Positions 1 to 64,000 of a stretch of DNA of 64,000 nt are shown here, piece after piece. Numbering within the stretch: the first letter of the stretch is position 1; the number at the start of each line of letters is the position of its first letter. The position numbers and the translations under genes are program-made. Source of the stretch: Patescibacteria group bacterium. Its GTDB lineage: Bacteria > Patescibacteriota > Patescibacteriia > SG8-24. The notes beneath the pieces are model-generated. The model was not told where the DNA came from and did no database searches. It worked only from the letters and a program-made list of their open reading frames with translations. The stretch lies in NCBI GenBank assembly GCA_041667185.1, contig JBAYFM010000002.1:23432-87431 (forward strand), in the 5' to 3' direction.

Positions 1-529
1 CGACTGGCTGAACCAATGGCGCGGCCGCCGGAGGCTGCGAAGCCTGGCCGAAACCCGCCGGCAGAATCTGGATGCTCTGAGCGGAAACACTGCCATCCTG
101 ATTCGAACTACCCATGATGCGGACGGAAACGCCAGCCGCCAGATCAGCGACTCCTGCCGGCTCAGTCTTCGTCACCTGCGTTTTTTCGGATAGGAACACC
201 AACCTGGTTCCGCTGTTGGCGACCTTGACCGTGACGCTCTGTTCATCGAGTTTCAGGATCTCGCCGAGAATATTACCACCCAGCATCCGGCCGGTCGCGC
301 GGGAGCCATTACCGCCGTCCATGCGGTCAAAAGTCATGTCGCCGCCAGCACCGCCTTGTAACCCGCTGCCGCGGACAAATAATCCGCCACGATCGCCGAC
401 GAAGCCAGCCAGTGATCTTTTGGCTGCTGTCCGCCCCAGAGCCCAACCTCCAGCAAAACTCCCGGCCGCCACGACGAGACAAACCGCTACCGCCGCTAAC
501 AGACACTTCCTATGATTTTTCAGGTCCAT
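1..529 (-). CDS. Partial (5' end only; runs off window) exported protein with a DUF5666-like beta-rich domain. It is a paralog-like match to the 4340-4837 protein
   Basis: Manual minus-strand translation from ATG (cat at 527-529) gives MDLKNHRKCLLAAVAVCLVVAAG... (signal-peptide-like), then ...VTVKVANSGTRLVFLSEKTQVTKTEPAGVADLAAGVSVRIMGS..., similar to the 4340-4837 product. It lies just downstream of the MacB permease on the same strand. The supplied ORF track shows only an implausible plus ORF here. Confidence 0.4.
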   Translation of the reverse strand, partial: MDLKNHRKCLLAAVAVCLVVAAGSFAGGWALGRTAAKRSLAGFVGDRGGLFVRGSGLQGGAGGDMTFDRMDGGNGSRATGRMLGGNILGEILKLDEQSVTVKVANSGTRLVFLSEKTQVTKTEPAGVADLAAGVSVRIMGSSNQDGSVSAQSIQILPAGFGQASQPPAAAPLVQPV

Positions 530-567
530 ATCGGTCAGGGGCGCCGACGAGCGGAACCCGGTAAATA

Positions 568-1791
568 TTATTCGTAGCGCAGGGCCACGATGGCGTTGAG
601 TCCCGCCGCGCGGCGAGCCGGATAAAAACCGAAGATGATGCCGATGGCCGCCGAAACCCCGAAAGCCAACGCCACTGACTGGAAAGTGATCGTGGTGGTC
701 AGGCCGCCGAACTTGGCGATCAGGATCGAGAGCAGCCAGCCGAAGAACACTCCGAACAAGCCGCCCAGGAACGTCAGGGTCACGGATTCGGCCAGGAATT
801 GGGCGCTGATGGCCCCGCGCTTGGCGCCGATCGCTTTCCTGAGGCCGATCTCGCGGGTCCGTTCAGTGACGTTCGTGAGCATCATGTTCATGATGCCGAT
901 GCCGCCGACGAGGAGCGAGATTCCGGCGATGGCCGCGAGCAGTAACGTGAATGTGTTGGTCACCGAAGAGGCCGTGGCCACGATGTCCGCCTGGTTCATG
1001 ATGCTGAAGTCGGCGAGCGTCGGGTCGGAAATATTGTGGCGCGCCAGCAGCAGGTCGGTAACCTGGGTCTGAAGGTCCGCCATCGACGCCTGGTCCGGAG
1101 CCTGGATGCTGATCTGGGTCACGTAATCTCCGCCGCCCAAGAAACGTTGCGCGGCGGAAAGCGGCACATAGATCATGTCATCCTGGCTGCCGAAGCCTGT
1201 GCCGCCCTTGGCCGCCGTCACGCCGATGACCTTGAACTCGACCTTGTTGATCCGGATCATCTTGCCGATGGACTCCCCGCCCTCGCCGAAGAGATCGTCC
1301 CTGGTCGTCGGGCCGATGACCGCCACTTTGGAGTAGCTCTGGACGTGCTGCTCGGTGATGAACGAACCGTCTTCGACCTCGATACTGCGGACGATCGCGT
1401 AATCCGGGACCGTGCCGACGACCTGGGTGTTGGTGTTCGTGCCCTTGGCCGCGATCTGATAGCGCTGCGAAACCTCCGGCGCCACCGCCTGAGCCTGGGC
1501 GATCTCACGTTTGATGGCGTCCGCGTCCGCCTGCGTGAGCGTCGTGGCCGAACCGCGGCCCGATCTCACTTCCATGCCGGCGCCGCGCTGGAAGCCCGGC
1601 GTCACCAGGATCAGATTGGAACCGATGGACTGGATGCGGCTTTCGATGGAACCTTGCACGCCCTGGCCGATCGAGACCATGGCGATGACCGACCCGATGC
1701 CGATGACGATGCCGAGGATCGTGAGCCCGGAACGGACCTTGTTGACGACGAGCGACGCGTAGATCTCCTGTAACAGATCAAGCGGGTTCAT
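568..1791 (-). CDS. ABC transporter permease, FtsX/MacB family (N-terminal TM, large periplasmic domain, C-terminal FtsX 4-TM bundle)
   Basis: 407 aa. N-term MNPLDLLQEIYASLVVNKVRSGLTILGIVIGIGSVIAMVSIGQG and C-term ...NVTERTREIGLRKAIGAKRGAISAQFLAESVTL... match the MacB/LolE-type permease architecture. A 4-nt overlap with the upstream ATPase gene indicates an operon. Confidence 0.85.
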   Translation of the reverse strand: MNPLDLLQEIYASLVVNKVRSGLTILGIVIGIGSVIAMVSIGQGVQGSIESRIQSIGSNLILVTPGFQRGAGMEVRSGRGSATTLTQADADAIKREIAQAQAVAPEVSQRYQIAAKGTNTNTQVVGTVPDYAIVRSIEVEDGSFITEQHVQSYSKVAVIGPTTRDDLFGEGGESIGKMIRINKVEFKVIGVTAAKGGTGFGSQDDMIYVPLSAAQRFLGGGDYVTQISIQAPDQASMADLQTQVTDLLLARHNISDPTLADFSIMNQADIVATASSVTNTFTLLLAAIAGISLLVGGIGIMNMMLTNVTERTREIGLRKAIGAKRGAISAQFLAESVTLTFLGGLFGVFFGWLLSILIAKFGGLTTTITFQSVALAFGVSAAIGIIFGFYPARRAAGLNAIVALRYE

Positions 1792-2510
1792 ACGGCGCGG
1801 TGGATATGGCTTAAAGGTCCTTTGGGGTTGGCCGTATCCTTGATGATACGCCCGTCCTGGATAGTGATGATCCGGTCGGCATGTTCGGCAACGTAAGGTT
1901 CGTGGGTGATCAGGATGATGGTGTGATGGCCGTCGCGATTCAATTTCTGAAAAGTATCCAGGACGATGTCGCCGGTCTTGGTATCCAGATTCCCGGTGGG
2001 TTCATCGGCGAAAATGATGCTGGGATTGTTCACGAGCGCCCGCGCGATGGCGACGCGCTGCATCTGACCGCCGGACAACTGGTTCGACAGATGATGCCAG
2101 CGGTCTTCCGGCAGTCCGGCCGCACTCAGCGCCTTGGCTGCCCGCGTCCGGCGCTCGGACCGAGGCACGCCGGCATAAATGAGCGGCAAAATAACGTTCC
2201 TGAGCACCGTCGCCCGCGGCAACAGATTGAACGACTGGAAGACGAAGCCGATCTGATCGCGGCGGATCTCGGCCAGTTCATCGTCGGTCTGTTTCGAGAC
2301 GTCGCGTCCGTTCAGTTTATAGGTCCCGGAAGTGGGGCTGTCGAGCGCACCCAGGATATGCATCAGGGTCGATTTGCCGGAACCGGAAGGACCCATGATG
2401 GCCACGAACTCGCCGGCCTCCACTTGGAAAGTGACGTTTTTCAGGACCTGAGTATCGACATCGCCGGAAACGTAGGCCTTACAGATCTTGTCGCATTCGA
2501 TGAGGGCCAT
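1788..2510 (-). CDS. ABC transporter ATP-binding protein (MacB/LolD-type)
   Basis: 240 aa. Walker A GPSGSGKST, ABC signature LSGGQMQRVAIARAL, Walker B IIFADEPTGNLD and H-loop HTIILITH are present. Confidence 0.9.
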   Translation of the reverse strand: MALIECDKICKAYVSGDVDTQVLKNVTFQVEAGEFVAIMGPSGSGKSTLMHILGALDSPTSGTYKLNGRDVSKQTDDELAEIRRDQIGFVFQSFNLLPRATVLRNVILPLIYAGVPRSERRTRAAKALSAAGLPEDRWHHLSNQLSGGQMQRVAIARALVNNPSIIFADEPTGNLDTKTGDIVLDTFQKLNRDGHHTIILITHEPYVAEHADRIITIQDGRIIKDTANPKGPLSHIHRAV

Positions 2511-2513
2511 AGG

Positions 2514-4322
2514 TCAGTTTCCGAATCCGCCTACGCCCGGGATCCGCACGCCGCCGCGCGACTGGTTGCTCGCCGCACCCGCGGCGCCCGCAGCGGCGCT
2601 GGTCACGGTCCGCGTGACGATGATGTCGCCCTCTTTGAGGCCGCTCAAGATCTCGGTCGAGGTATCGTTGGCGAGGCCGATCTCAACGCTGCGGCGTTCC
2701 GGCGCCGCCGTCGAAGTGACGGTCCCGACCTCGGTCGCGCCGGGAAGGATCTCGACGTAGCGGCTGCCGTTGCTGCTCTTCACGGCCGCGTTCGGCGCTA
2801 ACAGCACGTCCGGTCTCATGTCGATGACGATCGCTACGGAAACACTCATGCCCGGCTTGATCCGTTCGTCCTGATCGTCGAGCGCCACCTGCACGCCGTA
2901 ATTGACGACGCCCTGGGTCGTGGTGCCGAGGGTGTCGATCTCCACCACCGCTCCGGTCATGGTGAGATCCTCGATGGCATCGAAGGTCACCGTCGCTTTC
3001 TGGCCGAGCTTGACCTTGGCGATGTCGATCTCATTGAGCGTGAGCGTGGCGATCTTCTGCGGCGTCACGAGCACGGCCAGGACCGCGCCCGACGAGACTG
3101 CGCTCCCTTTCTTGGCCGTGTCGCTGACCGAAGCGATGACGCCGTCGAACGGCGCCCGGATGCTGTAGTTGGCGACCTGTTCCCGCGCCGCACTCAAGGC
3201 ATCTTCCTTCTGCGCCACGACATTGCGCTGTGACCTGATCTCCTGGGCGGTGTAACCGTCGCGCAGATCGGCCAGGGCGGCGCGCTTGGCCTCCAATGTT
3301 TCGGTAGCCACTCTGAAGGACCAATCGGCATCCGAGATGAGTTTGGGGGCGTTCTTCACAGCATCGTCGATCGCCGTCCTGCGGTCGCGCAATGCGCCCA
3401 GATCGGCATAAGCGGCCGTGATGTCAGCCTCAATCTTGGGCCGCATAGCATCGATGGTGGCGGCGATCTTCAGCGAGGCGTAATCATGCGCCACGATCGC
3501 GTCGTACATGCGCCGGGCGCTTTCCAGAGCCTGAGTGACGGAATCGGTCGTAGTCACCATCTGGCCGATGAGTCCGTAAATGGCGTCGCGCGGACTATCG
3601 CGCTTGATGCCGTTGAAATAAGCCGTGGTCTCGTCGAAAGCGTCGCGCGCGGCATAATAATCATCAACCGTATCCTGCACGAGCGTCGAATCGGATCCCA
3701 GGATCAGCCGATAAGAACGGACGTGTTCCTGTTCGCCCTGCGCATTTCCCAGGACATCCTTCAGATCCGCGAGGTAGTCGGCCAATTTGAACAAGGTCGT
3801 GGAAGTACCGTCGTAAGCGTTCTCATAAGCGGTCTGCAGCGCCTGGACGCCAATGGTCTCGGCATCGACCCGGTCGGACGCGGCCTGGCTCAGATCGCGT
3901 TCCGCCTGGGCGACGGCGGATTCGGCCGCGAGCAGCGTCTGGGCGTTCGGCGGAGCCAGCATGTCATCCAATTTGGCCTGGGCGTCGTCGAGCGAAACTT
4001 GGGCGTCGCGGATCGATTTCTGAGCGGTGCGGGAATCGAACGCGAACAGCAGATCACCGGTTCTCACCTGCTGATCCTTGACCGCGTACGTTCCAGTCAG
4101 GTCTCCGGAGACCTCGGCCTTGAGATCAACCTGATCTTTCGCCGCGATCTGGCCGGTGCCGGAAACGGAAATCACGAGCGTGCCGCGTTCCACGGCAGTG
4201 GTGGCGTACTTCACGCCGGCCGCCGACCCGCCGCCGAACCAGCGATAGCCGCCGTAGCCCAGAATAACTAGCACGACAGCGACCAAGGACGCGATTTTAA
4301 ATTTACTGATCTTGAGCATCAT
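2514..4322 (-). CDS. HlyD/MacA-family periplasmic adaptor (membrane fusion protein) with an unusually long coiled-coil region
   Basis: 602 aa. N-terminal TM anchor, long Ala/Asp/Glu-rich coiled coil, and C-terminal beta-barrel/lipoyl-like motifs (ATVTFDAIEDLTMTGAVVEIDTLGTTTQGVVNYGV). Its position immediately upstream of the ABC ATPase and permease is the classic MacAB arrangement. Confidence 0.8.
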   Translation of the reverse strand: MMLKISKFKIASLVAVVLVILGYGGYRWFGGGSAAGVKYATTAVERGTLVISVSGTGQIAAKDQVDLKAEVSGDLTGTYAVKDQQVRTGDLLFAFDSRTAQKSIRDAQVSLDDAQAKLDDMLAPPNAQTLLAAESAVAQAERDLSQAASDRVDAETIGVQALQTAYENAYDGTSTTLFKLADYLADLKDVLGNAQGEQEHVRSYRLILGSDSTLVQDTVDDYYAARDAFDETTAYFNGIKRDSPRDAIYGLIGQMVTTTDSVTQALESARRMYDAIVAHDYASLKIAATIDAMRPKIEADITAAYADLGALRDRRTAIDDAVKNAPKLISDADWSFRVATETLEAKRAALADLRDGYTAQEIRSQRNVVAQKEDALSAAREQVANYSIRAPFDGVIASVSDTAKKGSAVSSGAVLAVLVTPQKIATLTLNEIDIAKVKLGQKATVTFDAIEDLTMTGAVVEIDTLGTTTQGVVNYGVQVALDDQDERIKPGMSVSVAIVIDMRPDVLLAPNAAVKSSNGSRYVEILPGATEVGTVTSTAAPERRSVEIGLANDTSTEILSGLKEGDIIVTRTVTSAAAGAAGAASNQSRGGVRIPGVGGFGN

Positions 4323-4339
4323 AATGTTGGCGGTCCGCT

Positions 4340-4837
4340 TTAGCGCGGCGGCAGACGCCGTTCGAAGAACGGACCCGGCGGCGGTTCCTGCGGGAACACC
4401 CGGATGAATTTAGCAGCGATCTGGCCGGCCGTATCGGGCTCGCCGATGACCACGACCGAATCCTCGGTCGTCAGATCCTCCGCCCTGACCGTTTCGCGTC
4501 CGGCTCTGATGACGGTGGTGTCAGCGAGCAGCACGACCAGCTCCGCGCCGTCAACGCCGCGGATCACGAGCGTCCGGCCGTCGATCTTGATGATCGCGCC
4601 GGCGACGCCGTTCGCATTCATGAAATCACGCCCCTCGAAATCGCGGCGGAAATCCCCGGCGAAACCGCCCTGCGGACCGCCGAACATCTTGTGATAATTC
4701 TCGCCCCACTGATAAGAGAACCGCGCCTTACGGAATCCGACGGCCATGCCGGCCTGGAAGATAACGATCAGCAGGATCAGTCCGCCGATGGCGGCCGCGC
4801 CGATGCGGAACGACCGTTTTTTTAATAATTCATTCAT
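4340..4837 (-). CDS. Membrane-anchored DUF5666-like protein (beta-rich periplasmic domain)
   Basis: 165 aa. N-terminal TM segment (IGAAAIGGLILLIVIF), then ...IIKIDGRTLVIRGVDGAELVVLLADTTVIRAGRETVRAEDLTTEDSVVVIG... . Its start overlaps the stop of the upstream anti-sigma gene by 4 nt. Confidence 0.5.
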   Translation of the reverse strand: MNELLKKRSFRIGAAAIGGLILLIVIFQAGMAVGFRKARFSYQWGENYHKMFGGPQGGFAGDFRRDFEGRDFMNANGVAGAIIKIDGRTLVIRGVDGAELVVLLADTTVIRAGRETVRAEDLTTEDSVVVIGEPDTAGQIAAKFIRVFPQEPPPGPFFERRLPPR

Positions 4838-5268
4838 AGGGTCAAAAATGATGAACGCTGCTTAAGACGCTCGATGGCGATCGCGCCGAGTCCGGCGACA
4901 AAAGCGAAGAGCGACAACATCGTCAAGGAAACGGCCGCCAAAGAACCGGCCAGACTCGTGACCGGCAGGGCTTCGAGCAAGGCGGACGAAAAGATCCCGA
5001 AATTATTCAGGACCATATCGGCATCAGTCGCGAGCAACGACAGGAACGACGTAACGCCGGCGGCAGCGGAATCGACCATGAGCTTGTTCATAGCTAAGAC
5101 CGCGAGAGGCGCGGCTATCAAAAGACCGGCTGAACCCAGGATCAAGCGCCGCTGCACGGCCAAAAGCCGCTCTTCCCGGCGAATGCGGCTAATGATCCGA
5201 TCGGCCAGAGCCGGCGGCGGCTCGACCGTTACATTGCGGCTGAATAAGGTCGCAAAGTCGTTCGACAT
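4834..5268 (-). CDS. Putative anti-sigma factor (single-pass membrane protein)
   Basis: 144 aa. Directly downstream of the ECF sigma gene. Cytoplasmic N-terminal helix (ALADRIISRIRREERLLAVQRRL), then hydrophobic TM and C-terminal segments. This is the typical small anti-sigma partner. Confidence 0.5.
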   Translation of the reverse strand: MSNDFATLFSRNVTVEPPPALADRIISRIRREERLLAVQRRLILGSAGLLIAAPLAVLAMNKLMVDSAAAGVTSFLSLLATDADMVLNNFGIFSSALLEALPVTSLAGSLAAVSLTMLSLFAFVAGLGAIAIERLKQRSSFLTL

Positions 5269-5327
5269 AGGCTTATATCACTAATACGACCGGCGTCGTC
5301 TTTTTGGTGCGCCGATCCCGGCAAGAA

Positions 5328-5891
5328 CTATTGATTTTGGTCCGCCAGCAGCTTTTTCAATCTGAGCAAGCCGCGCTGATAACGGCTTTTGACGGTATCC
5401 AGAGGCTCGGCCAGGATCTCGGCGATCTCGCGGAACGTCAATTCGCCGCGGTGGTGCAGGTCGATGACCTCCTGGAACGGCAGCGGCAGCCGACCCAGAG
5501 CCTCACGAAGCAGCCGCGCGTCGAGTGCCCGATCGAACAGCTCATCCGGCCAGGGCTCGGGATCTTCCGTAGTCTCGATCAAGACATTGCCGCCGTCTTC
5601 GGACTCGAACTCCGCGAAAGACACGGTACGCCTCTTCTTCAGCAGATCGAAGGTCGCGTTGCGGGCCACGCGATAAATCCAGGTCCTGAACGAGCGCTGC
5701 TGATCGAACCGGCGCAGCTGCCGCCACGCCTTGAGAAAAGTTTCCTGCACGGCGTCCTCGGCCTGTCCCTTGTCGCCGGCCAGACTCAGCGAATAATTGA
5801 ACAACGGCCGCAGATAACGCCGGACCAATTCGTCAAAAGCTTCGGCACGGCCGGATAAATAGTCGGCAACGAGTTGTTCATCGGTTACCAT
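5328..5891 (-). CDS. ECF (extracytoplasmic function) sigma-70 family RNA polymerase sigma factor
   Basis: Start set at the internal Met (MVTDEQLVADYLSG...), because the longer ORF would overlap the upstream kinase gene. Region 2 (FDELVRRYLRPLFNYSLSLAGDKGQAEDAVQETFLKAWR) and region 4 (LREALGRLPLPFQEVIDLHHRGELTFREIAEILAEPLDTVKSRYQRGL) motifs are present. Confidence 0.85.
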   Translation of the reverse strand: MVTDEQLVADYLSGRAEAFDELVRRYLRPLFNYSLSLAGDKGQAEDAVQETFLKAWRQLRRFDQQRSFRTWIYRVARNATFDLLKKRRTVSFAEFESEDGGNVLIETTEDPEPWPDELFDRALDARLLREALGRLPLPFQEVIDLHHRGELTFREIAEILAEPLDTVKSRYQRGLLRLKKLLADQNQ

Positions 5892-5997
5892 GGGCGGAAT
5901 TCTCGCATAAAAATCGGCCTTCAACAAGAAAAATCCGGATGACTCGCGCCGGCCGTGCATCAAAAACAGGGCCGCTAGCCCTGTTTTCTGACGCGTT

Positions 5998-8184
5998 TCA
6001 ACTGAGGCGCACCATGCCTGACCGAGCTTTGCTGCCGACGAGCGGCAGACTGAAGTAGAAAGTCGTGCCCACATCCTCGGTGGATTCTAACCAGATGCGG
6101 CCGCCGGAGACCTCGACGATCTGTTTGGCGAAATATAATCCAAGACCAGTCCCCTCCTCGGACTTGCCGACGATGTTACTCGCACGGAAAAATTTGTCGT
6201 AGATGCGTTTTTGATCGCTCAACGGAATGCCGTAGCCATTATCCTTGATCAGCGAAATCAGTTCTTCGCCTTTTTTCTCCAGCCGCACTTCTATTTGCGC
6301 GCCCAGCGGCGAATATTTGATCGCGTTCGTCAACAGATTCTTATAGACCTCCCGAATCAACAGCGGATCGACGCTGATGACCGGCAAACCATCCTCGGAT
6401 GTGAAAGCGATATGTTGCTTCTTTTTCGCAGCCGCCGCAGTATTTTCCCTGATCACGCCCACGGCCAGCGCGGCCAGATCAGTGGGTTTGGGATCGATCG
6501 TCAGCCGCCCGGATTCGATGCGCGTAATGTTCAGCAGTGACTTCACGAGCTCGGTCAGCCCCCGGGTCACGTCGGCGATATCGTTGATTGCCTGCGTTTC
6601 CTCCGGCTTCCGCGCAGACGACGCTTCGCTCAGCATTTCCACCGCCCATTTCAAAGCCGTGAGTGGCGTCTTCAGCTGGTGGACGGCGATATTGATGAAG
6701 TCCGTCTTCATCTGGTCGATCTTCACCTCCTGCGTGATATCGCGAACCGTCGCCTGCAAGACGTCCATGCCCTCATGGCGCATAGGCGTCAACAGCACGT
6801 TGGCGAAAAAATCAGTGCCGTCGGCTCGCTGGTGGATCCAGTTGAAAAAGTTGTGCCCCTCTTTGAGCGCCGTCGCGATCTTCTCATTGGCGGCGATGTG
6901 GGATTCGCGGCCATCGGCCTGATGAGGCGGCGAAACGTCGCCTGGATGTTTACCGAGGAATTCCTCCCGGGTCTTGTAGCCGAAGATCTTCAGGGTGGCG
7001 TTGTTGCAATCAACGAATTTCTCCGGCGTCAGCAGCATCATGGCATCCTCGGAATTCTCGAACAGGACGCGATATTTTTTCTCGCTCTCGACCAAGGCAT
7101 CCTCGAATTTCACGCGCTCGGTGATATCACGGAAGACCATGAGAGCGACAAGTTCGCCAGTCTCCAGGTCCGTTTTAACGATCGATATTTCGACCGGAAA
7201 TACCGCTCCGTCCGGCCGCTTGAGATAAGGGTGGTCATGTCCGGCATGCGAGGACGACTTGTGTTCGGATAGCACACCGGGCCCGAATACCGCGAGTGGC
7301 TGATGCTCCTCCGGCAAGGCGACGCCTTTCTGGTCAACGATCATCCAATGGATGCGGTAATCCTGACCGAGACATTCGGCCTCATTCCGACAGACCGAAT
7401 CGACCGCGAATTTATTGGCGAAGAGGATCTTGCCCGATTCGTTGAAAGCGACCACTCCTTCGCCGATGTTCATGAGTAATTTTTCGCGTTCTTCGGCCCG
7501 GTGCAATTCATTGAGTTCACCGGTGCGTCGCAGCCTCCTGGCCGACAACAAGCGTTCGATCACGAAAAAAATCAGCGGATACAGCCCCAGTAGAATAATG
7601 CTGATTGTCCGGACCTCATCCAAATCGTTGCTATATAATTTCTTGAACGCGTTGATCTCGATGTCAGTGGCTATAAAAGCGACGATCTGGCCACTCTTGT
7701 CGTACTGCGACGCGAAAGCGGAATAGAACGATCCGAATTCGTCGGTATACGGGCCGTAAAGCTGCGGTGTGCCGTAGCGGATGGTGTCTAACAAGGCCTG
7801 AGGAGGCCGCTCATAGATGGTTCCAGGCTCGTGACGAGACGGATCAGTGGGCATCGAAGAATCAACAATGAATTTGATTTCGCCATCGACCACTTTCATG
7901 GCATAGATGTTCCGAATCCCATACTCTTTCTGCATCACGCCAACCAGCTTCATGTAATGCTGTTGCAACTTGTCGTAGTTGGAATTCTGACCCTCGACGA
8001 CCGGCAGACCGGTAAAAAGTTCGGCATCAGTAGCGGCTACGACCAATTCGTTATTAGCCAGAAGCTCCTCTCCGGCGTATTCATTCAGCTCATTTCCGAC
8101 GTTGAACATCCAAAAAAGACAGGCCGCGATCAACATGACCAGTCCTATCGTAAAGATTGCTGCCAGCTTGAATTTTCTATTCAT
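5998..8184 (-). CDS. Sensor histidine kinase: N-terminal TM + extracytoplasmic sensor domain, two PAS domains, HisKA, HATPase_c. No adjacent response regulator
   Basis: 728 aa. H-box IAVHQLKTPLTALKWAVEMLSE, N-box LLTNAIKYSP, G-boxes DNGYGIP and GTGLGL. PAS-like segments (EGVVAFNESGKILFANKF..., SEDAMMLLTPEKFVDCNNATLKIFGYK...). Confidence 0.85.
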   Translation of the reverse strand: MNRKFKLAAIFTIGLVMLIAACLFWMFNVGNELNEYAGEELLANNELVVAATDAELFTGLPVVEGQNSNYDKLQQHYMKLVGVMQKEYGIRNIYAMKVVDGEIKFIVDSSMPTDPSRHEPGTIYERPPQALLDTIRYGTPQLYGPYTDEFGSFYSAFASQYDKSGQIVAFIATDIEINAFKKLYSNDLDEVRTISIILLGLYPLIFFVIERLLSARRLRRTGELNELHRAEEREKLLMNIGEGVVAFNESGKILFANKFAVDSVCRNEAECLGQDYRIHWMIVDQKGVALPEEHQPLAVFGPGVLSEHKSSSHAGHDHPYLKRPDGAVFPVEISIVKTDLETGELVALMVFRDITERVKFEDALVESEKKYRVLFENSEDAMMLLTPEKFVDCNNATLKIFGYKTREEFLGKHPGDVSPPHQADGRESHIAANEKIATALKEGHNFFNWIHQRADGTDFFANVLLTPMRHEGMDVLQATVRDITQEVKIDQMKTDFINIAVHQLKTPLTALKWAVEMLSEASSARKPEETQAINDIADVTRGLTELVKSLLNITRIESGRLTIDPKPTDLAALAVGVIRENTAAAAKKKQHIAFTSEDGLPVISVDPLLIREVYKNLLTNAIKYSPLGAQIEVRLEKKGEELISLIKDNGYGIPLSDQKRIYDKFFRASNIVGKSEEGTGLGLYFAKQIVEVSGGRIWLESTEDVGTTFYFSLPLVGSKARSGMVRLS

Positions 8185-8230
8185 ATATATATAATAGCAT
8201 TTTTTTCAACATCCGCACAACCTGCAGCAA

Positions 8231-8260
8231 AAACTAAAAACCCGGGCTCCAGGGCCCGGG
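8231..8260 (-). terminator. Rho-independent terminator (GC hairpin CCCGGGCTCCAGGGCCCGGG with flanking A/T runs)
   Basis: Perfect 8-bp GC stem at 8241-8260 with an A-run at 8231-8240 (a T-run on the minus strand). It sits between the Zn-ribbon gene end and the kinase gene start. Confidence 0.6.
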
Positions 8261-8273
8261 TCAGATATTATTT

Positions 8274-8525
8274 TTAACGCTCTTTCAGCAGGCCGATGAT
8301 CTCATCGAGTTTGAGTTCGATGGCGACGAGCCGATCCGGCTGCCCCGGAGCCATTACCGGTCCGGCCGCCGCCGCTTCGCCTTCGGCGCGGGCCGTGGCT
8401 CCGCAGCCGCCGTTGCGTTTGTCGCAGGACCAGAAAGCCGAATATGGCTTGTTCTTGGCCCGGCTGAATCCGGCGGGAATGAGCTTCATTTCGGAATCGC
8501 ACTTTTCACAGATCTTCGTGATCAT
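8274..8525 (-). CDS. Small stand-alone C4 zinc-ribbon protein (topoisomerase-type zinc-finger-like)
   Basis: 83 aa. CEKCDSEMKLIPAGFSRAKNKPYSAFWSCDKRNGGCGAT follows the C-x2-C...W-x-C...C pattern of TopA C-terminal zinc fingers. It is followed by a terminator. Confidence 0.4.
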   Translation of the reverse strand: MITKICEKCDSEMKLIPAGFSRAKNKPYSAFWSCDKRNGGCGATARAEGEAAAAGPVMAPGQPDRLVAIELKLDEIIGLLKER

Positions 8526-8689
8526 ACACGGATAACCGATGATTTTGATTTAATCGTCGAACTTGCGGAGACGCCGTGGGCGCGCGCTCCGACAGGAACG
8601 GGCAAAAACATAAAGGAAGGCCTGGCTGCTGTCAAATGGCGTGGCTCTTCCGCCGAACGAAACTTTTTTTGCGCCGCCCGGCGGCCGAT

Positions 8690-9595
8690 TCAGGAATTGA
8701 TCAGCGCGACGCCGACGGCAACCAGAACCGCGCCGGCGCCTTTTTGCAACAGGTTCCGCCGCGAAAGATCCTCTCTTCCCAGCGACGGCCAAAACACGGT
8801 GATCAGCACGCCGAACAGGAAGACGAACAGCGTCGTCGTGCTGACGATGGCCTGGACCAGAGCGACCGGCGCCAGCATCAGCGCGTAGCGGGCGCCCAAG
8901 CCGCCGCCCAGGTTGATCAGTTCGTTCGTGCCGTTGACGGCCAGGAGCGCCGCCGGACTCGCGCGCAGCAGCCGAAACATCTGACGCGCATAGGCCGGGA
9001 TCGCCATGATCGCCATGCCCAGCACCGCCTCGCCGGCGAAGGTCCAGAAGACCGTGCTCCAGAATTCGTCGTTCACGGCAAAATATTTGAAGATGACCGA
9101 GGAAAGCGCCAGTGCCAGCGTGCAGGCTCCCATGCGCAAAACGAGACCGATCTTGATGCGCCCGAACCTCATCGACTTATCGAGCGACAGGATCGCGCCG
9201 GCGACCAGGACGATGGCACCGCCGGCCAGTTGCGCGGGCGTCAATTTCTCGCCGAGCAAAAAATACGCCAGCGCGCCTCCCCACACCGCCGAAGCCTGGA
9301 ACAGCGGTGCCACGACGGAAGCTTCCTCCGTCTGGATAGCCTGGAGATAGAGCAGCATGGCTCCCATGTACAGGATGCCGGACGCCATCATCACCGCGAT
9401 CGCCGTCCGCGGCAGCGCCAGCACCTGAGGCTGATGCAGCCAGATGAACGGCAGCGCCACGAGGCCGATGAGCGACGTGAAGACCATGAGCACGGCCGTG
9501 CTTGAATTCTTGAAATATTTCTCAACCAGGTATTTGTCGATGTGCGTGGAGACCGCCCACAACACCGGACTGGAAAAAGCGAAAAGAAGCCACAT
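8690..9595 (-). CDS. EamA/DMT-superfamily transporter (10 TM)
   Basis: 301 aa, hydrophobic throughout, with a duplicated EamA-like architecture (...FLLGEKLTPAQLAGGAIVLVAGAILS... and ...LFGVLITVFWPSLGRE...LLQKGAGAVLVAVGVALINS). Confidence 0.8.
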   Translation of the reverse strand: MWLLFAFSSPVLWAVSTHIDKYLVEKYFKNSSTAVLMVFTSLIGLVALPFIWLHQPQVLALPRTAIAVMMASGILYMGAMLLYLQAIQTEEASVVAPLFQASAVWGGALAYFLLGEKLTPAQLAGGAIVLVAGAILSLDKSMRFGRIKIGLVLRMGACTLALALSSVIFKYFAVNDEFWSTVFWTFAGEAVLGMAIMAIPAYARQMFRLLRASPAALLAVNGTNELINLGGGLGARYALMLAPVALVQAIVSTTTLFVFLFGVLITVFWPSLGREDLSRRNLLQKGAGAVLVAVGVALINS

Positions 9596-9685
9596 AATCA
9601 GGAATGATCCTTTGCCTCAGTATAAGATTTTTCCGCAAAAACGTACACCGCGCCGGAGCGGATCCGGGATCGCTTGCTGCCGCGG

Positions 9686-10366
9686 TCAGGACCGATCCGT
9701 CAGACGGGCGACCCGGGCTTTCAAAGAGGCGGCAACCGGCCAGAGGCGCAGATCCTGCCGCAGATGGGCGTAGATGATGGCGCTCAAGATAGCGGAAAAG
9801 AAACACCACGTGGAATAGAACGCTTCCTGGTAAGCCCACAAGGCCAGCGACAGCGCCCCCATGGCCGCCCAACCGAGAACTCGGATGAATTTATGGCTGG
9901 AGATCAGGCAGGGAAAACAAGTGGCGAACACGTACGCCGCCAGGCCGTACGGGATCGGCGGCAAGGTCATGTCGTAAATGACGCAGCCGGTGGCCAGCGA
10001 AGCTGTGATCGGTCCGCGAACCACGTAAGCAGCCAGCCAGGAGCTGAGCGCGACCCCGAAGATCAGCAGGACCCGGAGCGCTGATTTTCTCCGCCCCGGA
10101 GGCTCCAGCGCGCCGACCGCCAGAGGAACATAGAACGGCCACAGCACGTGGGAGAACATGATGTACACGAAAGCCGCTCCCGTCTGCAACCAGGGTGATC
10201 CGGAAGACAACCAGACGACCCCTTCCACGGCTTGTTGAACGCCGAAAAGCAGCGGCATGGCCGCGAGCGGCAGCTGGGACGCGGACTTGGCTTCACGTAT
10301 CGTCAGGACGCCGACGGCGCCGAGTCCGGCGGCGGCAGCGAAACTGGCCGTAGCTGAAAAACACAT
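9686..10366 (-). CDS. Hypothetical polytopic membrane protein
   Basis: The track ORF (9686-10966) overlaps the plus-strand 10610-11776 gene. It was trimmed to the internal Met MCFSATASFAAAAGLGAVGVL... (cat at 10364-10366). Multiple TM helices; no recognisable motif. Confidence 0.45.
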   Translation of the reverse strand: MCFSATASFAAAAGLGAVGVLTIREAKSASQLPLAAMPLLFGVQQAVEGVVWLSSGSPWLQTGAAFVYIMFSHVLWPFYVPLAVGALEPPGRRKSALRVLLIFGVALSSWLAAYVVRGPITASLATGCVIYDMTLPPIPYGLAAYVFATCFPCLISSHKFIRVLGWAAMGALSLALWAYQEAFYSTWCFFSAILSAIIYAHLRQDLRLWPVAASLKARVARLTDRS

Positions 10367-10609
10367 GGCGGAAGTATGACAGATTTTTGATACATCCGCT
10401 ACTCTGAACCGATTCACTGACGATGACGCGCCAGCTAAAAACCAGCATCGCGCCAGCGATCCGAAAAACTGAAAATGACCGCCGCTAGAAATAACCCAGC
10501 CGGGAGCGGGCGTTAACACGGACTTGAAACTTCCGGGCGGCCCGATTAAGGTTGCGGATAGCGTTCTTTTCACGCGGCCGCCGAAGCGGCTGGAAAGGTT
10601 TGGCTGCCC

Positions 10610-11776
10610 ATGACATCCAAGAAGCGCAGATACGCCCTCGTCGGCGCCGGTCTTCAGGGACAAGCGATCGCTTATGACCTGCTGCAGGATGCGAAAACGT
10701 CCGGTCTGACCATCGTCGACCGCGACCTCGCCGCTCTCAAAGAGATCGGCAAACATCTGCGATGCGGCTCCGATTGCGACCACCGCGTCGCCCTGATCGA
10801 GGCCGACTGCCGCGACCAGCAGGCCATGGCTGAGATCTTCCGCGGCCACGATGTGGTCATCGCCGCGGCGAGCTACGAGCTCAATCTCGGACTCATGCAG
10901 GCTGCTTTCGAAGCCGGCGCCCATTTCTGCGACCTGGGAGGCAACAACGACGTCGTCGAGCGGCAATTCGCCCTGGACGATGAAGCCAAACGGCGTGGCC
11001 TCAAGGCTGTGCCGGACTGCGGCGTGGCCCCCGGAGCGGTCAGCATCATCACGCGCCTCGGGATCGACCGCTTGGGACAGATGCCGGACACGGTCAAGAT
11101 CCGCGTCGGCGGTTTGCCGGCCTCGCCCGAAGGGCTGCTCAAGTACGCGCTAGCCTTTTCGGTGCGCGGCCTGTTCAACGAATGCCTGGAGCCGACCGAG
11201 ATCCTGCGCGGCGGCCAGCTCGTCAAAGTGCCGTCGCTCACCGGACTCGAGCGCCAGCGCTTCGAAGGCTTGGGCGCACTGGAAGCGGCTTTCACTTCCG
11301 GCGGTTCCTCGACGCTCGCCAAAACCTTCGCCGGCCTGATCGAGAACCTCGACTACAAGACCCTGAGGTATCCCGGCCACTGGCGGATCTGGACGATGCT
11401 GCGGGAACTGGGCTATCTCGGCGAACAAGAGATCCTGGTCGACGGCGCAGCGGTCAATCCGCGCCGGCTGTCCGAAGCTCTTTTCGAAAAGATCCTGCCG
11501 CACGCCGTCGAAGATCTGCTGGTGCTTCGGGTCATCCTGAAACACGGCCGACAAGAGGTCCGCTATGACATGATCGACCGCCGCAGCAGCGCGGCCCCCG
11601 GCCACTCGGCCATGCAGCGGACGACCGGCTACTCCGCGGCCATCATCGCCAAGATGCTGGCCACCGGCGAGATCGCCGACCTCGGCGTGCTGCGCCAGGA
11701 ACTCAGCGTTCCGGCCGCGCGTTTCGCCGAAGAATGGCGAGCACGAGGCCTGATCCTGCAGGAGATCATCAAATAG
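10610..11776 (+). CDS. Saccharopine dehydrogenase-family NAD(P)-binding oxidoreductase
   Basis: 388 aa. N-terminal Rossmann motif ALVGAGLQGQAIAYDLL and the saccharopine dehydrogenase-like body (VVIAAASYELNLGLMQAAFEAGAHFCDLGGNNDVVERQFALDDEAKRRG). Confidence 0.8.
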   Translation: MTSKKRRYALVGAGLQGQAIAYDLLQDAKTSGLTIVDRDLAALKEIGKHLRCGSDCDHRVALIEADCRDQQAMAEIFRGHDVVIAAASYELNLGLMQAAFEAGAHFCDLGGNNDVVERQFALDDEAKRRGLKAVPDCGVAPGAVSIITRLGIDRLGQMPDTVKIRVGGLPASPEGLLKYALAFSVRGLFNECLEPTEILRGGQLVKVPSLTGLERQRFEGLGALEAAFTSGGSSTLAKTFAGLIENLDYKTLRYPGHWRIWTMLRELGYLGEQEILVDGAAVNPRRLSEALFEKILPHAVEDLLVLRVILKHGRQEVRYDMIDRRSSAAPGHSAMQRTTGYSAAIIAKMLATGEIADLGVLRQELSVPAARFAEEWRARGLILQEIIK

Positions 11777-11812
11777 ATATCGCGCCGTCCTCACCACGGC
11801 GGCTAAAAACCA

Positions 11813-11839
11813 GACCCCCGGCTTCGGGGGTCTTTTTTT
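11813..11839 (+). terminator. Rho-independent terminator (AGACCCCCGGCTTCGGGGGTCT + T7)
   Basis: A 9-bp GC stem and U-tract immediately after the 10610-11776 stop. Confidence 0.65.
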
Positions 11840-11941
11840 GTCGGCCGACCGATACCCCGCGCCCCCGATGACTTGGTCAACAGGACTTTAAGGTGTATAC
11901 TCACTGCAGATTTATTATTGAAGAGGGAATCAATCAAATCT

Positions 11942-12301
11942 ATGGATTCTTCTAATTCTCCGAGCACGAAACCTCTCTACCGCGGCATCCAGATCGTCTG
12001 GTACATCTTCGGGGCCATTGAAGTCCTGTTGGCGTTCCGTTTTGTCTTGAAGCTATTGGGGGCGAACCCTCTCGCCGGCTTCACCAGTTTTATTTATGGC
12101 GCGACCTACGTTTTTGCCGCTCCCTTCCTCAAGGTCTTCCGGATATCGACAGTGGCGGACAATATCTTTGAATGGACGACGCTTCTGGCGATGTTCGTCT
12201 ACTGGGTGCTGGCCGTCGGCATCATCAAACTGCTCCTGATCGGCAAGACAGTATCGACGCCGGAAGCCGCGGCGAAACTTAACGAACAAGAGAAGAAATA
12301 A
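11942..12301 (+). CDS. YggT-family membrane protein
   Basis: Start at the internal ATG (MDSSNSPSTKPLYRG...); the track ORF begins at an upstream TTG. The characteristic YggT segment WYIFGAIEVLLAFRFVLKLLGANPLAGFTSFIYGATYVFAAPF is present. Confidence 0.7.
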   Translation: MDSSNSPSTKPLYRGIQIVWYIFGAIEVLLAFRFVLKLLGANPLAGFTSFIYGATYVFAAPFLKVFRISTVADNIFEWTTLLAMFVYWVLAVGIIKLLLIGKTVSTPEAAAKLNEQEKK

Positions 12302-12312
12302 GATCAGGATCT

Positions 12313-12654
12313 ATGCGATTACTCATTCGTTGGATCATCGCGGCTCTGGCCATTCTGGCGACAGCCTACGTGCTGCCTGGCGTGACCGTCAGCAGTTTCT
12401 TCGTCGCCATGGTCGTGGCGGCGATGCTCGGCGTCGTGAACGCTTTCATCCGGCCGGTACTGCTTCTACTGACGCTTCCGATCAACATCCTGACCCTGGG
12501 TCTCTTTACCTTCGTCATCAACGCGCTCATGGTCATGCTGGTGGCGAACATCGTCCCCGGATATAAGATCGCGAGTTTCTGGTGGGCGCTGGCGTTCAGC
12601 CTACTGCTCTCGCTGATCATGAACGTACTCGACGGAGTTCTGGAACGCAAGTGA
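12313..12654 (+). CDS. DUF360 / phage-holin-4-like 4-TM membrane protein (YvlD-like)
   Basis: 113 aa. IRWIIAALAILATAYVLPGV...NAFIRPVLLLLTLPINILTLGLFTFVINALMVMLVANIVPGYKI matches the DUF360 architecture. Confidence 0.7.
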   Translation: MRLLIRWIIAALAILATAYVLPGVTVSSFFVAMVVAAMLGVVNAFIRPVLLLLTLPINILTLGLFTFVINALMVMLVANIVPGYKIASFWWALAFSLLLSLIMNVLDGVLERK

Positions 12655-12693
12655 CACCGCCGGGCGGACAGAAACGGCAAAATTCAAGAAACG

Positions 12694-12718
12694 AAAAAGC
12701 CCCGCCAAGGGGCTTTTA
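12694..12718. terminator. Bidirectional terminator hairpin (AAAAGCCCCGCCAAGGGGCTTTT)
   Basis: GC stem flanked by an A-run and a T-run, between the convergent genes 12313-12654 (+) and 12756-13895 (-). Confidence 0.55.
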
Positions 12719-12755
12719 TCGTCGATGGCTCCATGACCGATCGTCCAGCCGTCGA

Positions 12756-13895
12756 TCACTGGAACTGGATGAATGACGGCTGCGGCGTCAGCGTCAGGAT
12801 CTCGGCCGGCGTGAGCAGCCGCGACCCCGGCCGCAAAATATCGTTCTTGTAGAAGAGTTTGAATCCCGTGAATTGCACCGGCTCAGGAGCGATACAGGTA
12901 TTATAAGTGCCGAACTTTTTGGCTTGCGGTCCCCAACCGTCCATGTCCATCACGATCTGCACCTCCGGCAGCGGCGTGATCTTCCGGGCGTTCGTCACCA
13001 TCTCCTTCGTATAACGATGCACCACCAGCACCTTGGGCGGCAAGCCGTTGGTCCGCACCAGTCCGGCCAGATACTCCGCGGCGGCATTCACGTCCGTGGC
13101 GTCCACCGTCCCCACCCGCGTGCCGGGCGGCGCGCCGGTCTTCATGGAAAATTCCGGATCAATGGCCAGATGCACCTGCGGCAGGCGGAGATACGGTTCT
13201 AGAGCCTTGATCTCCCCCATCAGGTCGGCCAAGCCCGGCTCAACCTCCAGAATGACGATGCCGTCGATCTTGGCGGCGATCGCCAGCGCTTTGTCGATCT
13301 GCGCGGGCGGCATGCGCAGCCGATATTTGCCGTCCTTGCCCGCGCTCTGCTGGGCGGTGACGGCGATATAGTCGATGCCCGGCTGCACCGGCGTGGTCGG
13401 ATCAGCGGCCTCCCAGGCCCGTAACTCCTTGGTCAGTTTTTCGATCACCACGGCTTCGGGATACTCGCCGAGCACGCCCATGCCTTTGGAAAGAAAATTG
13501 CCGTAGTAGGCCACGATGCGTTTGAACGGCAGGATGGCGCCGTACTCGGGATAAGCGGCTTTGACCGGCCAGAGTCGGATCTTTTCCGGGGTCTCGGCGG
13601 CGGTATCGGTAGCGGCAGCGGTGACTGCGGTCCCGGCGAGATCAGACAAATGCGCCAACTGCAGCAGTTTGCGGTCATACGCCTCCCGGTCGAGCGTCGG
13701 CTTCGGAGGAACGGGCGCCACCGCAGGATCACCTGCCGCGCCCGGCTGGCCGCTGGCGCTCGAAGACAGATCTACACCCAATATCACCGATCCTAACAGG
13801 ACGCCAAAAACCAAGACCGCTACGAGCGCGATGAATTTTCCGGTCCGCTCGCCCAGAACGCTTTTTATCCTGACCAAATATGATTCAAATGACAT
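12756..13895 (-). CDS. Hypothetical membrane-anchored exported protein, possibly a glycoside-hydrolase-like TIM-barrel lipoprotein (function uncertain)
   Basis: Start set at MSFESYLVRIKSVLGERTGKFIALVAVLVFGVLLG (signal/TM). Mature part contains ...DYIAVTAQQSAGKDGKYRLRMPPAQIDKALAIAAKIDGIVILEVEPG...VLVVHRYTKEMV...MDMDGWGPQAKKFGTY... . No confident family assignment. Confidence 0.5.
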   Translation of the reverse strand: MSFESYLVRIKSVLGERTGKFIALVAVLVFGVLLGSVILGVDLSSSASGQPGAAGDPAVAPVPPKPTLDREAYDRKLLQLAHLSDLAGTAVTAAATDTAAETPEKIRLWPVKAAYPEYGAILPFKRIVAYYGNFLSKGMGVLGEYPEAVVIEKLTKELRAWEAADPTTPVQPGIDYIAVTAQQSAGKDGKYRLRMPPAQIDKALAIAAKIDGIVILEVEPGLADLMGEIKALEPYLRLPQVHLAIDPEFSMKTGAPPGTRVGTVDATDVNAAAEYLAGLVRTNGLPPKVLVVHRYTKEMVTNARKITPLPEVQIVMDMDGWGPQAKKFGTYNTCIAPEPVQFTGFKLFYKNDILRPGSRLLTPAEILTLTPQPSFIQFQ

Positions 13896-13984
13896 AACAA
13901 TCGAACTGTACCTGATGTTCAGCGGCAAAACAATCTGGCCTGCGTCGATCTTGGAGCAGAGGCGCGATGAACGCCGCCGATCTT

Positions 13985-14380
13985 TCACTTCTTATCCGGA
14001 TTTTTATTCGCAATGCTGACTTTGCGGACATAGTAAGGGACGACCAGAGCGTGCCCGGGCGCGTGCCAGACCGCAACCGCCTGGCCAGCCGCGCGGGCCG
14101 CGAATCTTGCAGCGTCCGTTCTGGCGGCACGAGCCGCCGCGTGGGCGGCGAGCGAGAGTTTACGCGTCTCGACCATACTGAGTTCCAGCTTGCCCCGCGC
14201 CCAAGCTTCGATCGCTGCCAGCGCCTGGCGCGGACGATCATCATCAGGATGTTCTTTTTCAAAAACAGGCAGGACCCGTCTGGCTTGGCCGGCGGCCTTG
14301 AGCGCCAACGCCCGATGCACGCGCGAATTCCGCGCCACGGAATGCTGGTCTTTCGGTTTCGGGATCATTCTAGATTTCAT
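13985..14380 (-). CDS. Small Ala/Arg-rich helical protein of unknown function (immunity-protein-like composition)
   Basis: Trimmed to MKSRMIPKPK... (cat at 14378-14380), 12 nt downstream of the helicase stop with an AGGAAG RBS. The tail ...AAIEAWARGKLELSMVETRKLSLAAHAAARAARTDAARFAARAAGQAVAVWHAPGHA... is distinctive. The upstream part of the track ORF overlaps the helicase and was rejected. Confidence 0.45.
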   Translation of the reverse strand: MKSRMIPKPKDQHSVARNSRVHRALALKAAGQARRVLPVFEKEHPDDDRPRQALAAIEAWARGKLELSMVETRKLSLAAHAAARAARTDAARFAARAAGQAVAVWHAPGHALVVPYYVRKVSIANKNPDKK

Positions 14381-14391
14381 GAGAAGCTTCC

Positions 14392-15945
14392 TCAGGCCGC
14401 TTCTTCCTTGACGAGCCCGAGCTTCTTGAGGCGCGAGGCGATGCCGCCGCGCTGCCGCTCGAGACGTCGGGCGATCTCTTTCATCGCCACACCCTCGTTG
14501 AACAGCGCGACCAATTCTTTTTCTTCCCGCTCCGTCCAGCGCGCGTAGGCTTTCGGATGTTTGGCGCGCTGAGCGGCTGCTGAAAGATCTTTCTCTTCCA
14601 CAAGCTTCGTTTTCGCCGCGTCCGGATTTCCGCCACACAAGACAATGAAGCTGCGCTCGGCCGCCGCCCGTTTCTCGGCGGAGACCTGCGTGTCAAATTC
14701 CTCCGCGCCCTGCGACACGGCGCGGAATTCGCCGTCCTGCTCCAGGATAGCAGGATGCACTTCAAGGGCGCGCGCGTTGCAGCCGAGGAGGAACAATCCG
14801 GCCAGCCGGCGGACGCGCGAGAGCGCCACGTAACCCTGGCCGAACTCGAAAGCCGCGCCGAGATCCATGAGAGCGGCGTCAAGGCTCATCCCCTGGCTTT
14901 TATGGACCGTCATCGCCCATGCGAGCCGCAGCGGCACTTGTTTGGTGGACGCGAGGACCCGGCCCTGATCCTCGATCTTCCATTCCATCGGTTCAGCGGC
15001 GATACGCGCGCCGGTGCTGGTCCGGACGAGCGGGAAGCCATTCTCACCGGCCGCGTCGATGACCGTGCCGAGCGTGCCGTTCACGAAGCCGGCCTGCGGA
15101 TTATTCCGCGTGAACATGACGGCCGCCCCCGGCTTGAGCCGCAGCGTTTCCGGCGACAAGCAGCCGCGTTTCAGCGACGTCACGAGCTGCTCGGGCCCCT
15201 TCGTTTCCATCGCAAACACCCGCTCGACGCCAGGCAGCCGCAGCAGCTCCTGTTCGTTGATGCGATCGACGTCGGCATTGTGCGAAAAAAGTTTGACCGC
15301 GCCTTTCGCCGCGCCGACGCGCGCCGCCGCCCGCGATTCGAGGATGCGGAGATGATCCTCGCCTACCGCGTTCGAACGGATCGCCGACAGGACAGAGAGG
15401 AATTCGGGATCATCCTGCCGATACTGCCCGGACAGATAGCAGACGGCGGGCCGGAGTTCCGCCCAGGCGGAAGACCGGAACGCGAATTCCGCCGTCCGGC
15501 CGTCGCGCGCCACCGGCGGCAGCTGGAAAAAATCTCCGACCAGCACCGTCTGCAGGCCGCCGAACGGCATCGGGTTCCGCCTGGTCTCGCGGCATACGGC
15601 ATCCACCATGGCCAGCGTCCGCGCATCCAGCATCGAGACCTCGTCGATGACGAGGATCTTCGCTTTCATGAGGCGCTTGTAGATGCGCTCGTTGCTGGCG
15701 ATGCGGTCGAGGTCGTAGGGCGTCAATTCATCCGCGATCCCGATGCCGCACCACGAATGGATGGTCATGCCGCCGATGTGAGTCGCCGCGATGCCGGTCG
15801 AGGCGGTCAGCGCTGGTTCGATGCCGCGCGCCCGAAGATACGCCACGTACCGGTTGATGGTGTGGGTCTTGCCCGAACCCGGCTCGCCGGTCAGGAACAC
15901 GTTCGCGCCAGTCTTCAATATCGCCAATGCCTGTTCTTGGGTCAT
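14392..15945 (-). CDS. PIF1/RecD-like SF1B DNA helicase with a C-terminal HTH-like tail
   Basis: 517 aa. Walker A GEPGSGKTH, Walker B ILVIDEVSML, PIF1 signature GDFFQLPPV, motif VHKSQGMSLD. C-terminal ...MKEIARRLERQRGGIASRLKKLGL resembles sigma-70 region 4. Confidence 0.85.
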   Translation of the reverse strand: MTQEQALAILKTGANVFLTGEPGSGKTHTINRYVAYLRARGIEPALTASTGIAATHIGGMTIHSWCGIGIADELTPYDLDRIASNERIYKRLMKAKILVIDEVSMLDARTLAMVDAVCRETRRNPMPFGGLQTVLVGDFFQLPPVARDGRTAEFAFRSSAWAELRPAVCYLSGQYRQDDPEFLSVLSAIRSNAVGEDHLRILESRAAARVGAAKGAVKLFSHNADVDRINEQELLRLPGVERVFAMETKGPEQLVTSLKRGCLSPETLRLKPGAAVMFTRNNPQAGFVNGTLGTVIDAAGENGFPLVRTSTGARIAAEPMEWKIEDQGRVLASTKQVPLRLAWAMTVHKSQGMSLDAALMDLGAAFEFGQGYVALSRVRRLAGLFLLGCNARALEVHPAILEQDGEFRAVSQGAEEFDTQVSAEKRAAAERSFIVLCGGNPDAAKTKLVEEKDLSAAAQRAKHPKAYARWTEREEKELVALFNEGVAMKEIARRLERQRGGIASRLKKLGLVKEEAA

Positions 15946-16134
15946 GAGATTCCGGTTGTTAGATGATGAGACCGCGAACGAAATACCACGGAACGGGTTG
16001 CGGCGTCAACTGGGCCGCGGCCCGTGGACGCGAAGCGTCTTTACGGGCTTCACGGAGCGGCTCAAGCGTACACAAATCATGACCGTCTGACCACCGGCTA
16101 AAAAACAGGCACCGCTCGTAGCGCCCGCTTTTTG

Positions 16135-17340
16135 TCATTTTATTTCCGACGGAGCGTTCGCGGTCTTGCGCGCGTGCGCGAAAAACGCGGCGGCCAAGAT
16201 CAAACAGGAAAGCAGCGATCCAGCGGACGAAAGCCGAAAAGCGAACTCCGGCGACACGGCGTCCCAAATATGGCCCAGGCCGTATCCGCCGGCGATCACG
16301 GCGAGACCGGTCAGCGTATAATAGGCGGCGTACGCGGTGCCGCGCGAACCATACGGAACCGCCTCGGCGATAAAAGCGCGGGCGGAGCCCTCGGTCAGGG
16401 CGTAAAAAACGCCGTAGAAACCGAAGAGGACGAGCGATGAGGCGAGCGGAATGCGGAAGGAAAAACCGAACTCCACGGCCGCGAGCGTCAGCCAGCCACC
16501 GACGATGAGCGGCATCTTGCCGATCCTGTCGCTCCAAATGCCGATGGGATAAGACAGCAGCGCATACAGCAGGGTGAAGCCGGCGAAAATGACGGGAACC
16601 CAGACCGGCGGCATGCCCAGATGCCCGGCGCGGACCAGGAATAACGAATCATTGATCTTCGTCAGCATCGCGACAGTGACGCCGCTGGTGAAGATCCAAA
16701 AACTCCAGGGCAGCGCCCGCTGCCCGGCCGCCGGCGCCTGGGCCGGGGCTGATTCACGAATGCCGAAAATGATCAGCGCGAGCGCTACGGCGCCCGGGAT
16801 CACGGCCAGAAAGAAAATTAACCGGTACGACGCGAGCGATGGCGTCAGTATCAGCAGCACTCCGGCCGCGATGAGCGGGCCGATGACGGAGCCAGCCGTG
16901 TCGACGAGCCGGTGGAACCCGAACGCGCGGCCTTTCGTCCCCGCGGCCGCCGAATCCGCGACCAGCGCGTCCCGCGGCGCGTCTTTCGAACCCTTGCCAA
17001 CGCCATCCACGAGCCGTAGTCCGGCGATCGCGCCGAACGACGAGGCGAACCCGAGCAGGGGCCGGGAGACCGATGACAGCGCATACCCCAAGAAAACTAG
17101 GCGCTTGCGGTTGCGGAACTTGTCCGAAAGGATGCCAGAGACCAGGCGGAAAACACTGGTCGAACCCTGCAACAAACCATCGATCAGGCCGATGCCGGCG
17201 GAAGTGAATCCGAGCAGCCCGAGATACGCCGGCAGCACCGGCGTGATGAGATCCTGTCCCAAACCTGAAGCCAGCGCGACGAACGCGATGACCAGGATAT
17301 TGCGCGGGATCTTCGGTTTTTCGCCAGTGGCGTGGTCCAT
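16135..17340 (-). CDS. MFS transporter
   Basis: Trimmed to MDHATGEKPKIPRNILVIAFVALASGLGQDLITPVLPAYL... (cat at 17338-17340). Twelve predicted TM helices. MFS motif region GILSDKFRNRKRLVFLG. Confidence 0.85.
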   Translation of the reverse strand: MDHATGEKPKIPRNILVIAFVALASGLGQDLITPVLPAYLGLLGFTSAGIGLIDGLLQGSTSVFRLVSGILSDKFRNRKRLVFLGYALSSVSRPLLGFASSFGAIAGLRLVDGVGKGSKDAPRDALVADSAAAGTKGRAFGFHRLVDTAGSVIGPLIAAGVLLILTPSLASYRLIFFLAVIPGAVALALIIFGIRESAPAQAPAAGQRALPWSFWIFTSGVTVAMLTKINDSLFLVRAGHLGMPPVWVPVIFAGFTLLYALLSYPIGIWSDRIGKMPLIVGGWLTLAAVEFGFSFRIPLASSLVLFGFYGVFYALTEGSARAFIAEAVPYGSRGTAYAAYYTLTGLAVIAGGYGLGHIWDAVSPEFAFRLSSAGSLLSCLILAAAFFAHARKTANAPSEIK

Positions 17341-17455
17341 GTCTGAATTATAGCATTCCGGTGGCGCCGCCGCACCTGGTAATCGAAGTGAAAATGATCG
17401 TCTTGTCCGTCGAACCGCCATCATTTTCCTGACTGGACGCCGCGAAGCCGCCGCA

Positions 17456-17493
17456 GATAAAAAAGCCCCCGAGTCGCAACGCGACTCAGGGGC
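17456..17493 (-). terminator. Rho-independent terminator for gene 17523-18359
   Basis: Imperfect GC hairpin GCCCCCGAGTCGC-AAC-GCGACTCAGGGGC followed (on the minus strand) by a TTTTTTAT tract. Confidence 0.5.
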
Positions 17494-17522
17494 CAAAGAC
17501 CCGACTTTCACCAGACCGTCTC

Positions 17523-18359
17523 TCATCCATTCCAAGAACTCGCGCTGACCTCCACCGGAGCGATTTCCAGGATCTCGTCCGGATCGACCTTCCAAAGGAC
17601 ATGACTCTCGACTCGCCTGTCCCAATCATATCGGACTTTCCGGCCGTCCACGGCGACAGCCAGCATCATCTGATGATTCCGAGAAAACACCGACGGCTTC
17701 CTGACCCCGTGGTCGGTGTAGTAGACGATGTCGATCTCAGGCACTCTCATCCGCAACAGATAGAAACGCGCGCCTTCTTGCCGCCGGCCGAAATGCCGTC
17801 CGACAGCGATCGCCACATCCCGATGATCCGTGACGGAGATGAACGGCGTCTTCTCATTCTCATGATGAAAATGCCTTTCCGCCAGATTGCGTATCTGCAC
17901 CGACAAGTACCGGCGGTCGAATTCTCCAGCCCGGTCATCCTGGCTGCCCAGATGCGAGGCCAGGCCCGACAAGACGCCACTGCACTTCACTGTCTCCGCG
18001 CCCTCGTCCGTCAGCATCATCCCGCGCCAAACCTCTCGGCAACCCAGCTTCCGCTCTGCGATCTCTCTCGCGGCCAAGCAGCCGGAGCCGTCAGCCGAAA
18101 GTCCGAGAAGCTCGTCCGCTATTTCCGGCAGATGAGTGATGAACCCCGGGTCCAGACTCAGCTGATCCAGGTCGGGCCGCAGTTCCCGGAGCCGGCCATA
18201 AACAGTCGGGATCTCCGGCGTAGTCCAGCCGCCAGTGCTCTTCAGCCAATTCGCGTCGCCGTAGTCCGCGCCGCGGCAGTGTTCGAAGACCGCCATCAAG
18301 AACTGCCGGCGGGTTCCGGCCGTCGCCGAACCAAGGATCGTTGGGAATGTACTGGTCAT
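17523..18359 (-). CDS. Hypothetical cytoplasmic protein (no recognised family)
   Basis: 278-aa ORF with normal codon usage, a terminator downstream and a divergent neighbour upstream. No motif identified. Confidence 0.5.
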   Translation of the reverse strand: MTSTFPTILGSATAGTRRQFLMAVFEHCRGADYGDANWLKSTGGWTTPEIPTVYGRLRELRPDLDQLSLDPGFITHLPEIADELLGLSADGSGCLAAREIAERKLGCREVWRGMMLTDEGAETVKCSGVLSGLASHLGSQDDRAGEFDRRYLSVQIRNLAERHFHHENEKTPFISVTDHRDVAIAVGRHFGRRQEGARFYLLRMRVPEIDIVYYTDHGVRKPSVFSRNHQMMLAVAVDGRKVRYDWDRRVESHVLWKVDPDEILEIAPVEVSASSWNG

Positions 18360-18599
18360 CTTCGCAACCTCCCGGATGGTGACATCCGTCTGAAATATGA
18401 AAAGAACCGTTGAGGATACGGCGAAAACCGGCTTTTGTCAATATATCCGGAAAGGAACGGGGGTTGGCATTTGGACGAGGGATGTCGGATGCCGTGCCTC
18501 GCACCGCGCGCGCCGATTGCGACTGAAGCTTTCGAAATAGGCCGCTCTGCGCATGGTTCAGGCTTGTCACGGCTGCCGGCCTTTGATACGTTCCTGGTC

Positions 18600-19673
18600 A
18601 TGAACACCGCCAAGATACAACAGGTACTCGCCGCCGCCGGGATCAACAAGCCCTACCGCCTGAAGCAGGCCGTGCGCGCCGCCTACCGCGACCTCGTCCC
18701 CTCCTGGGAAGCCGCCGCGGAGCTGCCGCCGGAACTGCGCACCCTGCTCGACCGCGAGGCACCGATCATGTCGCTCACGCTGGAACGCGAGGCGGTCTCC
18801 GCCGACGGCCGCACCGTGAAAGCCGCGCTCAGGACAACGGACGGCAAGACGATCGAAACCGTGCTGATGGCGCACGAAGACGGCCGGCGCACGGTCTGCG
18901 TCTCGTCGCAGGCCGGCTGCGCCATGCGCTGCGCTTTCTGTGCGACCGGCGCGGGCGGCTTCAGCCGCAACCTGACCGCCGAGGAGATCAGCGATCAGGT
19001 CCTGCACTTCGCCCGCCGTCACGTCGTTCGCGAACGACGTGACGCTGCCTCCGCTGTAGACAAGAAGACCGTCACCAATGTGGTCGTGATGGGCATGGGC
19101 GAACCGATGAACAATTACGACGCCGTGCTGGCCGCCATCCGCGAACTCAACCGCGCTGACGGGCTCGGCATCGGCATCCGGCATTTCACTGTTTCCACCT
19201 GCGGCGTGGTCCCGGGCATCGAGCGCTTCGCGACGGAGCCGGAGCCGCTGAACCTCGCCGTCTCGCTCCACGCGCCGAACCAGGCCCTGCGCGAACGGAT
19301 CATGCCGGTCGCCGCCGCCTACCCGCTCGACCAGCTTCTGGCCGCCTGCCGCGCGTACGTCGAGCAGACCGGCCGCAAGATATTTTTCGAGTACCTGTTG
19401 CTCGATGGCGTGAACGACGGCGACGAACAGGCCGACGAGCTGGCGCGGATCATGGACCACGAGCTCTATCACGTGAACCTAATCAAATACCACGCGACCG
19501 GCGCTTTCCGCGCCTCGCCGCCGGAGCGCTGCCGCGCTTTCCAGCGCCGGCTCTGGGACCAGCACCGCGTGCCCGTGACTTTCCGCGTCGACTTCGGCGA
19601 AGACATCAGCGCCGCCTGCGGGCAATTGGCGGGACAGAAACCGAAAGACCAACCCCGAGGCGCAGCGGTGTGA
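18600..19673 (+). CDS. rlmN: 23S rRNA (adenine2503-C2)-methyltransferase RlmN (radical SAM; RlmN/Cfr family)
   Basis: Start at the internal Met MNTAKIQQVLAAAGINKPYRLKQAVRAAY. Radical-SAM Cys triad CAMRCAFC, plus MGMGEPMNNYD, LAVSLHAPNQALRERIMP and the C-terminal catalytic Cys region GEDISAACGQLA. Confidence 0.9.
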   Translation: MNTAKIQQVLAAAGINKPYRLKQAVRAAYRDLVPSWEAAAELPPELRTLLDREAPIMSLTLEREAVSADGRTVKAALRTTDGKTIETVLMAHEDGRRTVCVSSQAGCAMRCAFCATGAGGFSRNLTAEEISDQVLHFARRHVVRERRDAASAVDKKTVTNVVVMGMGEPMNNYDAVLAAIRELNRADGLGIGIRHFTVSTCGVVPGIERFATEPEPLNLAVSLHAPNQALRERIMPVAAAYPLDQLLAACRAYVEQTGRKIFFEYLLLDGVNDGDEQADELARIMDHELYHVNLIKYHATGAFRASPPERCRAFQRRLWDQHRVPVTFRVDFGEDISAACGQLAGQKPKDQPRGAAV

Positions 19674-20134
19674 TACGATATGACGACCTTATGACCGCGA
19701 CCTCTCGTCCCACGCCCGCTTTCGGACCACAAGGGATCTTCCTGATCTTCTTGTTCGCGCTCATCTTCAACGCGATCTGGGAAAACCTGCACGCTCCGCT
19801 GTATATCAGCTACCGGGGCCAGACCATCACCGAACTCATCCTGCTCCGGGCCGCGGTCGTGGACGCCGGCATGATCACGCTGCTCGCCCTGCCTTTCATC
19901 TATAATGCGGGCTTCAGGCGCCGTTCCTGGCTCATCATCCCCCTCGGCATCCTGATCGCGGTCTTCCTGGAACTTTACGCCCTGAACTCCGCGCGGTGGG
20001 CTTATACCTCCGATATGCCGCTCGTCCCGTTCCTGGCGGTCGGTCTGACGCCGACGCTCCAGCTCGGGCCTCTCGGTTATCTCGCTTTCTGGATCGTCGA
20101 AAATCTGATGAAGCGCGATGCTCGGATCGGCTGA
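19670..20134 (+). CDS. Hypothetical membrane protein (4-5 TM)
   Basis: 154 aa. Its start overlaps the rlmN stop (ATGA). Hydrophobic segments FLIFLFALIFNAIW, MITLLALPFIY, LIIPLGILIAVFL. Confidence 0.5.
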   Translation: MIRYDDLMTATSRPTPAFGPQGIFLIFLFALIFNAIWENLHAPLYISYRGQTITELILLRAAVVDAGMITLLALPFIYNAGFRRRSWLIIPLGILIAVFLELYALNSARWAYTSDMPLVPFLAVGLTPTLQLGPLGYLAFWIVENLMKRDARIG

Positions 20135-20157
20135 CTGCTCCCAAAACTGACGCCTAC

Positions 20158-20186
20158 AAAAAAACTCCAGCTAGGCTGGAGTTTTG
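20158..20186. terminator. Bidirectional terminator hairpin (AAAAACTCCAGCTAGGCTGGAGTTTT)
   Basis: Between the convergent genes 19670-20134 (+) and 20209-20550 (-). Confidence 0.6.
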
Positions 20187-20208
20187 CGAAAGCTGGGAAA
20201 GACGCGGC

Positions 20209-20550
20209 TCAGTCTTTATGCAGCACCTTTTCCGCAGCGCGAAGACGAGGCACGCCGTTCACCGCGGTCACGATCGCATAGACCTGCCGGCGCGAGGTCC
20301 AGCCGTTCACGCGGCCGTGGTTATTGGCGATCTGCACCTTGTCGCCCTGAACGGCGCTCACCTTGTGGGTGAAAAAACGGCCGCGAACCTTGGCCAGCAC
20401 GATATCGCCCCTCTCGAGTTTGGACGCGTCCACCGGAGCCAGGGTCACTGGCTCGCGATGCCTGATGAGAGGCGCCATCGAATTCCCCGGCTCCCGGTGA
20501 TTCTCTATGGTCTCGCCGCGGGCAAGACGTTCAAGGATCAATGCGTTCAT
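20209..20550 (-). CDS. Small S24/S26-family peptidase-like protein (LexA / signal-peptidase fold)
   Basis: Trimmed to MNALILERLARGE... . Contains GNSMAPLI (the G-x-SM Ser-nucleophile motif of LexA/signal peptidase) and a downstream Lys-containing segment GDIVLAKVRGRFFTHKV. Confidence 0.5.
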   Translation of the reverse strand: MNALILERLARGETIENHREPGNSMAPLIRHREPVTLAPVDASKLERGDIVLAKVRGRFFTHKVSAVQGDKVQIANNHGRVNGWTSRRQVYAIVTAVNGVPRLRAAEKVLHKD

Positions 20551-20759
20551 GCTGCTCTCCTTCTGTTGGCGCGAACGTAACAAGATTTTACGTCTTTGTC
20601 AATCATCGCGCCCGCGGATCCTCCGCCCAGTGCCCTTCAGGATACCGATCGCCCGCGATCTTCTCGCTCCACGCAAGTTGCGGCTGGGCCGCTGGCGACG
20701 AATTGACTTTTCTTATATTATCATATATAATCATACATAAGAGATATATCAGATGATCT

Positions 20760-21815
20760 ATGCCTGATTTCAACAAGAGGATGGACAACCTGCCGCCGAG
20801 CCTCTGGGGCGTCATCGCCAAAATCGATGAGCTGAAGGGTCGCTGGATCCAGGGCGAGTCTCTGCACCCGTATCAGCTCGCCCAGCTCAAGAAATACGTG
20901 CTCGTCACCTCGACCGGCGCCTCGACGCGCATCGAGGGCGCGACCTTGAGCGACGCCGAAGTGGAAAGGCTGATCCGCGGCGTCAGATCCAAAAAGACCG
21001 CCGAACGCGACGAACAGGAAGTCCGCGGCTACTTCGAACTCCTGGAGCGGATCTTCGAGTCCCCTGCCGCCGTCCCCTTCACCGAATCGTCGATCCTGAC
21101 CCTCCACCAAAAGATGCTCAGATACGTCGACAGCGCGGAGCCGCACCGTGGCAAGTACAAGACGGCGGAAAACGTGATTACGGCGATCGGCTCGACCGGC
21201 GGAGCGGCCGTGGTCATGAAGACGACGCCGCCGTACCTCGTCCGTAAAGAGATGGAGTCGCTTCTCGACTGGACCCGTGAGCGGCTGGCGGCCGGGGACA
21301 TTCACCCGCTCGCGGTCATCGCCAACTTCGTCGTCGAGTTCCTGAAGATCCATCCGTTCCAGGACGGCAACGGCCGCCTGTCGCGCATCCTCACGAATCT
21401 CCTGCTCCTCCGGTCCGGCTACGCCTTCGCACCTTGTGTTTCACACGAGAAGATCATCGAGCGCCGGCGGCCGGACTATTATCTGGCCCTGCGCCGCAGT
21501 CAGGCCACCATCGGCACCGGCAAAGAGGACATCGTCCCCTGGGCAGAATTCTTCCTGTCTGTCATCCTGGAGCAGGCCGAGAAAGCCGCCGCGCTCATGG
21601 AAAAGACGGGCATCGAGGAAGTCCTTTCCACCAAGCAGCTCGAGGTCTACAACGCCGTACTCGGCGGCAAGGGAGTGAGCGCTGGCGAGATCGCGGCTTC
21701 GACAGGCGTCGCCAGGCCGACGGTGAACCAGGCGCTCAGCAAACTGATCCGGTTCAAGAAGATCAGCAAGATCGGCATCGGGCGCGGGACCAAGTACTGG
21801 CCGACGAGGAAATAA
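20760..21815 (+). CDS. Fic-family protein (AMPylator/adenylyltransferase fold) with a C-terminal winged-helix domain. An intramolecular inhibitory helix motif is present (class II Fic)
   Basis: Canonical Fic motif HPFQDGNGRLSR. The N-terminal S-T-R-I-E-G segment fits the (S/T)xxxE(G/N) inhibitory motif. C-terminal HTH-like segment AGEIAASTGVARPTVNQALSKLI. An AT-rich promoter-like stretch lies at 20690-20758. Confidence 0.9.
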   Translation: MPDFNKRMDNLPPSLWGVIAKIDELKGRWIQGESLHPYQLAQLKKYVLVTSTGASTRIEGATLSDAEVERLIRGVRSKKTAERDEQEVRGYFELLERIFESPAAVPFTESSILTLHQKMLRYVDSAEPHRGKYKTAENVITAIGSTGGAAVVMKTTPPYLVRKEMESLLDWTRERLAAGDIHPLAVIANFVVEFLKIHPFQDGNGRLSRILTNLLLLRSGYAFAPCVSHEKIIERRRPDYYLALRRSQATIGTGKEDIVPWAEFFLSVILEQAEKAAALMEKTGIEEVLSTKQLEVYNAVLGGKGVSAGEIAASTGVARPTVNQALSKLIRFKKISKIGIGRGTKYWPTRK

Positions 21816-21828
21816 GCGGAGCACAAAA

Positions 21829-21857
21829 ACACGGGTCGATCGCGACCCGTGTTTTGA
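21829..21857 (+). terminator. Rho-independent terminator after the Fic gene
   Basis: ACACGGGTCGATCGCGACCCGTGT hairpin followed by TTTTG. Confidence 0.6.
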
Positions 21858-21937
21858 TTAATCAGATGAACCACCGGCTTGAGTCGGATAAGGTCAGACT
21901 ATTCGGTCAACCGACGCGTCGATATCTCCCTCCGGTG

Positions 21938-22333
21938 TCAGGCACGGCTAACAGTCACAAAAAGTTTGCCGCCGAGCCAGACGAACAGCGGACCAGTGGC
22001 CGCCAACAGCACGGGATACCAGTGATTGCCCAGGTTCCATCCGGATACGGCTCCCGCGACGCCGCCGATGCCACCCAGCACCATCAGCCCCGCCACATGC
22101 CGCATGGGGCGGCTCTTGGCCAGCCGAGCGGTGAGGTAGCCGCCGGCGATCGTATAGATGCTGCGATAGCCGAGCGCAAGCGCGAGCATCCAGGCGGTAT
22201 AGGCCTCGGGATGGACGGCTGGCGGAAACACGCCGGTCGCTTCCAAGGTGCGATCCGTGATCACGGACAAGGCTGCCACGGTGATGAACCCGGCCAGAAC
22301 GACACCGATACTTCGGAAAATTGATCTGATCAT
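21938..22333 (-). CDS. Hypothetical small membrane protein (4 TM)
   Basis: 131 aa, hydrophobic, Gly-rich TM helices (LMVLGGIGGVAGAVSGW). Confidence 0.5.
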   Translation of the reverse strand: MIRSIFRSIGVVLAGFITVAALSVITDRTLEATGVFPPAVHPEAYTAWMLALALGYRSIYTIAGGYLTARLAKSRPMRHVAGLMVLGGIGGVAGAVSGWNLGNHWYPVLLAATGPLFVWLGGKLFVTVSRA

Positions 22334-22360
22334 ACTGGATGCTGAATGGCGCTCGGGATC

Positions 22361-22807
22361 TTAGCTCTCGAGCCTTTTTCTCAGTTCGTCTATGACGGCT
22401 TTCTGCCAGTACTTCATGGAATACCGGCTGATCAGTGGCTGTGCGACTAGGCGGAGCCAGCGTTTATGGATGACGACCTGATAAGTGTAATCGATCAGGG
22501 TTCCTTCCGGGTGTTCGGAGAGCAGCACTTCTTCATGGCCGGAAGTCCCGAATTTCGGGCTTTCATTGTCCGAAACATACCCCTTGCCGGAGAGGATCTG
22601 GGTCTTCATTTTGACCGGGAACTTTTGGCCGAACGATCTGACGGTCGCCTCCATTTCCAGATGATCTCCCTCGCGCCTCACGACTCGTATGGATTCCGCG
22701 ACTTTCGGAAAATACTCAGGAAATTTTTCAAAGTCAGTCATTATGCCAAACACCTCCGTCAAAGGAGCCTTGACGAGCCACTGGGCATGAAGAGCGAGGT
22801 CTTTCAT
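22361..22807 (-). CDS. SRPBCC (START/Bet v1/polyketide-cyclase-like) family protein
   Basis: 148 aa with the typical SRPBCC layout (APLTEVFGIMTDFEKFPEYFPKVAESIRVV...KFPVKMKTQIL...). Confidence 0.65.
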   Translation of the reverse strand: MKDLALHAQWLVKAPLTEVFGIMTDFEKFPEYFPKVAESIRVVRREGDHLEMEATVRSFGQKFPVKMKTQILSGKGYVSDNESPKFGTSGHEEVLLSEHPEGTLIDYTYQVVIHKRWLRLVAQPLISRYSMKYWQKAVIDELRKRLES

Positions 22808-22845
22808 GCAAGAACTATATCAAAAATATCTGTGTCGGGCACGGA

Positions 22846-22925
22846 TAACGTCAGTCAGTCTAAGCCAAAAATGTGCAATTCTTAGGCAACCCGCGGGCAA
22901 CCGAATACGTTATCTAATCAATTTA
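22846..22925. repeat. Copy 1 of an ~80-bp direct repeat that brackets the R-M module (pairs with 27000-27078)
   Basis: cgtcagtcagtctaagccaaaaatgtgcaattcttaggcaacccgcgggcaaccgaatacgttatctaatcaattta versus tgtcagtcagtctaagtcagaagtgtacaattcttgggcaacccgtgggcaaccgaatatattgactaatttaata. About 85% identity, same orientation. Confidence 0.7.
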
Positions 22926-23498
22926 CGAACCAAGAGTCTCTAAAGGATTGTCAGAAATCTCTTCTGCTGTAAAACGTTCATTTGATGCCAAAAAAAACAT
23001 CTGCAAATTTTTGGGTACAAATATCTTTTGTTTCGGCAACTTAATGTGGTGTCTGTAGAGATTGAGGGTCTCAGAAAACAAGTCGTCGAGTATCCTCAAA
23101 CTCCAGAGGCAATCAATGCTTAGTCCGCTCTCTCCAAAACGTGTTGAATCATAAATTTTTGTCAGTTCATTCAAAAAGTCTTTCTTTTGGGAGTCATCTA
23201 GTATCTTTTTGTACTCCGGAATATATGGAAGCGCCCTGCGCATCAACCCGACTAAATTATGTCCTCGCACAAAGTTATCGATATCCTTTCCCGTCGACTC
23301 TTTAATCTCCCTCCAATATATTCGAAGGGCTGCCTTAATACATGATTCCAAACATTGTTGTGCCAATAAACAACCTGTGTCGCAAAGACCCTCAATCAAA
23401 CCTACTCGTGCCAAAATATATGCCTCGCGAGCATTCCTGACTGCGAGCAAAAAAGCAAATATTTTTGTGTCCGGCCCATTCTTCAGTGGTTTTTCCAT
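22923..23498 (-). CDS. HEPN-like helical protein (putative; defense-island context)
   Basis: 191 aa, low GC. All-alpha composition with an R-x4-6-H-like motif (VRGHNLVGLMRRA). It sits directly upstream of the restriction endonuclease gene on the same strand. Confidence 0.4.
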   Translation of the reverse strand: MEKPLKNGPDTKIFAFLLAVRNAREAYILARVGLIEGLCDTGCLLAQQCLESCIKAALRIYWREIKESTGKDIDNFVRGHNLVGLMRRALPYIPEYKKILDDSQKKDFLNELTKIYDSTRFGESGLSIDCLWSLRILDDLFSETLNLYRHHIKLPKQKIFVPKNLQMFFLASNERFTAEEISDNPLETLGS

Positions 23499-23602
23499 AA
23501 CCGCCCCTTTTCTTTTCTAAATCATTGCTGGTATTACTTGAGCAATTCTTGGTCAACCGATGGTCAACCGGACCGGGAAATAACGCGGCTAGGATTTATA
23601 CG

Positions 23603-25012
23603 TCAATTCGATTGCGAGGCTGCTACGATATCTGCTATGAATTTCCTATTTAACCAGAAGCATTTCCTCACATACCTCTTCCCGTCTGGAGCGATGTCTG
23701 TGTCTGCCGCATTACGTGCATGTGGTCGGACATGACAGACCGGGCTCTCGGATTCACGGGGTAAATCATCTATTCTTCCCGCCTTGATCATCTTCACTGT
23801 TTTCTCCCAGACCTTTTTTACCTCGCCCTCAAGGGCGTCTGTCGGCATTGTCCAAAACAATACTTTTTTCAGGACCAATCGACCCGACTCATTCCTCTGG
23901 AAGACGACGAAAAAGAACCGCTGCTGAAATAAGCGTCTTAAATCTGAGTCATCCCAAGTCTGCGCGATGAGATCATTGTAGCGAAATGCGGGGAAAGACA
24001 TGGATTCCTTTGGTGCCCCATGCCGCTCTAACCTGATGGTTTTCATCAGTACTCCTGCCTTTTCGAACTCTTCGATCTTCTTCTTCCGAACACCCAAAAT
24101 AGCTCTCGTGAGGACTGCGATGTAATTTTTTGCGCTCGGATCAAGGATCAACTGCAATTCCGCGTTGATCTCATCAGTGGTCATCCCGATGAATGTCTTG
24201 AATCGTCTGGCGATATATTCCTCGAAGGTCTCGCCGCCCCTATAGGCATTAGAGGCCTTAACGGCTGGCTCCAGCTCTTTCCGTGCGAGCCTCGGGGCCA
24301 GTAGCCGTTCCAATATCGTTGTCACGTATGGCTGCTTGAGGGTCAGCGATCGCTGTTTGGCGTCAGGCCCACGAGGTTGTTTTCTCAACTTCGAGCCCTT
24401 CTGACCAGAGGTGGCGGCACCAAGATACAAGGTATCACCTTCTGATATCTCGTGTGCCCTTCCACCCCTCACCTTCTCGACGATCAGATTCCAATCATCC
24501 CGTATGATCTTCAGGTCGCCGTCGGGATAATCCCAGAGATGTGCGAGCCTGATGAGCGCATCACGATAATCAAAACCTGTCGGTCGGGAACCCCTGCGGT
24601 CTCGCAGGTAAGCGACCAGCAGGAGAAGGGCGTTCTTCTTCAAGAACGAGCTCGTCTCCCATTCTTCAGTGGCCATTTGCTCATAGTCTATGCTGCCCAA
24701 CTTGATCCGCTCCCCCGCGACCAGTTTGTTGTTCTTTCGCTGGTCGATGGGAAAGGACTTCAGCTCCACCCCTGCTTCGGTGAAGTCCGGCGCTGAAATG
24801 TTTCCTGGCGATATCTTGAAGTAATATTCTTCAAGGTCCTGACCAAAACCACCCTTCCCGGCACGTTTCGTGTCAGGAAGGTCAACGGCAATCTTTTCCC
24901 TGAGGCTATGCCCGAGAAGTTCTTGCGCGTAAGCTTCTATTGATTTTGGATCGGTTTGATCGTAATTCATATGTCTGATACGATTATGACGGATGTGGAT
25001 AAGTTCGTCCAA
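23603..25012 (-). CDS. Type II restriction endonuclease of the Sau3AI/MutH family
   Basis: 469 aa. N-terminal KRAGKGGFGQDLEEYYFKISPGNISAPDFTEAGVELKSFPI is collinear with the MutH/Sau3AI catalytic core (KGW-GQLLE...PDF...GIELK). The long C-terminal domain is consistent with the Sau3AI allosteric domain. Paired with an adjacent C5-MTase and Vsr. Confidence 0.7.
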   Translation of the reverse strand: MDELIHIRHNRIRHMNYDQTDPKSIEAYAQELLGHSLREKIAVDLPDTKRAGKGGFGQDLEEYYFKISPGNISAPDFTEAGVELKSFPIDQRKNNKLVAGERIKLGSIDYEQMATEEWETSSFLKKNALLLLVAYLRDRRGSRPTGFDYRDALIRLAHLWDYPDGDLKIIRDDWNLIVEKVRGGRAHEISEGDTLYLGAATSGQKGSKLRKQPRGPDAKQRSLTLKQPYVTTILERLLAPRLARKELEPAVKASNAYRGGETFEEYIARRFKTFIGMTTDEINAELQLILDPSAKNYIAVLTRAILGVRKKKIEEFEKAGVLMKTIRLERHGAPKESMSFPAFRYNDLIAQTWDDSDLRRLFQQRFFFVVFQRNESGRLVLKKVLFWTMPTDALEGEVKKVWEKTVKMIKAGRIDDLPRESESPVCHVRPHARNAADTDIAPDGKRYVRKCFWLNRKFIADIVAASQSN

Positions 25013-25081
25013 TGGCGAAGTTGATCTTCTGTCGATGACCGTCTATAATGATATGGCTATGTTCACCAGTAATACTCTCTT

Positions 25082-26497
25082 ATGATCAAGGGCAAGAAAA
25101 GCAACAAGATCCTCCGCGCAGCAGAATTATTCGCTGGTGTCGGCGGTTTCCGCATCGGACTCGACCGAGCGTCGTCCAGGAACAAACGGTTCGAGACTGT
25201 CTGGGCCAACCAGTGGGAGCCGTCGTCAGGCAAGATACAGCACGCGGCCTGGGTTTACGAACAAGCGTTCTTCAGGTCGCGAGACAAGACGGAGGCCGAG
25301 ATGAAGAAAGGATTCTCTAACATCGACATCAACAAGGTCGTGAACAGCGATGTGAGCATCGCCGACGACATTCCCCCGTTCGACCTGTTGACCGGCGGCT
25401 TTCCCTGCCAAGACTATTCGGTGGCTCGTCCACTCAGCCAGGCCGCCGGACTCAAGGGCAAAAAAGGTGTCCTCTGGTGGAGCATCTATGAAATCCTGCG
25501 GCACAGGATAGACTCTTCGAAGGAAGGGCCTGTCCCCTACCTGTTCCTGGAGAATGTCGACCGTCTCCTGAAATCTCCGGCATCGAATCGGGGGCGCGAT
25601 TTCGCCATCATGCTTTCGACATTGTCCGAACTCGGCTATGTGGTCGAGTGGCGTGTGATAAACGCTGGAGAGTACGGCCTGCCCCAACGCCGTCGTCGCA
25701 CTTACATAGTCGGCTACCACAAGACGACCAGGTTGGCCCAGGAGGCCAGAGCGGCCAAAAATCATCTTGAGTGGGTGCTGCGGAGCGGTGTCGTCGCCAA
25801 AGCCTTCCCGGTGGAGAAGACGTTCGTGCGCGGCGGATTCTTTGGCCTGTCGACCAGACCAGAGGACATCACGAAGCGCTTCGTCCCGCTGGACCCGGAG
25901 GTAGACGTGGATTTCTCCGCTCCATTCCAGAATGCCGGTCTGATGATTGAGGGACGGGTCCATACCGCCAAGACCTCGCCCGTCTTCCATGGCAAACCCC
26001 AGACCTTGGGTGACATCCTGCAACCAGAGGATACGGTTCCGAAGCAATTCTATATCCCTGCGTCAGAGGTAAAGAAATGGGAGCAGCAGAAGGCGGCGCA
26101 TCGATTCGAGAGGACTCACAAGGACGGGCATAAGTATCTGTACGTCGAAGGCAGGCTCCCCTTCCCTGATCCGTTGGATAAGCCCTCGCGCACGATCATA
26201 ACCAGCGAAGGAGGCCGGTCATCATCGCGGTTCAAACATGTCATCGGCGTGCGACAGCGCCCTGGATATCCCAAGGGCCGCACTATCGACGGACAGACTT
26301 ACCTGTACAGACGACTTACGCCGATAGAATTAGAGAGACTCTGCATGTTCGAAGATGACCACACCAGACTGATGTTCAATCCTCTCAAACAGGAGATCTC
26401 TGAGGTGCCGGATACGAAAAGAGCGTTCTTCATGGGGAACGCCCTCGTGGTCGGAGTCATCACCAAGATAGGCCGGGAACTACTTAAACGAGTCTGA
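25082..26497 (+). CDS. DNA (cytosine-5)-methyltransferase (Dcm-type; motif I FxGxG, motif IV PCQ, motif VI ENV)
   Basis: 471 aa. ELFAGVGGFRIGL (motif I), GGFPCQDYSVA (PC motif), LFLENVDRLL (ENV), and the C-terminal target-recognition/motif IX-X region (...FMGNALVVGVITKIG). Confidence 0.9.
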   Translation: MIKGKKSNKILRAAELFAGVGGFRIGLDRASSRNKRFETVWANQWEPSSGKIQHAAWVYEQAFFRSRDKTEAEMKKGFSNIDINKVVNSDVSIADDIPPFDLLTGGFPCQDYSVARPLSQAAGLKGKKGVLWWSIYEILRHRIDSSKEGPVPYLFLENVDRLLKSPASNRGRDFAIMLSTLSELGYVVEWRVINAGEYGLPQRRRRTYIVGYHKTTRLAQEARAAKNHLEWVLRSGVVAKAFPVEKTFVRGGFFGLSTRPEDITKRFVPLDPEVDVDFSAPFQNAGLMIEGRVHTAKTSPVFHGKPQTLGDILQPEDTVPKQFYIPASEVKKWEQQKAAHRFERTHKDGHKYLYVEGRLPFPDPLDKPSRTIITSEGGRSSSRFKHVIGVRQRPGYPKGRTIDGQTYLYRRLTPIELERLCMFEDDHTRLMFNPLKQEISEVPDTKRAFFMGNALVVGVITKIGRELLKRV

Positions 26498-26905
26498 ACT
26501 GTCGCGCAGCAGATCCAAGACCCTGAGCACCGCCCGCTCGGGGTCTTTTTTGATGTCATGCTCCCAAATTCTCAGCACCCGCCATCCGTGGCGTCGCAGA
26601 CCGGCCGTGTGACGCCGATCCCGTGCCCGATTCCGCTCGATCTTATCTCTCCAGAACTTCAGCCGAATCTTATGTTTCCATGCCGGGTAACGATACCCGT
26701 GCCAAAAATCTCCGTCGATGAATACTGCTATTTTATTTTTCGGCAAGGCGATGTCCGGAACCCCGAAAGCGGTGTGATAATGCCGCCGGAACCTGATACC
26801 GACTGCTGATAGTGCGCGAAACATGACCAGTTCCAACGAGGTATTTTTACCTCGAATCTTTGACATGATGATGCTCCGGACCTCTTTTGAAAACCTGTCT
26901 GGCAT
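26480..26905 (-). CDS. vsr: Very-short-patch repair endonuclease Vsr
   Basis: 141 aa. MPDRFSKEVRSIIMSKIRGKNTSLELVMFRALSAVGIRFRRHY...IAVFIDGDFWHGY...WRDKIERNRARDRRHTAGLRRHGWRVLRIWEHD is highly characteristic of Vsr. It overlaps the MTase 3' end convergently. Confidence 0.9.
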   Translation of the reverse strand: MPDRFSKEVRSIIMSKIRGKNTSLELVMFRALSAVGIRFRRHYHTAFGVPDIALPKNKIAVFIDGDFWHGYRYPAWKHKIRLKFWRDKIERNRARDRRHTAGLRRHGWRVLRIWEHDIKKDPERAVLRVLDLLRDSSDSFK

Positions 26906-26999
26906 CGGAGTAATGGTTCGAGACTAGGGCTCGAACCCATGAATCCTTAATTCTTGATCTGACCTATCGTCAGCGGAAACTTCGTCCGTCAGCACTCGT

Positions 27000-27078
27000 C
27001 AGTGTCAGTCAGTCTAAGTCAGAAGTGTACAATTCTTGGGCAACCCGTGGGCAACCGAATATATTGACTAATTTAATA
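27000..27078. repeat. Copy 2 of the ~80-bp direct repeat (pairs with 22846-22925)
   Basis: See copy 1. It carries a plus-strand sigma70-like TTGACT-17-TATCAT arrangement at its 3' end that copy 1 lacks. Confidence 0.7.
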
Positions 27079-27092
27079 TTCATTGATATCAT

Positions 27093-27824
27093 TTAGTCGT
27101 GCTCCGCAAGGGGTGCCCTGCCTGTGGATACAGGTCCGATGTCAAGACCCTCCCCGCCTAACGGCGCGTTGGGTCTTTTGATAATAGTTATATATTTTTT
27201 GATTCTTTGAGCGTTGATTGTAATATCGGCTTTGCGTTTGAATTCGATTCTAGTACTACTGCCGTGAATAAGAATCACGTTCTTTTTAGCTCGCTTCTTT
27301 ACGTGTTCGAGCAGCCCGCCGAAGTCATTATCGCTAGAAAATAAGCATAGAGTATCGAACTTGTCGGCCATCCTTGTAACATCGAGACAAAGTTCGACAT
27401 CGAAATTGCATTTTTGAATCACGATAAATCTATGTCCTTGATCATCGACTTCCGTCGTTCGTGATGTGGCTTTATCATCAGTTTGAATGTAATGGCGTAT
27501 CAGCTGGATGGGTTTTGTTATTGTCGACGAAAACTGATTCCTTGCCTTTTTAATGAGGTGGAGCGACGACGGCCTACTTTCGTCCAGGCCGTAATAGAAT
27601 AAACTTCGGGTCGAAAACCGATTTACGAATTCGCCCAGTCGATTGATGCTTACGACAATTTTTTCTTCCTCTCGTAAAGCTGCACCGGAATCATCGCGCC
27701 TATCTTTTTCGTACCAATAATTTACATTACCAAAATCAATGTACGTATAAATTCGACCCAGTTGGGTTAAATCAATGCGCAAGTCGTCTAAAATAATTTT
27801 AGTTTTTGCTTCATCAAGATTCAT
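27093..27824 (-). CDS. NYN-domain (PIN-like RNase fold) protein
   Basis: Start set at the Met that overlaps the upstream gene's stop (MNLDEAKTKII...); an earlier in-frame Met at 27863 is an alternative. NYN signatures YIDFGNVNYWY and CLFSSDNDFGGLLEHVKK, with acidic residues in VIQKCNFDVELCLDV. Low GC. Confidence 0.65.
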   Translation of the reverse strand: MNLDEAKTKIILDDLRIDLTQLGRIYTYIDFGNVNYWYEKDRRDDSGAALREEEKIVVSINRLGEFVNRFSTRSLFYYGLDESRPSSLHLIKKARNQFSSTITKPIQLIRHYIQTDDKATSRTTEVDDQGHRFIVIQKCNFDVELCLDVTRMADKFDTLCLFSSDNDFGGLLEHVKKRAKKNVILIHGSSTRIEFKRKADITINAQRIKKYITIIKRPNAPLGGEGLDIGPVSTGRAPLAEHD

Positions 27825-28339
27825 AACATCGGGCCCGACTTTTGGCTGATATGCTCGCTGCACCTAAATTCACCAAGTAATTTTAGATATTCCGACTGGC
27901 GACTAGTTTCTACCCACCCATCGGTTAATTTTCCGATGCGTTGCTCGCCGGCAATTACGCTGCACGGTGAGCAATAGAAAGCTTCGGGTGTTGCAACAAA
28001 TAACCAGGAGGGGTTCCAGCGATCGAGCAATTTGGATGCATGCGCGACTATTTGCTCAATATCAAATCGAGTCTGATATTTTACCTCGACAAGATACACT
28101 TCCTTTTTGTTACTCGAAATGAGGACAAAATCTGGGGCGTCCGAAATATTGTTTATTACTTGTTCAATCTCCACAAAATGCCGATACTGCGCCAACGTGG
28201 GCAGGGTGTGTTCGTACCCAAAAGGAATCACGGTATACCGGCCTTCCTTACGAATCATTTGCTCGAACAACACCTCGGCTATGCGACCCCGAATTAATTT
28301 GCGGGCGTAGGATATTTCGTCTGAAAATTTTTCGTCCAT
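27821..28339 (-). CDS. PD-(D/E)xK-like nuclease-fold protein (putative)
   Basis: 172 aa. APDFVLISSNKKEVYLVEVKYQTR gives D...E-V-K spacing typical of the PD-(D/E)xK core. Its stop overlaps the NYN gene start. Low GC. Confidence 0.5.
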   Translation of the reverse strand: MDEKFSDEISYARKLIRGRIAEVLFEQMIRKEGRYTVIPFGYEHTLPTLAQYRHFVEIEQVINNISDAPDFVLISSNKKEVYLVEVKYQTRFDIEQIVAHASKLLDRWNPSWLFVATPEAFYCSPCSVIAGEQRIGKLTDGWVETSRQSEYLKLLGEFRCSEHISQKSGPML

Positions 28340-28357
28340 AAATAGCTGTCAGCGCCC

Positions 28358-29311
28358 CTACATCGCTGGAGGCTCAATTTGTTTGGTCTCTGGCGTTTCA
28401 GCGGTATTTAGCGCATGAATCTTTTTGTAGTCAATCTGCAATTGCCCGCCCTGCTCTGTGGCATATGACGGTGGGTTTAGCGACAGGTGAAATTCGGCTC
28501 CGTCACCAAGTATTGCTACGAGGTCTTTGGTGGCGATAACAAGCTGAGTGTGCAGCTCGGCGTTTGCTCTCCCGTTTAGTTCCTTGATATCATTGATGAT
28601 ATTTTTAATGCGTTCTTTAAGTTCGAGATCTAACAGATTATCGATATATTTAATCAGCCCTTTTTCAGTGAATTCTTTTTCTTTTTCAAGTGCTGCCAGA
28701 CTGGCCTTATAATTTAACTCCGCACTTTTTGATTCATAATACGCCTTCTTTGTCTCCAAATACTTTATTGCGCCATCCAAACAGCCAAGAAAGTACTGAT
28801 AAGTTAAAGTACCGGCTGCTAATATTGCGTACCAATTGGTTCCTCGGTCAAAACCCGCAAATGTAAATTCGCCGTCGACGTTAAATTTTTTGAGAGTAGC
28901 GCCCAATTTAGTATTAAACGCGGTCAACTCGTCTAAGTTTGCTGTAGTTTTTGGTAAAAGTACGTTGATGATTTGCGCCGCTTGATCTTCAACAGCATCC
29001 GTAAGCATCGCATAAAATAGCGGGGCCGTTTTATTGAGCTGATCGACGTAGGATTTAAGGAACGAGAATTCGTCTTGCGGCAACAAAACTGGATTAGCGG
29101 CGGTTTTGTGAGCTTCAAGAACCTTCGCCACTGATTCACTTGGCAACTTATTCCATGACATTGATATAAACTTTTCGAGCGCAGTTGATATCTCAACAAA
29201 ATTTTCTACTTCAGAGGCTTGTCCGCCATATACGGCACGTGATTTGAGAGTAATCACGCCGACATCACTAACTACCTCTTTGATAATTTTTCGTAGTTCT
29301 CCTAATCGCAT
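28358..29311 (-). CDS. Hypothetical all-alpha protein, first gene of the three-gene low-GC cassette
   Basis: 317 aa, K/E/L-rich helical composition, no recognisable catalytic motif. 18-nt gap to the downstream PD-(D/E)xK-like gene. Confidence 0.55.
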   Translation of the reverse strand: MRLGELRKIIKEVVSDVGVITLKSRAVYGGQASEVENFVEISTALEKFISMSWNKLPSESVAKVLEAHKTAANPVLLPQDEFSFLKSYVDQLNKTAPLFYAMLTDAVEDQAAQIINVLLPKTTANLDELTAFNTKLGATLKKFNVDGEFTFAGFDRGTNWYAILAAGTLTYQYFLGCLDGAIKYLETKKAYYESKSAELNYKASLAALEKEKEFTEKGLIKYIDNLLDLELKERIKNIINDIKELNGRANAELHTQLVIATKDLVAILGDGAEFHLSLNPPSYATEQGGQLQIDYKKIHALNTAETPETKQIEPPAM

Positions 29312-29629
29312 ACAAGTTGCATTTATTTAATATTTTATGTAAGTTTAGCGCCATGAAGCTCATAATTCAAGAGCTAGAGCGCCGCTTTGACGCGATTAAA
29401 TTCAAACCGCGCGATTTTGAATTTTGATGGACTGAACGACTCCCCTCGCTCCGACTCGGGCCGGGGTTGGCGCGAGTCAATGAGCGCCAACGGGCGACAT
29501 GGGTCGCCCGGGGTCAGCCGAGGCCTTCATTACTTTGCCGAGGCTGACTGCGCACCGCCCCGCAATGTTGCGGGGCTCTCGCGTCCTTCTCGCCCCAGTT
29601 CCGCAGCTAAACAAAATTCGCCACGCCTC

Positions 29630-30394
29630 CTATTTCCGAGCCTCAACCTTCAGACTCTCCAACGGAATACCCTGATATTGCCGCTTACTGATGTCCTTGT
29701 CCTCGGATAAGATCTTCACTTTGAAACCTGCGCGAGCAATCTTCTTCAGATATTCGTCCCGGAGGACGGCCCCGCCGACGCAGCCCGCGATCAATTCTTC
29801 GTCCCCCCTCTGCTCAGCGGTCAAGTCCTCCAGAAGCACGATATCTGACAAATACATCCGGCCGCCGTCTTTCAGCACCCGCCAGGCCTCTTCAAACACT
29901 TTTGACTTGTCCGGGGCCAGATTGATGACGCAGTTGCTGATGATGACGTCGACCGAGCCGCTATCGACGGGTAGGTCCTCGATGTCGCCCAGCCTGAATT
30001 CGACGTTTTTGTAACCTTGCCTGTCGGCATTCATCCTGGCCTTGTCGATCATCTCCTGGGTCATGTCGACGCCTATGACCCGGCCGGTCCGGCCGACCTT
30101 CCTGGCGGCCAAAAAACAGTCGAAGCCGGCACCTGACCCAAGATCCAGAACAGTGTCGCCTTCCTTGATCTCGGCCATCCCCGTCGGGTTGCCGCAGCCC
30201 AGACCCAGATTGGACCCCGCCGCCGATCTGATCTCCGCAGCCGAATAACCGATGCTTTCGGCTATCCGTTCGTTTTCCCCGTCACCGCCACAACTACAGC
30301 TGCAACAACAGCCTTTACCGGCGATCTTGCTGTAGTGTTTTTTTACGATCTGCTTGACTGACTTGCCTGCGGTCATGTGAGTTGGGTCAAACAT
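29630..30394 (-). CDS. arsM: Arsenite S-adenosylmethionine methyltransferase ArsM (Cys-rich N-terminus)
   Basis: 254 aa. SAM motif [13 protein letters not shown], conserved ArsM cysteines ([12 protein letters not shown] and GLGCGNP), and IISNCVINL. Confidence 0.85.
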
Positions 30395-30484
30395 TAATAC
30401 GAATATGGTATCACAATGGGGTCGCTCCGTGGCAGGAATTACAGAGAAGCGGAACCAACGCTCGGCGAACTGTCGATTCTACTC

Positions 30485-30577
30485 AAAAGCCAGCCAAGAA
30501 ATTGGCTGGCTTTTGACTCTGAACGCATGTTGATCTCCATATATGTTCACTAAAACCGCAGACGAGCTGCGGTTTTT
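30485..30577. terminator. Two consecutive intrinsic-terminator-like hairpins (30485-30514 and 30552-30577)
   Basis: AAAAGCCAGCC-AAGAAATT-GGCTGGCTTTT and AAAACCGCAG-ACGAGC-TGCGGTTTTT. Both are flanked by A- and T-runs, so they could act in either orientation. Confidence 0.5.
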
Positions 30578-30580
30578 ACA

Positions 30581-30600
30581 TGGCTCCGAGGCTGGGGCTC
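30581..30600 (-). repeat. 20-nt exact copy of the 3' end of tRNA-Asn (att-like direct repeat)
   Basis: tggctccgaggctggggctc at 30581-30600 is identical to 30853-30872 (CCA, discriminator, acceptor 3' strand, T-stem). Similarity stops exactly after the T-stem. The two copies are 272 bp apart. Confidence 0.6.
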
Positions 30601-30814
30601 CTCTTCCCCCGCCGCTCGGGTCTTGGGGCCCCTCGACCTCGGCAAAATATTGAAAGCCTCGGTCGAGCCGCGGTCGCCGTTGCGACCGTTCGCTGCTTCG
30701 CTGGCTTGCGGCTCACCCCAAGCCTCGTGGCTCCTCCAGAGCCCGGGTCATCCGGCGAGTGCCATTCAAGGCACTCGCCGGATGTACCCTTCTCGCCCCA
30801 GCCTCGGTACAATA

Positions 30815-30850
30815 AAGAAGAGGCGGTGCCGTATGGGCACCGCCTCTTCT
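30815..30850 (-). terminator. Strong rho-independent terminator abutting the tRNA-Asn 3' end
   Basis: AAGAAGAGGCGGTGCC-GTAT-GGGCACCGCCTCTTCTT is a perfect 16-bp stem with a U-tract on the minus strand. Confidence 0.7.
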
Positions 30851-30852
30851 TA

Positions 30853-30927
30853 TGGCTCCGAGGCTGGGGCTCGAACCCAGAACAAATGGATTAACAGTCC
30901 ATTGCTCTACCATTGAGCTACCTCGGA
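30853..30927 (-). tRNA. tRNA-Asn (anticodon GTT), CCA encoded
   Basis: Manual fold of TCCGAGGTAGCTCAATGGTAGAGCAATGGACTGTTAATCCATTTGTTCTGGGTTCGAGCCCCAGCCTCGGAGCCA. 7-bp acceptor stem, D-arm GCTC/GAGC, anticodon stem ATGGA/TCCAT with loop CTGTTAA, T-arm CTGGG-TTCGAGC-CCCAG. Confidence 0.9.
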
Positions 30928-31176
30928 ATAATGATTTCCAATGAACGCTTTAACAAATTCGCGGCCGCATCCTGACTTCAACCATTTTTCCCGTTTTCTC
31001 GCTGTTGGCCGATCTGGTGTTTCCTCGCTATAGACCATGACATATGGCCTATGGTTCTTAGTCCACCTGACGTATCCGGAATTATGTTCCTTGAGACGCC
31101 GTGCGAGATCAGAAGTTAAACCAATATATAACGTCCGATCAACCAGACTCCGTAAGACATAAACCTTGTATTCCAT
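30907..31176 (-). CDS. Small GIY-YIG nuclease-domain protein (YhbQ/UPF0213-like). Its last seven codons are the 5' end of tRNA-Asn
   Basis: 89 aa. KVYVLRSLVDRTLYIGLTSDLARRLKEHNSG fits the GIY-YIG core (Y-x-L...YIG, Arg, Glu). The C-terminal ...SEVAQW* is encoded by TCCGAGGTAGCTCAATGGTAG, which is tRNA-Asn positions 1-21. Confidence 0.7.
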   Translation of the reverse strand: MEYKVYVLRSLVDRTLYIGLTSDLARRLKEHNSGYVRWTKNHRPYVMVYSEETPDRPTARKREKWLKSGCGREFVKAFIGNHYSEVAQW

Positions 31177-31179
31177 AAG

Positions 31180-31232
31180 CAGTCCATTGCTCCCTGCCTA
31201 CCGGCAGGCAGGTACCATTGAGCTACCTCGGA
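31180..31232 (-). pseudogene. Duplicated 5' half of tRNA-Asn (acceptor 5' strand, D-arm, anticodon-stem 5' strand) with a 20-nt hairpin inserted in the D-loop
   Basis: Minus-strand TCCGAGGTAGCTCAATGGTA[CCTGCCTGCCGGTAGGCAGG]GAGCAATGGACTG matches tRNA-Asn positions 1-20 and 21-33 around the bracketed insertion. It lies immediately 5' of the GIY-YIG start. Confidence 0.6.
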
Positions 31233-31320
31233 ATATAAACGTATTCCTTGACGGGAATAAGGCTGGCCAAAGAACTGACCGAAATAGTTTAGCACAAGAA
31301 ATAAATTTGGCAACACCGGG

Positions 31321-31600
31321 AGCTGAAAGATCCATTAAAAAGAGAGTGCGGGAGCCACGTCGTTCGCGAACGACGTGGCGGAGTGTGGGAGAGGCTGGAT
31401 TCCCGCTGGAGTGAAACCCCGCACTTGCTGCGGGGCGGGAATGACAATAAAAAGAGGGTGGATTATAAAACCACGAGCTGATCCCCCTTCGCTAAAGCTT
31501 CGGGGGACAAGTCGGAGGATTCGCGAATTATAAAACCCCGAGCTGGCGCTCGGGGTTACATATTGGAGGCGAAGAAGCCGGCCTCATGATCCGATCTCGA
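31321..31600. repeat. Composite intergenic repeat element, copy R1 (GGAG-rich tract, 24-nt perfect palindrome, conserved hairpins)
   Basis: Contains GAGTGCGGGAG, the palindrome CCACGTCGTTCGCGAACGACGTGG (31355-31378), GGGCGGGAATGACA, GGATTATAAAACC plus a hairpin, and ATTATAAAACCCCGAGCTGGCGCTCGGGGTTA. The modules are shared with R2 (32222-32440) and R3 (37125-37440). Confidence 0.6.
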
Positions 31601-31602
31601 TC

Positions 31603-32127
31603 TCAGATGATCCCCGCGGTCATCGCCACGGTGAAATTGCACAACGCGTGAACGAAAACGCAGGAAAAATACGCTGCGAACTGATTCTGGCTGTTCCGGA
31701 GATAAAGACCGCCCAGGATCATGCCGCCGACACCCTGGATAAGCATGCCCTGCGGCACGGCTTGAGCCAAACCGAAGAGGACGCCGCAGACAATGATCAC
31801 GACCACACCTGCCGCTTCCGGCCGCTTGTTCCGGACGATCTCCAGAGGCAGCATCCGGAAAAGCGCCTCCTCGACGATCGGCGCGCAGAACAGGACGAAG
31901 AAGAGGACCAGTGATGGGCGTCCGACTAGGAAATCGTCGCCGCAGAATCTGACGAGCAGCCAGAAGCTCGCCGAAAAATACGGCAAGGAGTACGGCAACA
32001 GCGACTGGCCGGCCACGGCTCCCAAAAGACAGAACACCACCATGACCCAGATCCAGTTGGCGCCGTAAGCGGCCAAAAGATCAAGCGCCATCCGGCGCCA
32101 AGACAACACCTGTCTGCTTCCGTCCAT
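31603..32127 (-). CDS. CPBP-family (CAAX protease / Abi) intramembrane metalloprotease, paralog 1
   Basis: Start at MDGSRQVL... with RBS GGAGGtctgtgATG. Motif 1 VEEALFRMLPLE, motif 2 FGLAQA, motif 3 VHALCNFTVA. Confidence 0.75.
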   Translation of the reverse strand: MDGSRQVLSWRRMALDLLAAYGANWIWVMVVFCLLGAVAGQSLLPYSLPYFSASFWLLVRFCGDDFLVGRPSLVLFFVLFCAPIVEEALFRMLPLEIVRNKRPEAAGVVVIIVCGVLFGLAQAVPQGMLIQGVGGMILGGLYLRNSQNQFAAYFSCVFVHALCNFTVAMTAGII

Positions 32128-32221
32128 CACAGACCTCCATTCGGCGCTAAGCCGACGATCTGAACCGTTTGAATGAGCTGAACGAAAATTAACAAGCAAG
32201 ACGCGGGAAGTCAACTGGGCG

Positions 32222-32440
32222 AGATAGATGAGAGAAACGAAGTCATGGAGTGCGGGAGAGACGGAGTCACGTCGTTCGCGAACGACGTGGCGGAGAGTGC
32301 AGGAGTGCGGGAGTGCGGGAGTAAAGAGGATGGATTATAAAACCCCTGGCTCAATCCCCCTCCGCTGAAGCTGCGGGGGATTCACGAGTCATAAAACCCC
32401 GAGCTGACGCTCGGGGTAAAATTAAGGTGGCGAAAAAAAA
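32222..32440. repeat. Composite intergenic repeat element, copy R2
   Basis: GGAGTGCGGGAGAGACGGAG, the palindrome TCACGTCGTTCGCGAACGACGTGG (32267-32290), GAGTGCAGGAGTGCGGGAGTGCGGGAG, GGATTATAAAACC, and CATAAAACCCCGAGCTGACGCTCGGGGTAAAA. It lies in the 5' region of CPBP paralog 1. Confidence 0.6.
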
Positions 32441-32490
32441 TCGGGCCTGCCAGCTGAGTGGCAAAACCCGATCAAGATGCTGCTGGACGA

Positions 32491-33003
32491 TCATCCGCCC
32501 ATCGCGACGATGGTGAAGTTGTACAGCGCATGAACGATCACGCAAGAAATATAGGCGGCTTTCTGCGACGTGTTGTTCTTCACGTAGAGCCAGCCGAGCA
32601 TGAGGCCGACGAAGCCCTGGATGAAGACGTTCAACGGCGAGCCGTGCGCCCAGCCGAAGATGATGCCGCAGATGACGATGACGACCGCGCGCACCCGCTC
32701 AGGATGCTGGCCGATGACGAAGGTCAGCGGCAGCATCCGGAAGATAGCTTCCTCGATCACGGGAGCGAAGACGAGCGTCATGAAGAGGCTCAGACCCACG
32801 CTGGCCTTGATCGCGGTAGCCATATCCGGGAAGTGGTCGATCCAGGCGCCGAAAACGGACAGTACCGGCAGTTCGGAACTGATGACGGCTTTCGGCAGCA
32901 AAGCCTGAAGGATATTCGAGACAATGACCACCCAAACCCAGGACAGCCCGTAGGCAGTCAGGATGTTGCGCACATGGCGCAACCCAAAAGTCCTATTTTC
33001 CAT
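32491..33003 (-). CDS. CPBP-family (CAAX protease / Abi) intramembrane metalloprotease, paralog 2
   Basis: Start at MENRTFGLRH... with RBS GGGAGGctgtcATG. Motif 1 IEEAIFRMLPLT, motif 2 FGWAHG, motif 3 VHALYNFTIVA. Confidence 0.75.
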   Translation of the reverse strand: MENRTFGLRHVRNILTAYGLSWVWVVIVSNILQALLPKAVISSELPVLSVFGAWIDHFPDMATAIKASVGLSLFMTLVFAPVIEEAIFRMLPLTFVIGQHPERVRAVVIVICGIIFGWAHGSPLNVFIQGFVGLMLGWLYVKNNTSQKAAYISCVIVHALYNFTIVAMGG

Positions 33004-33134
33004 GACAGCCTCCCTTGTTTCTTGACGGATATCAAAGACCGCTATTGTTACCATAGCGGTCTATGAAATTGGCGTCAAATACGCTCCGGGCCGCCGGCGG
33101 CCAAGCCAGAATAGAGGCTCAACCCAGCGACGGA

Positions 33135-34433
33135 TCAATAATCGCGGAGTTTGGAGATGCCCTGGTGATGCTGGATCTTTTCGAGCGCCTTAGCCTCGAT
33201 CTGGCGGATGCGCTCGCGGGTGACGTCGAACTCCTGGCCGACCTCTTCGAGCGTGTGGCTGACCCCGTCCGTGAGTCCGAACCGCATCTCGAGGATCTTC
33301 TGTTCGCGCGGGCTCAGGTCCTTGATGACGTTCCTCACGTAATCGCGCAGGAGCTGGAGCGCGGCGGCGCGGTCCGGAGCGATGTTCTTCACGTCCTCCA
33401 CGAAATCCACGAGCGTCGAATCCTCGTCATCCTCGCCGACCGAGGTCTCCAAGGAAACCGTGTCCTGCGAGATCTGGATGATATGGCGGACCTTCTCGAC
33501 GTCCTCGCCCATCTCGGCGGCAATCTCCTCCGGCAGCGGTTCGCGGCCGAGGTCTTGGATGAGCTGGCGCTCGATCTGTTGGAAGCGGTTGATGGTCTCG
33601 ACCATGTGAACCGGGATGCGGATGGTGCGCGACTGATCGGCTAAGGCGCGGGTGATGGCCTGGCGGATCCACCAGGTGGCGTAGGTCGAGAACTTGAAGC
33701 CTTTGCGGTATTCGAATTTCTTCACGGCGCGGAAGAGGCCGATGTTCCCCTCCTGGATGAGGTCGAGGAGTGACAGCGACTTACCGACGAATTTCTTGGC
33801 GATGGAGACGACGAGGCGCAGGTTGGCTTCGATCAGGCGCTTCTCGGCCTCGCGGTCGTTGCGCTCCTTGCGTTTGGCGAGCGCGATCTCCTCTTCGCTC
33901 GTGAGCAGCGGGATCTTGCCGATCTCGCGCAGATACATCTGGATCGAGTCCGTGGAGATGTCCGTGAGATCGAACCGCTTCTTTTCCTTGGTGGAACGGA
34001 TCTGATTGAGCAGATTTTCCTGCTCTTCGCGGCGGCCCAGGAGACCCTCTTTCATCTCCACGAGCTTCATGCCGATGGCGTCGACCCGGTCGAGGAAGTC
34101 GATATAAAGCGGCAGATACTCCTCCAGGTCGGCGAACGTATGCAAAAGTTCGGTCTCAGTGATGAAACCGCGCGAGCGGCCCTTGGCCAAGAGCGCGTCG
34201 ACGACTTCCGGCGGCGGCGGCAGGGCTTTGGCGCGCTTGATCGGCACCATCGGCGCCGGTTTCTTGCCGGAACCTTTGGCGGGCTTGGCGCCTTTTTTCG
34301 GAGCGATCTTCTTGGCCGGCCGTTTGGCCGGTCTCTTTACGATCTTCTTCAGCGGTTTCTTGGCGATCTTCTTGGGCGCGGCCTTCGCGGCCGGCTTCTT
34401 CTTCGCTTTCTTGGTCGCAGTCTTCTTGGACAT
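33135..34433 (-). CDS. rpoD: Primary sigma-70 factor RpoD with a lysine/alanine/proline-rich histone-H1-like N-terminal tail
   Basis: Start at [22 protein letters not shown]... . Region 1.2 ([10 protein letters not shown]), region 2 ([16 protein letters not shown]...[35 protein letters not shown]), region 3 and region 4 ([15 protein letters not shown]...[24 protein letters not shown]). Confidence 0.9.
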
Positions 34434-34501
34434 AAATGGTGCGGCGAGCGCTGGCCTGACAAAAATGCCGGCCTTCCGTCTCAAAGGACGGAATGTCGCG
34501 T

Positions 34502-36304
34502 CTACAACATGAGTTCGCTGAGCTGCCGCTGGATATCCTGGATACTCGTGGCATCCCCGGCCTTTTCGGCGCGGGACATCGCGGCAGTAAGTTCGCGTTG
34601 GCGGCGGCCGATGTGGAGTCGTTTGATTTCTCCCATCAAAGCGGTGAGCGTGTCCCTGCGCTGGTCTTCCGGAAAATCGCCGAGCTCCTTTTCGGACAGG
34701 AGCTTCATGATAGCGATAGTTTCCGCGGTTTTTGGATCACCGTTGCCAGCGAACCGGGATAACGAGGCCGAATTTTGTGGACCGCCTGTCCGTTGCTCAT
34801 TATAGAAGACGACGTATTCCGTGTAAAGCTGCCGGAGGGGCGCGGCCAGGAATTCCGGCTTGACCGCGGCGAACACGGTTTCCGCCAGATCAGGCCAATT
34901 TAAGGCTGCGCCGAAGATGGTCCGGGAGACCAGATCTTCGCGATCCTGGGGCTGCGATGGCAAGGCGACCGGCGCTGCTGGCTGAGCTCCGGCCGGCGAC
35001 GGCTTGGCCAGCTTCTCGAACTCCCGGCGCAGGTCGCCTTCCGGGGTTTCCACGAGTTCCGCCAGCTCCCGCAGCCAGTGCGCGCGCTCGGCGGCCGACG
35101 GCAATTTGGCGATCTCGGCCAGGATCTCCGCGGAGGTCTTGCGCTTGGCGTAGGGATCTTCGGGTTTCAGTCTCTGCCGCGCGAGATCCAGATACCACTG
35201 CATGAACGGCGCCGCGTCGGCGATGGCCTGCTGCCACATCTTCACATCCTTGCGGATGCAGTCGTCGGGATCCTTGCCGGCCCCGGGCGGCAGACGCAGC
35301 ACGCGGACCTCGAAACCGTGCGAGACCGCGAGATCGATGCTCCGCCGCGCGGCCTGCTCGCCGGCCGCGTCCATGTCGAAAGACAGCACCAGTTTGTCGG
35401 TCTTGTGTTTGAAGAGAGCCAACTGCTCCTCGGTGAAAGCCGTGCCGGAACTCGCCACGACATTCTTCACGCCGGCCTGGTGCGAAGCGATCGCGTCCAT
35501 GTTGCCCTCGACGACGACCGCGAAGCCTTGCTTGCGGATCTCGGACTTCGCTTTGTCGAGCAGGAAGAGGATCCGGCTCTTGCGGTAGACGGCGGTCTCC
35601 TGGGTGTTCACGTACTTGCCTTCTTTGGGCGGGTCCTTGCCGTCGGGACCGGGCATGACGCGGCCGGTGAAACCGACATGATTGCCCTGGGCGTCAGTGA
35701 TCGAGAACATCAGGCGGCCACGGAACCGGTCGAAATAACCGCCGCCGCGCTCTTTCTTGGAGACGAGCCCGGCCCGGAAGATCTCGTCGTCAGTGAATTC
35801 TTTCTTGCGCAGGAAATTCAGCAGGGCGTCCCAGGAGTCCGGCGAGTAGCCAATCAAGAAATCCTCGAGCGTCTCTTCTTTCAGTTCCCGCTTGGCGCAG
35901 TAAGCGCGCGCCCGCTCGGCCTGCGGCGAACGCATCAGCACCTCGTGGTAATAACGCGCCGCCCAGCGGTTGGCGTCATGCAGGCGCTGGCGGCCCTTGT
36001 CTTCGGACAGATCGACGTGCTTCAGGACCACGCCGGCTTTCTTGGCCAGATGCCGCAGCGCTTCCACGAAATCAACCCCGTCGATCTTCATCACGAAAGT
36101 GAAGATGTCCCCGTCCTCGCCGCAGCCGAAACAGTGCCAGCGCTGGCGGTCCGGCGTGACGTAGAACGACGGGTCCTGCTCGTGATGGAACGGACACGGC
36201 GCGCGAAAATTGACCCCGGCTTTGCGGAGCTGGATGTATTCCGAGATCAACTGGACGATGTCGATCTTGGATTTGATCTCTTCAATAACGCTGTTGTCGG
36301 ACAT
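34502..36304 (-). CDS. dnaG: DNA primase DnaG
   Basis: 600 aa. Zinc-binding domain [13 protein letters not shown]...WHCFGCG, TOPRIM region ([28 protein letters not shown]...[12 protein letters not shown]), and a C-terminal helical domain. Located upstream of rpoD on the same strand. Confidence 0.9.
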
Positions 36305-37121
36305 AATTCGGCGTCAGCAGGTCAGCGATCCATTCCAGGGTCAATTTCGAGGTCCGGACGTTCTTCGTCAGATCGCCGCCGCAGATGATCATCTTCTTCG
36401 AATGATGCAGATACCAATTGGCCTCCGGTTCGACCTGCATGATCTGCTGATAGACCGGCGTCAGATCGATGCGCGACCCGGCGAAAGCACGGATGTTGTG
36501 GTAATTGCGCTCCTTGTTGACGTAGACGATCAGATCGAAGCCGCGCTGAAAGGCGAAAGCCTCGATGTCGCGGGCCGAGGTGCTCACGGCCGCCGCCGGA
36601 CCGTAGATCGACTCGAATTCGATGTGAGTCTTCCAGTCGTCCTCCAGGACCGCTTCGTTCTTCTGGGCCGCGAACAACGCATCGCAGACGGTCAGTCCCA
36701 GCGACATCAGGGCTTCGTCGCTGCCGGTGAGCTGTCGATGGAACGCCAGGATGGCGTGCAGGCTGAAACTGTGATGCGGAATCTTGTGGAGCTGTCCAGT
36801 GTCGTCCAGCTTGACCCAGTCGATGAGTTTGTCGAGGCCGCGCGTTTCCAGCGCGTCTGATTTGACACCGCTCTGCCGCAGGTGTTTCAGGATCAGCGAG
36901 GCCGCGCATTCGCCGACGTCGCCCTTGTGCTCGTCGAACTCGCCGCTGCCGACGCCGACGCTGATCCTGTCGGCTGCCGCGCCATCGCTGCTGTCGCGTT
37001 CGTTCGCGGCGACATACTCGATCTTGGCGTCGCGATATTCCTCAGGCAAAAAACGCTTCAGCAGCCAGATGGCAGCCACCTCGTCGAGATGCGGACGGAC
37101 GTGCGTGACGATGGTCTTCAT
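36282..37121 (-). CDS. Putative MYG1/UPF0160-like metal-dependent hydrolase (weak assignment)
   Basis: 279 aa. The N-terminus VTHVRPHLDEVAAIWLL resembles the MYG1 T-H-x-G-x-F-H-x-D-E-x-x-A start. It overlaps the dnaG start by 23 nt. Confidence 0.35.
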   Translation of the reverse strand: MKTIVTHVRPHLDEVAAIWLLKRFLPEEYRDAKIEYVAANERDSSDGAAADRISVGVGSGEFDEHKGDVGECAASLILKHLRQSGVKSDALETRGLDKLIDWVKLDDTGQLHKIPHHSFSLHAILAFHRQLTGSDEALMSLGLTVCDALFAAQKNEAVLEDDWKTHIEFESIYGPAAAVSTSARDIEAFAFQRGFDLIVYVNKERNYHNIRAFAGSRIDLTPVYQQIMQVEPEANWYLHHSKKMIICGGDLTKNVRTSKLTLEWIADLLTPNYVRQQRY

Positions 37122-37124
37122 AGT

Positions 37125-37440
37125 GCGGGAGTGAGGGGGGGGGTTGAGAGTGCTGGAGTGCTGGAGTGCTGGAGAGACGGAGTGGAATGTCGGAGTGTCG
37201 AAGAGGCGGAGTAATGAGAGGTGTATTCTTCGCTTCTCCCCTGCTTCTGAGTTGGCCGTATTTTACCTTAAACCGGCGCAAACATCAAAATAAACAGGCT
37301 AAAAGTTCTGGAGTGCGGGAGTCAGGGAGAGACGGAGTCAGGGAGTGCTGAAGTACTGGAGTTCTGAAGGGCGGGAATGACATGTGTTAAATGCACGCGT
37401 CAGCTAAAGCTGATGGTTTATGGGGGAATAATAAAAGGAC
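37125..37440. repeat. Composite intergenic repeat element, copy R3 (octamer-periodic GGAGTGCT repeats)
   Basis: AGTGCGGGAGTGAG-G10-TTGAGAGTGCTGGAGTGCTGGAGTGCTGGAGAGACGGAGTGGAATGTCGGAG..., then CTGGAGTGCGGGAGTCAGGGAGAGACGGAGTCAGGGAGTGCTG and GAAGGGCGGGAATGACATG. The last matches GGGCGGGAATGACAAT in R1. Confidence 0.55.
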
Positions 37441-37465
37441 GCGATTTCGCGCCCTTAGGGTGTTC

Positions 37466-38008
37466 TCAGCAGCCGATAATGGACCGCCAATCGTCCCAGC
37501 GGACCAAGCGCCGCTTGTCGGCCACGGTACGATTATAAGGAACATCGAAGATCACGTGCTCCCACACGGGCGGCAAAGCGCCGGTGATCGCGGGGTTGTC
37601 GTCGATGAGAATGTCGCCCCGCACCAACGTCTTATCGCCGGTCAGGATGATCCGGCCGACCAGATCCGGTCCCAGGTTTTGCCCGACCCACTGGAATTTC
37701 TCCGTCGCGCAGGTCGGACAGCCCGGCATCGGCGCCGTGCAGAAGAAGACCCGGTGTCCGTGCGTCAACATCTCGCGAACAGCCGCCTGGCCGCCGGCGA
37801 TCGGCGGGAGTCCCAGGAAAAATCCCGGCTCGCGGATCAGCTCCTGGATCGGATCGCGGCACCAGGATGGATATTGCTTGTGCATCCCGAAGACCGTGCG
37901 CTGATCGCGAGTGATGCAGGGATACGACGGGTGGCGTTGGCGCCAGCGCTCCAGGAAACCGCCTTCGAAATCAGCCAATACGTCATCCAAGTCGATGAGG
38001 ATGATCAT
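37466..38008 (-). CDS. 5'(3')-deoxyribonucleotidase-like HAD-superfamily phosphatase (NT5C family)
   Basis: Start at MIILIDLDDVLADFEGGF (DxDxV HAD motif I) with RBS GGAGG. The rest resembles the NT5C-type fold (FFCTAP..., ILIDDNP). Confidence 0.65.
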   Translation of the reverse strand: MIILIDLDDVLADFEGGFLERWRQRHPSYPCITRDQRTVFGMHKQYPSWCRDPIQELIREPGFFLGLPPIAGGQAAVREMLTHGHRVFFCTAPMPGCPTCATEKFQWVGQNLGPDLVGRIILTGDKTLVRGDILIDDNPAITGALPPVWEHVIFDVPYNRTVADKRRLVRWDDWRSIIGC

Positions 38009-38084
38009 CTCAGACCTCCGGTCCAAAAAAAAGAACCGCAGGCAACTTAACACAGCCTCCGGTCGGTGACAACTGACGGTCGGT

Positions 38085-38738
38085 TCACAGCCCCAGCCGT
38101 TGCGCTAATTCAGGGTAAGTATCCACGACCGGATTGGCCGACAATTCCAGAAGCCGTTCCCTGGGAAAAGTGGTAGTGATCCCAGCGGCGCGGCAGCCGG
38201 CGGCCAGGGCCGAGCGGATGCCGTTGTCCGAATCCTCGATGACCAGACAGGCGGCGGGTTCGATCTTCAGGCGCTTGGCGGCGAGCAGGTACGGTTCGGG
38301 GTGCGGCTTGCCGTGCATCACGTCCTCGGCCGTCACCACGGCGTCGAAATAATCATGGAGTCGGTAAGCATCGAAAATGGCGCGCTGGACCGGCGCGAGA
38401 CTGGAGGTCGCTAGGCCGATCTTGGCGAACTTCGGACGGGCGAGCCTGATGAATTCGACGACGCCCGGCACGAGCGGCAGTCGCTCCGACGTGAGCCGGA
38501 AATAATGCACCAGCTTGCGCTCGATGAGATCGGCGATCGGGATGTCGCGGCCGGCGTATTCCGCGACGGCTTTCCTAAAAATAGCGGCGTCGGTCAGCCC
38601 TTTGAACGCGTGCCACTCCGACCGCGGCACTTCAAAACCGAAATCCAGACAGGCCAGGTGCTCGGCCTCGGCGTGCAAAGGCTCGGTGTCAGTGATGACG
38701 CCGTCGAGGTCGAAGATGAGCGCTTGGAGTTCGCGCAT
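38085..38738 (-). CDS. HAD-IA family hydrolase (beta-phosphoglucomutase/phosphatase-like)
   Basis: 217 aa. Motif I LIFDLDGVITDTE, motif II GLATSS, motif III/IV K...LVIEDSDNGIRSALAAG. Confidence 0.8.
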   Translation of the reverse strand: MRELQALIFDLDGVITDTEPLHAEAEHLACLDFGFEVPRSEWHAFKGLTDAAIFRKAVAEYAGRDIPIADLIERKLVHYFRLTSERLPLVPGVVEFIRLARPKFAKIGLATSSLAPVQRAIFDAYRLHDYFDAVVTAEDVMHGKPHPEPYLLAAKRLKIEPAACLVIEDSDNGIRSALAAGCRAAGITTTFPRERLLELSANPVVDTYPELAQRLGL

Positions 38739-38755
38739 AACGGATCTGCGGTGGC

Positions 38756-39238
38756 CTAAGGAGCCGGTTCGGCCGCGGCCGCCTTTTTGATCAACAACAA
38801 TCTGACCACGCCGTAGGTCCCGTCAACGTTCTTATGGCCCTCGATGCGCACATCATCATCCGCTCCGAGCCGGGTCAGGTCGCAGGCCTGGAATTCAGCC
38901 CCGAAACGACAGAGACTGTCCTCAGCGAAACAGAGCGGCGCGAATTGCAGCGGCTTGCGCAATTTTTTGTAGACCAGCGACCAGCCGGTGCCGGGTTCAG
39001 CGGCGGCCTCGTTTTTATTGTTGAGCCACCCCGTCTCGAACAGATCCGGCTCGCCGAGTTCGCAGACCGGCTTCGGAGGCAGTGGCGCGATTACGCCCGA
39101 TCCCGTGGCCGCTGGCGAGACTGTGGGCGCCAGGACCTGCCGGCCGGATAACCAATAGACGACCGCGATGACCGCGAGCGCGATGGCCGCTGACGCCGCC
39201 GCCTTGATGAGAAGATTGCCGCTCTTGGTCTGGGCCAT
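38756..39238 (-). CDS. Hypothetical membrane-anchored protein
   Basis: 160 aa. N-terminal TM segment (AAASAAIALAVIAVVYWL), Pro-rich linker, and a Cys-containing C-terminal domain. Confidence 0.45.
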   Translation of the reverse strand: MAQTKSGNLLIKAAASAAIALAVIAVVYWLSGRQVLAPTVSPAATGSGVIAPLPPKPVCELGEPDLFETGWLNNKNEAAAEPGTGWSLVYKKLRKPLQFAPLCFAEDSLCRFGAEFQACDLTRLGADDDVRIEGHKNVDGTYGVVRLLLIKKAAAAEPAP

Positions 39239-39385
39239 AATTTTGGTCAGGTATTCAATAGCTGTATCTTAGCTAATTTCCGGCTCTTTGAGTAGCGACA
39301 GCGGCGGCTTGGTCAGATGACGTTGATATCCTAATATATTACAAAACCGCCCTTTAGCAGGACGGTCTGTAATCTGTCAGCAAGA

Positions 39386-39838
39386 TTAGATATCGGATCG
39401 CGTCATCCGTCCGGATGCAGCAGACTCAAACCTGACCGACAGGGAGACGACCAGGATAATGATGAAGAACACCAGGCCGTAAGCACAGGTTGACAGGCCG
39501 AGTCGTCCGAAGGCGCGAAAACCCGAGGTAAACCAGGTCGCGATCTCGCCGACAGTGAACGAACCGGCGAACATGACGCCCAGGCTGGCGATGAGAGTGT
39601 TCACCGCGACCGGCCATTTGGCCCTAACCCCGAACGCCCAGGCGTAGGCGGTCGAGACGAACATCGTGGAGAACAGGGCGAATCCGAAGTAACAGGCTGG
39701 AAAACCCAGGAAGACCGGGCAGCCTTCCCGGAACGCGCAGACGCCGCTGAAGAATCTTGTGCCGGCCAAGTAGCCGGAGAACATCGTGCCGGCCAAAGTG
39801 ATGGAAAGGGCGAATTTGAGGTAACGGTTGGGGTTCAT
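39386..39838 (-). CDS. Hypothetical 4-TM membrane protein with a CxxxxxxC pair (possible thiol-redox/VKOR-like; uncertain)
   Basis: 150 aa. SGVCAFREGCPVFLGFPACYF is followed by several TM helices. Immediately downstream of copA. Confidence 0.4.
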   Translation of the reverse strand: MNPNRYLKFALSITLAGTMFSGYLAGTRFFSGVCAFREGCPVFLGFPACYFGFALFSTMFVSTAYAWAFGVRAKWPVAVNTLIASLGVMFAGSFTVGEIATWFTSGFRAFGRLGLSTCAYGLVFFIIILVVSLSVRFESAASGRMTRSDI

Positions 39839-39847
39839 ATGTGGTGT

Positions 39848-42800
39848 TTACAGCCGAAAGTCGGCCGAGACGTAATGCAGTTCGTCCATGATCGTGCCGG
39901 TCGCGGGCAGAATGTCGATTATGACCGCGCGGTTGCCGAAGAAGTTGTCGAGCGTATCGCCGACTTTGGTGAACAGTTTTTCACTAATCATCATCTCGGC
40001 CTCGCGGCTGCCGACGGCGACCGGTTGATAGGATTGTCCGCCGAGTTTCAGCGGCGCAAAGCTGTCAAAGCCGATCCGGTCAGCGAAGCTGTCGGGCAGG
40101 GTGCCGGCAGCGATCGGGTAGAAGACCTTGAGTTGGTTGCCGGCGACCGCGAAGCGGAGGTCCGCGACGGCGGTCAGCCGGGCGTAGGTCGCGGCATTCA
40201 GCAGATGGAACCTGTCGAGCAGAGTATCCGTCGGTTCCAGGATGCCAGCGACAGTGATCTGCGGCAGACCGAAGAAGTTCTTGACGACGTCGCCGGGTTT
40301 GGCGAACAGTTTTTCGGCAATCATCATCGCCGCCTCATCGGAGCCGATCAGCATCTCGTTGTCATTGAGAGCCGCGATACCTTGTTTGGCTTTGATGACC
40401 ACCGGGTCCACGGAGTCGATACCGACGAATAATTTCGGGCTGCCTTCAGAGAAACCGATTTTGGCTTTTTGTCTGGCCAGGTAGCTGATGACCGGCACAG
40501 CAGCTTTTAGAGTCGTTTCCGCCTTTGAGTCGACGTTCATGCCGACCGATACAGTGGTCTTGTCCTGGACCGCAGCCACCGCCGGCATCTTGGCCGGCGC
40601 CTCGCCCATCGCCGAACTGAACTGCGCGAACTTCAGGAACAGGAAGCCGAACACCAGCACCATGACTGCCGGAGCGGCCAAGGACAACCAGTTGCGCCGC
40701 CGCGGCCTGAAAGTCTTGAGCAGCAATGAATTGGAGACGACCGAGACCGAACTTAGGGCCATGGCCAGGCCCGCCAGTTCAGGTTTAAGGATCAGTCCGA
40801 GCGCGACGAAGACTCGCGCCGCGATCGGGATGCCGACGACGTTGTAGAACAGGGCAAAGAACATGTTCTGCCGGATCTTGCCCATGGTCTCCCGCGACAG
40901 CTCGATGGCCGTCACCACGTCGTTCAGATCGTTCTTCATGATGACGATACCGCCGGTCTCCATGGCGACGTCCGTGCCGCCGCCCATGGCGATGCCGAGG
41001 TCGGCCTGGGCCAGCGCCGGCGCGTCGTTTATGCCGTCGCCGACCATGGCGACCTTCTTGCCAGCCTCCTGTAGACGTTTCACTTCGCGCGCCTTATCCT
41101 CGGGCAGGACCTCCGCGAGCACCGAGGTGATGCCGACCTGCGAGGCGATGAACCGAGCCGTCCGCTCGTTGTCGCCGGTGATCATCCAGGTCTCGATGCC
41201 CATCTTCTGGAGCTTCTCCACGGCTGCATGCGAGGTCTCTTTCACCTTGTCGGCCACGGCCAAAGCCCCGACGACCCCCTTGACGTCGGCGAGCAGCATG
41301 ACCGTCTTGCCCTGGTCCTCCAGTCTGGCGATCTTGCGCTCGTACAGCGCGATGTCATGTCCGACGATCTCCGTCATCAGCTTGCGGTTGCCGAACCAGT
41401 AAGCAACGCCGGCGACCTTGGCCGTGACGCCGTGTCCGGGGATCGCTTTAAAATCACCCGCTTCTTCCGTTCCGTAAGCCTCCTCTTCGGCGTAGTTGCA
41501 GATGGCTTCGGCGAGCGGGTGTTCGGACAGCTTCTCGATGCTGGCCGCGATGCACACGACCTCGTCCGCCGGCAGACCTCCGAACGTCAGCACTTCGGTG
41601 ACCTCGGGTTTGCCCTTGGTCAGCGTGCCGGTCTTATCGAAGATGACGGCCTTGATCTTGCAGGCCGCCTCGAGCGGTTCGCCGCCCTTGATGAGAATGC
41701 CATGTTCCGCTCCCTTGCCGGTGCCGACCATGATGGCCGTAGGCGTGGCGAGTCCCAAAGCGCAGGGACAGGCGATGACGAGCACCGCCGTGAACGCCAT
41801 GAGCGCGAAGGACAGGCTGGCGCCCAGGAGCAGCCAGACCCCGAAGGTGACCGCGGCGATCACCAGCACGATGGGAACGAACCGGGCTGAGATGCGGTCG
41901 GCGAAGGCCTGGATCGGGGCCTTGGAGCCCTGGGCCTGTTCGATGAGCTGGATGATCTGCGCCAGAGCCGTTTCGGAACCGACGCGCGTGGCGCGGAACT
42001 CGAAACTGCCGTTCTTGTTGATCGTGGCGCCGATGACCTTGTCGCCGGCGCCCTTATCCACCGGCAAGCTCTCGCCGGTGATCATCGATTCGTCGACGGC
42101 CGAGGAACCGGAGACGATCTCGCCGTCCACCGGCACCTTCTCGCCGGGACGGACGATGACGATGTCGCCCTTCACGACCTGATCGGTCGGGATGTCGACC
42201 ATCGAGCTGCCGCGCTTGACTCGCGCCGTCTTGGCCTGCAGCCCCATGAGCCTTTTCAGCGCCTCCGAGGTCTTGCTCTTGGTGCGCGTCTCGAGCCATT
42301 TGCCCAGCATGACGAAGGTGATGAGGAACGCCGACGTCTCGAAGTAGAGTTCCGGTATCTTCGCGCCGCCGAGGCCGATCAGGCTGTTGTTGGCTAGGGC
42401 GTAGAGGACGAAGTTGACGACGCTGTAGACGAAGGCTGTCGTCGTGCCGATGGCGATGAGGCTGTCCATGTTGAATGTCCTCATCTTCAGGCTGGACCAC
42501 ATGCCGCGGTAGAAGCCTGCACCGATGACGAACTGGACCGGCGCCGCGAGGACGAACGATACGAGCCCGGCCCATGGCCACAGGAGGGCGCGTCCGGGCA
42601 CCCAAGCAAAGAAGTCGAAGAGCATGAACCAGAGCATCGGCAGGCTCAAGACCAGGCCAACCAGGAACCGGTTGCGGTAAGAGGCGGTTTCGGCCGCTCG
42701 CCGGCGGCGTTCTTCTTCGGGATCGGTCTTGTCAGCAACCTGGGCGCGGTAGCCGGTCTTCCGGATGCGCTCGACCAGGGCGTTGACGTCCGTCATCTGC

Positions 42801-43561
42801 CCGTCAAAGACAACGTGCGCCTTTTCGGCCGCGAAGTTGACGTAGGCTTCCTTGACCCCCTTTTCATTCCGTAAGCTCCGTTCGATGAGGCCGGCGCAGG
42901 ACGAGCAGTGCATCCCGCTGATCGTGAAAGTCGTCCGGCGCTCGCCCGCGGCCTCTTCCGGCCGCTGAACCGGCGCTTCTTGAAGTTCGCGGCTCTTTGA
43001 AGCCGGTTCAACGATGGTGTGGCCGGGATCGCCGTCCAAAAGCAGGCCGGAATGAAGCACCCGCGCCAGGCTTTCGACCAATTTTTCGAGTTCGGGAGCG
43101 CCTTTAGGGTATTCGATCGCGCTCTGCCGCCGCGCAGTGATCTTGCCGGAGAAATACGGGCGGCCGGCATCATCGCCGCGCACTTCGCCCTCGGCTTCGG
43201 TCACGGTCTCGTAACTGAGTTTCAATCTGGCACCCCGGCTGACTTCGTCCGCCTCCGCGCGCTGGTCCGCCGGACTTTCCGGTCGAACCGCGGCGACCGC
43301 CGGATCGGGAACAACAACCAGTGGCGCTGCGGCGACCGCTACGCCCGCAGTCATGCTCTCCGAGACGATGCCGTACCCAAGATCCTTGATAGCGGCCTTG
43401 ATGGCCGTGGTCGACGTCCCCTCGTTGGCTTCGACGCGACACTCGCCAGTGGACGCGTCGACACTGACGCCGCGAACCCCGGCCAAGCCGCTCAACGCCT
43501 CGCGGATCAGGGTCTCGCAGGAGCTGCAGTGCAGGCCGCTGAGTTTGAGATCAATGGTCAT
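39848..43561 (-). CDS. copA: Copper-translocating P1B-type ATPase CopA with two N-terminal HMA domains and an unusual ~310-aa C-terminal extension (extra TM plus two tandem repeats)
   Basis: 1237 aa continuous [14 protein letters not shown] and [11 protein letters not shown] (HMA x2), TGES, CPC in TM6 ([13 protein letters not shown]), [17 protein letters not shown]. After the last canonical TM (...[10 protein letters not shown]) the protein continues with a further hydrophobic helix and two ~45-aa repeats ([43 protein letters not shown] and [43 protein letters not shown]). Confidence 0.9.
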
Positions 43562-43565
43562 ATCT

Positions 43566-43775
43566 TTAAGCCTCGCGGACCTGATAACCCTTCTCCGCGA
43601 GTTTGGCGCGGATGTCTGCGAGGGCGACCGGCTGTCCGGCGGTGACCTTGATCAGGCCGCTGGACTCGTCGGTCAACACCTGTATGACCCCGCTCATTTT
43701 CATGAGAAGCAGGTTGATCATTTTGGAGCAGGCCGAGCATTTAATGTTGGTGACGGTGAATTGCTGTTGATACAT
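43566..43775 (-). CDS. copZ: Copper chaperone CopZ (single HMA domain)
   Basis: Start at [17 protein letters not shown] (M-x-C-x-x-C). 70-aa ferredoxin-like HMA fold ending ...[12 protein letters not shown]. Confidence 0.7.
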
Positions 43776-43800
43776 ATGGATATTAGATTCATCGAGGCCA

Positions 43801-45552
43801 TTATTCGACATGGATCGTGGCCCGCCACATGCCCATGGCGCAGGTGACGTCGTAGTCGCCGGGTTCGGTCGGAATGAACTCGATGACCGTCGGGTCGGGA
43901 TAATTTTCGCGGACGCCGATGCCGAGATCCCGATTCACGAAAGCGACCATGCAGCCGGCGGGCGGCGCGTCCGGCGTGATAGTCCACTCGACCGGCTGGC
44001 CGGCCTTGACGGTGAATTCGTTCGGGGACAGGCCGTAATTATCGCGCGCGTCGATCCGCTGCACCCCGGCGTCGGTTTTGACCGAACCGGTGACCGGAGC
44101 CTTGGGCTGTGCGCCACCGCCGCAGCCGCAGCCGCCTCCGCCGCAGGAACTGCCCGAAACGGGCGGCGGCGCCGGTGACACAGCCGTCGGACCGGCCGCC
44201 GTCGCACCGTTCGAGGCCCCGTCCGTGACATTGAAGACGCCCCGATACATGCCCATGCTGCAGGAGAACGGGATGTCGCCGGCGCTGGTCGGCGTGAATT
44301 CGATGATGTTCTCCCCCTTCCTCAGCTGCCGGGAGATCTTGAACGCCGGCATCGAGATCGAGGCCGCGCAGGATAGTTCAGTTTCCGAAGTGATGATCCA
44401 CCTGACCGGCACGCCTTTCCGGACCGAAAAAACGTTGGGCGCGTAGCCGCCGGCCTTCTGGGTCATGCGCACGGTCTGGACCCCGTTCTGTTCGGTCGCG
44501 GCGGTCGCGGGTCGTTTCAGCTGCGCCGCGGCAGGATCGAAACCGGCGAGCGCCAGGCCATTGCCGAAATTGAGCACTCCGAAGATCAGCACGGCGAGAC
44601 CGACGACCGCGTAGAACAACTTGGCCGCGGCCCCTTTGATGACCGAGGTCAGTCCGCCGATGCCGAGCAGGGCCGGCGCGGTACCCAGCGCGAATAGAGC
44701 CATCACCGCGCCGCCGCGCCAGAAACTGCCGGTGCTGACGGCGTAGAGCTGCGTGGCCTGAGTGAAGCCGCAGGGCAGGAAGAAGGTCAGGGCCCCGGTG
44801 ACCAGCGCCGATGAATGGCTGTACTCCTTGTTGTGGTGGTTCAGACCGAGTCGGCGGCCGATCCAGGAAGGCAGCATCGGTCCGCCCTCCTTGAGCCGTG
44901 GCGACAGGCCGGACAATTTCAGCCCCATGACGATCATGACGGCGCCGACCGCCAAAGTCAGGACCGACAGCAGGCCGTTCGAGAGCTTGAAGACGCTGCC
45001 GGCCGCCCCGAGCAGGCCGCCGAAGAAGGCGTAGCCGGACACGCGTCCCGCGTTGAAGTAGAGGTGCGGCCGGAATTTCTCCCAGGCGGTGGCTTCCGGA
45101 TGACTTTCGGCGTGGCTCGCGGACAGTCCCAGGATGAGGCCGCCGACCAGAGCCATGCAGGTGGAGATGCCAGCGATAAGACCCACGACCAGAGCCATGG
45201 CCAGAGAGACGTTCTTCGTGTCGACGCTGAATCCCAGGGACCCCAGGGCGCGAACGGCGAAATAGAGTACGCCGACGATCAGGACAGCCTTGCCTATATT
45301 GCGGTAATCCTCGTGGTTGTCGGAAATCCAGGGCAACGGTCCGGAACTACCGATCTCATAACCGCTTTCCTTGACCGCCCGGATGATTTCCTCACGGCTC
45401 GGTATGTCGGCGCCATGACGGATCGATGCCTCGCCTTTCCGATAATCGACTTTGACATGATCGACCCCCTGAACTTGCCCAATCTTATCCTCGAGCAACA
45501 GTTCGCAGGAGCGACAATGCATTCCTTTAATTGGTATAACAAAATGCTTCAT
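43801..45552 (-). CDS. HMA-domain membrane protein of the TauE/SafE / DsbD-TM type, with two C-terminal cupredoxin-like Cys-x-MGM(Y/W)R domains separated by a Cys/Gly-rich linker
   Basis: N-terminal HMA (GMHCRSCELLLED), then ~8 TM helices containing a conserved Cys pair region (GISTCMALVGGLILG ... FFLPCGFTQATQ). The C-terminus carries two repeats ending FSCSMGMYRGVFNV and VTCAMGMWRATIHV, separated by GSSCGGGGCGCGGG. Confidence 0.65.
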   Translation of the reverse strand: MKHFVIPIKGMHCRSCELLLEDKIGQVQGVDHVKVDYRKGEASIRHGADIPSREEIIRAVKESGYEIGSSGPLPWISDNHEDYRNIGKAVLIVGVLYFAVRALGSLGFSVDTKNVSLAMALVVGLIAGISTCMALVGGLILGLSASHAESHPEATAWEKFRPHLYFNAGRVSGYAFFGGLLGAAGSVFKLSNGLLSVLTLAVGAVMIVMGLKLSGLSPRLKEGGPMLPSWIGRRLGLNHHNKEYSHSSALVTGALTFFLPCGFTQATQLYAVSTGSFWRGGAVMALFALGTAPALLGIGGLTSVIKGAAAKLFYAVVGLAVLIFGVLNFGNGLALAGFDPAAAQLKRPATAATEQNGVQTVRMTQKAGGYAPNVFSVRKGVPVRWIITSETELSCAASISMPAFKISRQLRKGENIIEFTPTSAGDIPFSCSMGMYRGVFNVTDGASNGATAAGPTAVSPAPPPVSGSSCGGGGCGCGGGAQPKAPVTGSVKTDAGVQRIDARDNYGLSPNEFTVKAGQPVEWTITPDAPPAGCMVAFVNRDLGIGVRENYPDPTVIEFIPTEPGDYDVTCAMGMWRATIHVE

Positions 45553-45597
45553 AGTCTCAGGTATTGAATGAGGACGAACTGAACCTGAACTATGAAG

Positions 45598-46053
45598 CTA
45601 TTCGTTCTTGATGGTCGTGCCGGTGAGCTTCGGAGCGCGATCAAAATGAACTTTTTGGCCGGAAGGATCGGACTCGTTGCTCAAAAGCGACGCTGGCGGG
45701 GACGCGGCCGCGGCGGCAGGAGGCGGGGTGATCGTAAAGGTCCCGCCGGACCGTGACTCGACGTTCGCGTAACCGGTCATATTGTGGCCGTCGGAGTCGC
45801 CGCCCATCGGACATTCCGAAGCCGGCGGATACTGCGATCCGACCATGATTGCGCTTGCCGCATCCGGTACCATCGGAACGTCGACGGACGCGTCCGAAGC
45901 AACCGCTTCATCCGCGCATTCATCGACCGCCGGTAACGAATGATCTTCGGCGGCGAAAGCTATCGGGCCCATCGTCGGGCAGACTAAACAATTGCCGCCC
46001 AGGATGACGGCGGCCGCGACGAACTTCAGCGCTAGTCGATGACTGGAGGACAC
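45598..46053 (-). CDS. Hypothetical secreted protein (possible GTG start, signal peptide) within the cop operon
   Basis: The track ORF overlaps csoR by 62 nt. An in-frame GTG at 46053 yields MSSSHRLALKFVAAAVILGGNCLVCPTMGPIAFA|AEDH... . The mature part has Met/His/Cys/Asp residues (PMVPDAASAIMVGS...ECPMGGDSDGHNMTG) compatible with metal binding. Confidence 0.35.
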   Translation of the reverse strand: MSSSHRLALKFVAAAVILGGNCLVCPTMGPIAFAAEDHSLPAVDECADEAVASDASVDVPMVPDAASAIMVGSQYPPASECPMGGDSDGHNMTGYANVESRSGGTFTITPPPAAAAASPPASLLSNESDPSGQKVHFDRAPKLTGTTIKNE

Positions 46054-46057
46054 AGGA

Positions 46058-46333
46058 TCATTTCTTGCGCCAAACGTTGCAGACGCGCAATATTTCCTTG
46101 ATGAACCGGTCGCGTTCACCCTTGCTCTTCGACGCCAAGGCGACGCCGCACGTGCGAAGATGACTTTCGAGGATCAGGTTGTTGGCCTGCTGCAGGATGC
46201 CGATCACGGCGTTGTTCTGCTGGATGATGTCCATGCAATAACGATCGGCTTCCGCCATCTTAATGACGGTGTCCAGCTGGCCGCTGGCTTTTTGCAGGCC
46301 TTTTTTCACCTGACCGGCGTATGGTTCGATCAT
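46058..46333 (-). CDS. csoR: CsoR/RcnR-family metal-sensing transcriptional repressor (copper-sensitive operon repressor)
   Basis: 91 aa. The DUF156 helical bundle with the conserved C-H-C ligand set (RYCMDIIQQNNAVIGIL...ESHLRTCG). Confidence 0.8.
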   Translation of the reverse strand: MIEPYAGQVKKGLQKASGQLDTVIKMAEADRYCMDIIQQNNAVIGILQQANNLILESHLRTCGVALASKSKGERDRFIKEILRVCNVWRKK

Positions 46334-46359
46334 AGGTCTGATGATTAATGTTGTGGAGG

Positions 46360-46383
46360 ATACCCCAACCTATGGTATAGGTT
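46360..46383. promoter_or_regulatory. Candidate CsoR operator: inverted repeat ATACC-N9-GGTAT overlapping the perfect palindrome AACCTATGGTATAGGTT
   Basis: Located 27-50 nt upstream of the csoR start codon (minus strand). The ATACCCCAACCTATGGTAT symmetry resembles known CsoR operators of the TACCC...GGGTA type. Confidence 0.4.
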
Positions 46384-46860
46384 ATCAGTTGTGCTCGGAC
46401 GCGTCAACACCCATACCCCCGACCAAACGATGTCATATATTCAATCCCGGATCGAAAATTACAGAAACAATAAATGACCGTTTTAGGGCAACAACGGGCA
46501 GGATCAGCCTGGACTTCCTTTGAGTTATCCAGCATCCCTTGTCTTCCTATGAAGCCAATACCCTTTCAGGGGCCTTCAGAAGCCGGGGCCCAGACCCAAA
46601 CTCAGCAGCTCCCTATTAAAATGAAGCACTGCCTGTAGGGGGAGGGATTTCTGCTCCCCCACTTTGTCCGTGATTCACATCGCGGACTGCGGTTCCTCCG
46701 GTTTCGCTCGCGTAGGATTAGAGATCGCTTGCAAAACCCCGGGCGGCCCTTGCCGCCCGTGCGACACTCGCTAGCTTGCGTCGCACCCCGGGTCATCCGC
46801 TGCGTGCCATACCAGGCACGCCGCGTCTGTACCCTTCGAATCCCTCTTATATAAAGAACC

Positions 46861-46885
46861 GCCTTCCGCCTGAAAGGCGGAAGGC
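46861..46885 (-). terminator. Terminator hairpin immediately 3' of tRNA-Ser
   Basis: GCCTTCCGCC-TGAAA-GGCGGAAGGC is a perfect 10-bp stem followed on the minus strand by GGUUCUUUAUAUAA. Confidence 0.6.
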
Positions 46886-46891
46886 AGTTCT

Positions 46892-46979
46892 TGGCGGAGG
46901 GGGAGGGATTCGAACCCTCGATACCTTGCGGTATACTCGCTTTCCAAGCGAGCGCACTCGACCACTATGCGACCCCTCC
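46892..46979 (-). tRNA. tRNA-Ser (anticodon GGA), long variable arm, CCA encoded
   Basis: Manual fold of GGAGGGGTCGCATAGTGGTCGAGTGCGCTCGCTTGGAAAGCGAGTATACCGCAAGGTATCGAGGGTTCGAATCCCTCCCCCTCCGCCA. Acceptor GGAGGGG/CCCCTCC, anticodon stem CTCGC/GCGAG with loop TTGGAAA, 16-nt variable arm, T-arm GAGGG-TTCGAAT-CCCTC. Confidence 0.85.
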
Positions 46980-47089
46980 AAAGGTGCTGGTCGAGACGTC
47001 AAAAATTGTTCGTGGGGATATTATACGCTTCTCCCCTATTCTTTCAACTCGCGTGCCCGAAAAACGGCAGACAAGGCCATCAGCCGAGC

Positions 47090-47563
47090 TTAAGGTCCGT
47101 GCCGCAGGAACAGCACGCCGACCGCGAACAGATACAAGATATAAGTCGTAGTCAGGGCGGCGATCCAATTCTGGCTGACCGGCTGCTTCGAGCGTTGATT
47201 GGCCGAAACGAACAGCGCCAGACAACCGCCGATGAGACCAGCATCACGGACAGTCGCGTCGCTGACGCCGGCGAACAGACAGATGAGGATCAGGTAGATG
47301 GCCGCAGCCGCCGCGATGACCCGCGGCCTCCGTCCGGACAGGAAAAAGAAACCCATGGCCAACTCCAGGGAACCGATGCTGAACATGACCAGACTCGGAC
47401 CAAGCAGGGTGATCGGCCAGATCCACAGATCGAACCAGGCCTGCCAGGCTCCGGGATGAACCCACTTGTCCAGGCCGAACCACAGAAAGACGCTACCGAC
47501 GGCAAAACGCAATATCGTCACCAGGAAATCTTCTTTGTAGCGGCGAAACGGAAAGATGTTCAT
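47090..47563 (-). CDS. DoxX-family membrane protein
   Basis: 157 aa. TILRFAVGSVFLWFGLDKW matches the DoxX N-terminal signature. Four TM helices. Confidence 0.6.
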   Translation of the reverse strand: MNIFPFRRYKEDFLVTILRFAVGSVFLWFGLDKWVHPGAWQAWFDLWIWPITLLGPSLVMFSIGSLELAMGFFFLSGRRPRVIAAAAAIYLILICLFAGVSDATVRDAGLIGGCLALFVSANQRSKQPVSQNWIAALTTTYILYLFAVGVLFLRHGP

Positions 47564-48360
47564 GTGCGTGAAGATGCGGCCGCGGCTTCAGGAGCCGCGA
47601 TCCCGATCCGCGGCAAGACCCGTCTCAGTGCGATGACGCCGCTGACGCAGGCTGCCAGGGACAGATATTGGGCGGGTGTCAGGAACCAGAGACGCGCGTC
47701 GGACTGCGGCAGATCCCAGACGCGCAGAAAATCCAAGCCGAACCGCGTGGCGCCGTAGATCGCCAGATACCAGAACAGCCACGGCTCCGCTGATCCGGAT
47801 CGCGAGCGGCTGCGCGCCAGGAAAAACAGGAAGATCCCGAGATTCAGGAGCGCCAGCAGCAACCCGTGGTCGAGGCGACCGCCGCCGGGATAAGCCACGG
47901 CCAGGAACGACGCCGAGCGGATCCCGGGATGGTCGTGGATCAGGAAGCAGCCGATCCGGCCGATCGCGCAGCCGAGCGGCAGAGCGAAAGCGATCAGATG
48001 GGCGTAAGGCAGGAACGCGACCCGGTGCCGGCGGCAGTACCACCAGCCGGCCAGGGCGCCGCCAAGGAAGCCGCCGTAGATCGACATGCCGCCCTGCCAA
48101 ACGCGGACCGCCAGCAGCGGATCAGCGAACCAAGCCAACGGATCGTAAGCGAGCAGATAAAGCAGCCGCCCGCCGAGCAGTCCGCCGAGCAGCATCCAGG
48201 CGGCGAGGTCGAGCGCGAAACCGCGGTCCAATTTATAGCGACCGGCCAAACGATAGATCAGAGCCAGCGCCGCGGCGATGCCGGCGGCCACGAACAAGCC
48301 CCAGACCTGGATGGTCAGCGGGCCGACGGCAAAATTAGTTCGATCAAAATACGGGATCAT
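47560..48360 (-). CDS. lgt: Prolipoprotein diacylglyceryl transferase Lgt
   Basis: 266 aa. The Lgt signature region GGMSIYGGFLGGALAGWWYCRR and the conserved LGCAIGRIGCFLIHDHPG are present. Confidence 0.9.
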   Translation of the reverse strand: MIPYFDRTNFAVGPLTIQVWGLFVAAGIAAALALIYRLAGRYKLDRGFALDLAAWMLLGGLLGGRLLYLLAYDPLAWFADPLLAVRVWQGGMSIYGGFLGGALAGWWYCRRHRVAFLPYAHLIAFALPLGCAIGRIGCFLIHDHPGIRSASFLAVAYPGGGRLDHGLLLALLNLGIFLFFLARSRSRSGSAEPWLFWYLAIYGATRFGLDFLRVWDLPQSDARLWFLTPAQYLSLAACVSGVIALRRVLPRIGIAAPEAAAASSRT

Positions 48361-48392
48361 TCGGGTTTCGCCCTCGCGGGATCAGATCAGGG

Positions 48393-48851
48393 TCAGATGG
48401 CGCCGAGCCGCCTCAAGGCCCGCCCGTACTGTTTGACGGCCTTATAGGCCAGGCCGCCGTCCAGATGATAAGTGGCTTCGTGGACGAGCTGATTGCGGAT
48501 CCTGTGCGCCCACCAGACCTCTTTCAGTTCCGGATGCTTGTAGCAGACGAATTTCAGGCGCTCGCCCAGGGTCTCGCCGGGCATGGCGAGCGACTTCAGG
48601 GCCTGATCGAGCAGTTTGTCGGCCTCGATGATGGCGAGTTTGTGGCTCACTTCGCCCGGCGCCTTGAGCAGGACGACGATCTCCCGCCAGCGCCGGCGCA
48701 TCGCCTCCAGATCATTGCGTTCGAAACGGTGCGAGGCGATGAAATTCCTGACCTTGCCGACGATCATCACGAACAGGAAAATACCGACCACGGCGAAAAG
48801 GATGCCCGGCAGGTAGCGCCAGACCGAAATGAAGTCGATGGTCAGGGTCAT
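48393..48851 (-). CDS. Hypothetical membrane-anchored protein
   Basis: 152 aa. N-terminal TM (LPGILFAVVGIFLFVMIVG) and a helical cytoplasmic domain. Confidence 0.5.
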   Translation of the reverse strand: MTLTIDFISVWRYLPGILFAVVGIFLFVMIVGKVRNFIASHRFERNDLEAMRRRWREIVVLLKAPGEVSHKLAIIEADKLLDQALKSLAMPGETLGERLKFVCYKHPELKEVWWAHRIRNQLVHEATYHLDGGLAYKAVKQYGRALRRLGAI

Positions 48852-48857
48852 AGGATC

Positions 48858-49382
48858 TTAGATGCCGGCCTGCCAGCGGACCCGGACCAATTTATCGCCT
48901 TTGGACCAGATGATGCTCAGGCGGCCGCCTTTCCGGGCGCTGTCCAGCTGTTTGCCGATGGAGACCGCGAGCTGGTTCTCCGAGGTCAAGACGCGCAGTT
49001 TGCCGGCCGACTTCTCGATCTTGACGATGCGCTCTTCGGGATCGCGCGACGCGGCGCGCCGGCCGACGTTCTCGACGAGCTGGACGATCTCCGCGAGCAA
49101 AGCCTTGTCTTTGACACCCTCAATCATGACCTCGCCGGCGTAATCGCCGCGCTTCTGTCTCTTGAGTTTGCATTCGCTGCACAACATCTCGGGCAGCTTC
49201 GAAACACTGATCCCGGCCGGAGCGCGGAACTGCGAGTACCACTGCTTGTTGGAATAGACCGCCCGGCAATCCGGACAGACAGCGCTGTGGGCGCCGGCTG
49301 TTGCCGGACCATTGGAACGAAGACGCCGCCCGCCGGCGATGCCGCGGCGGCCTTTCTGAACCCTGTTCGGAGAGACTGACAT
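48858..49382 (-). CDS. Zinc-ribbon protein (CxxC...CxxC), possibly NMD3-like (weak)
   Basis: 174 aa. AVCPDCRAVYSNKQWYSQFRAPAGISVSKLPEMLCSECK then a ~100-aa alpha/beta domain. Confidence 0.4.
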   Translation of the reverse strand: MSVSPNRVQKGRRGIAGGRRLRSNGPATAGAHSAVCPDCRAVYSNKQWYSQFRAPAGISVSKLPEMLCSECKLKRQKRGDYAGEVMIEGVKDKALLAEIVQLVENVGRRAASRDPEERIVKIEKSAGKLRVLTSENQLAVSIGKQLDSARKGGRLSIIWSKGDKLVRVRWQAGI

Positions 49383-49416
49383 AAGGTTTGGTAACGATTA
49401 ATAACGAATTGATCGA

Positions 49417-50862
49417 TCATTTGATGGCCGTGGCTGCCTCATACGCCCGCGCGGCCCGGAGCACGGTCGCCTCGTCGAAATGCCGGCCGATGATCTGCAG
49501 GCCGACGGGCAGGCCGGCCGCGGTGTTGCCGCAAGGCACGCTCACCGCCGGCAGGCCGGCGACATTGACCGAGACGGTGTAGACATCAGCCAGATACATC
49601 GACAGCGGATCGTCGGTCTTGGCGCCCAGGTCCCACGCCGGAATGGGCGAGGTCGGCGTCAGGAGACAATCAACCTCGGCGAAAACCTTCTCGAAATCGC
49701 GCAGGATCAGCTGGCGGACCTTCTGAGCGCGCAGATAGTAAGCGTCGTAATAACCCGAGGAAAGCGCGTAAGTACCGAACATGATGCGGCGCCGCACTTC
49801 CTGGCCGAAGCCCTGGCCGCGAGTGGCACGATAGGTCTCTTCGAGCGTCGGGCCGGCCGCGCGCAGCCCGTAGCGCATGCCGTCAAAGCGGGCCAGATTG
49901 GCGCTGACTTCGCAGGGCATGAGGATGTAATAGACCGCGAGCGCGTAATCCGCGTGCGGCAGGCTGACCTCGCGGATCTCTGCGCCGCGTTCTTTGAGGA
50001 CCTCGATGGCTTTTCTCACGGCGCTTTCGACCTCCGGATCCATGCCCGAGACGAAATATTCTTTGGGCAGTCCGATCTTCAGGCCTTTGACGTCGGCGGT
50101 GATCTCCGGCGGCAATAACGCCTCCGGCTTCAGGACGACGCTGGTCGAGTCATGCGGATCGCGGCCTTCGATGGCCGCGAGCAGCAGCGCGGCATCGGCA
50201 ACAGTGTTGGCGAACGGACCGATCTGATCAAGACTGGAAGCCATGGCCATGAGGCCATAACGGGAAACGCGGCCATAGGTCGGCTTCAGGCCGACGACGC
50301 CGCACATCGCCGCCGGTTGGCGGATCGAACCGCCGGTGTCCGAACCCAGCGCCAGCAGCGCCGAGCCTTCGGCCACGGCCGCCGCCGAACCGCCGGAGGA
50401 ACCGCCCGGGATCTTGCCCAGAGCCCGCGGATTCCGCGTGGGTCCGAAATGCGACGACTCGGTCGACGAACCCATGGCGAACTCGTCCATGTTGGTCTTG
50501 CCGATGATGACCGCGCCCGCGGCTTTGAGCTTTCCGATGACCGTGGCGTCATAAGCGGCCGCATAGTCTTTCAGGATCGCCGAACCGGCCGTGGCCCGCT
50601 GGCCGGCCACGAGAATATTGTCCTTGATCGCGACCGGGATGCCGTCGAGTCCGGAGAGCGGCGCGCCCTGGGCGAAACGTTTGTCCGACTCAGCCGCCGC
50701 GGCCAGCGCGTCTTCGGAGCACAGCGTGATGTAGGCGTTGGTGGTCTTTTGCCCGGCCTCGGCGATCTCAAGACAAGCCCGCACCGCCTCGGTGCTGCTG
50801 ATCTTGCGTTCTTTCAACCGCGCGGCCAGATCGGCGGCGGAACTCAATTCCGGTCTCTTCAT
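49417..50862 (-). CDS. gatA: Glutamyl-tRNA(Gln)/aspartyl-tRNA(Asn) amidotransferase subunit A
   Basis: 481 aa. Amidase signature GGSSGGSAAAVA and the Ser-cisSer-Lys triad context (KDNI..., GKTNMDEFAMGSS). Confidence 0.9.
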   Translation of the reverse strand: MKRPELSSAADLAARLKERKISSTEAVRACLEIAEAGQKTTNAYITLCSEDALAAAAESDKRFAQGAPLSGLDGIPVAIKDNILVAGQRATAGSAILKDYAAAYDATVIGKLKAAGAVIIGKTNMDEFAMGSSTESSHFGPTRNPRALGKIPGGSSGGSAAAVAEGSALLALGSDTGGSIRQPAAMCGVVGLKPTYGRVSRYGLMAMASSLDQIGPFANTVADAALLLAAIEGRDPHDSTSVVLKPEALLPPEITADVKGLKIGLPKEYFVSGMDPEVESAVRKAIEVLKERGAEIREVSLPHADYALAVYYILMPCEVSANLARFDGMRYGLRAAGPTLEETYRATRGQGFGQEVRRRIMFGTYALSSGYYDAYYLRAQKVRQLILRDFEKVFAEVDCLLTPTSPIPAWDLGAKTDDPLSMYLADVYTVSVNVAGLPAVSVPCGNTAAGLPVGLQIIGRHFDEATVLRAARAYEAATAIK

Positions 50863-51164
50863 ATTTGCTGCTGATCAAAAACAGCTTGGACCTTGAGCAG
50901 ATCGCCTTCGCGTTCGGGAAATGCTTCGATCAGCCGGCGGCGGACGGCTTCGTCCGCAACCGCCAACTCGTCGGGCCGCAGCACGTTCACGACCGGAACG
51001 ACATGCGCCAAAGGCTCGACCCCGGCGATATCGGCCCGGGCCAGCACTTCGACATATTCCAAAATATCCGAAAGCTGGCGGCTGAAACGCTCCGCTTCCT
51101 GGCCGCCGAGCTGGAGCCGGGCGAGTTTCGCGATATGTTCGACCTGGACGGCCGTGAGCTTCAT
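50859..51164 (-). CDS. gatC: Glu/Asp-tRNA amidotransferase subunit C
   Basis: 101 aa. VEHIAKLARLQL...ILEYVEVL is the typical GatC pattern. 4-nt overlap with gatA. Confidence 0.85.
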   Translation of the reverse strand: MKLTAVQVEHIAKLARLQLGGQEAERFSRQLSDILEYVEVLARADIAGVEPLAHVVPVVNVLRPDELAVADEAVRRRLIEAFPEREGDLLKVQAVFDQQQI

Positions 51165-51176
51165 AAGACAAGCGCG

Positions 51177-54138
<2,962 letters not shown>

Positions 54139-54144
54139 ATTTTA

Positions 54145-54747
54145 TCAGCGTCCGTAACCGCGGCTTTCCGTGGTCGTCTGCAGATAGACGATCGAGCGTT
54201 CGCGCGGATCCTGGCCGGCGCTCTCGAGCACCAGCACGACCGTGACGTGAGGCTGCACATCGGCTTCGAACCTGCCGGAAACACTGTTGAAGACCGACGG
54301 ATCGACATCGGGCATGACGTAAAATCTGAGATTGCGCAGGATCACTCCCTGGGGCGTCGCGGTCACCGGTTCGCCGCCGTCGACCGCGAGGCGCAGGCAC
54401 GGACTGCTCACGGGATCGGCGCAATTCTCGGTACTCGAAAAAAACCTGATCTTGCGTCCGAGGCTGTCGATCAGCGCCAGGGCCTCCACCGGACCGGACG
54501 CCGACAGATCCATCTCCGCGTAATCGATCTGCCCGGTCCGCACCACGCGCGAGATTGTCTCCATGGTGAACCGGGCGTCGGCCTGGGCCCGCTCGAGCGC
54601 CACGACCTTCCGCTGCGAGCGGCTCGACATCATGAAGATATCCGTCGCCGAAATGACCACCGTGGAGAAGATGCCCAAAACGACCAGCATCTCCATCAAG
54701 GTGAAGCCGCGCGCCGCCGCCGGACGTTGGTGTCTGCCATGATCCAT
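54145..54747 (-). CDS. Type IV minor pilin / pseudopilin (prepilin N-terminus)
   Basis: RGFTLMEMLVVLGIFSTVV is the class III signal peptide cleavage/methylation motif (G|FTLxE). Confidence 0.65.
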   Translation of the reverse strand: MDHGRHQRPAAARGFTLMEMLVVLGIFSTVVISATDIFMMSSRSQRKVVALERAQADARFTMETISRVVRTGQIDYAEMDLSASGPVEALALIDSLGRKIRFFSSTENCADPVSSPCLRLAVDGGEPVTATPQGVILRNLRFYVMPDVDPSVFNSVSGRFEADVQPHVTVVLVLESAGQDPRERSIVYLQTTTESRGYGR

Positions 54748-54749
54748 GT

Positions 54750-55415
54750 TCAGCGCCAGTTATACATCTGCTCGACGATCTCGAGCCGCCGGGGCCGGCT
54801 GCTCGACAGCCACTGGACCCGGGACCTGACCCGGACGCCGATCTCTTCGCCGGCGCAAACGACGCCGGATTCCAGGATCGTCACCATCCCCGCGACGTCG
54901 CACAGGACATCCGTGGTCACGAGCCGGCGAAACGGCGAGACGACGGTCCCGGCGGGCTGTTCCGCCGCCTGGACATAAAGTCCGACCGTCGCCGCCGGCT
55001 CGGCGGAATTGGAAACATAACGATAGACCTGGGCGGCGTCGTCTTCGATCGCGACGACCGCTCCGTAATCCAGCGACCAGCGGCGATCAGCGGGCGAAAA
55101 AGCCGGGATCGCCGTCCGATCGGCCGCCGCTCCCGCGAGCCCAAGGCTCCATTCTTCCCCGGCCAGCCAGTTGGAGTCCCGAACCATGCGCGCGATCTCG
55201 ATCCCCTCGCGCGCCAGATTGGCGGCGATGATGCCGGACTCGCTTTCTTTTTCCGCACTCACCGACGCCGAAACCAGGGTCAGCGAGGACGACACGGCGG
55301 TCGCGATGATGCCGCTCGCGATGATGGCCTCGATCATGCTCTGGCCGAAACCGCGGCGCCGGAACGGCGTCTTTCCCTTTGCGGTCATCCTGCGCAGGTC
55401 GAACATAATGATCAT
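54750..55415 (-). CDS. Type IV minor pilin / pseudopilin (degenerate prepilin N-terminus)
   Basis: RRGFGQSMIEAIIASGIIATAV has prepilin-like G|F...E spacing. Confidence 0.55.
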   Translation of the reverse strand: MIIMFDLRRMTAKGKTPFRRRGFGQSMIEAIIASGIIATAVSSSLTLVSASVSAEKESESGIIAANLAREGIEIARMVRDSNWLAGEEWSLGLAGAAADRTAIPAFSPADRRWSLDYGAVVAIEDDAAQVYRYVSNSAEPAATVGLYVQAAEQPAGTVVSPFRRLVTTDVLCDVAGMVTILESGVVCAGEEIGVRVRSRVQWLSSSRPRRLEIVEQMYNWR

Positions 55416-56029
55416 TCGGCGCTTATCTGTCCGGACAAGCTGTTGATGAAGACCCGCTTGGTCGCGCCCGTCTGGCTGTGGCGCAGGGTGACGGTGGCGA
55501 TGGCCGTTTCCACGGTCTGGTTGAAATAAACGGTCGTGGCGTTGGGCGCAAAGACGATATCCAGGTTTCCGCCAGCCTCCGGCGCCAGCGCGCTGACGCC
55601 GACGAGCGCTCCCGACGACACCGGCTCGCGCCGGATCTCTTCGCCGTCGTCAAAACCGTAGTCGCGATCCAGATCGGCGAAAGTGATGATGACGCGCTCG
55701 GACCCGGCGACGGTCGAAAGCCGGATGCCGTAACCGCCCGGCGGAACCTCTTTGACGCAGGAACCTTCCAGGCACTCCGCGCTCGCGCCCGACGGGCACA
55801 GCCGCGTTCCGGTCGATTCGCCGTCCTTGCGGCAATAAGAAACCGTCTGCCCGGCCACAGCCATGGTCTGGATCCGACGGACTGAACTCGCCACGAGCTG
55901 GCTCGACAGGCGCAATTCATCGCCCTGGCCGCCGACGCGCAGATTCGCCATCACGAAACCGGTGATCACCGCAAAGATCGCGAGTGACACCAGCATTTCT
56001 ACAAGAGTGAAACCGGACCGGTCGTTCAT
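55412..56029 (-). CDS. Type IV minor pilin / pseudopilin (GspH-like)
   Basis: Start at MNDRSGFTLVEMLVSLAIFAVITGF (prepilin motif). Confidence 0.65.
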   Translation of the reverse strand: MNDRSGFTLVEMLVSLAIFAVITGFVMANLRVGGQGDELRLSSQLVASSVRRIQTMAVAGQTVSYCRKDGESTGTRLCPSGASAECLEGSCVKEVPPGGYGIRLSTVAGSERVIITFADLDRDYGFDDGEEIRREPVSSGALVGVSALAPEAGGNLDIVFAPNATTVYFNQTVETAIATVTLRHSQTGATKRVFINSLSGQISAE

Positions 56030-56796
56030 AGCAGCAGGCCGAGATACCAATCAACCAGCGGCTGGCCGTAAAGCAAGGTGACCAGCGTCGCGGCGGCGAG
56101 AAACGGCCCGAAAGGCAATTGGCTCTTGAGTTGTTTGCGCTTGGCGGCGAGCAGGACGAGGCCGACGGCGGCGCCGGAAACATAAGCCAGAAGCAGCGCC
56201 ACGAGCACCATGGGCCAGCCCAGGATAGCGCCCATGAGCAAGCCGATGTACATGTCCCCGCCTCCGACCCAGCGCCCCTTGGACAGTGTGTGCTGGAGCC
56301 AGAAAAAACCTCCCGCCACGATCATGCCGATGGCGAGCAGGCTCCAGCGGTAGCCGAGCCACAGGTTGCCCAGGGCCAAGATGACGGTGGCCGGCAGGGT
56401 CACCGAGCGCAGGACCAGGAAATACCGCAGGTCATAGACGAAAACCACGGTCAGGATAGCGATGGCGTACCAAGCCAACAGCAGGTGCGAGATTCCGAAC
56501 GCGGCGACGGGCGGCCAGACCCGGGCGGCCAACAGGAAAGCGGCCGCTACGGCCAATTCGACCCAGAGGTACTGCGGCCCGATGGCCTTGCGGCAATGAC
56601 GGCAGCGGCCGCACAGCATGAGGTAGCTCACGATCGGCACGAGATCAACGGCCTCCAGCGTCTCGCGACACTGCGGACAATACGATCGTCCGACGATGAA
56701 ACTTTCTCTCGTCCGCAGACGCCAGATCACGGCATTCAAAAAACTGCCGATCACCGCGCCAAAGAAGAAAATGAAGACCTGTTCGGCGATGCTCAT
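56026..56796 (-). CDS. pilD: Prepilin peptidase (A24 family, PilD)
   Basis: Start at MSIAEQVFIFFFGAVIGSFLNAVIWRL. N-terminal Cys tetrad (CPQCRE...CGRCRHC) and the catalytic Asp regions in TM segments (...GGGDMYIGLLMGAILGW). Confidence 0.85.
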   Translation of the reverse strand: MSIAEQVFIFFFGAVIGSFLNAVIWRLRTRESFIVGRSYCPQCRETLEAVDLVPIVSYLMLCGRCRHCRKAIGPQYLWVELAVAAAFLLAARVWPPVAAFGISHLLLAWYAIAILTVVFVYDLRYFLVLRSVTLPATVILALGNLWLGYRWSLLAIGMIVAGGFFWLQHTLSKGRWVGGGDMYIGLLMGAILGWPMVLVALLLAYVSGAAVGLVLLAAKRKQLKSQLPFGPFLAAATLVTLLYGQPLVDWYLGLLL

Positions 56797-56935
56797 AGGC
56801 CTTAATAATAGCACCATCAACCGGTTTAAAATAGGTCCGGAGACAAAAACCCTCCGTTTTGAACGGAGGGTTTTTGCTTGCTGAATTCAGCTTGGTCCAA
56901 GACGATCCCGAAAGACCATCGAGAACCTAGGAACT

Positions 56936-57433
56936 TTAACGGATACCGGTCGGATCAGCCGTCCGGACGCCGCTACCCAAACCGCCAACCTTGTTGCCAA
57001 GGCAGAACGCGATGGAGTAAGAAGTCCCGTCAGTGCTAGCGTACACGTACGGATTGTTGTCCACAGTGCAGTCCCCATCCTGAGGCGTCGGAGCGCTCGG
57101 GACAAGGCCCATATAGACGGTGTCGGTGCCGGCGCAAACGGATTTGAAACCGCAATCGCCCGCGGCCGCACACGCGTTATCGCTGCAGATCGCCTTCATG
57201 TTGGTATCCGTACCGAGGAGCGACTCGCCGGTCGGCGGCAGCGGATAGCCGTTAAGATCGGCGAAGTACAGCTCGAGGGCTGTCTGAACCTGCTTGGTAT
57301 CGGCAACGCGCTTCGAATCGCGCGACTTCTGCCGGGCGCTGTTCAAGGCGACGACGGCGAGGGTCGACAGCAAACCAATGATGGCGATGACGACGAGCAG
57401 TTCGATCAGTGTGAAACCTTTCTTGTTGTTCAT
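56936..57433 (-). CDS. pilA: Type IV major pilin (PilA-like)
   Basis: KKGFTLIELLVVIAIIGLLSTLAVVALNSARQKSRDSKRVADTKQVQTALELYF is a canonical type IVa pilin N-terminus. The C-terminal part has Cys pairs for disulfides. Confidence 0.8.
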   Translation of the reverse strand: MNNKKGFTLIELLVVIAIIGLLSTLAVVALNSARQKSRDSKRVADTKQVQTALELYFADLNGYPLPPTGESLLGTDTNMKAICSDNACAAAGDCGFKSVCAGTDTVYMGLVPSAPTPQDGDCTVDNNPYVYASTDGTSYSIAFCLGNKVGGLGSGVRTADPTGIR

Positions 57434-57576
57434 AGTTACACCCCCCCTCGTGTTAAAGATAACCCCTGATATCAGGGCCGTATCATTGTGGGCTTATCCA
57501 CAAAAATACGCACATATATTATATCATCTATGCGCGCAGGCTACAATCAATTTCCGCTTATTTGGCCAAGCGAACG

Positions 57577-58785
57577 CTAAAACTGCGTGGCTAAACTGTA
57601 CATCGGCATGATGATCGCCGCGACCATGACGCCGACGGCCGCGCCCATGACCATCATGATCAGCGGCTCGATGGCCGAAACCAGCGTGGAAACGAGATTC
57701 TGCAATTCACGAGAATAGAAAGAAGTGAGCTTTTCGAGCACGTCATTCAGCCGCCCGGTCTCCTCGCCCACAGCCATCATCTGCGAGACCATGGTCGGAA
57801 TGGTCCGCTCTTTGGCGAAGACCATGGTGATCGAATTGCCGTCCATCACCTCTTTTTTCGTGGCCAGGATCTGCTCGCGATATTTGGCGTTGCCGACGAT
57901 ATCGGCGCAAACATCCAGACTGCCGGGAATGTCGACGCCGCCGGCGAGCAGGGTGGAAAGACTCTGGGTGAAGCGCACCAGATAGATGCGCTGAAGCATC
58001 ACTCCGAAGACCGGAAGATACAGGATGAACCCGTCCCAGTGGCGCTTGCCGTTCGGCGTCTTGATCCACCACATCAGGCCCGCGAGGCCCAGGACCACGG
58101 TGACGACGATCTGGATGACGTATTGTTTGGCGAAACCGCTGACGAAGATGAGCATGCGCGTCGGCAAAGGCAGGGCGGCGCCGGATTCCGACAGCACGAC
58201 GGTCAATTTCGGGACCACGAAGGTCAGCATGATGAAGCCGACGATCACGAGACCGATGATGATGAAGATCGGGTAGGTCATCGCGCCTTTGATCTTGGAC
58301 ATCAGATCGTAATCCTTCTCCATCTGGTCCGCGAGATAATTCATGACATCCTCGAGGCGGCCGGTCGTCTCGCCGGACCTGATCATGTTCACGAAAAAAT
58401 TGCTGAACGCATCCGGATACTTGGCCATTGCCATGGACAGCGACGTGCCGGATTCGACCTCGTCGGCGATGGAGACGATCATCTTCTGCAGGCGCTTGTT
58501 CTGCGTCTGCCGGATCATCGTCTTGAGCGAGGTCACGATCGGCATTTTGGCGCCCATGAGCACCGAGAACTGGCGGGAAAAAATGACGATGTCCTTGATC
58601 GGGATCTTGTTGAAGAACGGGATCTCAAAAGCCAGGAGACCGCCGCCGGCCTCCTGTTCGATCGAAACCACCGTGAGATCCTTGTCTTTCAAAGTATCGG
58701 TGGCGATCTCCAAATTATCGGCTTCCACGAAGCCGACTTTGGTCTGTCCCATTTGATCGTTGGCCCGATATTTGAAACGCGGCAT
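57577..58785 (-). CDS. pilC: Type IV pilus platform protein PilC (GspF family)
   Basis: 402 aa with duplicated GspF domains (FSRQFSVLMGAKMPIVTSLKTM... and FTQSLSTLLAGGVDIPGSLDV...). Confidence 0.9.
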   Translation of the reverse strand: MPRFKYRANDQMGQTKVGFVEADNLEIATDTLKDKDLTVVSIEQEAGGGLLAFEIPFFNKIPIKDIVIFSRQFSVLMGAKMPIVTSLKTMIRQTQNKRLQKMIVSIADEVESGTSLSMAMAKYPDAFSNFFVNMIRSGETTGRLEDVMNYLADQMEKDYDLMSKIKGAMTYPIFIIIGLVIVGFIMLTFVVPKLTVVLSESGAALPLPTRMLIFVSGFAKQYVIQIVVTVVLGLAGLMWWIKTPNGKRHWDGFILYLPVFGVMLQRIYLVRFTQSLSTLLAGGVDIPGSLDVCADIVGNAKYREQILATKKEVMDGNSITMVFAKERTIPTMVSQMMAVGEETGRLNDVLEKLTSFYSRELQNLVSTLVSAIEPLIMMVMGAAVGVMVAAIIMPMYSLATQF

Positions 58786-58837
58786 GAACTTCGATGTCGC
58801 TGGCCGGGCCGCAAAAACGCCCCCGACCGCTCCCTTT

Positions 58838-59227
58838 TTAGGCCATCTTGAGAACCTTCTTGATCTTGGCCACGGCCTCGGCCGGCACGAAATGAGCTTT
58901 GATCAGATAATCGGCCGCGCCTTCCTGAAGACCCTTCTCCACGTCTTCTTTCTGGCCCAGATTCGTCAACATGATGACCGGGATGTTCTTGGTCGTTTCT
59001 TCGGCCTTCAGCCGCTTCAGGACCTCGAAACCGTCCAATTTGGGCATGAGCACGTCTAGCAGGATCAGGTCCGGCAACTCTTTCAGGGCGGCTTTGATGC
59101 CCTCGTCCCCGTCCCGGGCCGACACGACGGCAAAACCGTCGAGTTCCAGCTTGGTGGCATAAATACCCGAAAGGAACGCGTCGTCATCAACGATCAGGAC
59201 CTTGATCTTCTTGGCTTCGTCTGGCAT
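58838..59227 (-). CDS. Single-domain CheY-like response regulator (REC) embedded in the pilus cluster
   Basis: 129 aa. Acidic pocket VLIVDDD, phospho-acceptor Asp in LILLDVLMP, T/K residues (IPVIMLTN..., YLIKA). Confidence 0.8.
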   Translation of the reverse strand: MPDEAKKIKVLIVDDDAFLSGIYATKLELDGFAVVSARDGDEGIKAALKELPDLILLDVLMPKLDGFEVLKRLKAEETTKNIPVIMLTNLGQKEDVEKGLQEGAADYLIKAHFVPAEAVAKIKKVLKMA

Positions 59228-59260
59228 AGGCGGTTGGTTATTCCCGAAAATTTACGATCT

Positions 59261-61006
59261 TCATTTAACTGATGATATCCTCATCACCTCTTCAATTGTA
59301 GTCGAGCCCTCCAAAGCTTTCAATATGGCGTCCTGGCGGATATTCATCAGCTTCTGTTTCTTGATCTCTTCCTGGACCTTGTCGATGGGGAAACCCTGGG
59401 TGATCAGCTGGCGGAAATCATCGTTGAAACGGATGAGTTCGGCCACCGCCACGCGACCGCTATAACCGGTGTCGTTGCAGCGCAGACAGCCTCTTCCTTT
59501 ATAGAACGTGAGCTTGGGAGCCGAAAGGTCGATGTGAGCGCGATGAATGTCCGGGATCTCCAGAATCTCCTTGCGCAGGCCCGCCTCCACTTCGGGCGGC
59601 ACGTTGACCTGGCCCTTGCAGCGTTCGCAGATCTTCCGGGCCAGACGCTGCGCGATGGCCATGTTGAGGGTCGCGGCCAGCAGGAATGGTTCGATATGCA
59701 TGTCGATGAGGCGCGGCACCACGCCCAAAGCATCGTTCGTGTGCAGGGTCGAGAAAATCAGGTGGCCGGTCAAAGCCGCGTGGACGGCCAACTCCCCCGT
59801 CTCCACGTCGCGGATCTCGCCGACCATGATGATGTTCGGATCCTGGCGCAAGAGAGCTCGCAGGCCGGAAGCGAAAGTGAAGCCGACCTCAGCGCGGATC
59901 TGCGACTGGTTGACGCCCCGGATGGTGTACTCGACCGGATCCTCGAGAGTCGAGATGTTCACCACCTCGTCGTTGCGCATGTTCAGGATGGTGAAGAGCG
60001 TGGTGGATTTGCCGGAACCGGTCGGACCAGTGATCAGGAAGATGCCGTGCGGTTTGCGGATATCCTCCTTGATGATGTCGACATAATGTTTGCGGAAACC
60101 GAGCTGTTCGAGAGCCGGGACGCCTTTCGTGGTATCCAGGATGCGCATGACGACCTTCTCAGCGTCCTGCAGCGGCAACGTCGAGACGCGAAAGTCGATG
60201 ATCTTCTCGCCGAAAGTCTCCCGGATGCGCCCGTCCTGCGGGATGCGAGTCTCATCCAGTTTCATGTTCGAGAGCACTTTGATGCGGGAGACGATCGAAT
60301 TGTGGATGTATTTCGGCAGGCGCAACGAAGTGCGCAGCACGCCGTCCACGCGGTAACGCACGCGCGTCTCCTCGCCGTAAGGTTCGAGGTGGATATCCGA
60401 GGCGCCGCCGTCGACGGCGTGGCGCAGGATGACCGACACGATGCGCGAGACCGGCGCGCCCTTGATGATCTCCTCCAGCTTCTCCTCTTTCTCGTCTTCT
60501 TTCGGTTTGGGGACGTACCGGTCCTTGGCGACCTCCAGCGCTTTGGCGACCTCCTTGCCGATCTCCTCGTATTTCTTCAGCGCGTAATTGAACGAGGGAT
60601 TGGAGATGACGAAATATTTGACCGCGAAACCGGCGTTCTGCGCCAGGAAACCGATCGCCTGGACCGCGGCGGGATCGCGAGGATCGAGCATGCCGATACT
60701 GACGACGCCATCCTGCTTATCGAAAGCCACGGCCTTGTTGTTCTCAGCGACCGGTTTGGGGATCAGGTTCACCACTTGGACGTCGATCTTCTTGCCGACC
60801 AAATCGGCAAAGGGCAGGTTCATGACCAGGCCCTTGGCTTTGACGATCAGTTCCTCGTCCACCAGGCGCTTCTTGATCAAAAGCGCGTCGACCGGCAGAC
60901 CGGAATCAACGTGTTCTTTCTGGACGAGGCGATAATTATCTTCCGTGATATGCCCCGCTTCGAGCAAGATATCCAATAATTCGGAATTGTTGTTCATGCG
61001 CTTCAA
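59261..61006 (-). CDS. pilB: Type IV pilus assembly ATPase PilB (GspE family)
   Basis: 581 aa. N-terminal GspII-like domain, Walker A GPTGSGKSTTLF, Asp box, Walker B IIMVGEIRD, His box, and the tetracysteine motif CERCKG...CLRCNDTG. Confidence 0.9.
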   Translation of the reverse strand: MKRMNNNSELLDILLEAGHITEDNYRLVQKEHVDSGLPVDALLIKKRLVDEELIVKAKGLVMNLPFADLVGKKIDVQVVNLIPKPVAENNKAVAFDKQDGVVSIGMLDPRDPAAVQAIGFLAQNAGFAVKYFVISNPSFNYALKKYEEIGKEVAKALEVAKDRYVPKPKEDEKEEKLEEIIKGAPVSRIVSVILRHAVDGGASDIHLEPYGEETRVRYRVDGVLRTSLRLPKYIHNSIVSRIKVLSNMKLDETRIPQDGRIRETFGEKIIDFRVSTLPLQDAEKVVMRILDTTKGVPALEQLGFRKHYVDIIKEDIRKPHGIFLITGPTGSGKSTTLFTILNMRNDEVVNISTLEDPVEYTIRGVNQSQIRAEVGFTFASGLRALLRQDPNIIMVGEIRDVETGELAVHAALTGHLIFSTLHTNDALGVVPRLIDMHIEPFLLAATLNMAIAQRLARKICERCKGQVNVPPEVEAGLRKEILEIPDIHRAHIDLSAPKLTFYKGRGCLRCNDTGYSGRVAVAELIRFNDDFRQLITQGFPIDKVQEEIKKQKLMNIRQDAILKALEGSTTIEEVMRISSVK

Positions 61007-61272
61007 TCGAAGAATTTTGACGAGCCGGATTCAGTGACAACGATGGGAATCTCACCGAAAGCCTTCAACTCCTTATAATCCTGACGGCCAAACAACCGCT
61101 GGGCTTCGCCGGACGGCAGCGTGAAACGGACAACTGCCGGCAACAGCTTGCCGCCCGCTGACGGCGACGGCACGAAACGGTCTCGAAAAATGAAAACCGC
61201 CACCAAGACACACACGACGACGAACCCGGCCAGGAATTTGATCTGTTTGCTTTCTTTGCTGCCTAAAGCCAT
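61003..61272 (-). CDS. Small membrane-anchored protein of the pilus cluster (function unknown)
   Basis: 89 aa. TM segment FLAGFVVVCVLVAVFIF. 4-nt overlaps on both sides. Confidence 0.4.
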   Translation of the reverse strand: MALGSKESKQIKFLAGFVVVCVLVAVFIFRDRFVPSPSAGGKLLPAVVRFTLPSGEAQRLFGRQDYKELKAFGEIPIVVTESGSSKFFD

Positions 61273-61273
61273 A

Positions 61274-61882
61274 TTATTTGGCGCCGGATTTAGCGGCCGC
61301 GACAGCCGGTTTATCCAGGAAGTACGCCGTCAGGATCAGATTATACGTGGTCGAGCCGCGAATCACGGACACTGACTGAACATCGAAGAGGCGGAGCGAA
61401 CGTTCGATGTCCTTGAGCAGCAGTTTGAACTGGCTGTAAGTGCCGCCTTCGAAAGTGGCCGACACGCGGACCGGTTTTCGCCCCAGAGCCGTGACCAGCT
61501 TTTCGTTGGCGACCGCATCAACCCCTTTCAGGCGCATGTTGTTCGCCCGAGCCACTTCGTCGAGCTGGACAAAAATACCGGGAACATCGAGGTCGGCGAG
61601 CGGCACGATCCGCGAAGCGCGACGGCGATTCTCGGCACTGAGCTTGGAATATTTAGCGAGCGCCGTCTCGGCGTCGGCTAAAAATTTCTCATCCTCGCTG
61701 ATGCGCGTCGTGATTCCGGTCAGATCATATTCGCCGCCGGGCATGAGCTGGCTGATCTTCGGCAGCAAAAACAGGTAGTAGCCGGCCGCAGCATATGCCA
61801 GGCCGACAATGACGGTGATGGCCGGCAGCCAGGCCGCGAGCATCTTGGTCCCCCGTTCGGTTTTAGCGGTTGAAGCCGGCAT
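61274..61882 (-). CDS. PilO-like pilus assembly protein
   Basis: Start chosen at MPASTAKTERGTKMLAAWLPAITVIVGLAYAAAGYYLF (TM), followed by a coiled coil and an alpha/beta domain. This is the typical PilO topology. Alternative starts exist at 61921 or 61843. Confidence 0.5.
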   Translation of the reverse strand: MPASTAKTERGTKMLAAWLPAITVIVGLAYAAAGYYLFLLPKISQLMPGGEYDLTGITTRISEDEKFLADAETALAKYSKLSAENRRRASRIVPLADLDVPGIFVQLDEVARANNMRLKGVDAVANEKLVTALGRKPVRVSATFEGGTYSQFKLLLKDIERSLRLFDVQSVSVIRGSTTYNLILTAYFLDKPAVAAAKSGAK

Positions 61883-61883
61883 A

Positions 61884-62615
61884 TCATTGAGTAGCCTCCG
61901 CCACCGGACGTTTCCAGACATCCGGCTTGGCTTTCACGATCAACGAAAAGAAAATCCCTTCGATCGCCCCATTCTGACCGAGTTTTTCAGATGCGCTCGA
62001 AACTTTGACCGAAACGATCGCGGGGTGGTCTTTGATGTTCACGACCTGCTCGGCCATGTCGCGATAACTTTTGGCGACCGCATCGACCGTGAACAGGCTG
62101 TTCTCGACATCGCCGGAAAACTTATCGTAGATCACTGTTTCTTTCGTGACGCTCTCCAGGAAAGTAAAGAAATTGGTCCAGTAAACGTGAGCGTCCAGAG
62201 TTTCCGCCACAACCTTGGCCTGCCGTTCGAAATCGATGGCCTCGGCGCTGGCGACCTTGCTCTCCTGGAGGACCTTGGTCAGGGCTTCGACCCGCGCCCA
62301 CTTTTGTTCGCGAACAACAGTCTTATTGGAAATCTCGCCGGACAAATAAAAATTTGCCCCGCCGATCGCAAGCGTGACCAGGATCAGGACCAGGATCAAC
62401 GCGAACAGCCGCCGTCCGAAATTCGGACCTTCGCTTCCGGCCAGTTCCGTCGGCATGAGCGAAACGCGCAACGCCGCCAGACCGCCGGTGGAAGCGGCCG
62501 CTCCGGACGACGATTGCTTCGAGACCGCTGATGGTCGCGAAGCTGGAGGCGTCGGCGATGACTGAGCCGCCGAGCGCGGACTTGTTCCGCCAAGATTAGT
62601 CGGATCAAAAGCCAT
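61884..62615 (-). CDS. PilN-like pilus assembly protein
   Basis: 243 aa. Low-complexity Ser/Ala/Pro N-terminus, a single TM (LFALILVLILVTLAIG), and a periplasmic domain. Lies between pilM and pilO. Confidence 0.55.
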   Translation of the reverse strand: MAFDPTNLGGTSPRSAAQSSPTPPASRPSAVSKQSSSGAAASTGGLAALRVSLMPTELAGSEGPNFGRRLFALILVLILVTLAIGGANFYLSGEISNKTVVREQKWARVEALTKVLQESKVASAEAIDFERQAKVVAETLDAHVYWTNFFTFLESVTKETVIYDKFSGDVENSLFTVDAVAKSYRDMAEQVVNIKDHPAIVSVKVSSASEKLGQNGAIEGIFFSLIVKAKPDVWKRPVAEATQ

Positions 62616-62621
62616 AGGTTC

Positions 62622-63755
62622 TCATTCGATATCGCGCATCGCCAGACCGGTCGCGACCGCGAAACGATAACCGATCTCGTCGAGGATCGGCCTGAGGCCG
62701 TCCGGATAAACTACGCGGGCCCAGGGATCGCCGGCATAGACGCGGACATTGAGCTGTCTGGAGAAATAATCGACGAGTTGCGGCAAAGCGGCCGAACCGC
62801 CGGTCAGGATGATCTTCTCGATGCGTTTCGCGGGCTGCCCTTCCTGCTGCTGTCCGGAATACAGGTTCATGGAATACTGCAGCTCCGTGAGCAGCGGCGC
62901 GACGGTCGCCTCGAAGATCTTCGGCAGACCCTCGCCGGGATAGATCGTGGAGACGCTCTTGATGTCGCATTTCATCTGTTCGGCCGCCTTGAGTTCGATC
63001 GACATGGCGTGGCTCATGGCTTTGGTGAAAGCGATGCCGCCCATGTCGAGGCTCCTGGTCACGAACGGAATGCCGTTCTCGACGATGATGATGTTCGTCC
63101 GCGCCGCGCCCATGTCCACGATCATCGTGGTGGCGCGATCCTTGCCGACGATCGAGCGGATCAGGCCGAAAGTCTCGGACTCAAGACTGATCGGTTCCAA
63201 TCCGGCGGCTTTGAGAGTATTGAAATATTTCATCACCATCGTGCGCGAAGCGCCGGTGATCAGCACCTGCACGGTCTTGGAAGCGTCTTTCTTCTCTTCT
63301 TTGGCGCCCGGAGCCGCGGCCTTGGCTTCCCTCTCAGCTGGCGTCAGCCGGTCTTTCGGACTGTCCGACTGGCTGATGATCTTGGGATCAAGGACCATTT
63401 CTTCGAGCGGCACGGGGATGAGTTTGCGCGCCTGCTGCTGGATGGCTTCGTCCTGCTCTTTGGGCGTGCCTTTGGGGATCGTGATGACCGAACTGAAGAC
63501 CGACGCGATCGGCAGACTGGCGACCGTCTTCACGGTGGTCATGCGGGATTTCTTCCAGATATTCCTCAGGATCTCGGCGGTGCCTTTTGGATCGTCAACC
63601 GGATTGACCGGCTGGACGTCCGGCAGGCGTTCCGTAAAACCGTAGGTCACGAGCCGGGCGCGCCCTTTCTCATTGCGCAGCTCAACCAATTTAAGCCCGC
63701 CAACGCCAAGATCGGCGCCGATATAGCTGATCTTTTTTGGTCCGAATAACCCCAT
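62622..63755 (-). CDS. pilM: Type IV pilus assembly protein PilM (actin-like ATPase fold)
   Basis: 377 aa. N-terminal IGADLGVGGLKLVEL (phosphate-1 loop) and the overall PilM/FtsA-like architecture. Confidence 0.85.
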   Translation of the reverse strand: MGLFGPKKISYIGADLGVGGLKLVELRNEKGRARLVTYGFTERLPDVQPVNPVDDPKGTAEILRNIWKKSRMTTVKTVASLPIASVFSSVITIPKGTPKEQDEAIQQQARKLIPVPLEEMVLDPKIISQSDSPKDRLTPAEREAKAAAPGAKEEKKDASKTVQVLITGASRTMVMKYFNTLKAAGLEPISLESETFGLIRSIVGKDRATTMIVDMGAARTNIIIVENGIPFVTRSLDMGGIAFTKAMSHAMSIELKAAEQMKCDIKSVSTIYPGEGLPKIFEATVAPLLTELQYSMNLYSGQQQEGQPAKRIEKIILTGGSAALPQLVDYFSRQLNVRVYAGDPWARVVYPDGLRPILDEIGYRFAVATGLAMRDIE

Positions 63756-64000
63756 AGGCTCATTTTAAGGCTGGTCTCAACTTCAACGGTCGCCCTATTT
63801 CCTCTTTGAATTATACACTTTTTCAGCCAGGAATGACAGTCTCTTCAAGCTTGTTTATCCCCCATCATTGAGCGATCGGCAGATCGCTGAAGGTCGGCAT
63901 GGTCTTGGTGACGTCCTCAAAACCCGGCGGCGGGTTGGCCAAGGCCCGACCGTCATAGACCACGACTTCGGAACCCTGTTCGATGCTCTTGAAAGAGCGG

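Follow-up and report, generated by a model that had tools for sequence, protein, structure and literature searches.

The gene at 43801–45552 on the minus strand of the analysed stretch of DNA (64,000 nucleotides from a Patescibacteria group bacterium; hereafter the window) very probably encodes a membrane-integrated copper protein of the cop system, whose HMA domain is cytoplasmic and whose CupA-type Cu(I) sites face the exterior. The open reading frame begins with ATG, and its 583-aa product consists of an HMA domain, an additional transmembrane helix (TM0), a DsbD_2 core of six transmembrane (TM) helices, a first CupA-like domain, a Cys/Gly linker, and a second CupA-like domain. The protein has more than 4900 homologues, its AF2 model has a mean pLDDT of 82, and all eleven of its cysteines are located within conserved motifs. 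Its domain identities, the conservation of its ligands, its predicted topology, and the conservation of its operon have been established, and the protein presumably binds copper. The new feature is that, by sequence and structure comparison, the C-terminal domains are homologues of CupA and of the CopA MBD with the full set of Cu(I) ligands.

Domain architecture and predicted topology

A Pfam search of the protein returned HMA, DsbD_2, and two Cupredoxin_1 domains, in agreement with the HMA domain and the pair of cupredoxin-like C-terminal domains proposed by an initial annotation. The HMA domain (residues 1–70; 45343–45552, minus strand) is supported by Pfam (PF00403 at residues 6–66; E=1.3e-10, 42 bits relative to a cut-off of 24.8), by the AF2 model, and by conservation. 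Its metal-binding motif is G10-M11-H12-C13-R14-S15-C16, in which H12, C13, S15, and C16 are invariant among 92 sequences, and AF2 predicts the beta-alpha-beta-beta-alpha fold (strands at 2–9, 30–36, and 41–46; helices at 15–25 and 53–62). Essentially all family members have this domain, and the HMA-bearing N-terminus of the target is without a signal peptide. It is followed by TM0 (residues 80–102; 45247–45315, minus strand), which is seen as a helix in the AF2 model and in hydropathy, with a best 19-residue mean of 1.86 across 92 homologues.

The membrane core (residues 117–335; 44548–45204, minus strand) was delimited from Pfam, invariant columns, and AF2. It was initially described as TauE/DsbD-like with several Cys pairs, of which the DsbD part is borne out: PF13386 (DsbD_2) matches residues 120–327 with E=1.3e-32 (113.7 bits relative to a cut-off of 24.9), spans model positions 2–199 of 199, and is the sole Pfam family that matches the core at E<=10. 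TauE/SafE identity (PF01925) was rejected, as no Pfam TauE match to the core was found at that threshold, and no NCBIfam model covers the core. Likewise, the conserved cysteines form a single pair, C132 in TM1 and C261 in TM4, rather than several. Both are present in 92/92 sequences, within the invariant motifs S-T-C132-M133 and L-P-C261-G-F-T-Q, and their sites coincide with helix breaks in the AF2 model (128–131 and 258–262). The Met residues that accompany the membrane cysteines (C132-M133 and M267) are invariant or near-invariant, as are His151 and His163 (invariant) and His246 (near-invariant), which are in segments that were placed on the cytoplasmic face. In a sister subfamily, TM1 carries H-C-x-x-M-C and TM4 carries M-P-C-G-P.

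Links between this core and thiol-redox proteins were found in several relatives. Two of these, P0179 and P0198, have weak Pfam matches to DsbD_TM (25.9 and 27.8 bits, respectively, relative to a cut-off of 27.1). A third, P0226, is composed of HMA, DsbD_2, Cupredoxin_1, ScsC_N, and DsbA with a C-S-Y-C active site; this ScsC fusion is one of ten variant architectures examined. No thioredoxin-fold domain is present in the target protein or in the 64-kb window. A search of the family profile against PDB sequences (E<=10) returned HMA and cupredoxin chains only and no CcdA or DsbD chain, and the core modelled on its own in AF2 (pLDDT 76, which makes it weak evidence) gave no Foldseek match in the PDB better than E=0.55. 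As there is no link to a solved structure, a CcdA-like reading of the core rests on Pfam clan membership and the weak DsbD_TM matches.

The two C-terminal domains, CupA-like domain 1 (residues 350–443; 44224–44505, minus strand) and domain 2 (residues 490–583; 43804–44085, minus strand), are matched by Cupredoxin_1 in two stretches (E=5e-14, 52.5 bits relative to a cut-off of 27). Domain 1 was assigned from phmmer, Foldseek, and conservation, and domain 2 from phmmer and the duplication. The motifs quoted in the initial annotation are located at residues 429–438 (FSCSMGMYRG), 569–578 (VTCAMGMWRA), and 469–480 (SCGGGGCGCGGG). In phmmer searches, domain 1 matches CupA (2mry/4f2e, E=1e-11) and the Streptococcus pneumoniae CopA MBD (4f2f, E=2.6e-7), while domain 2 matches 4f2f (E=1.5e-4) and CupA (E=3e-3). 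The model of domain 1 superimposes on 4f2e with a TMt of 0.91 and an rmsd of 1.6 A, and the structural match to the CopA MBD (4f2f) has a TMt of 0.88 and an rmsd of 1.4 A (Foldseek). The repeats are therefore homologues of a structurally solved Cu(I) chaperone, which connects them to metal binding. In both domains, Cys...Cys-x-Met-x-Met aligns with all four Cu(I) ligands of CupA, such that the Cys and Met-Gly-Met residues initially singled out as candidate Cu(I) ligands are part of a complete set in each domain (C395, C431, M433, and M435; C534, C571, M573, and M575). The four in domain 1 are invariant among 92 sequences. In domain 2, C534, C571, and M573 are kept in 78/78 two-domain rows of the alignment, with position 575 occupied by M in 36, V in 33, and I in 9. 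The domains share 34% identity (E=2e-15) with their Cys and C-x-M-x-M columns aligned, and on sequence they are a real internal duplication. By homology to CupA, each has a candidate Cu(I)-binding site.

A blue-copper electron carrier such as plastocyanin or azurin (ligands His, Cys, His, Met) was also considered for these domains. This was rejected because the loops C-S-M-G-M-Y-R-G and C-A-M-G-M-W-R-A contain no His and because the best-scoring relatives are CupA and the CopA MBD, which are Cu(I) chaperones. C395 and C534 align with the upstream CupA ligand C74, and plastocyanin is matched with only E=0.96.

The domains are joined by a disordered, extracytoplasmic linker (residues 444–489; 44086–44223, minus strand; pLDDT about 30 over residues 447–482 in AF2) that contains the motif S-C470-GGGG-C475-G-C477-GGG (44113–44148). 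These cysteines are present in 75/92 (C470), 74/92 (C475), and 60/92 (C477) sequences. Distant subfamilies have similar Cys/Gly segments as linkers or as C-terminal tails.

AF2 and hydropathy predict seven TM helices, namely TM0 and the six of the DsbD_2 core. K+R residues are enriched in segments predicted to be inside, as in the positive-inside rule, and the C-terminal ScsC/DsbA domain of P0226 is attached without an intervening TM helix. On these grounds (the seven helices, the hydropathy, the K+R bias, and P0226), the HMA domain is predicted to be cytoplasmic and the CupA-like domains to be extracellular, with TM0 predicted to bring the chain from inside to outside ahead of the DsbD_2 core. 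The CupA-like domains would thus be on the side of the membrane opposite to that of CupA. Because the HMA and cupredoxin domains are predicted to lie on opposite sides of the membrane, a trans-membrane relay is geometrically possible.

Operon context and distribution of the family

The gene order given by the initial annotation, with the target between csoR and copZ-copA, is correct, although an additional ORF of about 150 aa (45598–46050, minus strand) separates csoR from the target. All of these genes are on the minus strand. The first is csoR (46058–46333; Pfam Trns_repr_metal, E=2.7e-17), and 3' of the target are genes for a CopZ-like HMA protein of 81 aa with a C-S-A-C motif (43566–43811) and for CopA, a Cu(I) P1B-type ATPase of 1237 aa (39848–43561). 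The CopZ-like ORF, whose start overlaps the target stop by 11 nt, has weak Pfam and NCBIfam matches (HMA with E=3.9e-4, which is below the cut-off, and CopZ-type models at about 1e-5). CopA has Pfam E1-E2_ATPase and Hydrolase matches and two HMA domains, is matched by NCBIfam TIGR01511 (E=1e-186), and has a C-terminal extension of about 277 aa after an extra hydrophobic segment. No PDB sequence or Pfam match to this extension was found; it may resemble a MacB periplasmic domain. The small ORF encodes an N-terminal hydrophobic segment with GGNCLVC and then a low-complexity region with ECPMGGDSDGH. It has no Pfam or NCBIfam match but is homologous to a 145-aa gene at the equivalent position in an Uhrbacteria genome (E=1e-6), and positional equivalents with CC or C..C motifs are present in at least 10 loci.

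Just upstream of csoR, an inverted repeat that resembles a CsoR box, ATACC-N9-GGTAT, was read from the sequence (46360–46378, minus strand). A strict regular expression for the canonical box had no match in the window, in which only this looser repeat occurs; canonical TACCC-N5..-GGGTA boxes are 5' of csoR in 10/34 related loci, and the S. aureus copX operator is ATACCctggGTGGGTAT (PMC10233261). The repeat may function as a CsoR box, and the locus is best explained as a CsoR-controlled operon of csoR, a small secreted Cys-rich protein, the target, copZ, and copA.

The gene neighbourhood is conserved among related loci. For instance, copA is directly 3' of the target in 68/80 loci and csoR is 5' of it in 34/80, while a separate copZ-like gene was detected by tblastn in only 10/80, and a CopA extracytoplasmic C-terminal extension is present in 18/80. 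DsbA-like genes are within 8 kb in 11/81 loci (a raw count) and directly adjoin the operon in four of them (L012, L029, L030, and L051). No cuproenzyme gene is linked to the target in the loci inspected. As a side observation, cop operons of the CPR type have several extra extracytoplasmic Cys-rich parts (the small secreted protein, the CopA extension, and DsbA-like and DUF411 neighbours).

The family was found in at least 592 species genomes and 1016 clusters at 50% identity. The 80 best matches are mostly CPR. A one-domain form of about 445 aa predominates in the family, and the target is the two-domain variant. In the uncultured Patescibacteria (CPR), the family is a regular member of copper-resistance operons. 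The initial statement that the protein is not a standard cop component therefore holds for model organisms but not for Patescibacteria, given the number of species genomes and the frequency of copA downstream. The name 'sulfite exporter TauE/SafE' under which the family is listed in databases (NCBI and JGI) is misleading.

Proposed copper relay and alternative functions

The favoured mechanism, held tentatively and at slightly less than even confidence, is a thiolate/thioether relay in which Cu(I) would pass from the HMA domain to the membrane Cys pair and then to the external CupA-like sites. That copper traverses the core, and that it does so in the outward direction, is presumed. In such a relay, the C13-x-x-C16 site would take up cytosolic Cu(I), which would then move to a soft-ligand site in the DsbD_2 core made up of C132-M133 in TM1 and of C261 and M267 in TM4. 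The core would be a carrier of the LysE superfamily, possibly driven by the proton motive force, and would release Cu(I) at its outer face to the sites C395/C431/M433/M435 and C534/C571/M573/M575, with the flexible linker and its three cysteines as an intermediate arm. The external domains would retain Cu(I) on the cell surface, where it is kept from re-entering, and might additionally take over Cu(I) expelled by CopA. That the core is a previously unrecognised ATP-independent copper transporter, fused to cytosolic HMA and extracellular CupA-type sites, is conceivable but somewhat doubtful.

Several observations count for the relay. Both of the modules that flank the core (HMA and CupA-like) are copper-chaperone folds, and in all characterised cases known to us (P1B-ATPases, MerA, MerTP, and CCS) a fused HMA domain binds the metal of its partner. 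His, Cys, and Met are soft-metal ligands. The Met residues beside the membrane cysteines and the motifs of the sister subfamily argue in the same direction, as do the three His residues in cytoplasmic-side segments and the location of every cysteine in a conserved motif. The synteny with copA and csoR and the CsoR-like box upstream are further support, and members of the LysE superfamily, which includes DsbD, are largely metal or amino-acid exporters (PMC4608589).

Other observations count against the relay. The arrangement of single cysteines in TM1 and TM4 is also the hallmark of CcdA/DsbD electron transfer, and two relatives match DsbD_TM weakly. The ScsC/DsbA domain of P0226 and the DsbA-like neighbours speak for thiol redox. 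If passive, a Cu(I) conduit would be bidirectional and risky under external copper stress, so energy coupling must be assumed. ATP-driven export and a CopZ are already provided by the operon, and the TM core is without a detectable solved structural relative. The main rival, a serious possibility if not a probable one, is a reductant conduit similar to ScsB or CcdA, in which the core carries reducing equivalents outward and keeps external copper-binding thiols reduced. The reduced cysteines of the CupA-like domains and linker could then capture the Cu(I) that CopA exports, or reduce Cu(II) and thereby trap it, and the HMA domain would be outside the trans-membrane path as a membrane-tethered CopZ for CopA or as a Cu(I)-sensing switch. 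This is consistent with the Pfam assignment of the core to DsbD_2, the contact of P0179 and P0198 with DsbD_TM, the lone Cys at each of the TM1 and TM4 helix breaks, the ScsC_N and DsbA domains of P0226 with their C-S-Y-C active site, and the DsbA-like genes near 11/81 loci. Additionally, the Cys pair of CupA reduces Cu(II) in vitro, with its re-reductant unknown (PMC5646241), and ScsB, a member of the DsbD family whose tandem Ig-like domains bear Cys residues, binds Cu+ like ScsC and gives it to CueP (PMC10907172). The scarcity of separate copZ-like genes also suggests that the fused HMA domain could be the CopZ of the operon. However, HMA is near-universal in the family, whereas DsbD-type cores are usually fed by an unfused thioredoxin, and most members, including the target, have no thioredoxin-fold partner domain. 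To our knowledge, CcdA/DsbD proteins have no counterpart of the Met that adjoins the membrane Cys, of the HCxxMC variants, or of the conserved His residues in the loops, which also argues against a reductant conduit. Moreover, the ScsC fusion is found in just one of ten variant architectures, ScsC itself binds Cu(I), and the DsbA-like gene count is without a proper genomic background.

Two further explanations are improbable. In one, the protein is a two-faced CopA accessory whose HMA domain feeds CopA inside and whose CupA-like domains accept Cu(I) from CopA outside or just sequester external Cu(I), a role proposed for S. aureus CopL, with the core as a passive anchor. The tight copA synteny and the importance of membrane tethering to CupA function (PMC5646241) are in line with this, as is CopL, a surface copper-binding lipoprotein of a CsoR-controlled operon with a suggested role in uptake block (PMC10233261), and the C-terminal extension of CopA (18/80 loci) could be a docking site. 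Yet about 46 columns are invariant, among them those of C132-M133, P260-C261-G-F-T-Q, and the loop His residues, which is more than an anchor requires, and CupA is anchored by just one helix. Less probable still is copper uptake (similar to CopCD/YcnJ, or to MerP-MerT in mirror image), with external capture and inward passage of Cu(I) via the Cys pair to the HMA domain. The geometry of a relay has no intrinsic direction, and MerP/MerT and CopC/CopD are precedents for uptake by an outside binder and a membrane protein. YcnJ has been described as a putative importer (PMC8424229). However, the target shares an operon with the exporter gene copA behind a CsoR-type repressor and should thus be induced by copper excess, and linkage to cuproenzyme genes is absent in the loci inspected.

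Comparison with known systems and implications

Cupredoxin Cu(I) chaperones of the CupA type bind a binuclear Cu(I) cluster. The target domains are similar to CupA and the CopA MBD of S. pneumoniae (4f2e/2mry and 4f2f, respectively) in cupredoxin fold, in sequence, and in the four ligands, which in CupA are C74/C111/M113/M115 (PMC5646241). The spacing between the cysteines is about equal (36–37 residues), and the CupA gene likewise adjoins copA within a cop operon. Nevertheless, CupA is a chaperone anchored by a single helix and described as acting on the cytoplasmic side, while the target domains are C-terminal to seven TM helices, are predicted to be outside, and occur as two tandem copies joined by a linker with three cysteines. 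Unlike S. pneumoniae CopA, the partner CopA has two HMA domains and no cupredoxin MBD, and the regulator is CsoR rather than CopY. CupA has been described as a protein of only a few streptococci (PMC5646241, PMC7558416), whereas the target family is present in hundreds of CPR species.

The target core belongs to the same Pfam clan as DsbD, CcdA, and ScsB, with 3+3 helices and one seemingly essential Cys in each of TM1 and TM4, and these systems also have extracytoplasmic beta-sandwich domains with Cys pairs. ScsB-ScsC-CueP is a copper resistance system of Salmonella, in which CueP receives Cu+ from ScsB and ScsC, both of which bind it (PMC10907172). The target differs from DsbD/CcdA in its extra TM0, its fused cytoplasmic HMA domain, its lack of a thioredoxin-fold gamma domain, and its Cys-Met in TM1 in place of a Pro-Cys context; unlike in DsbD/CcdA/ScsB, its soluble domains are C-terminal and CupA-type, and it has no sequence or structural match to solved CcdA or DsbD. 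With MerP-MerT and MerTP, it may share a common logic, in which metal is relayed among HMA, two cysteines in the membrane, and a soluble site with Cys on the far side. The HMA domain weakly matches the NCBIfam MerTP fusion model (E=1.6e-9, far below the cut-off), but the membrane domain of the Mer relay is non-homologous to the target core. In the target, HMA faces the cytoplasm and the second binder the exterior, the direction is likely outward, and the metal is copper by operon context. CopL of S. aureus (copBL/copXL) is similarly a surface-exposed, membrane-attached copper binder of a CsoR-controlled operon with a Cu-ATPase, and is suggested to prevent copper (re)uptake (PMC10233261); it is, however, a lipoprotein of unrelated fold, without a membrane core or HMA domain.

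No functional study of any family member was found in the literature, where such genes have appeared in listings without analysis (PMC4938975, PMC8756737). COG2836-type proteins of Firmicutes, which have the same HMA+DsbD_2 backbone with DUF2318 instead of CupA-like domains in some, were computationally assigned to a CsoR meta-regulon (PMC4938975), and in a Chloroflexi MAG, a DsbD_2+cupredoxin 'hypothetical protein' is listed with copZ on one side, a Cu-ATPase on the other, and a csoR-like gene nearby (PMC8756737). Neither report proposes a CupA relationship, a topology, or a mechanism.

Overall, the fold and ligand set of CupA, so far studied only in S. pneumoniae, are those of a widespread domain that extends beyond a few streptococci. 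Here, a polytopic membrane protein is predicted to display this domain on the outside of the cell, in a lineage with very small genomes that holds a large share of bacterial diversity, and the TauE/SafE name on thousands of entries hides a conserved copper-resistance component. A single membrane-spanning chain that carries three thiol-based modules raises the questions of whether Cu(I) can pass through a two-Cys core of the CcdA/DsbD type and of what re-reduces CupA-type cysteines. If the relay is correct, the two-Cys CcdA/DsbD scaffold would have been re-used for a metal ion instead of electrons, and the resulting mirror image of the Mer relay would be a core copper defence of most Patescibacteria.

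Domain architecture and CupA-type repeats

The open reading frame at 43801..45552 (minus strand, ATG start) encodes a protein of 583 aa whose translation contains all three motifs quoted in the initial annotation: FSCSMGMYRG (residues 429-438), VTCAMGMWRA (residues 569-578), and SCGGGGCGCGGG (residues 469-480). A domain search returned matches exceeding the Pfam curated cut-offs for each expected component, namely HMA (residues 6-66, E=1.3e-10), DsbD_2 (residues 120-327, E=1.3e-32, matched over the full length of the model), and Cupredoxin_1 in two stretches (E=5e-14). The core had also been described as TauE-like, but membership of the TauE family was rejected because DsbD_2 was the sole Pfam family for the core even at E<=10. 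C-terminal domains 1 (residues 350-443) and 2 (residues 490-583) share 34% identity (E=2e-15) with their Cys and C-x-M-x-M columns aligned; therefore, the repeat noticed initially is real.

Against PDB sequences, the whole protein matched Streptococcus pneumoniae CupA (2mry/4f2e, E=2.9e-11), the CopA metal-binding domain (MBD) of the same species (4f2f, E=9e-7), and many HMA domains. Domain 1 alone matched CupA at E=1e-11 and 4f2f at E=2.6e-7, and domain 2 alone at E=3e-3 and E=1.5e-4, respectively; these matches to a Cu(I) chaperone speak against repeats unrelated to metal binding. CupA binds two Cu(I) ions, the high-affinity one on C74 and C111 and the second through C74, M113, and M115 (PMC5646241). 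Its SPC and FAC-G-M-N-M stretches align with ELSC395 and FSC431-S-M433-G-M435 of domain 1, and with PAGC534 and VTC571-A-M573-G-M575 of domain 2, at nearly equal Cys-Cys spacing. The complete ligand set is therefore kept in both domains; the C-x-MGM(Y/W)R repeats are candidate Cu(I)-ligand domains, as suggested, and are homologous to CupA. With 92 homologues as input, AlphaFold2 gave a model (mean pLDDT 82) whose best PDB match was 4f2e (TM 0.91 on the target, rmsd 1.6 Å, 32% identity), with a further match to 4f2f (TM 0.88). A classical blue-copper site or cupredoxin electron carrier was rejected, as His is absent from both ligand loops.

Conserved residues and predicted topology

Residues invariant among the 92 homologues are H12, C13, S15, and C16 in the HMA domain; S130, C132, and M133 in TM1; H151, P152, P162, and H163 in the TM1-TM2 segment; P260, C261, G262, F263, T264, Q265, and Q268 in TM4; and C395, C431, M433, M435, Y436, and G438 in domain 1. 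M267 is kept in 91 of 92 sequences. The target has exactly 11 Cys, all within conserved motifs. Several conserved membrane Cys pairs had been anticipated, but the membrane part has a single pair, with TM1 and TM4 contributing one conserved Cys each. All 78 two-domain rows keep C534, C571, and M573, and position 575 is M (36), V (33), or I (9); the low-affinity site is therefore degenerate in many second domains but intact in the target. Most two-domain members carry a Cys/Gly segment, (S/T)-C-G-x-G-G-G-C-G-(G)-C-G-G-G, which some one-domain members and distant subfamilies have as a tail at the C-terminus (the related protein P0179 ends in ...GGGGCCGG) and which is thus a functional element rather than a mere spacer. 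The linker (residues 447-482) is disordered in the AlphaFold2 model.

The model contains seven long helices (80-102, 117-150, 156-185, 192-214, 246-274, 277-302, and 308-335), with C132 and C261 sitting exactly at breaks in the second and fifth. In the 92 homologues, each of the seven is hydrophobic, and TM0 has a best 19-residue Kyte-Doolittle mean of 1.86. Lys and Arg are enriched in the predicted inside segments (5.1 per sequence in the 3-4 loop, with more clusters where TM2 and TM6 begin), and the three predicted outside loops have only 0-0.5 per sequence. The target has no signal peptide and its HMA domain begins at residue 2; given the odd number of helices, the CupA-like domains should therefore be outside. 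Helix number, Lys/Arg distribution, and the absent signal peptide thus agree on the cytoplasmic HMA domain predicted initially. In the relative P0226, a CupA-like domain is followed by ScsC_N and a DsbA-like thioredoxin domain with C-S-Y-C, with no hydrophobic segment between. To our knowledge, this thioredoxin domain type is always extracytoplasmic, and the fusion would independently back the outside location. According to reviews, CupA is confined to a few streptococci, and it is described as a chaperone tethered to the membrane that supplies the cytoplasmic MBD of CopA (PMC5646241, PMC7558416). Fold and ligands are common to both proteins, whereas membrane side (predicted to be opposite), anchor, and partner MBD differ.

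Operon context and distribution

The gene was reported to lie between csoR and copZ-copA. These are all on the minus strand, with csoR at 46058-46333, a CopZ-like HMA ORF at 43566-43811 that overlaps the target stop by 11 nt, and copA (1237 aa) at 39848-43561, but a further small ORF (45598-46050, minus, ~150 aa) separates csoR from the target. Its likely start is a GTG immediately after the csoR stop, and GGNCLVC lies in the hydrophobic N-terminus of its product, ahead of a low-complexity stretch containing VDEC and ECPMGGDSDGH. It had no match in Pfam or NCBIfam and is homologous (E=1e-6) to a called 145-aa gene at the equivalent position in an Uhrbacteria genome (L081), where the order is as in the window: csoR, 145-aa ORF, target homologue, HMA, copA, and then DUF411. 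In at least 10 related loci the position is taken by a fast-evolving equivalent whose CC or C..C motifs have Met/His on either side, and the ORF may encode a secreted copper-binding protein of the Patescibacteria (CPR) cop operon. The DUF411 (CopG-like, CxCC) gene following copA is at 12223-12570 in L081 and at 13945-14298 in another related locus, L024. An inverted repeat, ATACC-N9-GGTAT (46360-46378), ~25-45 nt upstream of the csoR start, adjoins the sole sigma-70-like promoter match of the region and is probably the CsoR operator; canonical TACCC...GGGTA boxes precede csoR in 10 of 34 related loci.

CopA has a ~277-aa C-terminal extension (residues ~960-1237; 39848-40690, minus) that follows an extra hydrophobic segment and is therefore probably extracytoplasmic. 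It contains two internal repeats and zero Cys, had no match to Pfam or PDB sequences, has a similar counterpart in 18 of 80 related loci, and may serve for docking or for Cu(I) handover at the outer face. An unusually long ~135-aa linker (residues ~70-205; 42950-43350, minus), rich in Ala, Glu, and Arg, separates the two N-terminal HMA domains and was found by tblastn in only 7 of 80 related loci. Immediately upstream of the operon is tRNA-Ser(GGA) (46892-46979, minus), and beyond it a DoxX-family membrane protein gene and lgt (47090-48360, minus). Elsewhere, 22001-30000 has a G+C content of 0.47-0.54 versus ~0.60, with tRNA-Asn (30853-30927) at its edge, and may be an acquired island.

At E<=1e-5, the target matches more than 4900 clusters (90% identity), of which the named ones come from Uhrbacteria, Kerfeldbacteria, Magasanikbacteria, Falkowbacteria, and 'Patescibacteria group'. 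At E<=1e-30, 1016 clusters matched in a 50%-identity representative library, most of ~445 aa (the one-domain form). The distribution of the fusion was also examined using one genome per GTDB species, giving at least 592 encoding loci. Among the best 80 of these, Patescibacteria are the majority of those carrying specific labels (Parcubacteria, Microgenomates, Saccharibacteria, WWE3, Berkelbacteria, and Gracilibacteria); ~20 'TPA_asm' bins are labelled, as deposited, Gammaproteobacteria, Pseudomonadales, Bdellovibrionales, or Cytophagia, and single loci Bacillota, Lentisphaerae, Udaeobacter, or Methanosarcinales. The gene could be extracted from 77 of these 80 loci, and the one-domain form is the commoner (~50 genes, with two domains in ~25). 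A more distant subfamily, one member of which comes from an uncultured archaeon, has as many as three CupA-like domains, and its TM1 and TM4 motifs are H-C-x-x-M-C and M-P-C-G-P-L-Q, respectively. copA directly follows the gene, on the same strand, in 68 of the 80 loci, and csoR directly precedes it in 34. Thus, for CPR, the gene is a regular cop operon member rather than a peculiarity of one genome; the initial view of it as non-standard holds for model organisms.

Proposed copper relay and alternative roles

The mechanism favoured here, with slightly less than even confidence, is a Cu(I) relay. Cu(I) would pass from the HMA domain to C132/M133/C261/M267 of the membrane core and then, with the three-Cys arm helping, to the external CupA-like sites, finally to be kept at the surface or released. 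Several features favour this: both soluble ends are Cu(I)-chaperone folds; the membrane Cys occur together with Met, and in a sister subfamily with His; and conserved His occupy segments that were placed on the cytoplasmic side. In the characterised cases known to us (P1B-ATPases, MerA, MerTP, and CCS), a fused HMA domain binds its partner's substrate metal. Additionally, the LysE superfamily, DsbD included, consists mostly of metal and amino-acid exporters (PMC4608589). Of the transmembrane relay first envisaged, the placement of HMA inside and CupA-like sites outside is supported by prediction, but copper passage is a proposal only.

Alternatively, and with a somewhat lower but still substantial probability, the core could carry reductant, in which case the HMA domain would act as a sensor or as a tethered CopZ. 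The target core bears the CcdA/DsbD signature of a single Cys in each of TM1 and TM4. The DsbD_TM profile is touched by two relatives, a ScsC/DsbA domain is fused in P0226 (720 aa), and 11 of 81 loci have DsbA-like genes no more than 8 kb from the gene, with DsbA/ScsC-like genes adjoining the operon in four (L012, L029, L030, and L051); the window has no DsbA/ScsC-like thioredoxin-fold gene. In vitro, Cu(II) is reduced by the Cys pair of CupA, which needs a reductant in turn (PMC5646241). Salmonella offers a parallel in ScsB, a DsbD-family protein with tandem Ig-like Cys-bearing domains, and its partner ScsC, both of which bind Cu+ and hand it to CueP (PMC10907172). Relay and reductant transfer both fit the anatomy of the protein; the analysis established the identity of the domains, conservation of the ligands, a predicted topology, and synteny, and any movement of copper or electrons is proposed. 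Strong conservation of the core, and co-transcription of the gene with an exporter behind CsoR, make a passive anchor improbable and copper uptake more so.

The clusters are named 'sulfite exporter TauE/SafE family protein' in the database and 'sulfite exporter TauE/SafE/plastocyanin domain-containing protein/copper chaperone CopZ' by JGI. This is not a well-known annotated family: the 'TauE/SafE' name lacks Pfam TauE support, and no functional study of the family was found in the literature. For a Chloroflexi MAG, an appendix table places a hypothetical protein described as 'DsbD 2 ... cupredoxin superfamily' between copZ and a Cu-ATPase (PMC8756737). The target is best filed as a new combination of three known kinds, an HMA domain, a DsbD_2 core, and CupA-type domains, and its family is widespread, uncharacterised, and misannotated. 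If the core does carry Cu(I), the significance of this family would be raised.
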